Shown one piece after another: positions 1-64,000 of a DNA stretch of 64,000 nucleotides. The DNA is taken from contig OZ320323.1 in the NCBI GenBank assembly GCA_976226885.1, forward strand, positions 1,488,001 through 1,552,000, given 5' to 3'. Below the pieces are notes generated by a model that was given only the letters and a program-made list of their open reading frames with translations, was not told where the DNA came from and searched no databases. The translations under genes were made by a program, and so were the position numbers. Within the stretch, counting starts at the first letter, position 1, and every line of letters begins with the position of its first letter. Source of the stretch: Iphione sp. A-MEVVRFRX5 (lineage: Eukaryota).

Positions 1-297
1 ACTAACAAAACGCAAAATGTGAAATCTCTATCACATAGTTCAGAGAAGGTCCTTAAAAGGTACGAGAGCAAGGAGCAGGACTGCCACCACTGTCCTGTTG
101 TACCTTACTACCATTAACCGGTGTTGGGCAACGTCTTGGAGCATACACACATATATAGATGTAATGGTAGTTTGTTTTTTTTTGTTTTGTTTAGTGCTTT
201 GGATCTAATTCTATGACTGGTGACTGGAGGTTCCCACTTGAGTGGCACCCAAGATATCACTTTCTGTAAGAGCTTCATCTTCGCCTCTTTTACCACC

Positions 298-30940
<30,643 letters not shown>

Positions 30941-31621
30941 GATTCCGGAATTACGGGATGCGTGTCCCGTTCATGTACCCCCTGACAGACAATGATCCTC
31001 ACGATGCAGATACTGCACGTACAAATAACAGAAATCAGTATCATGACATAGATATAGTAATAACGGATGTCATCGGAACGAGGTTGACAATAATATCGTG
31101 ACGCAGTGACAACTCCAAACTGTGGGTTTTCACTTCAGTTTAGCTGGTTGACATGTGTTGACTGTCAAGTGCCTGTAACTGGCACATATGGTTGATAAAA
31201 GCGTTATCTCCCATTTCCTCCGAGTCGAAAATGCGCAACAAAAACAATGAATTACAGTTGCCCATCCGTCGCAATTCACATAACATGACAAGGTTGACAC
31301 TTGCCAGCCCCAGGCAAGACATCGGTTTTTTCAGACAAACTGAATGACTGTTCATCATGTCTATGTTCATAAGGGGCTACATTGTTCGATGATACAAGAG
31401 ATACTACTTTAAAACATCAGATTTTGCGTATCCGAAATATTTGTCCAGATTTTACTTTGACAGCTCAGTTACCAAGAGGAAGAAGAGGACGGACATGGCT
31501 GCGCTTGCTCATTTATAAGATCAGCCGCTTTCGAAAACAATAACACGTAAGTGAAAGGAAAATCAACTAACTTAAGACTTCTGAGAGAAAATTGAAGAAA
31601 CCAAGCTTTCACTTTACGTAC

Positions 31622-31760
31622 CGATCTCTGAATATGATTCTCCTGGATTCCTAAATCAAACGTTCAGAACCCTCCCTACGTATAGCGCTTTATCCAAATT
31701 TTTGAACCAACTCTAGTCACGTGAGTCTGGAGGACGGCTCCTGATTGGTCGGAAATGACT
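31622..31760 (-). promoter_or_regulatory. Probable CKAP5 promoter and non-coding first exon
   Basis: Minus-strand donor GTACGT at ~31616-31621; CCAAT box (ATTGG 31744-31748); E-box CACGTG 31718-31723; CHR-like TTTGAA 31701-31706; locally CpG-richer. These are short motifs only. Confidence 0.35.
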
Positions 31761-32195
31761 TGTCGCTCCCAGTGTGCTTTGCGTCGGTGGACCGGGTCAG
31801 AACGGTGAGTACCAGCCTGACAGGTCGGCTGGAGTTTCCTTCATTGAAATTTTGTTTTGCATGTTTAGATTTAAGACATGTTATTTTCCTACTGAAGACT
31901 ACTTGTACAGTACTTAAGTAACGATATCTAAGCACACGGTGTTAGTTCAGTGATGGTGTAGTTATTTAGTTGGTGGTCATTGTCATTGGTGCCGGTGATG
32001 TTACCCGGCATGTTGGGGGTGCCGGTGATGTTAACCGGTATGTTACAGGGGGCGTCAGCTATTTTTGTGAAGCATTATTTGGTGTTTTTATTGTTTGCAA
32101 ACTTTATTTGCCCTCTAAGATAGAGGTGAAACGTTATTGGGCAATTAATGGTGATACGTTATCAAGGAAACAATTCATGGTGAAACATTATCTGC

Positions 32196-32365
32196 CAGGG
32201 CAGGGCACCCAAAGAGAAGTTCTCGCATTTTTCAACAGGTCATCTGTTTCGCAAAAGCAACCCCAACTTCAGCATTGAATCAGTGGGTTTCCAAAGAAGG
32301 TTGTCGCATTTTTTAATGCCTCTCTCGCACGTTTTTAGCGAAATGCGACAGATTGCCCAGCCCTG
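32196..32365. mobile_element. hAT-like MITE, 170 bp (partial second copy ~32495-32565)
   Basis: TIR CAGGGC(A/T)GGGCA; degenerate 8-bp TSD ttatctgc/aattctgc. Confidence 0.55.
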
Positions 32366-33788
32366 AATTCTGCTCTTTTAAACGTTACAGGTGATTTTGA
32401 ATTGTTGGTGAAGCGTTATTAGGTATGCCCTGACTCCCCCTGTGTATGTTGGTTGGAATTTCTGAAGAATACAGTGCTGAACCAGTGAACAACAAAAGGG
32501 TTGTCGCATTCTTTAATGTCTGAATGACACTTTTATGCGAAATGCGACAGGTTGCCCAGCTCTGGTTGGCGTGACAATGACAATGATTTTATTCTCTATA
32601 CCGGTATTTCCCTTTTTCCTAGATTGAATTTTTGCGACGAGGCCATTTATCCTAATTATGAGAGGAGTATTCTCCATCCATTATATTCAGACCCTTGGGT
32701 GAGATTGAGTTTAATCGAGGCTGTTTCTCATATCCTGTGCCTTTTCAGAGTTTGGTGGTTGATATAGATATATATATATTCCAAGACTTGAATTCTAAAT
32801 CCATTTTGATGAAGTGTTCAGTGGTGAGGTTTTTACCTCCTTCTTTCTTTATGTCATACAGATGGTGTCTAAATCTGTACTTTAATCTCAGCTTTGTTTG
32901 TCTAACCTAGTTATAATACCACAACTGTTGCATGATATTGCCTATATTAAATTACTGCTGTTGCAGTTGCTGTGTGTTTTACAATGTATTTTCTGCTGGT
33001 TGTACCGCTCTTTAATTGTTTGTCAGTGTTTATAAGTGGGCAGTAGGCCCTATCTGCATTTTGAATTGTTGCAGATGTTATTGGCGTTTTCCATTTTTTT
33101 TTATATTCTGTATATCTTCCTCTCATTAATATATCTCTCAAGTTGGTTGGTTTCTTATAGGCTATTATTAGTTGTTGGTTTGCCAGTTCTCTCATACATC
33201 TTGATCTCTTTAGATCATCCCAATTCTTGCTTACTGTGGTATTCAGGTGATTATTCTCTGGTTGATATTTGTTGACTAGTATACTTGAGGGTTGGTCTGC
33301 ATGTGGGGTATTTTTGGATTTCTCGTTATCTTCACTATTCTTTTTTTTTCTAGTAATGATTGTCTTGATTTTTTGCTGGCTTCATGAAGCACCATGGCTA
33401 TCAGGTTGTTTGGATAGCTTCTTGTGTGGACCCCTTTTGCCTTAGTGATTGCATGAGTTATGAATGTATCTTCTTTACTGCAGATGCGTCTGATTCTTAA
33501 AAATTGGCTGTATGGTATATTCCTTTACATTTTGTATGGGTGTGCTGACTTGAAGTGGAGTAAGTTTGTTACATCTGTTTCTTTTTGTGTATAATGACGA
33601 TTGAATCTCTCCTTTTTTGTCCCGTTTGACTAAAGTGTCTAGGAATTCTACCCTTTCTTGCGATGTCTTAACAGTGAATGTAAAACCTTTTTGTTATTTA
33701 TTTACAAACTTTTCTTAATGTAATTATTCAAGCAAAACCCAAACAACTCAGTCAGGTTAATTGTTGTTTAATCAATCTTGGTTGTACA

Positions 33789-33829
33789 GCTCAACGTTTC
33801 GGACTTAAAGTTAGTCCTTCATCAGGAGC
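33789..33829 (-). ncRNA. Minimal type I hammerhead ribozyme motif (PLE pLTR type)
   Basis: Minus strand GCTC-CTGATGA-A-GGACT-aacttta-AGTCC-GAAA-CG-TT-GAGC: intact core, 5-bp stem II, stem I GCTC/GAGC, palindromic AACGTT in place of stem III. Confidence 0.8.
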
Positions 33830-34974
33830 AATGTGATCCATGGTAAATTATGACAGCTGAGGTAGAACATGTGGATAAGTTAATTTATGCATAACAAGGT
33901 CAAAGGTCGTAACAGGTTAAAGTTCAAGGTTGACTTCATGGCAGTCAAATCTCACAGGGTGGAAAAATTTTTTTTTTCGAATCTCACAGGGTGGAATTTT
34001 TTTTTTTTTTTTATAAAACTTTTTATAAACTTGTCTAGATTCTCTTGGCCATGTGGAAATTTTTTTTTTTTTTATAAAACTTTTTATAAACTTGTCTAGA
34101 TTCTCTTGGCCATGTGGCCATATTAGGAAGATATCATCTGTGAATCTTGCGTACATTGAGGGTTGTAGGTCTTCGGTGTGTACATATTTGTCTTATTTGG
34201 CTCATAAATAGGTTTTCATAGGATGGTGCTACTCTTGTACCCATAACTGTACCTCCGATTTGTAGTTAAGTACTGTTCTTGTTAGTAAAGTGTTATTCGA
34301 GGGCTTCTTATGATCTTTCCTTTCTTCTTCTAGTTTTTCTTTACTGATTCGCTTCGCTTCTCGTTTGGGATGTTTGTGTATAGAGAAGTCACGTCCATTG
34401 TTACTAAGATATCCTGTGTTGTTTTCTTTGCTCTAGCTAGTTTTTTTTAAGTCTGTGGTGTCTTTGATATATAATGGGTCTCTGTCAGTGGGTGGAGGAA
34501 ATTATCTACATAGGCTGAAATTTTCTCTGTACAGCAGCCATTTGCTGACATTACGGATCTACCAAGTGGGGGTCATTTACCTTTGTGTATTTTCGGTAGT
34601 AGGTATAATTGTGGTGTCCTCGTTTTTTTTAATCAGTAAGTTTCCTATTTCTGGATCTAATTCTTCATGAACTGTTCTATATAGTTTATAATTTCTGAAT
34701 TGAGAATCTGGCTGCTATTTTCATGGCATGCTCGGTAGTGGTTTTTGTTACTTAGTTGCTGTAATGCTGCTTCTCTAGCTGTAGTCATGTCTGTCTCGTA
34801 TCACTGCCACTCCTCCCTTGTCGGCCGTTTTTATTGCTATCTCTCTGTTGCACTTTAGGGTTGACAGTGCTTCTTTTTCACTCTGGGTGATATTCTTATA
34901 TTTTGGTTCTCCTCTTCTGCAATTATCAAGTTTTATTTCGTTATTAATGATCATTGTCTCGAATAAAGATGGCC

Positions 34975-35476
34975 GGTAACCGGTCAATTGGGCCCGTAAG
35001 TCGATTGGGCCCGTCAACTGGGCCCATAGTCGGCGGTGGTGGCGTCGGCGGCGGCGGCCAAGGGAAGGGTCCCCTGACCTATCCCGCTCGCCGAAATATT
35101 ACTCAGAGCGGAGATTGTTGTCATTCACGTTCTTGCATCCACGTTCTTGCATTCACGTTCTTGCATTCATGCAATAAAGTTCGGAAACATACTCCTTCGT
35201 TATGTCTCTTCGATCGGGGCGTACACTATATAATAAAATGGGTAAAATTCTACTTTACCGGTCCCAAGGGAACTATTTTCTCTGTAACCTTGACCTCTGT
35301 GAATGTTACTGCTAACCCTAACCCTTACCCTAACCCAATAGAGCCAATGAAATGTACGTCTAATATAAGTCTTGCACTGAGTTTAGCGCTAATAGCCCTG
35401 GCCACTGTGAACTGTGTAAGCTTACGGGCCCAATTGACGGGCCCAATTGACTTACGGGCCCAGTTGACCAGGAATC
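34975..35476. mobile_element. 502-bp non-autonomous DNA transposon (possibly Merlin-like) inserted in the PLE ORF
   Basis: 8-bp direct repeat AGATGGCC at 34967-34974 and 35477-35484; ~55-bp imperfect TIRs built from gggcccgtaag/caattg subrepeats; removing it rejoins the PLE sequence. Confidence 0.7.
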
Positions 35477-36754
35477 AGATGGCCCAGAGGGGCCTCTAGG
35501 TGGAGGTTTGTTCTCATTACTTATTCTGTTCAGTTCATAATGCCCTTGTGGTCTTGTTGAGAAATCTTTAAAGTAGTGTTTAAGACGTAATCTGTTGCGG
35601 AATTTATCTTAATCTTCTTTCTTTCTCCCAGGTTTCTGTCCTTGAGTGGGACAAAAAGAAAGCCCCTTTTTTAGGACTGTCATTTCTACTTCTGTAAGGT
35701 GATGGCTCGACAAGTTTACAAAACCTTCGGTTTTTGATCTATTTTCTCACTCGAGAATAACCTCTTTGTATGGAATACGAAAGTCATTTGAACATTCTTC
35801 GGGGTATAATCTGCTGAAAGGACAGGACTTTATTACTGATATTGGATTGTTGGCTCTCTGGTTCTGGGTTAGTATCATTACTCTGGACTTGGTTCCCATT
35901 TTTATTACTTAATTCTATATTGTTTTTCTCTCTCCTATCTTGTCCTCTGATCCGTCATGTGGTGTGTTCTGGTCTGTCATTGGCATTGGTATTGGCCCTT
36001 CGCTAGTACTGGCCATCTTGTTTGAGAGTTCCTGAAAATAAGAGTGTATGTCAGATCTCTTAAATTGACTGCCTGTTTGTATTAGTTTCAGTTCTTTGTT
36101 TTCTTTCAAAGAGGTCTTATCTGTGTTAGTGTCATTTGGAATTATTTCCGGGATGTACATAGTGTGTTGTTCTAGGGGTGTCAGTTTTATGTACTATACT
36201 AGTTGTGTCCAACATGCAGGTCTTCTCTAAAGTTAGAATGTCACATCTGTTGCATATTGGGAGGCTGCACATCATGTAAGCTGTTTCATGATTGAATTCA
36301 GTCTCTTTAAAACTTTACTGATGTTGGGTTGTTATACTCACTTTTCACTGTTTTCTCATCAGGTTCAAGATCTTCAGTTCTTCTGTCACGTCCATCATTG
36401 TTCTCTTGGCTTTTGGTTCTGGATCGGGTCTGAGGCGGGTCTTTTTACCAATGCTGCTCTGGGTTGCTATTCTCTTCCTGATCCTTTCAGACCCAGCCTC
36501 TGAAAAGGGCAGTTGCTTTGGTAGGACGACTGATGGAACGTGCCACCTGTTCTGAAGTGAGATTGCTCATTAGGTAATTCAGTCCCTTTCTTGACACATA
36601 AAAGATGTAAATTATAGTACCCACCACAGCCAAGACTGTAGTTGCATAGTAGATGTTTTCTCCTGGTCCAATGGCAGGCACTAGTATCCATTAGCATACA
36701 ACTATTACCAGTTAGTCTAATAAATACTCTGGTGCATCTGGTGCCCTCAGGCAT

Positions 36755-38040
36755 TGACCATTTTCAGTTATTTTTCCCACTCCCACATGAGATGTTTTCT
36801 GACCCTACTCTGGCATTAAAGTCACCAAGTATGTAGAGGTGTTCCTTTTCAGGGGTACTCATAATCCTTTACATCAGGTGTTGCATTGAGAGTGGGAGCA
36901 TATGCACAAATAAAAAGGATCGTTCCAGTATTTAGTTGGAGACCCCATAATTCTTTCGTGGCAGTAGGTCTGAGTTGGACATGATGCAGGAGGCTGTTCT
37001 TCACCACAAATCCAACACAGTGTTCGTGTGGTTCATCCTGTTATTTTCATTGCCAGAAGGAGGTGGTATAGTCCCTTTCTTTTAAGGTGCCAGAGTGCCA
37101 GGCATGTTTGTTGTAGAGCAGGTATGTTGATGTTCAGTCTGCACAGTTTACAGTTGATGATGGCTGTTTTTCTAGTGTTGCTGATGTTCCTTGGGTCATC
37201 TGAGAGACCAGTTGTCATGGTCCAGACATTCCAAGTGGCTAGTTTGAGTCTTTTCATTTGGCTGTTGCAAGGATTTCAGTCAGTTTTTCAGGATGATTCC
37301 TTGAGCTATATGCACCCAGTGCATATATGCAGGCAAACTGTGTTGGGACAGCACCTTATTGGCTGGGTCCTGCCCAGCTTTGGTAGGCGGTTGCTGTCCA
37401 GTGGGGTGCGATGACCCCTCCTACTGATGAAACAGCCCATGGCACTCTACCCTACACCAATCGAGCTTGAGCTTATAACTGGTAACTGTCTGTTTTTCGT
37501 GTTTCCCTTGCTGTGGGTCAAGGCTGGAGTGTCCTCTCCAGTGTGCAATGCCTATGCAGGTGTTTGGAGACATTGGGTTGCCCATGCGTCAGTGTCCCCC
37601 TTTAGACCTTGCAGGCCTAGTGCAGAGGGCTGTTATGCAGTAGGTCTGGGATCTGCTTGGCTATAGGAGTTGCCAGGTTGCTGGTGGGGTTCATCAGTAA
37701 GCTGCCTTTGGGCTCCACACCAGATTTTCTGCTGGGGTCCAGGGGCATTCACAAGGTAGTGAAACTATTTGCCCATAGCGTGGGGATTGGTTCTTGTAGT
37801 GCTAGGGCATGTCCACTTGCCGATGGGCCTGCACACTGCAAATTTAGGGGCCAGTACTACTTCACTTTCAGCAGAGATTGGTGTGACATCTGATGCCTAT
37901 GTGTTACCATGAGGAGGCAGCAATTTAGGCTTGCTGGTGAAGAGGCTGTGTATTGGCAGGAGAGACTTATGCACTTGGCTCTCTTTTCATTGCAAGCTGC
38001 TAGCCTGTGGTGAGAGCTGAAAGCCAGAGTCATAGACACT
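36755..38040 (-). mobile_element. RTE-clade LINE 5' fragment (5' UTR + APE endonuclease start), decayed
   Basis: LKLATWNV.TMTTGLSDD...RKTAIIN..L.RLNINI.ALQ.T.LA and LYILGDFNARVGSE; no RT portion visible. Confidence 0.8.
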
Positions 38041-38264
38041 GCATGCTACTCCAACACACAGATTTGACTAGCTGACAACTACTTGTCACTTCCAGTGACA
38101 TTATACCTTTCTCTGCTAGTATATTCATAGTTTTTCTGCTGTCTCTTCCGGTGCACAGTTTATACAGTCTCATAAGCCTCCACATGTGGCAAGGTTGGAG
38201 AGGTTTCCACATGCAACAAGCTATGGTGGAAAGGGTGGCAAGGATGTACAAGGCGAGTGATGGA

Positions 38265-40290
38265 TTTATGAGTAACTGATTTATTTTTTATGAAAACTGG
38301 AGAATAGCAGCGTCATCCGCATATAAAAATGTTCCCCCCTTCTACCACCTCCACTATGTCATTTATGTAAATTAAAAATAATAGGGGATCTAAAAGGCTT
38401 CCCTGTGGTACTCCACATTTAATTTTCATTTTACTAGATAGATACCCATTGACTTTCACCTGTTGCTTCCTATTTCTTAAATATTCCGCTATTAGCCCTC
38501 CCATTTCTTTCCCCGAATATTTACTTACTTTTTGGCATAAAATCTCATGATCAAGTGAGTCAAATGCCTTTGCAAAATCTAAAAAGATCAGAACTACCCT
38601 TTTTCCCTCATTTAAGTTCTCTTGAGTATTTTGTATTAATCTGCCTATTGCATCTATTGTGGAACAGTCCCTCTGAAAACCATATTGATAGTCTGTTAAC
38701 ACTCCTTTGTCTTCTCGTTTTTTCCAAACTTGCTGATAGATAACCCTCTCTAATACTTTTGAACCTATTGGCAAAACACTGGTCTATACTGTCCTACACT
38801 AAATTTATCCCCCCCTTTCCATATCGGTGTAACAGTAGGTGTTTTCCAATTCTGCGGAATCTTTTGTGTATTATTTATTGTTTCTAGAATATGCATCATC
38901 TGGTGGAACGTATATTCCATACCCTCCTTCATGTATTACTTGAAATATTCCCGATGCCTGAGGCCTTCCCCTCCTTAACCTGCTGAATCGCCTCCCATAC
39001 TGCCCACCTGTCAAGATTTATCTCCTATTTCCTTCTTGGACCCACATGCCATTTTCATCAGGAACCCCTAATTTCTCCTGTATTCTTTGTCCAACCCCAG
39101 TAAAAAATGTATTTATTTCATCTCCTACTTTTTCTCCTTCAATCTCCCTTACCCCTTCCTTCAATAGCACTTTCCCTCGCTCCCTTCCACTACTCTTCAA
39201 TAATTTGCCTAGCTCCCCCCAATAAGCTTTTGGGTTGTTCCCTCTTGTGATGAGCAGTTCATTGTAGTATCTGTTCTTACTTTTTGTGATGGCCTTTGTA
39301 CACTCATGTTTCATTCTTATATAAGCTGTCCAATTTTCTTCACTTTTCTATCATCGCAGAATTTATGCAAACTCTTTTTCTTTTTCTTCATTAGGTATCT
39401 CTCTCGTTGATCCAACCATGGTTCATTGACCTTACTCCCATTAAACATTTTCCATGGTGCTACTCAATCCAAGGCTCTTATTATCCTACCCTCCTATAGC
39501 TGTACCATAGTATCCACATCTTGCGTCTCATAGAAATCATACCAGTCATATGTGTATATCTCTTCTTTGAACTGCTTATCAGAATATTTACCATAATTCC
39601 TGCCTTGAGTCCTCTGCACTGACCCTCTCTCTATCATTTCACTGCCTACCACTCCGATAACTCCAAAGTGATCACTAATCGCCATTTTTCTAACCACTAC
39701 ATCATTTTTACTTGTGGCCTTCCCAAACCAAACATCAAGCAAACTTCCTTCTCTCACATGAGGGTAGGTTATCTCTTTCACCTTATTTACAAGGCCATGA
39801 GTGAAACACATCTCTTCTAAGCTCCTCCGATCTTTGCTATGGTATAACATATTTGTTAACATCCTCAATTAATACTACTTCTTCATCCAGAGGGACATTT
39901 TGTAGCATGTTATCAATTGCCGTTATTGCTATCGCAACATTTCCCTTCGGCGGTCTGTATGTACATATAAAATATATTTTTCTTGCTCATGCCCTCCCTA
40001 TTTTTATGTGTACACACTCAAGGTCCTGACTATTGCTCACACTGGACTATTGGCTTTGATACCATCCCTCATATCCCCCCTCCCCTTTAGCCATCCTCTT
40101 CTCTGTCTTGTCTCAGTATGTTGTACCCTTCGCAAGCTATGGCTTGGTCTAAAATTCGAGTATGTAGCCAGGTTTCTCTTATCAGTATTACACCAAACTC
40201 CTCTCCCAGAACATGTCTCAATTCCTCTTGTTTTTTGAAGAGGCTCCTAATATTTAGACATATCACCTTCAGATTATCCATATTCATCTA
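38265..40290 (-). pseudogene. LINE ORF2: APE endonuclease + reverse transcriptase, truncated shortly after YADD
   Basis: LKVICLNIRSL, LIRETWL, RQDR, CTYRPP, LLDVWF, ISDHFGV; QYGFQ, VLIFLDFAKAFDSLDH, GVPQGSLLDPLLFLIYIND, frameshifted YADD. Confidence 0.92.
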
Positions 40291-40516
40291 ATATAAAATA
40301 AACAGAGTTGGGATATATATATACATACATCTCAATTTTAGCAATGGCTTCTGTAATTCCTTTCCTTACTAGCATTACCTCCATCCTATGGGTTATTGTC
40401 TTCCCTGGGGTTATGTATATATGTATACAATACATAATCCCCATGTGGCAACCTTGTTGATGAGAAAAACACTCTTGCCATCCCTCCCTCCCTTACTATC
40501 TTAACTGTCCTTCTTT

Positions 40517-41211
40517 CTATATACATGTGAACCCCCCGTTTCCTCCTAACCACTCCTTAAGACTCGGATATGGGTAATGAATTTTTTTCAATACTTCGAT
40601 GATTCTTCTTTTCCCCCTTTCGTTTTGATGACAGCCATCTGTCATGTCATGGTATTTTACAACATCTAGTCCTCTTACTCTTTTGTGTGTCATGGTACCT
40701 GCTCTGAAGGTAACATCTCCATTGGTATAGTTAAGGTACATGATATACTCATTTATATGCCATATTGCATTGTTCAATATAAACTGTTTACGGCTTACAT
40801 CATTCAGGAACCATCCACTGTTCAGTTTTATATTGTACCTAGATAGATTAGCTCCAAAAACAGTGGAGAGATAATAGTTCCTCCTTGGCAAAGCACTCCT
40901 CAAAATCTCATTTGCATCATGAAAACAACTCATTGCATGGTTTACCAGGTCACTCATGCTATCTTTTTGCAAGCTTACCAATACTCTCCCCACACCATCT
41001 ACCCGTTTTGCATTTTTTTCTGTCAAATTGCATATACCCCCCATTATGATGATCCCTTCTGCTTCTTCTAACGCAACGTCACTTCCAAAATCAAGTCAGC
41101 TAACTCCTCAGTTGAAAAACCGGGATATATTCTAATAACCAGGGGCAGGCCTGCTGCTTGCGCTATCTGATTCAAACCTCTGCCCCTTGAGTCAGCTATT
41201 AAATAAAGCAT
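40517..41211 (-). pseudogene. SGNH/GDSL hydrolase (esterase)-like ORF, one frameshift near 41070
   Basis: Block I MLYLIADSRGRGL, block II IYPGFSTEEL, block III IIIMGGICNL, block V TDGCH (DxxH). Confidence 0.75.
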
Positions 41212-41972
41212 TTTTGCAATCGCTCAAGTAAATAACAAAAGACCATTCTTATCTTGTGATGCCCTCTTGCCACCAGAACATCTGCTTAGTGTTGTCCTTG
41301 ATTCTTGCCAGTATCAGCTTCAAGGAGACTTCTACTCAGGTTCGGTCTTTTGTCTATCTTCACCACATCTGCTGACTGATCAGTCCACCCTTCTGCTGTG
41401 GAGTATAAAAATAATCAGGTTTTTGTACATTGCCATGCTTCTATATAGCAACAGCTCATCAGCCATCACGTATACTTTTCATCTGATGGTGATTTCAAGA
41501 TTTGTAAGGTTGAGTATTATTGGCAAGCTATCACTTGCTTATAGGTACATATATTACCTTATATATACATATCTTTTGTATATGACTCATGTTAATCTTG
41601 TAATCCAAATTTGAAATGCATGCTATCACATGCAGATTTCAACAATATCTTTATTTTCTTGGTTTACCTTTGTTGCTACTATACCTTTGGCTGCACAATT
41701 TGAGTGTTTAAAACCTTGTGCTCATCATCATTCTTCTCTCGTCCTGCACTGAAACATACATACAATTTACGCTGTTAGACCAAGCAACTAATGTATCTCA
41801 TCAGCCCGGGAAATTTTACTATTAATAAGAGAAAGCTATTAATATATGTCTTTACAAACTAACATGTTATCACATGTTTCAAGTACCCATTATAGACATA
41901 CTGACATGTTATCACATGTTCCATATGCATAGTATGTATTCATAGTAATTTCCATTACCCTCTTTAAAATTT

Positions 41973-43390
41973 CTATTGATCCTCTGCTCCTCCCACCGCC
42001 ATTTCCTCCTCCTCTCTGGCTTCTGTGCTACATAGTTCAGATCTTACTTCCGTCAACAACCGGCCTAGTACATTCTTACCCTTATACTCTGCTCCTTTTT
42101 TTAACAAATACCCAAAGCCTCCCGCAGCACCCAAAACATTGATCTACTAGCAGATATCAGTTCCTTTCCCCTTGTTGCTTTAAAGTTATTCCTTAGGCCT
42201 GGTAGATTATTAGACTTTGCTCTCAGAATGCCTTTCATGCATCTTACCCGTTCCTTCTCCCACGTGTTTGGCAAAGTTATCCTTTTCCCTATTGTGATCA
42301 ACTCTTGTGGTTCAGAAGTTGCCAATATTTCTTCTTTGGCCTTTATGTCATCTGCGTATGCTGCCTTCTCTAGCTGAAACGCCTGTTCAGCTCTTTTGAC
42401 TACCCTTATAGTCAAATGGCGCAATGTAAAAATTACTTAGACTGGCCTCCTTTCCATGGAATACAACTCTGGTGTCAGTGTGAACTTGTTTAGCCTCAGC
42501 AATTGACAGGTCATCCGGTAGATTACGCAGGTCATTAGCCCTGTATGGCATGTCATCAATGTACAATACATTGTTTGAAACCATTGCTTTGTATCCTTTG
42601 TTCTTAGCCAATGTCGCTATTGATCTCATTTCCCCTTGGACTTGTCTCTGTGTTTATGTCAAGTTGTCCCCAACCCAGATGTTTGTTCCCTTTAATTTTC
42701 CTCTGCTTTTCATTACTACCGCTTTGTCCTGATTAAGCAAGAATTTCACTATCACATCCTGGTGTCCTCGTACTGATTCTCTCTTTAGTTTATAGCATGC
42801 TGCTATACTTCTCTTATCGATGGAAACTCCCATTTTATGGAACAGCTCTTCTGCAATTGCATCTGGATCAGTTATTCTCCTCCTATGCCACTTACTATTG
42901 TGTTCGCACGTATTGAACGGTCCATCTGTTCCATCATCTGTCTCTGCTGCATAATTTCCTTCCTCAAAATTTTGTTCTCTGCTAGGACCTCTGCCGTTTT
43001 CCCCTGTAGCTCACGTCTGTCTTGATCCAACCTTTCTGTTTTCAATTCCAGTCCCGTAATTTGCTTCTTCAGCTCGCCTATACAGTCACTGCTTCCCTTC
43101 CATATGCCTTTAGCATCTTCTATACTCTTTTCCACAGATTCCATCCTTTTTTCATTCTTCTTCATCCATCTAAGTATGCTCCCCATCCCCAATTTGCGTG
43201 ATGTTATTGCGACTGGGCTGGCTGCACCCCGCTTTCTTTTCTGTCTCCTCTTTCTCTGTGGTTGCTCTTCTTTTCCTTCCTCCTCACACTGAGATAACTG
43301 CGATTCAACATCTGTCAGTCCCCGCAATATTTCTGTTATTGATTCATCCCCAGCATCATCCTGTCTTTCCTTCACATCCCTTGTGCCCAT
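41973..43390 (-). pseudogene. L1/Transposase_22-type ORF1 (coiled coil, RRM, CTD) fused to a C-terminal NADAR domain; three frameshifts and one in-frame stop
   Basis: Heptad region; SIRANTIVSGI; DVIVKF..KLKGTNIWVGDNLT; KAMVSNNVLYIDD; then FHGKEASLSNFY, AEQAFQLEKA, W...MKGILRAK, T.GKELI.AS..FW(G), GKNVLGRLLTEVRSEL (NADAR ~42033-42467). Confidence 0.85.
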
Positions 43391-44504
43391 CCCGTCTGTT
43401 TCCCCCTCTTGGCCTTCTATAGTTGTTTACATATAAAGTCTTGTGTGCTGTCTCGTTTGTTATGGCCTTGACCTTGCTCTCTTGCCTATACCGGTTAGTC
43501 TTCACACCAAATTTCAATTTAATGTATAGAAATTCAACTCTTTACCTTGCCATAGTTGGTCTCTACCTCTTTCCCTTTCACCCGCCTAGATTTCTCTTCA
43601 GTGGAGTTGTCGATATTATCCAATTTCAGTGTTAAATCAGGGGACTGGGCTCGGCACCACCTCTCTCTCAGGTTGCCATGGTGATGATTTTAGTGGTGGC
43701 CTTCTTTGCTTTAAGGAATTGTGGTCGTTACGATTCCTGGTCCACCTCTTCCAGGTATTTAAGGCTTTACGCACCCTCTGATAGACTAGTCTGTTCTCCT
43801 TGTTAAAGACCTGGGCAAAGTTCTTGTGCCTATCAAACCACTGCTGCATTTCCTTACTGCCCTCCACTCTGGTGGGAATTCGGCCTTACTTAAGCAGCTT
43901 ATGTTTTGAGCTCCCGGGGCTGTAGTAAGTATTTTAGGAGAACTTATAATAAACATGTCAAGATAATATTTGAGGACACTAAAATGTAGTGGAGGAAATA
44001 AGCATAATTTAAAAGGACGAAATGGGGGTAACAGGTTAGACCTGGAACACTGTAGGTATCCACATGTGACACATACCTTTTTGCGAGGATGGCAGTGAGG
44101 ATTCCACATGTGGCAATGTTGGAGAGGATTCCACATGCAACAAGCTATGGTGGAAAGGGTGGCAAGGATGTACAAGGGTGCCGAAGCTCTTGGGGCTGTA
44201 ATAAGTGTTGAGTAGATTCTAGGATTATGATATTTAAAATTGAAAGATGTTAGTGCCTCTGGGGGAAATTGTTTGGGGTAGTCAGCATAGCATTTGCCTA
44301 TTATAGGGTATTACACACCAGCTCACAACTTGCACTTGACCACTCTGTTGAGGGCTTTCTCTCTGCAGCCTCAGTTCCTGGTGCAGGGCATCTCTTTTTG
44401 GTGGCAGCATTTAAGGAAGTCAGGGTCGTATGATTCTTGGCCCACCTCTATTGGGTATTCAAGGCTTTATGCACCCTCCGGTTGACTAGTCCGTCCTCAT
44501 TAGA

Positions 44505-47300
44505 CTTCTCAACATTAAGCTTCATCTTGTTGTTTCACCACCTAGTTACAAGTTCCAGGTCCTGTTCCATACTATTAACAAGTTTATTATATGAGTTATT
44601 GCCATTTATCAGGAGTGCATCATCAGCATAGAGTATTATCTTCCCATTTAGCTTCAGATTTGCTATGTCGTTGATGAATACGAGAAACAAGAGGGCCCTA
44701 GCAGGCTACCCTGCGGTACCCCACATACTATATCAAATATCATCGATTCACATTCATTTGCAATGACTGTCTTCTGTTTTTTAGATACTCTCTTAACCAG
44801 CCTATCAGTGCCTTGAACCCCATTTCTCGTAGTCTGTGTAGGATAACACTGTGGTTTACACTGTCGAACGCTTTTCAAAAATCTAGAAAAATTGCTCCAG
44901 CCTTTCTCCCTTCATTTATTAAGTTGTGCATCTCATCAGTCAACACTACTATGGTGTCCGCAGGTCCCACCTGAACCCATACTGGTGCTCATATAATATT
45001 GCTTAATTTTATAAATCGATTGATTGATGTTGATACATGTATTTAAAAAAATAATATTCGTCGTAATGACATTATTCCTTGTCTATTTAATATTCTACTC
45101 TGTATGTAACTACTTCTTGTAACGATTTCCATTACCTGTTGTCAATGATATCTCTGTGCCTGATTTATAGAGACGACAATAAAAACAATCTCAATAATAA
45201 TTGCTCCTTTTCTAAATAGGTTATCATCTGCTCATATATGATTCGTTCCATCACCTTGGAGGAGCTCTTGCCCAGATTAATCTGTTTAATTGTGTGCAAT
45301 ACATGTTGTTCATTCACATTTTCCAGTTGAAATCCTTTCTTTCTCACATATGCCGGTAATAGGGGCTCTCCCATCTCTCTGGTCATTTCCCCGCCTATAT
45401 TTCCGAAGAAATCTTCCTACCTTCATGTACTAGTATCAGCTCATTTTGTGCTCCCTTCCCGTTACCAAACAGGTTGCGCACATAGTGCCAATACTTTTTC
45501 CATCCTTTTCGTAGGTTTTTAGCTTGCTGTTTACCAGTTCCCTTCTGTCCAGCCTTAGTACCCTTAGATACCTCTTTCGTGATGCTCGTACTCTCTCCCA
45601 GTACTTAGCAGATCTCGTCTGAGTATGCTCGTTCAGGGCATTTTCCACTACTCTGCTTGCCCTATTACACCTCTGGCTAGTGGGTACATATATGGCCCCC
45701 TCCCTTGTTTGTCTTTTGCGTAGTGGGCAAACTTCCTCTATTGCCCTTGTGATGTTTTCCTCTGTTATCCTCCACACGTCCTCTGTTTCTACTGTACCCC
45801 AGTCATAAGCTCTCATTATCGTGGCGTGGGTTTCCTACTCTGTTACTTGATGTCGGTTTCTAGTGCAAAGTGGTCACTTAGAGTATCTTTTATTACAGTT
45901 GTTTTTGCACATAGTCCTTTACTACAGAAACCGGTCTATTACACTGCCTCCCTTATCTGTCGGGTGGGTTACTTCATTTACCGTTAGTACTAGACCACCT
46001 TCAATTGCCCACATTTCGAGGGCTCGTTTACATTTGCTAGTTTTCAGATAGTCACAACTCACAAATAAAGTTACCTGTTACGAGACTTGGTAATTTTTCG
46101 GGCTTTTTCTTCATCACTCCCTGTAGAACAGATAGAAACGCTTCCCAGTCTCCTCCTCGGGCCATCTGTATACACAGATCAATGCTAGCTTCTCCCTTCC
46201 TTTTATATCATATGGGAGTAGCCATATATGATAGCCAATAATCTATTGGCTACCATCGTATAACATTGGTAGTTCCGCGTTTTTATTAGATACATGATAC
46301 TCTTGAGATGGTCCTTCACATATGTCAGTAAGCTGCCAACTTTCTTATTTACCTTTTGATGATTTCTAAATGTTTCATAACTGTGCCATTTCAAGAAAGA
46401 GGTGTGTTATCAGTTAGCCATGTCTCACTCACGACTATATTGTCATATGTCGGTCCATATCTCTGTTGGAGTTCTTCTTTCTTATGAAAGATACTATGAA
46501 TGTTTATGCTTAGGATCTTGGACATTCTGTATTATGTTTTGCATATTCTCGTAGCTTTCCGCACTTCGAATATTTTGGTTTCTAGTCAAGTAGTGGATCC
46601 TATCCATTTCAGCCAGTCTCCTCTTTCTTCCCAGTCAATGATAATGTGTGAGAAAACGATGCTGATTATTTTGGCACTGTGTAGCAGTTGTACAAACTGC
46701 TCTCCCATCTGACCCACTAAGTATACCATCCGATGTGATGTAGACCACTTAAAAATTGTTCCTCATCCCTTTTCATATTATTTACATACATGTCATAGCG
46801 ATACTCATATGCTGTTCATTTACTACCATCCTAGAGAGCTATTGCCCTCATTATAGCTCACTACCGTTGGTCATTACTGATACACTTGTAACTTCATATC
46901 TCACCTGCGTTATTGTACCTTGTGCCTTAGCTCCCTTTATGAAGTATGCTTGATAAACTCCTCACGGAGTATTACAAGTGTCACCTTCCCTTGCCTGTTA
47001 TAATGGCACCCATAGGACAAGTACCGGTGATTTACTGTGTTTCCCATTCCGTCTTCGATAAATCAGCGATTCTGTTCTTGGCATTGGTTTGCCATTGCTA
47101 TGATTAATTCTCACTATTTCTGTATTGACCCGTAGAGGAATCCTGTCTACTGCCCGCTGCATTTCATTGTCCCTATGAAAAAGGGTATTTGTCCTAAGAT
47201 AAGATACACATTAGTACTTGTACTTGCATACCTAGGTCGCCCAGCATACGTTCTAATGCTGCTCCCCTCGAGTCCGTTAAGATAAGATACATGACCTTAT
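44505..47300 (-). mobile_element. Second, more decayed CR1/L2-like LINE (SGNH ORF + APE-RT), internally deleted and 3' truncated
   Basis: MYLILTDSRGAAL (47293), VNTEIVRINHSNG, YGCHYNRQGK; APE remnants at 45860-46400; AIFLDF.KAFDSVNH, GVPQGSLLGP, LYADD, NKMKLNVEKS. Confidence 0.8.
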
Positions 47301-47811
47301 ATTTGCAACTTGTATGTTAATAATTTAAATATAGTCAAGTGTCTTATCTGTCTCCCTGCTGCTGCAGCCCCGTTGGGTCCTATAATCCTGTGTCTTGTTG
47401 TCCGGTTGTTCAGCTGGTTAACTGGCAGGGTTCTTGACAGCAATGGGCTGGTAGGTTGTTCCAATGGGACACCCCCTTATAGTTTAGGGATCAGCGGTAC
47501 GGCAAACTCCTTGGTTTACTTATTTTCCCTCTGAGTGTTCCCCCTTTCTGTGTCTTGGTCTTTTTGTGTGAAGGAATGAGCCCTAATGACACGAGTCTGT
47601 GAATGCCAATGATACTTGTGCTACTAGGTCATCAACGCTTGGCATATTGAATCTCCTTTGGAGGGTGTTGGCGCTTAGGTAGTCTTTACCTTGTAAACAC
47701 AATCTAGCACACTTATTGAGCTGGTTTGTTTCACAAATTGGTTTTTACTCTGAACTAGATTTTAAGTGTTTCAACAAAGTCACGTAAGAGCATGATCTAA
47801 TACAAACTTAC

Positions 47812-48905
47812 TGTTTCATCACTATTTCCTTGTACTCCTCCTCCTCAACAGCATATCAGAGCCAGGAACCAATGACTCCTGAATAAGAAACAAGTCAGAT
47901 GATCATTGAGCTTGTACCCAATTGACCTTTTATACTATCTAAAGTTATGTCAGTTATGTTAGCATTTTATATATCATCTCTTTGAAACTATTCACAAGTA
48001 TGACATAAAGAATCACCAATTACTCTTTTCCACCTTATCTGAGCGGAACTGACATCCTTATCGTTCATTGATTGGTATGATTGTTTGCTTTGAGAGAGCC
48101 AGGGTCCTTACAAGTCCTGGCACACCTCTTCCGGATATTCAAGGCTTTACACAACCTCTGGTAGACTAGTCTGTCCTCCTTGTTCGACTTTGTTGCCAGT
48201 CCTTTCAGTTCAAATTGTTAACTGGGTTCAATCAGCCATCAGTGAGGTGATAATGTTTTCAGGACTAAAATCAAGGCTTGGTTGGGTTTCTTGCTGATGC
48301 ATTTCCAAATTTAAATATCAGTGCTTTGAGCTACTCATGCTTATTGTGACCCACTCATCTGGAAACCAGTTGGCTAGGATTCTGGAAGAGGAAAAATGGA
48401 GTTAGGATATGGGACGGCCAAGACACAATTAAAACCCACTTGGCAGAAAAATGCTTTAAACCACTTATCCTCTCATGTATATCAATAATTGTCTATTTCC
48501 ACCCAAGTATTCCATCCTACTACTCTCAGGCACACCTTACACTGTACATTATACAATTCAACTGCATTTACAATGTTTATTAGTTTAAGTCTGAACTGTT
48601 AAAGGGTCACATGATGCATCAAGGCATTGGCAAAGTACTCTGCATTGGTGCATCATGACAAATGAACATGAAGCCTTGAGACCTCATGCTGCCATTAAAG
48701 GTATATATAGGATTATATCAGTGCTGTCTTACAATATGAACAGAATAGGACCTTCCCACTGTGTAGTGGAGAAGGAAGAGCCCACAGTTGTATGAGTTGG
48801 GCTGTTGTTGGCACTTTGGGAGACTGCCCTTGAAGGTATCAGAGTTGAACACCCTAGAACCACACTTTTCTTTCTGTTTGATCGTCCACTCTACCTGGAA
48901 ATACC
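47812..48905 (-). pseudogene. Older, diverged and rearranged fragments of the same SENP6/7-like exons
   Basis: EEEYKEIVMKQ|gtaagt (47812); degenerate NP..NWFP..NKH.LKALI (48290-48390); VEWTIK..PKCQQQPNSYNCGLFLLHY (48735-48905). Confidence 0.7.
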
Positions 48906-51398
48906 TGTTAGAGATGAAAGGACTTCCTCTTTGGTGGCACCCTCTTGCCTTTCTTGGGTGGTGAGCAAGCCATGGAGGTCCTAAGATGGGGCCCCCTCTC
49001 GTGTTCCACAGTGGAGCTGTCCTGAGGGTCATCCCCCCTCTTGCCTGTTTTGGTGCTGGTCTCTCCTCTGCCCCTCCACTGCCCTCGAACTCAAGCTGCT
49101 GATGCAGACCCTGCAGGGGCCACTCCCTTTTGCTCCTCTTCCTTGCAGCTTGTTGAGGCTATCTTAACATCCCCTTCCTCTTCTTGTTCCCTCAGGGAGG
49201 GTCCTTGGGCCACACGCGGAGGATCTTTGACCCGCTGTCCTTATAGAACTCGTAGTAGGACTGTCTAACCTTCTTGAGGAGCTTCTTCAAGGCCCCCTCT
49301 GCCAGATGCAGCTTGGTATCCAGGTGCCTCTGAACATCTCAAGTCTTGGTTTGGTTTGTTATTTGATGCCAATTCCAGAATGCCTTCAGCTGCTGATGCT
49401 TGTTTTGGACCGGCTTTTCTGGAAACCAGTTCTCTAGGGCATTCATCAGAATCCTGTAGTCCTGGATTGGATTCTGAAATGGGGAAAATGGAGTTATGAT
49501 ATGGGATGGCCAATACACTATTGAAACCCACTTAGCTGAAAATGTCATTTTAACGTCAAAATAACATTATTTTTAGGTTCCTAAGTTCAGCAAAATGCTT
49601 TTTGCCAAGTGGGAACCTACTTGTCCACTCTTGTATATCAATAATTGTCTTTTTCACCCCAAGTATTGCATCCTACCACTGTCATCAGGCAGACCTTACC
49701 CTGTACATTATATAATTCAACTGCATTTACAATGTTTAAAGGGTCACATGATGCACCAAGGCATTGGCAAAGTACTTTGCATTGGTGCATCAGGATGACA
49801 AATGAACATGAAGCCTTGAGACCTCATGCTGCCTTTAAAGGTATATATAGGATTATATCAATGCTATCTTACAATATGAACAGAATAGGACCTTGTCTCT
49901 GCGTACTGGAGAAGGAAGATCCCACAGTCGTATGAGTTGGACTGTTGTTGGCACTTTGGGAGACTGCCCTTGAAGGTATCAGAGTTGAACACCCTAGCAC
50001 CACACTTTTCTTTCCATTTGATCGCCCACTCTACCTGCAAATACCTGTTAGAGATGAAGAGACTTGTAAAATCAATTCATTTCCCATGAGGTTGCTAGTA
50101 CTAGTTATCATACTACTTACGTGACTAACACCATGAAAGAAACCATCAAATACTTGACTTACTTCCACAGTATTTGAAAAACCATTCCTCTTCTCTTCTC
50201 ATCTCTGTGTGAGTCGAATATGAGGATGTATGGTCTGAAAGGTAAAGTTGGTTTGTTTCACAAACTGGTTTTGACTCTTAATTACATTTGAAGTGTTTCA
50301 ACAAAGTCACATGACAGTATGGTCTAATACAAACTTGCTGTTTTATGCCTCTTTTCTTGGACTCCTTTTCAGTAGGGTCTTGGATGAGCACTGGCTGCCC
50401 CTCCCCTGTTTGGCCTTCAAGTGTCTGGTTTCAGGTGTCCCTGAAAATGGGCTAGCCAGCAGTCCAATAAATATAACTCGTGATGATCCAGAAATGGTGC
50501 TGGCCAATTGACATCTTCCTTACTGTCCTGGTGCGAGCTGCACCATTCCCGATATATCTGCATGGCCCATTTACTGGCATGTTGTTTGTTTGGAGGAATT
50601 TGTTTCTGTATTTGCTCTTTGAGCTGCTGGCATGACAGGTTCATGTAGCTCCATTGTTCCCCCCACCTCAACGTAATGTCCCCACCCTTGAGGGTGTGGA
50701 TGCTTTGCTGCCTCCCTCCCCAGGGGGGGTGCCTGACAACATAAAGGCCATCTCATCCCCAAACAAGTTGACTAGTACATACTGGACCTCCACTTCTTGG
50801 GAGAGTACCGAGGGCACTCCTCCACTCCTTTGCAAGATTGTCTTCATCACTCAAGGCATCAAGGGTTGGTGACAGGCTTGGTGTTGATAGCTGGGAAGCC
50901 TGCTTAGTCAGCTGCATGGTTGAAGCCATGTAAGTTGATGTTTGCTGGAGAGATCTCTCTCCTTCTTCCCCTTAGGGGTCTGCTTCCTCTTTGGTGGCAC
51001 CCTCTTGCCTTTCTTGGGTGGTGAGCAAGCCATGGAGGTGCTAAGACGGGGCCCCCTCTCGTGTTCCACAGTGGAGCTGTCCTGAGGGTCATCCCCCCTC
51101 TTGCCTGTTTTGGTGCTGGTCTCTCCTCTGCCCCTCCACTGCCCTCGAACTCGAGCTGCTGATGCAGACCCTGCAGGGGCCATTCCCTTTTGCTCCTCTC
51201 CCTTGCAGCTTGTTGAGGCTATCTTAACATCCCCTTCCTCTTCTTGTTCCCTCAGGGAGGGTCCTTGGGCCACACGCGGAGGATCTTTGACCCGCTGTCC
51301 TTATAGAACTCGTAGTAGGACTGTCTAACCTTCTTGAGGAGCTTCTTCAAGCCCCCCTCTGCCAGATGCAGCTTGGTATCCAGGTGCCTCTGAACATC

Positions 51399-52470
51399 TC
51401 AAGTCTTGGTTTGGTTTGTTATTGATGCCAATTCCAGTATGAATGCCTTCAGCTGCTGATGCTTGTTTTGGACCGGATTTTCTGGAAACCAGTTCTCTAG
51501 GGCATTCATCAGAATCCTGTAGTCCTGGATTGGATTCTGAAATGGGGAAAATGGAGTTATGATATGGGATGGCCAATACACTATTGAAACCCACTTAGCT
51601 GAAAATGTCATTTTAACGTCAAAATAACATTATTTTTAGGTTCCTAAGTTCAGCAAAATGCTTTTTGCCAAGTGGGAACCTACTTGTCCACTCTTGTATA
51701 TCAATAATTGTCTTTTTCACCCCAAGTATTGCATCCTACCACTGTCATCAGGCAGACCTTACCCTGTACATTATATAATTCAACTGCATTTACAATGTTT
51801 AAAGGGTCACATGATGCACCAAGGCATTGGCAAAGTACTTTGCATTGGTGCATCAGGATGACAAATGAACATGAAGGCTTGAGACCTCATGCTGCCTTTA
51901 AAGGTATATATAGGATTATATCAATGCTATCTTACAATATGAACAGAATAGGACCTTGTCTCTGCGTACTGGAGAAGGAAGATCCCACAGTCGTATGAGT
52001 TGGACTGTTGTTGGCACTTTGGGAGACTGCCCTTGAAGGTATCAGAGTTGAACACCCTAGCACCACACTTTTCTTTCCATTTGATTGCCCACTCTACCTG
52101 CAAATACCTGTTAGAGATGAAGAGACTTGTAAAATCAATTCATTTCCCATGAGGTTGCTAGTACTAGTTATCATACTACTTACGTGACTAACACCATGAA
52201 AGAAACCATCAAATACTTGACTTACTTCCACAGTATTTGAAAAACCATTCCTCTTCTCTTCTCATCTCTGTGTGAGTCGAATATGAGGATGTATGGTCTG
52301 AAAGGTAAAGTTGGTTTGTTTCACAAACTGGTTTTGACTCTTAATTACATTTGAAGTGTTTCAACAAAGTCACATGACAGTATGGTCTAATACAAACTTG
52401 CTGTTTTATGCCTCTTTTCTTGGACTCCTTCTCAGTAGGGTCTTGGATGAGCACTGGCTGCCCCTCCCCT
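51399..52470 (-). pseudogene. SENP6/7-like SUMO protease (peptidase C48) 3' exons, representative array unit
   Basis: End of exon Z (..RGIKQ, 52402), exon A 52226-52297 (PYILIFDS..QILW), exon B 51936-52107 (YLQVEW..PKCQQQSNSYDCGIFLLQYAE), exon C 51399-51536 (NPIQ..NWFP..K...L..FILEL*). Phases join; the catalytic-His exon is absent. Confidence 0.8.
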
Positions 52471-52479
52471 GTTTGGCCT

Positions 52480-52734
52480 TCAAGTGTCTGGTTTCAGGTG
52501 TCCCTGAAAATGGGCTAGCCAGCAGTCCAATAAATATAAGTCGTGATGATCCAGAAATGGTGCTGGCCAATTGACATCTTCCTTACTGTCCTGGTGTGAG
52601 CTGCACCATTCCCGATATATCTGCATGGCCCATTTACTGGCATGTTGTTTGTTTGGAGGAATTTGTTTCTGTATTTGCTCTTTGAGCTGCTGGCATGACA
52701 GGTTCATGTAGCTCCATTGTTCCCCCCACCTCAA
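52480..52734 (-). pseudogene. Crypton/ZMYM(DUF3504-associated)-like N-terminal fragment, one per array unit
   Basis: QQLKEQIQKQIPPNKQHASKWAMQIYREW...LYLLDCWLAHF resembles the IPxNTxxxTxWAxxxFxxW...LxxWLxxF pattern; recognised by eye only. Confidence 0.55.
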
Positions 52735-55570
52735 CGTACTGGATCTCCTTTGCCCGAGGTGGCTCTGGCTTTGATGCAGGCTGAGGTGGGCTGTTCTCCT
52801 CCTTGCTGGAGGCTGGCAGGGCCTCCGCTATTGTCTCCTGCTCTGTCCCCACCCTTGAGGGTGTGGATGTTTTGCTGCCTCCCTCCCCAGGGGGGGTGCC
52901 TGACAACATAAAGGCCATCTCATCCCCAAACAAGTTGACTAGTACAGACTGGACCTCCACTTCTTGGGAGAGTACCGAGGGCACTCCTCCACTCCTTTGC
53001 AAGATTGTCTTCATCACTCAAGGCATCAAGGGTTGGTGACAGGCTTGGTGTTGATAGCTGGGAAGCCGGCTTAGTCAGCTGCATGGTTGAAGCCATGCAA
53101 GTTGATGTTTGCTGGAGAGATCTCTCTCCTTCTTCCCCTTAGGGGTCTGCTTCCTCTTTGGTGGCACCCTCTTGCCTTTCTTGGGTGGTGAGCAAGCCAT
53201 GGAGGTGCTAAGACGGGGCCCCCTCTCGTGTTCCACAGTGGAGCTGTCCTGAGGGTCATCCCCCCTCTTGCCTGTTTTGGTGCTGGTCTCTCCTCTGCCC
53301 CTCCACTGCCCTCGAACTCGAGCTGCTGATGCAGACCCTGCAGGGGCCACTCCCTTTTGCTCCTCTTCCTTGCAGCTTGTTGAGGCTATCTTAACATCCC
53401 CTTCCTCTTCTTGTTCCCTCAGGGAGGGTCCTTGGGCCACACGCGGAGGATCTTTGACCCGCTGTCCTTATAGAACTCGTAGTAGGACTGTCTAACCTTC
53501 TTGAGGAGCTTCTTCAAGCCCCCCTCTGCCAGATGCAGCTTGGTATCCAGGTGCCTCTGAACATCTCAAGTCTTGGTTTGGTTTGTTATTGATGCCAATT
53601 CCAGTATGAATGCCTTCAGCTGCTGATGCTTGTTTTGGACCGGCTTTTCTGGAAACCAGTTCTCTAGGGCATTCATCAGAATCCTGTAGTCTTGGATTGG
53701 ATTCTGAAATGGGGAAAATGGATGGCCAATACACTATTGAAACCCACTTAGCTGAAAATGTCATTTTAACGTCAAAATAACATTATTTTTAGGTTCCTAA
53801 GTTCAGCAAAATGCTTTTTGCCAAGTGGGAACCTACTTGTCCACTCTTGTATATCAATAATTGTCTTTTTCACCCCAAGTATTGCATCCTACCACTGTCA
53901 TCAGGCAGACCTTACCCTGTACATTATATAATTCAACTGCATTACAATGTTTAAAGGGTCACATGATGCACCAAGGCATTGGCAAAGTACTCTGCTTTGG
54001 TGTATCATGATGACAAATGAACATGAAGCCTTGAGACCTCATGCTGCCCTTAAAGGTATATATAGGATTATATCAATGCTATCTTACAATATGAACAGAA
54101 TAGGACCTTGCCTCTGCGTACTGGAGAAGGAAGATCCCACAGTCGTATGAGTTGGACTGTTGTTGGCACTTTGGGAGACTGCCCTTGAAGGTATCGCCCA
54201 CTCTACCTGCAAATACCTTTTAGAGATGAAAAGACTTGTAAAATCAATTCATTTCCCATGAGCTTGCTAGTACTAGTTATCATACTACTTATGTGACTAA
54301 CACCATGAAAGAAACCATCAAATACTTGACTTACTTCCACAGTATTTGAAAAACCATTCCTCTTCTCTTCTCATCTCTGTGTGAGTCGAATATGAGGATG
54401 TATGGTCTGAAAGGTAAAGTTGGTTTGTTTCACAAACTGGTTTTGACTCTTAATTACATTTGAAGTGTTTCAACAAAGTCACATGACAGTATGGTCTAAT
54501 ACAAACTTGCTGTTTTATGCCTCTTTTCTTGGACTCCTTCTCAGTAGGGTCTTGGATGAGCACTGGCTGCCCCTCCCCTGTTTGGCCTTCAAGTGTCTGG
54601 TTTCAGGTGTCCCTGAAAATGGGCTAGCCAGCAGTCCAATAAATATAAGTCGTGATGATCCAGAAATGGTGCTGGCCAATTGACATCTTCCTTACTGTCC
54701 TGGTGCGAGCTGCACCATTCCCGATATATCTGCATGGCCCATTTACTGGCATGTTGTTTGTTTGGAGGAATTTGTTTCTGTATTTGCTCTTTGAGCTGCT
54801 GGCATAACAGGTTCATGTAGCTCCATTGTTCCCCCCACCTCAACGTACTGTCCCCACCCTTGAGGGTGTGGATGCTTTGCTGCCTCCCTCCCCAGGGGGG
54901 GTGCCTGACAACATAAAGGCCATCTCATCCCCAAACAAGTTGACTAGTACAGACTGGACCTCCACTTCTTGGGAGAGTACCGAGGGCACTCCTCCACTCC
55001 TTTGCAAGATTGTCTTCATCACTCAAGGCATCAAGGGTTGGTGACAGGCTTGGTGTTGATAGCTGGGAAGCCTGCTTAGTCAGCTGCATGGTTGAAGCCA
55101 TGTAAGTTGATGTTTGCTGGAGAGATCTCTCTCCTTCTTCCCCTTAGGGGTCTGCTTCCTCTTTGGTGGCACCCTCTTGCCTTTCTTGGGTGGTGAGCAA
55201 GCCATGGAGGTGCTAAGACGGGGCCCCCTCTCGTGTTCCACAGTGGAGCTGTCCTGAGGGTCATCCCCCCTCTTGCCTGTTTTGGTGCTGGTCTCTCCTC
55301 TGCCCCTCCACTGCCCTCGAACTCGAGCTGCTGATGCAGACCCTGCAGGGGCCATTCCCTTTTGCTCCTCTTCCTTGCAGCTTGTTGAGGCTATCTTAAC
55401 ATCCCCTTCCTCTTCTTGTTCCCTCAGGGAGGGTCCTTGGGCCACACGCGGAGGATCTTTGACCCGCTGTCCTAATAGAACTCGTAGTAGGACTGTCTAA
55501 CCTTCTTGAGGAGCTTCTTCAAGCCCCCCTCTGCCAGATGCAGCTTGGTATCCAGGTGCCTCTGAACATC

Positions 55571-56824
55571 TCAAGTCTTGGTTTGGTTTGTTATTGATGC
55601 CAATTCCAGTATGAATGCCTTCAGCTGCTGATGCTTGTTTTGGACCGGCTTTTCTGGAAACCAGTTCTCTAGGGCATTCATCAGAATCCTGTAGTCCTGG
55701 ATTGGATTCTGAAATGGAGAATATGGAGTTATGATATGGGATGGCCAATACACTATTGAAACCCACTTAGCTGAAAATGTCATTTTAACGTCAAAATAAC
55801 ATTATTTTTAGGTTCCTAAGTTCAGCAAAATGCTTTTTGCCAAGTGGGAACCTACTTGTCCACTCTTGTATATCAATAATTGTCTTTTTCACCCCAAGTA
55901 TTGCATCCTACCACTGTCATCAGGCAGACCTTACCCTGTACATTATATAATTCAACTGCATTTACAATGTTTAAAGGGTCACATGATGCACCAAGGCATT
56001 GGCAAAGTACTTTGCATTGGTGCATCAGGATGACAAATGAACATGAAGCCTTGAGACCTCATGCTGCCTTTAAAGGTATATATAGGATTATATCAATGCT
56101 ATCTTACAATATGAACAGAATAGGACCTTGTCTCTGCGTACTGGAGAAGGAAGATCCCACAGTCGTATGAGTTGGACTGTTGTTGGCACTTTGGGAGACT
56201 GCCTTTGAAGGTATCAGAGTTGAACACCCTAGCACCACACTTTTCTTTCCATTTGATTGCCCACTCTACCTGCAAATACCTGTTAGAGATGAAGAGACTT
56301 GTAAAATCAATTCATTTCCCATGAGGTTGCTAGTACTAGTTATCATACTACTTACGTGACTAACACCATGAAAGAAACCATCAAATACTTGACTTACTTC
56401 CACAGTATTTGAAAAACCATTCCTCTTCTCTTCTCATCTCTGTGTGAGTCGAATATGAGGATGTATGGTCTGAAAGGTAAAGTTGGTTTGTTTCACAAAC
56501 TGGTTTTGACTCTTAATTACATTTGAAGTGTTTCAACAAAGTCACATGACAGTATGGTCTAATACAAACTTGCTGTTTTATGCCTCTTTTCTTGGACTCC
56601 TTTTCAGTAGGGTCTTGGATGAGCACTGGCTGCCCCTCCCCTGTTTGGCCTTCAAGTGTCTGATGATCCAGAAATGGTGCTGGCCAATTGACATCTTCCT
56701 TACTGTCCTGGTGCGAGCTGCACCATTCCTGATATATCTGCATGGCCCATTTACTGGCATGTTGTTTGTTTGGAGGAATTTGTTTCTGTATTCGCTCTTT
56801 GAGCTGCTGGCATGACAGGTTCAT
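55571..56824 (-). CDS. Predicted open spliced chimera (Crypton-like N-terminus + SENP6/7 C-terminal half), ~210 aa
   Basis: Exons 56574-56824, 56398-56469, 56108-56279 and 55571-55708 join without a stop (GC donor on the first intron); expression unknown. Confidence 0.3.
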
Positions 56825-59688
56825 GTAGCTCCATTGTTCCCCCCACCTCAACGTACTGGATCTCCTTTGCCCGAGGTGGCTCTGGCTTTGATGCAGGCTG
56901 AGGTGGGCTGTTCTCCTCCTTGCTGGAGGCTGGCAGGGCCTCCGCTATTGTCTCCTGCTCTGTCCCCACCCTTGAGGGTGTGGATGTTTTGCTGCCTCCC
57001 TCCCCAGGGGGGGTGCCTGACAACATAAAGGCCATCTCATCCCCAAACAAGTTGACTAGTACAGACTGGACCTCCACTTCTTGGGAGAGTATCGAGGGCA
57101 CTCCTCCACTCCTTTGCAAGATTGTCTTCATCACTCAAGGCATCAAGGGTTGGTGACAGGCTTGGTGTTGATAGCTGGGAAGCCGGCTTAGTCAGCTGCA
57201 TGGTTGAAGCCATGCAAGTTGATGTTTGCTGGAGAGATCTCTCTCCTTCTTCCCCTTAGGGGTCTGCTTCCTCTTTGGTGGCACCCTCTTGCCTTTCTTG
57301 GGTGGTGAGCAAGCCATGGAGGTGCTAAGACGGGGCCCCCTCTCGTGTTCCACAGTGGAGCTGTCCTGAGGGTCATCCCCCCTCTTGCCTGTTTTGGTGC
57401 TGGTCTCTCCTCTGCCCCTCCACTGCCCTCGAACTCGAGCTGCTGATGCAGACCGTGCAGGGGCCACTCCCTTTTGCTCCTCTTCCTTGCAGCTTGTTGA
57501 GGCTATCTTAACATCCCCTTCCTCTTCTTGTTCCCTCAGGGAGGGTCCTTGGGCCACACGCGGAGGATCTTTGACCCGCTGTCCTTATAGAACTCGTAGT
57601 AGGACTGTCTAACCTTCTTAAGGAGCTTCTTCAAGCCCCCCTCTGCCAGATGCAGCTTGGTATCCAGGTGCCTCTGAACATCTCAAGTCTTGGTTTGGTT
57701 TGTTATTGATGCCAATTCCAGTATGAATGCCTTCAGCTGCTGATGCTTGTTTTGGACCGGCTTTTCTGGAAACCAGTTCTCTAGGGCATTCATCAGAATC
57801 CTGTAGTCCTGGATTGGATTCTGAAATGGGGAAAATGGATGGCCAATACACTATTGAAACCCACTTAGCTGAAAATGTCATTTTAACGTCAAAATAACAT
57901 TATTTTTAGGTTCCTAAGTTCAGCAAAATGCTTTTTGCCAAGTGGGAACCTACTTGTCCACTCTTGTATATCAATAATTGTCTTTTTCACCCCAAGTATT
58001 GCATCCTACCACTGTCAGCAGGCAGACCTTACCCTGTACATTATATAATTCAACTGCATTTACAATGTTTAAAGGGTCACATGATGCACCAAGGCATTGG
58101 CAAAGTACTCTGCTTTGGTGTATCATGATGACAAATGAACATGAAGCCTTGAGACCTCATGCTGCCCTTAAAGGTATATATAGGATTATATCAATGCTAT
58201 CTTACAATATGAACAGAATAGGACCTTGCCTCTGTGTACTGGAGAAGGAAGATCCCACAGTCGTATGAGTTGGACTGTTGTTGGCACTTTGGGAGACCTC
58301 CCTTGAAGGTATCGCCCACTCTACCTGCAAATACCTGTTAGAGATGAAAAGACTTGTAAAATCAATTCATTTCCCATGAGCTTGCTAGTACTAGTTATCA
58401 TACTACTTACGTGACTAACACCATGAAAGAAACCATCAAATACTTGACTTACTTCCACAGTATTTGAAAAACCATTCCTCTTCTCTTCTCATCTCTGTGT
58501 GAGTCGAATATGAGGATGTATGGTCTGAAAGGTAAAGTTGGTTTGTTTCACAAACTGGTTTTGACTCTTAATTACATTTGAAGTGTTTCAACAAAGTCAC
58601 ATGACAGTATGGTCTAATACAAACTTGCTGTTTTATGCCTCTTTTCTTGGACTCCTTCTCAGTAGGGTCTTGGATGAGCACTGGCTGCCCCTCCCCTGTT
58701 TGGCCTTCAAGTGTCTGGTTTCAGGTGTCCCTGAAAATGGGCTAGCCAGCAGTCCAATAAATATAAGTCGTGATGATCCAGAAATGGTGCTGGCCAATTG
58801 ACATCTTCCTTACTGTCCTGGTGCGAGCTGCACCATTCCCGATATATCTGCATGGCCCATTTACTGGCATGTTGTTTGTTTGGAGGAATTTGTTTCTGTA
58901 TTTGCTCTTTGAGCTGCTGGCATGACAGGTTCATGTAGCTCCATTGTTCCCCCCACCTCAACGTACTGTCCCCACCCTTGAGGGTGTGGATGCTTTGCTG
59001 CCTCCCTCCCCAGGGGGGGTGCCTGACAACATAAAGGCCATCTCATCCCCAAACAAGTTGACTAGTACAGACTGGACCTCCACTTCTTGGGAGAGTACCG
59101 AGGGCACTCCTCCACTCCTTTGCAAGATTGTCTTCATCACTCAAGGCATCAAGGGTTGGTGACAGGCTTGGTGTTGATAGCTGGGAAGCCTGCTTAGTCA
59201 GCTGCATGGTTGAAGCCATGCAAGTTGATGTTTGCTGGAGAGATCTCTCTCCTTCTTCCCCTTAGGGGTCTGCTTCCTCTTTGGTGGCACCCTCTTGCCT
59301 TTCTTGGGTTGTGAGCAAGCCATGGAGGTGCTAAGACGGGGCCCCCTCTCGTGTTCCACAGTGGAGCTGTCCTGAGGGTCATCCCCCCTCTTGCCTGTTT
59401 TGGTGCTGGTCTCTCCTCTGCCCCTCCACTGCCCTCGAACTCGAGCTGCTGATGCAGACCCTGCAGGGGCCACTCCCTTTTGCTCCTCTTCCTTGCAGCT
59501 TGTTGAGGCTATCTTAACATCCCCTTCCTCTTCTTGTTCCCTCAGGGAGGGTCCTTGGGCCACATGCGGAGGATCTTTGACCCGCTGTCCTTATAGAACT
59601 CGTAGTAGGACTGTCTAACCTTCTTGAGGAGCTTCTTCAAGCCCCCCTCTGCCAGATGCAGCTTGGTATCCAGGTGCCTCTGAACATC

Positions 59689-60942
59689 TCAAGTCTTGGT
59701 TTGCTTTGTTATTGATGCCAATTCCAGTATGAATGCCTTCAGCTGCTGATGCTTGTTTTGGACCGGCTTTTCTGGAAACCAGTTCTCTAGGGCATTCATC
59801 AGAATCCTGTAGTCCTGGATTGGATTCTGAAATGGGGAAAATGGAGTTATGATATGGGATGGCCAATACACTATTGAAACCCACTTAGCTGAAAATGTCA
59901 TTTTAACGTCAAAATAACATTATTTTTAGGTTCCTAAGTTCAGCAAAATGCTTTTTGCCAAGTGGGAACCTACTTGTCCACTCTTGTATATCAATAATTG
60001 TCTTTTTCACCCCAAGTATTGCATCCTACCACTGTCATCAGGCAGACCTTACCCTGTACATTATATAATTCCACTGCATTTACAATGTTTAAAGGGTCAC
60101 ATGATGCACCAAGGCATTGGCAAAGTACTTTGCATTGGTGCATCAGGATGACAAATGAACATGAAGCCTTGAGACCTCATGCTGCCTTTAAAGGTATATA
60201 TAGGATTATATCAATGCTATCTTACAATATGAACAGAATAGGACCTTGTCTCTGCGTACTGGAGAAGGAAGATCCCACAGTCGTATGAGTTGGACTGTTG
60301 TTGGCACTTTGGGAGACTGCCCTTGAAGGTATCAGAGTTGAACACCCTAGCACCACACTTTTCTTTCCATTTGATTGCCCACTCTACCTGCAAATACCTG
60401 TTAGAGATGAAAAGACTTGTAAAATCAATTCATTTCCCATGAAGTTGCTAGTACTAGTTATCATACTACTTACGTGACTAACACCATGAAAGAAACCATC
60501 AAATACTTGACTTACTTCCACAGTATTTGAAAAACCATTCCTCTTCTCTTCTCATCTCTGTGTGAGTCGAATATGAGGATGTATGGTCTGAAAGGTAAAG
60601 TTGGTTTGTTTCACAAACTGGTTTTGACTCTTAATTACATTTGAAGTGTTTCAACAAAGTCACATGACAGTATGGTCTAATACAAACTTGCTGTTTTATG
60701 CCTCTTTTCTTGGACTCCTTCTCAGTAGGGTCTTGGATGAGCACTGGCTGCCCCTCCCCTGTTTGGCCTTCAAGTGTCTGATGATCCAGAAATGGTGCTG
60801 GCCAATTGACATCTTCCTTACTGTCCTGGTGCGAGCTGCACCATTCCCGATATATCTGCATGGCCCATTTACTGGCATGTTGTTTGTTTGGAGGAATTTG
60901 TTTCTGTATTCGCTCTTTGAGCTGCTGGCATGACAGGTTCAT
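59689..60942 (-). CDS. Second copy of the predicted open spliced chimera
   Basis: Exons 60692-60942, 60516-60587, 60226-60397 and 59689-59826; offset 4118 bp from the first copy. Confidence 0.3.
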
Positions 60943-63900
60943 GTAGCTCCATTGTTCCCCCCACCTCAACGTACTGGATCTCCTTTGCACGAGGTGGCTC
61001 TGGCTTTGATGCAGGCTGAGGTGGGCTGTTCTCCTCCTTGCTGGAGGCTGGCAGGGCCTCCGCTATTGTCTCCTGCTCTGTCCCCACCCTTGAGGGTGTG
61101 GATGTTTTGCTGCCTCCCTCCCCAGGGGGGGTGCCTGACAACATAAAGGCCATCTCATCCCCAAACAAGTTGACTAGTACAGACTGGACCTCCACTTCTT
61201 GGGAGAGTACCGAGGGCACTCCTCCACTCCTTTGCAAGATTGTCTTCATCACTCAAGGCATCAAGGGTTGGTGACAGGCTTGGTGTTGATAGCTGGGAAG
61301 CCGGCTTAGTCAGCTGCATGGTTGAAGCCATGCAAGTTGATGTTTGCTGGAGAGATCTCTCTCCTTCTTCCCCTTAGGGGTCTGCTTCCTCTTTGGTGGC
61401 ACCCTCTTGCCTTTCTTGGGTGGTGAGCAAGCCATGGAGGTGCTAAGACGGGGCCCCCTCTCGTGTTCCACAGTGGAGCTGTCCTGAGGGTCATCCCCCC
61501 TCTTGCCTGTTTTGGTGCTGGTCTCTCCTCTGCCCCTCCACTGCCCTCGAACTCGAGCTGCTGATGCAGACCCTGCAGGGGCCACTCCCTTTTGCTCCTC
61601 TTCCTTGCAGCTTGTTGAGGCTATCTTAACATCCCCTTCCTCTTCTTGTTCCCTCAGGGAGGGTCCTTGGGCCACACGCGGAGGATCTTTGACCCGCTGT
61701 CCTTATAGAACTCGTAGTAGGACTGTCTAACCTTCTTAAGGAGCTTCTTCAAGCCCCCCTCTGCCAGATGCAGCTTGGTATCCAGGTGCCTCTGAACATC
61801 TCAAGTCTTGGTTTGGTTTGTTATTGATGCCAATTCCAGTATGAATGCCTTCAGCTGCTGTTGCTTGTTTTGGACCGGCTTTTCTGGAAACCAGTTCTCT
61901 AGGGCATTCATCAGAATCCTGTAGTCCTGGATTGGATTCTGAAATGGGGAAAATGGATGGCCAATACACTATTGAAACCCACTTAGCTGAAAATGTCATT
62001 TTAACGTCAAAATAACATTATTTTTAGGTTCCTAAGTTCAGCAAAATGCTTTTTGCCAAGTGGGAACCTACTTGTCCACTCTTGTATATCAATAATTGTC
62101 TTTTTCACCCCAAGTATTGCATCCTACCACTGTCAGCAGGTAGACCTTACCCTGTACATTATATAATTCAACTGCATTTACAATGTTTAAAGGGTCACAT
62201 GATGCACCAAGGCATTGGCAAAGTACTCTGCTTTGGTGTATCATGATGACAAATGAACATGAAGCCTTGAGACCTCATGCTGCCCTTAAAGGTATATACA
62301 GGATTATATCAATGCTATCTTACAATATGAACAGAATACGACCTTGCCTCTGCGTACTGGAGAAGGAAGATCCCACAGTCGTATGAGTTGGACTGTTGTT
62401 GGCACTTTGGGAGACTGCCCTTGAAGGTATCGCCCACTCTACCTGCAAATACCTGTTAGAGATGAAAAGACTTGTAAAATCAATTCATTTCCCATGAGGT
62501 TGCTAGTACTAGTTATCATACTACTTACGTGACTAACACCATGAAAGAAACCATCAAACACTTGACTTACTTCCACAGTATTTGAAAAACCATTCCTCTT
62601 CTCTTCTCATCTCTGTGTGAGTCGAATATGAGGATGTATGGTCTGAAAGGTAAAGTTGGTTTGTTTCACAAACTGGTTTTGACTCTTAATTACATTTGAA
62701 GTGTTTCAACAAAGTCACATGACAGTATGGTCTAATACAAACTTGCTGTTTTATGCCTCTTTTCTTGGACTCCTTCTCAGTAGGGTCTTGGATGAGCACT
62801 GGCTGCCCCTCCCCTGTTTGGCCTTCAAGTGTCTGGTTTCAGGTGTCCCTGAAAATGGGCTAGCCAGCAGTCCAATAAATATAAGTCGTGATGATCCAGA
62901 AATGGTGCTGGCCAATTGACATCTTCCTTACTGTCCTGGTGCGAGCTGCACCATTCCCGATATATCTGCATGGCCCATTTACTGGCATGTTGTTTGTTTG
63001 GAGGAATTTGTTTCTGTATTTGCTCTTTGAGCTGCTGGCATAACAGGTTCATGTAGCTCCATTGTTCCCCCCACCTCAACGTACTGTCCCCACCCTTGAG
63101 GGTGTGGATGCTTTGCTGCCTCCCTCCCCAGGGGGGGTGCCTGACAACATAAAGGCCATCTCATCCCCAAACAAGTTGACTAGTACAGACTGGACCTCCA
63201 CTTCTTGGGAGAGTACCGAGGGCACTCCTCCACTCCTTTGCAAGATTGTCTTCATCACTCAAGGCATCAAGGGTTGGTGACAGGCTTGGTGTTGATAGCT
63301 GGGAAGCCTGCTTAGTCAGCTGCATGGTTGAAGCCATGCAAGTTGATGTTTGCTGGAGAGATCTCTCTCCTTCTTCCCCTTAGGGGTCTGCTTCCTCTTT
63401 GGTGGCACCCTCTTGCCTTTCTTGGGTGGTGAGCAAGCCATGGAGGTGCTAAGACGGGGCCCCCTCTCGTGTTCCACAGTGGAGCTGTCCTGAGGGTCAT
63501 CCCCCCTCTTGCCTGTTTTGGTGCTGGTCTCTCCTCTGCCCCTCCACTGCCCTCGAACTCGAGCTGCTGATGCAGACCCTGCAGGGGCCACTCCCTTTTG
63601 CTCCTCTTCCTTGCAGCTTGTTGAGGCTATCTTAACATCCCCTTCCTCTTCTTGTTCCCTCAGGGAGGGTCCTTGGGCCACACGCGGAGGATCTTTGACC
63701 CGCTGTCCTTATAGAACTCGTAGTAGGACTGTCTAACCTTCTTGAGGAGCTTCTTCAAGCCCCCCTCTGCCAGATGCAGCTTGGTATCCAGGTGCCTCTG
63801 AACATCTCAAGTCTTGGTTTGGTTTGTTATTGATGCCAATTCCAGTATGAATGCCTTCAGCTGCTGATGCTTGTTTTGGACCGGATTTTCTGGAAACCAG

Positions 63901-64000
63901 TTCTCTAGGGCATTCATCAGAATCCTGTAGTCCTGGATTGGATTCTGAAATGGGGAAAATGGAGTTATGATATGGGATGGCCAATACACTATTGAAACCC

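Follow-up and report, generated by a model that had tools for sequence, protein, structure and literature searches.

The window analyzed here, a stretch of 64,000 nucleotides (positions 1488001-1552000) from an animal genome of 1.18 Gb, was found by six-frame translation, Pfam and comparison with intact relatives to contain a dead, 3'-truncated copy of a LINE with a NADAR domain on its minus strand. Read in the direction of the element, a probable 5' UTR (43427-43682), its 5' end inferred from an ATGGC start that resembles those of intact relatives, is followed by ORF1, a separate middle ORF and Pol. ORF1 opens with an acidic stretch, a basic NLS-like motif and a coiled coil (42875-43426; translation and Pfam; 53-58% identity to the intact ORF1s of loci L023, L030 and L033), continues with an L1-type RRM and CTD (42474-42872; family HMM and tblastn) and ends with a NADAR in three pieces (42030-42470; PF08719) and an acidic tail with the stop codon (41973-42029; six-frame translation). 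The spacer beyond it holds three copies of a CATG-N6-CATG RNA hairpin, at 41905-41918, 41863-41876 and 41619-41632 (local pairing probabilities of 0.55, 0.98 and 0.99, respectively), and a conserved GATAAG motif (41248-41253) about 35 nt 5' of the ATG of the middle ORF. The middle ORF (40517-41217), recognized by comparison with intact relatives and assigned an SGNH/GDSL esterase fold by a family model and Foldseek, has one frameshift near 41083. The Pol ORF (38300-40290; APE 39659-40275, RT 38325-38893; RVT_1 at E 1e-18 and family HMMs) carries several frameshifts and is truncated just past its YADD motif. A 75-bp direct repeat (97%; sequence comparison) that is part of another repeat family flanks the element at 44103-44177 and 38179-38253; the second copy sits just beyond the truncation point of Pol, the 3' end of which is absent at that junction.

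Compared to intact relatives, ORF1 of the window copy is broken by three frameshifts (~42875, ~42405 and ~42132) and one in-frame stop (42654-42656). The first-pass annotation of this DNA had listed the two frameshifts within the NADAR correctly and had recognized the ORF1-NADAR; the frameshift near 42875, the stop codon and the separate SGNH-esterase ORF had escaped it. Elsewhere in the window, a tandem array of ~2.06-kb units (93-99% identical; two units make up a higher-order period of ~4.1-4.2 kb) occupies 48923-64000, and exons resembling a TOG/HEAT-repeat microtubule polymerase of the XMAP215/ch-TOG type were recognized by eye at ~15478-25694 (minus strand). Also on the minus strand are the remnant of a second, decayed CR1-type APE-RT (44500-46520) and, by eye, a decayed RTE-like endonuclease start (36800-37275) and a decayed Penelope-like RT/GIY-YIG remnant (32947-35098).

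The NADAR motifs read in the first pass were reproduced by six-frame translation of the minus strand: FHGKEASLSNFYIAPF in the frame of the CTD, AEQAFQLEK...W..ERVRCMKGILRAK...ELISASRSMFW after the frameshift near 42405, and GKNVLGRLLTEVRSEL after that near 42132. As predicted, the window pieces matched the NADAR profile PF08719, at 42104-42436 with an E value of 4.5e-11 and 43.7 bits (gathering cut-off 35.1), which places the domain within this family; a further match, at 41976-42137 to profile positions 142-162, had an E value of 0.006. Intact ORF1s scored 78-102 bits against the same profile in 8/8 cases. A profile of the ORF1 core built from 43 intact family members matched the NADAR structures of YbiA (2B3W, E 5e-22) and 8BAU (E 5e-21), and an AlphaFold model of the core of L023 (pLDDT 94) had the YbiA fold, with matches to 8BAU (E 7e-10, rmsd 2.5 A) and 2B3W (E 1e-7); by Foldseek the model also found L1 ORF1p (2YKP). 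The Transposase_22 profile PF02994, proposed as a second check, gave no match on the window pieces and only a sub-threshold one among intact ORF1s (E 0.08, 1/8). Identity of the RRM-CTD is based on the core profile, which matched the RRM-CTD of human L1 ORF1p (2LDY/2YKO) at E 2e-4 to 3e-4. Coiled-coil-type Pfam matches were found in ORF1 of the window and in intact ORF1s, and the order of coiled coil followed by L1-type RRM and CTD is that of a type II (L1-like) ORF1p. The Atlas clusters nearest to the ORF1 core were NADAR clusters, for which Annelida was the commonest taxon on 1-3 records only.

The NADAR piece had at least 150 matches in the genome, and PF08719 gave 4416 first-look candidates, of which 150 were scored. 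Together with the window, 80 loci fetched from the 150 matches made a set of 81; long open frames were the criterion for most of them, and a control group of 15 (L086-L100) was picked for short frames. Domains were mapped with HMMs derived from 7-9 of the same loci; the RRM-CTD was detected upstream of the NADAR in 78 loci, and the middle ORF, APE and RT were detected downstream in 75, 74 and 70, respectively; all five modules were present in order in 66/81 (the pairs L081/L100 and L072/L085 are segmental duplicates, not independent insertions). In the short-frame control the corresponding numbers were 12, 13, 12 and 10 of 15. A single stop-free frame spanned RRM-CTD and NADAR in 60 of the 80 fetched loci, and the three ORFs were unfused in all 38 intact cases. 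Pairs of elements with 87-97% identity, different flanks and poly(A) tails indicate recent activity of the family. These results show that the locus is a dead copy from a radiation, both large and old, of LINEs of CR1-group type whose three ORFs are separate, namely ORF1 (coiled coil, RRM, CTD and NADAR), a stand-alone ORF of SGNH fold, and APE-RT. The expectation that other copies would link NADAR-ORF1 to the RRM/CTD and to APE-RT was thus borne out.

Several single loci are recorded here for their own sake. The 5' ends of L023, L024, L030, L032, L060, L064, L073 and L074 start within 0-3 nt of ATGGCG, and the first four of these have AGACGTG 18 nt after it; we take these motifs to resemble the YY1 and DPE motifs of internal promoters. 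In L034 (985-9589) a DIRS-like tyrosine-recombinase element is inserted between ORF1 and the esterase ORF of a NADAR-LINE. A stand-alone canonical NADAR with intact catalytic motifs (176 bits; L133:1105-2091, minus strand, contig C22, ~27.636 Mb) clustered with non-LINE NADARs in the tree and is probably a host gene.

Relatives were also found beyond this genome. The HMMER profile of the ORF1 core retrieved 1953 representatives at E <= 1e-30 among 1.84 billion proteins, and 143 of the 151 public relatives retrieved carry RRM-CTD and NADAR. A plain homologue search gave 0 matches with the whole ORF1 and 1 with an alignment query, which in light of the HMMER result reflects the low sensitivity of that search. 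By metagenome scan 34 loci were obtained, 10 of them with RRM-CTD-NADAR (an earlier scan had given no relative). No esterase ORF was detected in the three metagenome loci in which a same-strand downstream Pol is visible (L145, L147 and L174), and thus the three-ORF layout is shown for this genome only. Other arrangements were present in the metagenomes: a LINE-like ORF1 with Pfam-supported esterase-NADAR-CCHC order (L161:2-1249) and, by eye, a NADAR followed by a GDS-type stretch (L160:135-2801, L163:314-2962 and L176:3013-4421). Among these layouts is also one in which an N-terminal domain of RNase H1 precedes the NADAR and an esterase-like part, and in L160 an RTE-like Pol follows. These other layouts count against a universal three-ORF form and suggest that NADAR and esterase have met repeatedly. 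An unrelated insertion of the NADAR piece, or its chance placement, at this one locus could have been argued from the broken state of the window copy, for which the 40 scored candidates included no close DNA sister (65-73% in Pol was the best match to an element); the shared stop-free frame and the public proteins with both domains refute it, and we regard it as exceedingly improbable. Taken together, the data support the view that the NADAR belongs to ORF1 of a LINE family as an integral domain, that it is linked to APE-RT, and that purifying selection acts on it.

The middle ORF of ~220 aa stands alone between ORF1 and APE-RT. Its family model (pLDDT 95.7) had GDSL/SGNH esterases as top Foldseek matches (E 7e-8, TM 0.57-0.65). 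Pfam searches of single middle ORFs gave no relevant family in 6/6, and Lipase_GDSL_2 was found in 8 of 50 members (best E 4e-5). Atlas neighbors were unnamed mollusc and annelid clusters and, at 0.95, clusters with a partial GDSL label. Matches of the alignment to haemagglutinin HA2 in a PDB sequence search were rejected as chance helix similarity, as the fold search gave SGNH instead. The Ser...Asp-x-x-His triad is complete in the window copy, with Ser in DSRG, Gly/Asn in GGICN and Asp/His in DGCH; family-wide, Ser was present in 29/56, Asp in 51/56 and His in 28/56. Among 49 loci with NADAR and esterase, both catalytic sets were kept in 14, only the NADAR Glu in 14, only the esterase Ser and His in 12, and neither in 9. 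By these residue counts, the putative esterase triad is lost independently of the NADAR Glu.

Pol of the intact elements is ~940 aa and consists of APE-RT with no RNase H and no CCHC (no knuckle was found in any of 46 Pol C-termini), and its RT reads VPQGSxLGP (dominant) and YADD. We take a QGCPxSP-type RT and a C-terminal CCHC knuckle to be the signatures of the L1/Tx1 clade. For an internal reference, 14 of 148 zf-RVT matches (L113-L126) were used; all 14 carry the CCHC knuckle, most show QGCPxSP, and their RTs form a separate clade (SH-aLRT 100) from those of the NADAR-esterase LINEs. An APE-RT of this length and composition fits the CR1 group (CR1/L2/Crack/Daphne/Kiri), and the nearest public RTs include PHD-APE-RT proteins, a layout assigned to CR1/L2 subgroups (PMC4120745; here and below, PMC numbers stand for excerpts of the papers). 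As judged from signatures and an internal tree, which holds no named Repbase references, the RT of the three-ORF elements is CR1-group-like and not L1/Tx1. Element 3' ends are AATAAA plus poly(A) in the clade of the window (L023, L024 and L030-L032) and short tandem repeats in L038, L042 and L046. Within the CR1-type set the same main groups were recovered in ORF1 and RT trees, which indicates that the NADAR fusion is old and vertically inherited there.

Unexpectedly, all 14 Tx1-type loci also bear an RRM-CTD-NADAR ORF1. These ORF1s form their own clade (support 100), and no esterase ORF was found in the 14 loci. Their NADARs have lost SN and, in 15/15 domains, E43, K50 and E125 (W/F/L at the E125 position, W in 12/15) and keep the fold, W133, and the G and N positions. 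A NADAR-only tree provided no root for the Tx1/CR1 split, as the outgroup did not fall on one side of a branch. In one of these loci (L117), ORF1 (1769-3241, minus strand) is inverted relative to ORF2 (3414-7523, plus strand), which may be a twin-priming 5' inversion.

We then compared the catalytic residues. In 8BAU, by which NADAR residues are numbered here, E43, K50 and E125 are mechanistic (PMC11543638); replacing the E125-equivalent Asp of the E. coli C7 NADAR by Ala or Asn abolishes efficient hydrolysis (PMC11543638), and phage NADARs with His at this position are active, so not every substitution of E125 kills the enzyme (PMC11125620). The window copy has Glu at the E43 equivalent (42388), Lys at the K50 equivalent (42367), Ser at the E125 equivalent (42154) and Ser at the D130 equivalent (42142); it thus retains two residues of a competent YbiA-type enzyme and lacks the acidic residue or His expected at the third. 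The Ser in place of Asp before FWG, already noted in the first pass, is real (42142) and, being clade-wide, is not a product of decay. Among 68 intact NADARs, the E43 equivalent was retained in 67 and K50 was K or R in all (64 K, 4 R), and the E125 position was E in 40, S in 15, A in 10, H in 2 and L in 1. All 15 intact members of the Ser group to which the window belongs have Ser there, as does the window itself. The Ser/His group is a clade by RT (support 98/96) and, together with L070/L082, by ORF1 (support 100); the Ala families sit elsewhere, which indicates that the catalytic Glu was lost more than once. In the Ser clade this Ser is encoded by TCA, TCG and TCT, and three codons for one residue argue that Ser is being kept. 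Other contact residues were near-constant in the 18 Ser/His/Leu domains (G78 17/18, R79 as K 18/18, W89 18/18, R93 17/18 and W133 16/18). With pairs usable at 0.15 < dS < 1.5, most others being saturated or too close, NADAR dN/dS was 0.05-0.08 across 2 pairs of the Ser clade and 0.03-0.13 across 5 pairs of Glu clades; RT of the Ser clade, at 0.07-0.09, was similar to its NADAR. The median net charge of the NADAR was +7 for Ser compared to +2.5 for Glu. Thus, the anticipated dN/dS below 1 and conservation of E43 and K50 were found, and that of E125 as Glu holds for 40/68 only. These comparisons show an intact YbiA-type NADAR in most families, with the catalytic Glu lost in the lineage of the window (Ser) and separately elsewhere (Ala, His and Leu), and the dN/dS estimates show a domain that remains under purifying selection despite this repeated loss.

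The first-pass annotation had proposed that the element packages an active ADP-ribose eraser in its RNP that undoes host ADP-ribosylation of RNA or cDNA during target-primed reverse transcription (TPRT). The E43/K50/E125 triad is intact in ~40/68 domains of this genome, and the E125 residue is Glu in 137 of the 147 alignable public relatives, which suggests that catalysis matters in most lineages and counts against the explanation we favor below. NADARs remove ADP-ribose from guanine in both DNA and RNA (PMC11543638, PMC11833690), and CARP-1-type guanine transferases occur in bivalves, cnidarians, sponges and other bilaterians (PMC12945103). Against an eraser stand the replacement of Glu by Ser in the clade of the window, by Ala in 10 others and by W/F/L in the Tx1-type NADARs, with no sign of decay, and the published finding that NADARs act on base-linked ADP-ribose and were inactive towards its phosphate-end forms, among them the 3'-phosphate RNA mark of human PARP14 (PMC11833690). 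The model would need a host transferase that modifies bases; a search of the host for a Scabin-like guanine transferase gave no match, and the positive controls were equally without match. We consider an eraser that includes the lineage of the window unlikely; taken by clade, the eraser role is not supported for the lineage of the window, where we would call it quite improbable, and is a possibility, though less likely than not, for families that keep Glu. A binder is more likely than an eraser in the Ser clade, as judged from residue patterns, and the counter-defense reading would fit only the Glu-keeping clades. The Ser-clade NADAR may instead still be an enzyme, one whose chemistry or substrate has changed (it could act on a different N-glycoside, or use a water that the remaining Glu positions), since this position varies among active subfamilies (Glu, Asp and His; PMC11543638, PMC11125620) and the rest of the pocket is kept; the impaired Ala and Asn variants of the E. 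coli C7 NADAR (PMC11543638) and the presence of Ser at both acidic positions of that strand make this very unlikely.

The spacer between ORF1 and the esterase ORF has signals of its own. GATAAG lies within 90 nt 5' of the esterase ATG in 32/56 loci, the window included (shuffled mean 1.9; best 6-mer in 100 shuffles 11; kinship of the loci inflates the counts). It is tied to spacer length, as 17/17 loci without the motif have spacers of <=215 nt and 31/32 with it of >=278 nt. Its context in the family is MAG-ATAAG(T), which agrees with a 5' splice-site consensus bearing A or C at +1, or alternatively with a GATA site. A hidden fourth ORF that ends at GATAAG was rejected for want of a consistent open frame, as was a 3' splice acceptor before Pol (4/52 observed, 4.7 expected). 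Translation of Pol from a spliced, esterase-less RNA is disfavored because only 1/70 RT-linked loci (L080) is esterase-less and a clean deletion does not account for its 1.1-kb gap; the spacer of this sole locus with no esterase match has no long ORF.

CATG-N6-CATG was found 28 times in the spacer, compared to at most 2 for any other spacing, and in 8/8 Ser-clade loci compared to 0/40 others. Sixteen Ser-clade spacers hold 55 copies, 3 of them in the window. The inner position pairs on the sense RNA in 49/49 distinct units, 15 of them U-G (shuffled mean 37.6; the observed 49 reached in 0 of 20000 shuffles; relatedness inflates the counts). We take the motif to resemble the consensus of p53-family sites; such a reading is disfavored by the inner positions, which covary in the manner of paired RNA bases: U-G occurs among them and C-A does not. 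Rfam gave 0 matches among 7 elements. Our guess is that the hairpins serve packaging or translational control. Their confinement to the Ser clade is among the points for a NADAR fold that simply extends the RRM-CTD, in a structural or RNA-binding role unrelated to ADP-ribose, and that may recognize the RNA of its own element, for example these hairpins. The more basic charge of non-catalytic clades and the Tx1-type NADARs, which keep W133 and the G and N positions without any of the key residues, are consistent with such a role, as is nematode SNA-3, which uses NADAR domains, one without key residues, in an RNP (PMC9303266). By contrast, the residues that contact ADP-ribose are near-invariant in the Ser clade, beyond what the fold needs, and the Ala clade has no such hairpins. 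On balance we hold a purely structural role to be rather unlikely.

The best explanation as a whole, moderately probable in our judgment and built on sequence comparison, would be a three-ORF LINE in which the NADAR of the lineage of the window is a binder or RNP part and hydrolysis is dispensable. ORF1p would multimerize via its coiled coil and coat the element RNA via RRM-CTD, like L1 ORF1p, and would thereby bring the NADAR to the RNP. Families that keep Glu probably have a domain able to hydrolyze base-linked (guanine or cytidine) ADP-ribose on element RNA or cDNA. In the lineage of the window it may be a pseudo-enzyme in which binding of ADP-ribose or a nucleotide-like group persists; ligand binding is predicted from the retained equivalents of E43, K50, G78, R79, W89, R93 and W133 together with the more basic domain, and binding is preferred over cutting mainly because the domain was retained after repeated catalytic loss. 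The need of the element would then be NADAR binding or RNP structure, with hydrolysis dispensable. The separate esterase protein would probably provide membrane or lipid targeting, as proposed for ZfL2-1.

Parts of this layout have precedents. NADAR was not among the LINE ORF1 domains listed in the first pass, yet YbiA-family NADARs have been reported in ORF1s of Crassostrea gigas Tx1 LINEs (Repbase) and in an Ectocarpus Gypsy Pol, and NADAR in LINE ORF1 is thus already known (PMC12477816). A role in RNA processing was suggested for the C. gigas Tx1 ORF1, from which the elements described here differ by a CR1-group-like RT (VPQGSxLGP, no CCHC) and a separate esterase ORF (PMC12477816). The Tx1-type elements of the host genome share the ORF1 of its CR1-type elements but have a degenerate NADAR and no esterase. 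Like the type II (L1-like, Transposase_22) ORF1 of the CR1/L2 lineage, ORF1 has coiled coil-RRM-CTD upstream of the APE-RT of a Jockey-superfamily-type LINE; the C-terminal NADAR and the third ORF are not among the ORF1 types given for 448 elements in the excerpt of that study (PMC4120745). The middle ORF resembles the esterase ORF1p of ZfL2-1/CR1/RTEX in its SGNH fold, Ser-Asp-His and position upstream of Pol, but in those elements ORF1 itself is the esterase, preceded by a coiled coil (PMC3905857), and here the esterase stands alone beside an RRM-type ORF1 and has lost Ser and His in about half the families. The excerpt states that no esterase ORF1p with an RRM was found (PMC3905857); as this covers one protein, the three-ORF element extends the statement and does not contradict it. 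The NADAR has the same fold as the YbiA family (E. coli YbiA 2B3W and Phytophthora 8BAU; rmsd 2.5-3.2 A) and its contacts E43, K50, G78, W89 and W133, but is fused to ORF1p and, in the clade of the window, has Ser for E125 and D130. The Ectocarpus Gypsy Pol (PMC12477816) and nematode SNA-3 (PMC9303266) similarly recruit a NADAR to a retroelement protein or RNP, in another element class or a host gene and in another domain context. GDSL is described as a third ORF of LTR elements (PMC5408684), and the three-ORF LINE layout is absent from the excerpts of PMC13343379, PMC5408684 and PMC11203168. The literature searched contained no CR1-type NADAR ORF1 and no three-ORF form, nor one ORF1 shared by CR1-type and Tx1-type elements of one genome, nor LINE NADARs that have repeatedly lost their catalytic glutamate while under purifying selection; the layout may stand in Repbase Reports, Kapitonov and Jurka 2003, or de Souza and Aravind 2012.

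A broader scheme can be offered as a speculation to which we assign a low probability. Base ADP-ribosylation of retrotransposon RNA or cDNA would be a real invertebrate defense, against which LINEs of several superfamilies would repeatedly have taken up NADAR, often beside an SGNH esterase, first as an eraser and then, in lineages such as that of the window, as a catalytically dead reader or decoy; this would be paired with three-ORF expression controlled by the hairpins and by a non-spliceable U1-type site before the esterase.

Animal NADARs have no known physiological role according to the excerpt of PMC11125620. In this host genome they appear to be mostly LINE-borne, since nearly all those sampled from the 4416 first-look candidates are LINE ORF1s. 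The anatomy of LINEs is extended by elements with three ORFs, by an RRM-type ORF1 and an esterase combined in one element, and by an ORF1 type that a single genome carries in two superfamilies. Within the family, intact and recently active elements bear one domain in natural Glu, Ser, Ala, His and fully degenerate forms, so that the question of whether base ADP-ribosylation restricts retrotransposons can be put to a direct test.

Follow-up and report, generated by a model that had tools for sequence, protein, structure and literature searches.

The window, a stretch of 64,000 nucleotides from the genome of Iphione sp. A-MEVVRFRX5 (contig OZ320323.1, here C26, positions 1,488,001 to 1,552,000 of the forward strand), ends in a long tandem array. 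The array is probably a macrosatellite-like repeat, formed from a fragment of a dead SENP6/7-like gene and a fragment of a transposon, rather than a functioning gene or a series of exon cassettes. It is most likely inert DNA, possibly with some passive transcription. Positions given without a contig are those of the window. Two runs of N lie at 23,730-23,971 and 27,892-28,055.

The tandem array

The original prediction placed an array of ~2-kb units at 48,290-64,000, and this was confirmed both by a repeat search and by BLAST. The repeat search of the window found 7-8 in-register copies arranged head to tail with a period of 2,005-2,167 bp. When a two-unit reference was searched with BLAST against the window and the 40 kb to its right, the array was found to run from ~48,290 to the extended coordinate 69,090 (C26:1,557,090), overshooting the end of the window by 5,090 bp. 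It spans 20.8 kb and consists of about 10 units, a copy number taken from the assembly alone. The homogenised core lies on the minus strand from 48,923 to 64,000 and through the same 5,090 bp past the window, and the anchor marks unit starts at 50,676, 52,843, 54,848, 56,960, 58,966, 61,078 and 63,084 (minus strand; unit lengths 2,005-2,167 bp). Inner units are 97-99.7% identical to one another. A higher-order repeat is also present, a B-A block of two units (4,118 bp) that recurs at 99.3-99.4% identity. Thus the array has the kilobase-scale unit, the head-to-tail order and the high identity of a macrosatellite. TRF did not detect it, only because the longest period that TRF considers is 500 bp, and Rfam at gathering thresholds gave no match between 44 and 56 kb of the window.

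Both ends of the array bear diverged partial copies (84-91%). The degenerate unit at the left edge (48,290-48,925, minus strand) is 86-87% identical to the core and lacks ~940 bp. Its ex2-like exon (48,763-48,906, minus) retains the Cys while DCG has become NCG, and its ex3-like relic (48,304-48,453, minus; 56% identity) contains stops. It is highly improbable that the array or its copy number is an assembly artefact. The substitutions and indels are structured, with A and B unit types, a hybrid unit and diverged edges, a pattern that an assembler is unlikely to invent.

SENP6/7-like exons in the repeat unit

The minus strand of the unit contains three exons with canonical splice sites and the tail of a fourth, giving the peptides ...GIKQ, PYILIFDSH...QILW-K, YLQVEW...CQQQSNSYDCG... 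and NPIQDY...NWFP...AFILEL. Aligned to a 1,145-aa SENP6-like protein, the three exon peptides fall in the same order on residues 1031-1139, and they are also in order on SENP7 proteins; the exon peptides cover the C-terminal ~115 residues of SENP6/7 proteins. Taken alone, the middle exon matched the Pfam C48 family PF02902 (22.3 bits, cut-off 20.7, E 1.3e-4), and its best match among solved structures is SENP7 (E 7.5e-7). Neither the Asp exon nor the last exon, each taken alone, had a Pfam match. The PF02902 match, the ordered alignment and the splice sites together bear out the predicted exons and their identity as the C-terminal part of a SENP6/7-type protease.

The exon tail of the representative unit (52,402-52,488, minus strand) belongs to the exon that contains the His in the paralog. 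It reads ...GQPVLIQDPTEKESKKRGIK-Q and ends in a phase that suits the next exon. After GIKQ the nine core units have the donor GCAAGT, the two edge copies GTAAGT. The Asp exon (52,226-52,297, minus) lies between a ttcag acceptor and a gtaagt donor and is intact in nine of ten units; in the rightmost unit the Asp is replaced by Ala and the donor is tt. The Gln/Cys exon (51,936-52,107, minus) is open in six of ten units. The other four, three B-type units and the hybrid unit U8 (exon starts 54,216, 58,334, 62,452 and 64,472), have lost 43 nt, and as a result their frame is shifted ahead of the Gln/Cys motif. The last coding exon and its stop codon (51,399-51,536, minus) are open in nine of ten units; the exception, at 49,473, is frameshifted. 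The stop had been expected directly after AFILEL; it is actually reached after 9 further codons.

As predicted, the positions of the Asp, the oxyanion Gln and the Cys are present while the His exon is absent. The unit contains no His motif, and the complete catalytic set of His-Asp-Cys and oxyanion Gln is lacking. Because the catalytic His is missing, the units cannot, on their sequence, encode a C48 protease. Alignment with the copy of the His exon at C26:2.257 Mb showed that the unit enters the paralog ~13 codons past the His position. That the GIKQ piece is a chance frame was considered and rejected, because of this alignment and because the old edge copies have GTAAGT donors.

A Crypton-like fragment and array-only sequence

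The unit is a chimera. About one third of it is the 5' end of a high-copy family of Crypton-like tyrosine-recombinase elements, and ~350 bp more are unique to the array. The original prediction of a tandemly amplified gene 3' end therefore holds for the last SENP6/7-like exons but not for these two components. In the representative unit the Crypton-like fragment occupies 52,483-52,827 (minus strand), from an N-terminal QRICH1-type domain to ...LAHF, and its best-conserved stretch is 52,504-52,713. A stop closes its frame, which differs from the frame of the SENP exon tail after it. No Pfam match was obtained with the fragment itself. For the family, the genome has at least 412 first-look candidates; 150 were scored, all with E <= 1e-7. 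The 115-aa frame of the unit shares 70% identity across 67 aa with one family member, whose neighbouring frames match PF00589 above the cut-off and, weakly, DUF3504 and QRICH1. The PF00589 match (28.3 bits, cut-off 27.1) lies in a full relative at C13:20.46 Mb. Compared with Crypton-type elements and their domesticated relatives (QRICH1, ZMYM and DUF3504 proteins), the unit keeps only the N-terminal ~110 codons and has no tyrosine-recombinase catalytic domain. An inverted remnant of the His-coding segment was considered at the Crypton junction; the match there is just ~13 of 22 bases.

Sequence without a protein-level match outside the array lies at 52,923-53,467 (minus strand) in the representative unit. 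It contains a basic, low-complexity open frame of 130 aa and a 72-aa frame starting with MAST... Neither matched a Pfam family, and the 130-aa frame found nothing in the protein atlas, with a low recognition score. These frames are probably not coding.

Constraint and coding capacity

The exons are about as variable as the rest of the unit, with 19 variable sites in 370 (5.1%) against ~67 in 1,639 (~4.1%) elsewhere. Between the edge copy and the core, dN in the middle exon is 0.10 and dS 0.03. The 43-nt deletions, the exon variability and the excess of dN over dS are not those of an uninterrupted frame under purifying selection. Among the copies with open exons, 8 distinct substitutions are synonymous and 6 non-synonymous. 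The synonymous share exceeds the expectation of pure neutrality, in a sample that is tiny, biased by the exclusion of broken copies and too small to carry weight.

Could the units nevertheless be in use? They might serve as alternative 3'-terminal cassettes, as had been suggested, or yield a His-less C48 fragment that acts as a SUMO-binding decoy, perhaps expressed from the Crypton 5' end. Most units have intact splice sites and phases, all three exons are open in six of ten, the transposon 5' end in each unit could hold a promoter, and there is the slight synonymous excess. Well-preserved splice sites are, however, expected anyway in units so young. The coding strand of the unit has no AATAAA or ATTAAA, the Crypton frame ends in a stop and does not match the frame of the exon tail, no upstream exons lie within 35 kb on the 5' side, and the only His-exon relic in the window lies 3' of the array. 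With four of ten units frameshifted and the exons as variable as their surroundings, such a use is very unlikely, that of terminal cassettes included.

Search for a parent gene

An intact parent had been proposed beyond the right edge of the window. The array ends 5.1 kb past that edge, and the 35 kb that follow contain just transposon-like ORFs of reverse transcriptase (RT) and recombinase type. A tblastn search of the 40 kb to the right of the window with the exon peptides of the SENP6/7-like gene on C11 and with three SENP6/7 proteins found nothing beyond the array itself.

A His-exon relic was found instead on the left flank. It reads SHWFLALIC (47,848-47,881, minus strand; His codon 47,872-47,874), stands behind a ttcag acceptor and, compared with the copy at C26:2.257 Mb, is followed by a deletion of ~35 nt. 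It is the only such relic in the window. Next to it is an old copy (84%) of the exon tail and the intron that precedes the Asp exon (47,719-47,843, minus), which stops 12 nt short of the acceptor; the copy at C26:2.257 Mb breaks off at this junction too. Of the exon before, the final ~17 nt (IPINER) and the intron remain at 48,015-48,080 (minus), 88% identical to that copy. On the coding strand, all these relics of upstream exons are 3' of the array and so cannot feed its exons.

Other pieces of the same paralog are broken as well. The His exon at C26:2.257 Mb carries an in-frame stop, a deletion and a stop disrupt the solo 3' copy at C26:2.141 Mb, and a second small array from the same paralog, on contig C4 (97.448-97.452 Mb), consists of frameshifted copies. 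Together the pieces occupy four loci on two contigs. Every candidate second copy of the exons in the assembly was scored, and none was found outside these loci and C11; an intact copy of the paralog was not found in the assembly.

The sole complete SENP6/7-like gene found lies at C11:17.73 Mb. Its protein is 64-68% identical to the array exons, and the intron before YLQ(V/I)EW has the same position and phase in the gene and in the unit. The two have no nucleotide similarity (longest exact match 13 nt), and synonymous sites are saturated. A PF02902 search of the whole genome returned other C48 genes on C15 and C1 alone; it picked up neither the C11 gene nor the array. The closest public proteins to the exon are 50-59% identical, and among public proteins of similar size (38-122 aa) none shares three 5-residue words with the 70-aa exon.

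The presence of the paralog at four loci on two contigs could mean that a transposon able to capture genes, of the Helitron/Helentron or Pack type, dispersed the fragments, in which case the array would be transposon-borne, as are the Helentron-associated satellites of oyster. Satellite-like arrays carried by transposons are documented (PMC7492417). The dispersed pieces differ in their boundaries, however, and have no termini in common. Flanking sequence shared with C26:2.257 Mb recurs at only ~6 other low-copy places on C26 and C4, resembling a segmental duplication and not a transposon family. Such capture is improbable.

Origin of the array

The option of a gene-derived satellite, also raised at the outset, fits these observations. 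The structure of the array, its homologies, its breaks and its lack of constraint are direct observations; the order of events given here and the means of amplification are inferred. First, an old duplicate of the genome's SENP6/7-type SUMO protease gene on this chromosome would have decayed, and its pieces would have been dispersed by rearrangements. Second, at this locus, the 5' end of a Crypton-like element may have fused into the His exon of this paralog, ~13 codons beyond the catalytic His. Third, the resulting chimera of ~2.06 kb, which comprises in order the exon tail, the Asp exon, the Gln/Cys exon, the last exon, the ~350 bp of array-only sequence and the Crypton 5' end, would have multiplied in head-to-tail order, with unequal crossing-over as the presumed mechanism. 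Finally, the block of two units may have been re-amplified very recently.

Read in this way, the array is a tidy example of the birth of a long-unit satellite, in which an intron-bearing pseudogene fragment and a transposon 5' end were amplified and a two-unit block was then amplified again. It also carries a caution for annotators, that a young repeat may retain well-preserved splice sites and catalytic motifs without being functional.

Comparison with known systems

The petrel locus of Drosophila melanogaster consists of Y-linked local repeats of the SUMO protease gene CG12717/pirate, a paralog of verloren, and it silences pirate, which is Ulp2-like (PMC8168559). Its copies are ~92.5% identical to the live target and give rise to abundant antisense piRNAs (PMC8168559). 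The array resembles petrel in being a local, non-coding amplification of an Ulp2/SENP6-7-type paralog among transposons, with related copies on more than one chromosome in both cases (PMC8168559). It differs in that the assembly holds no live target, and in its regular 2-kb tandem unit fused to a Crypton fragment.

The likeness raises the question of whether the array is, like petrel, a source of small RNAs, that is, a piRNA or endo-siRNA cluster. The layout of local duplicates between transposons would suit such a locus (PMC8168559), as would the second tandem array of the same paralog on C4 and the minus orientation that the array shares with the majority of RT-like ORFs over the 35 kb on its right. 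A target for the small RNAs, however, is wanting. No live gene at about 90% nucleotide identity or more exists in the assembly, the intact C11 gene being without nucleotide similarity, and there is no other intact copy of the exons. The array also contains no inverted arrangement able to form a hairpin, apart from a 45-nt inverted scrap at its right edge. On balance a small-RNA source locus seems unlikely. It is likewise unlikely that the arrays on C26 and C4 are both remains, or a still-active part, of small-RNA silencing aimed at the SUMO protease paralog.

Quite apart from silencing, one SUMO protease paralog was made into tandem arrays twice in this genome, which echoes petrel and pirate in the fly. 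If small RNAs do arise from the arrays, SENP6/7 paralogs would be suggested as recurrent targets in germline conflict. Were the silencing explanation true, the petrel/pirate conflict would have in these arrays an independent counterpart outside the insects, seen after the death of the target gene.

On the reading favoured here, a macrosatellite derived from a dead gene, the units stand apart from the enzymes whose motifs they carry. They share with SENP6 and SENP7 (Ulp2-type, C48) the IFDS with the Asp, the QQxNxxDCG with the Gln and Cys, and the NPI...NWFP tail. They lack the catalytic His, the N-terminal part of the domain and the substrate-binding region; with the fragment out of frame with the sequence before it and four of ten units frameshifted, they are fragments of a dead paralog and not a member enzyme.

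Each unit of the human macrosatellite RS447 contains a complete intronless ORF. Here, in contrast, the unit has 3' exons with introns alone and a transposon fragment, the copies number ~10 and the catalytic set is incomplete. What the array shares with RS447 (the USP17 deubiquitinase) and D4Z4 is kb-sized head-to-tail units that carry gene sequence of a protease for ubiquitin-like proteins (PMC3018141, PMC5687341).

Architecture of the array

A repeat search of the window (C26:1,488,001-1,552,000) detected 7-8 in-register copies at a spacing of 2,005-2,167 bp, from ~48.6 kb to the window end. The array was missed by TRF because the longest TRF period was 500. Its extent was determined by BLAST of a two-unit reference against the window plus 40 kb rightward. 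The right end is at extended coordinate 69,090, i.e. 5.1 kb beyond the window, for a total of ~10 units and ~20.8 kb, and the same reference found no similar sequence in the next 35 kb rightward nor in the window's first 47.7 kb. Multiple alignment showed that nine inner units share 97-99.7% identity and that there are two unit types, A and B, whose differences are chiefly indels. A two-unit block, B-A, spans 4,118 bp and recurs at 99.3-99.4%; older partial copies of 84-91% identity lie at both array ends. This is the typical pattern of middle homogenisation by unequal exchange; that the array is an artefact of the 1.18 Gb eukaryotic assembly containing it is hardly credible. A 45-nt inverted piece of the unit's Crypton fragment sits at the right boundary (5,101-5,145 of the extracted region L001) and is possibly left over from the rearrangement behind the junction.

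The array is probably a macrosatellite derived from gene-fragment and transposon sequence, without protease function. A chimeric 2.06-kb segment would have been amplified via unequal exchange, and a two-unit block would later have undergone recent re-amplification.

SENP6/7 exons of the unit

Coding remnants occur as four pieces per unit, every one of them on the minus strand. First is an exon tail ending ...ESKKRGIK-Q, with a GCAAGT donor in nine core units and GTAAGT in two old edge copies. Second is the Asp exon (PYILIFDSH...QILW-K), flanked by ttcag and gtaagt. Third is the Gln/Cys exon (YLQVEW...CQQQSNSYDCG...). Fourth is the last exon (NPIQDY...NWFP...AFILEL), whose stop comes after nine further codons. 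The phases of the first two junctions are compatible, and a GTAAGA donor four codons past the expected site preserves the frame into the last exon.

SENP6/7 origin was assessed exon by exon using single-exon queries. The Gln/Cys exon alone passed the Peptidase_C48 cut-off of Pfam (22.3 vs 20.7 bits, E 1.3e-4), and of the solved structures SENP7 matches it best (E 7.5e-7). Of 1.84 billion representative proteins, 247 matched at E <= 0.001, with 50-59% identity for the best; the full-length named entries looked up from this set are SENP6-like (Lineus) and SENP7 (skate, cuttlefish). Residues 1031-1046, 1052-1101 and 1103-1139 of a 1,145-aa SENP6-like protein align, in order, with three exon peptides.

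An apparently intact SENP6/7-like gene of this genome lies at 17.73 Mb of contig C11 (C11:17,731,001-17,741,000 region, 3,527-5,200, plus strand). Its His exon, ...SAHWYLAVICFPG..., has a long acidic insert with no counterpart in the dead paralog, and its other motifs are RPCVLIFDSL...TIRE and YLQIEW...PQQTNFSDCG.... Past the Gln/Cys exon the frame enters a CT/TC-rich microsatellite, which is intronic. The intron ahead of YLQ has the same position and phase in this gene and in the array. The original prediction was therefore correct both in its observation of the exons and in assigning them to SENP6/7.

The C11 gene was rejected as the direct parent: protein identity in the Gln/Cys exon is 64-68% and dS is saturated. 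No nucleotide similarity was found between this gene and the unit, the longest exact match being 13 nt. This bears on a rival reading, in which the array would be a petrel-type source of small RNAs. At petrel, Y-linked local repeats of pirate, which encodes a SUMO protease of the Ulp2-like kind and is paralogous to verloren, yield silencing piRNAs (PMC8168559). In layout the parallel is a real one, but it breaks down at the one feature tested, since the assembly holds no live target with nucleotide similarity, and such a role would be unlikely.

Coding potential

The Asp exon is intact in 9/10 units, the rightmost having Asp changed to Ala and the donor lost, and the last exon is likewise intact in 9/10. 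Only 6/10 units have an open Gln/Cys exon; an identical 43-nt deletion in four units (B type and the hybrid U8) throws the Gln/Cys motif out of frame. Inter-unit variable sites number 19/370 in exons vs ~67/1,639 elsewhere. For the Gln/Cys exon, comparison of an old edge copy with the core gave dN 0.10 and dS 0.03, and the open copies have 8 synonymous vs 6 non-synonymous distinct changes, a ratio that would point slightly towards constraint but comes from a tiny sample conditioned on openness. There is no AATAAA or ATTAAA on the coding strand across the whole unit, and no public protein of 38-122 aa has three 5-residue words in common with the exon. That the units would be expressed as terminal cassettes, one of the options in the original prediction, or as a truncated decoy protein is very improbable on these sequence features. 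The observation in the original prediction was confirmed and its interpretation supported in part only.

The His exon and relics of the paralog

According to the original prediction, the parent's upstream exons may lie beyond the right edge. The His exon was found, not there but at 2.257 Mb of the same contig (C26) and in the window's left flank. At C26:2,257,664-2,259,599 (minus; 4,664-6,599 of the C26:2,253,001-2,262,000 region), tblastn with SENP6/7 proteins identified four upstream exons that make up the 5' half of this paralog's catalytic domain: ...EGEYLNDVIIDFYLK; ...THIFSS...; ...VDIF...IPVNER; and SHWFLALICYPRLRHPVLMKEPVEK with an in-frame TAG after it. The unit's ...GQPVLIQDPTEKESKKRGIKQ aligns with ...RHPVLMKEPVEK*GSKEIVIKQ of this His exon, and therefore the unit starts ~13 codons past the catalytic His.

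The left flank retains the IPINER exon's final ~17 nt (within window 48,015-48,080), a relic of the SHWFLALIC exon with a ttcag acceptor (47,848-47,881; His codon 47,872-47,874), then a ~35-nt deletion, and an exon tail plus intron relic (47,719-47,843). The last stops 12 nt short of the Asp exon acceptor, a junction identical in the 2.257-Mb copy. This relic region is downstream of the array on the coding strand and is thus unable to provide it with a His exon.

The three 3' exons also occur as a solo copy, 82-89% identical, at C26:2,140,704-2,141,732 (plus, opposite to the array). There the Asp exon has a frameshift, 31 nt are deleted from the Gln/Cys exon, and the last exon contains a stop. 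A second partial last exon is found 500 bp beyond it (C26:2,137,001-2,146,000 region, 5,187-5,377, plus). On contig C4, a second small tandem array at 97.448-97.452 Mb (C4:97,444,001-97,454,000 region, ~4,300-7,700, minus; units ~500-1,400 bp) is built of middle exons of the paralog (THIFS-type, His and Asp), all frameshifted, with the His-motif variants SHW, SPW, SQW and SHQ. A whole-genome search per exon peptide, with every candidate scored, found no copies besides these loci and C11. The paralog is dead at every locus examined.

The Crypton-like fragment and the flanks

The unit is a chimera of SENP exons and a Crypton-type fragment. Upstream of the exon tail, every unit has a ~110-codon frame, ...PPNKQHASKWAMQIYREW...LLDCWLAHF, whose conserved core matches a very large genomic family (first-look candidates numbered at least 412; of these, 150 were scored, all E <= 1e-7). 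A fuller member at 20.46 Mb of contig C13 (C13:20,462,001-20,471,000 region, 3,160-5,133, minus) extends past LAHF. Its frames give an above-cut-off match to Phage_integrase and weak ones to DUF3504 and the QRICH1 domain. Together these form a Crypton-type tyrosine-recombinase architecture, here with the QRICH1-type N-terminal, DUF3504-like and tyrosine-recombinase parts split over overlapping frames. The unit's homology ends directly after LAHF, with a stop eight codons on, and the frame is out of register with the SENP exon tail. A further ~550 bp of the unit contains two frames, a basic one of 130 aa and another of 72 aa; this segment has no protein-level match beyond the array, no family match and a low protein-likeness score.

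The array's two flanks match blocks flanking the exons of the 2.257-Mb locus, and the blocks common to both loci are circularly permuted in order. The flanks appear to be related by low-copy segmental duplication, not as a transposon family. Capture and spread of the fragments by a gene-capturing transposon, which would be compatible with a macrosatellite, is very unlikely.

The 35 kb rightward contains only RT- and recombinase-like ORFs, mostly on the minus strand. At 36-40 kb right of the window end, three long plus-strand open frames of 289, 664 and 315 aa (2,331-6,006 of the extracted region L003) sit among otherwise minus-strand RT-like ORFs; the 315-aa frame looks recombinase-like by eye. 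The window also has two N runs, at 23,730-23,971 (242 bases) and 27,892-28,055 (164 bases).
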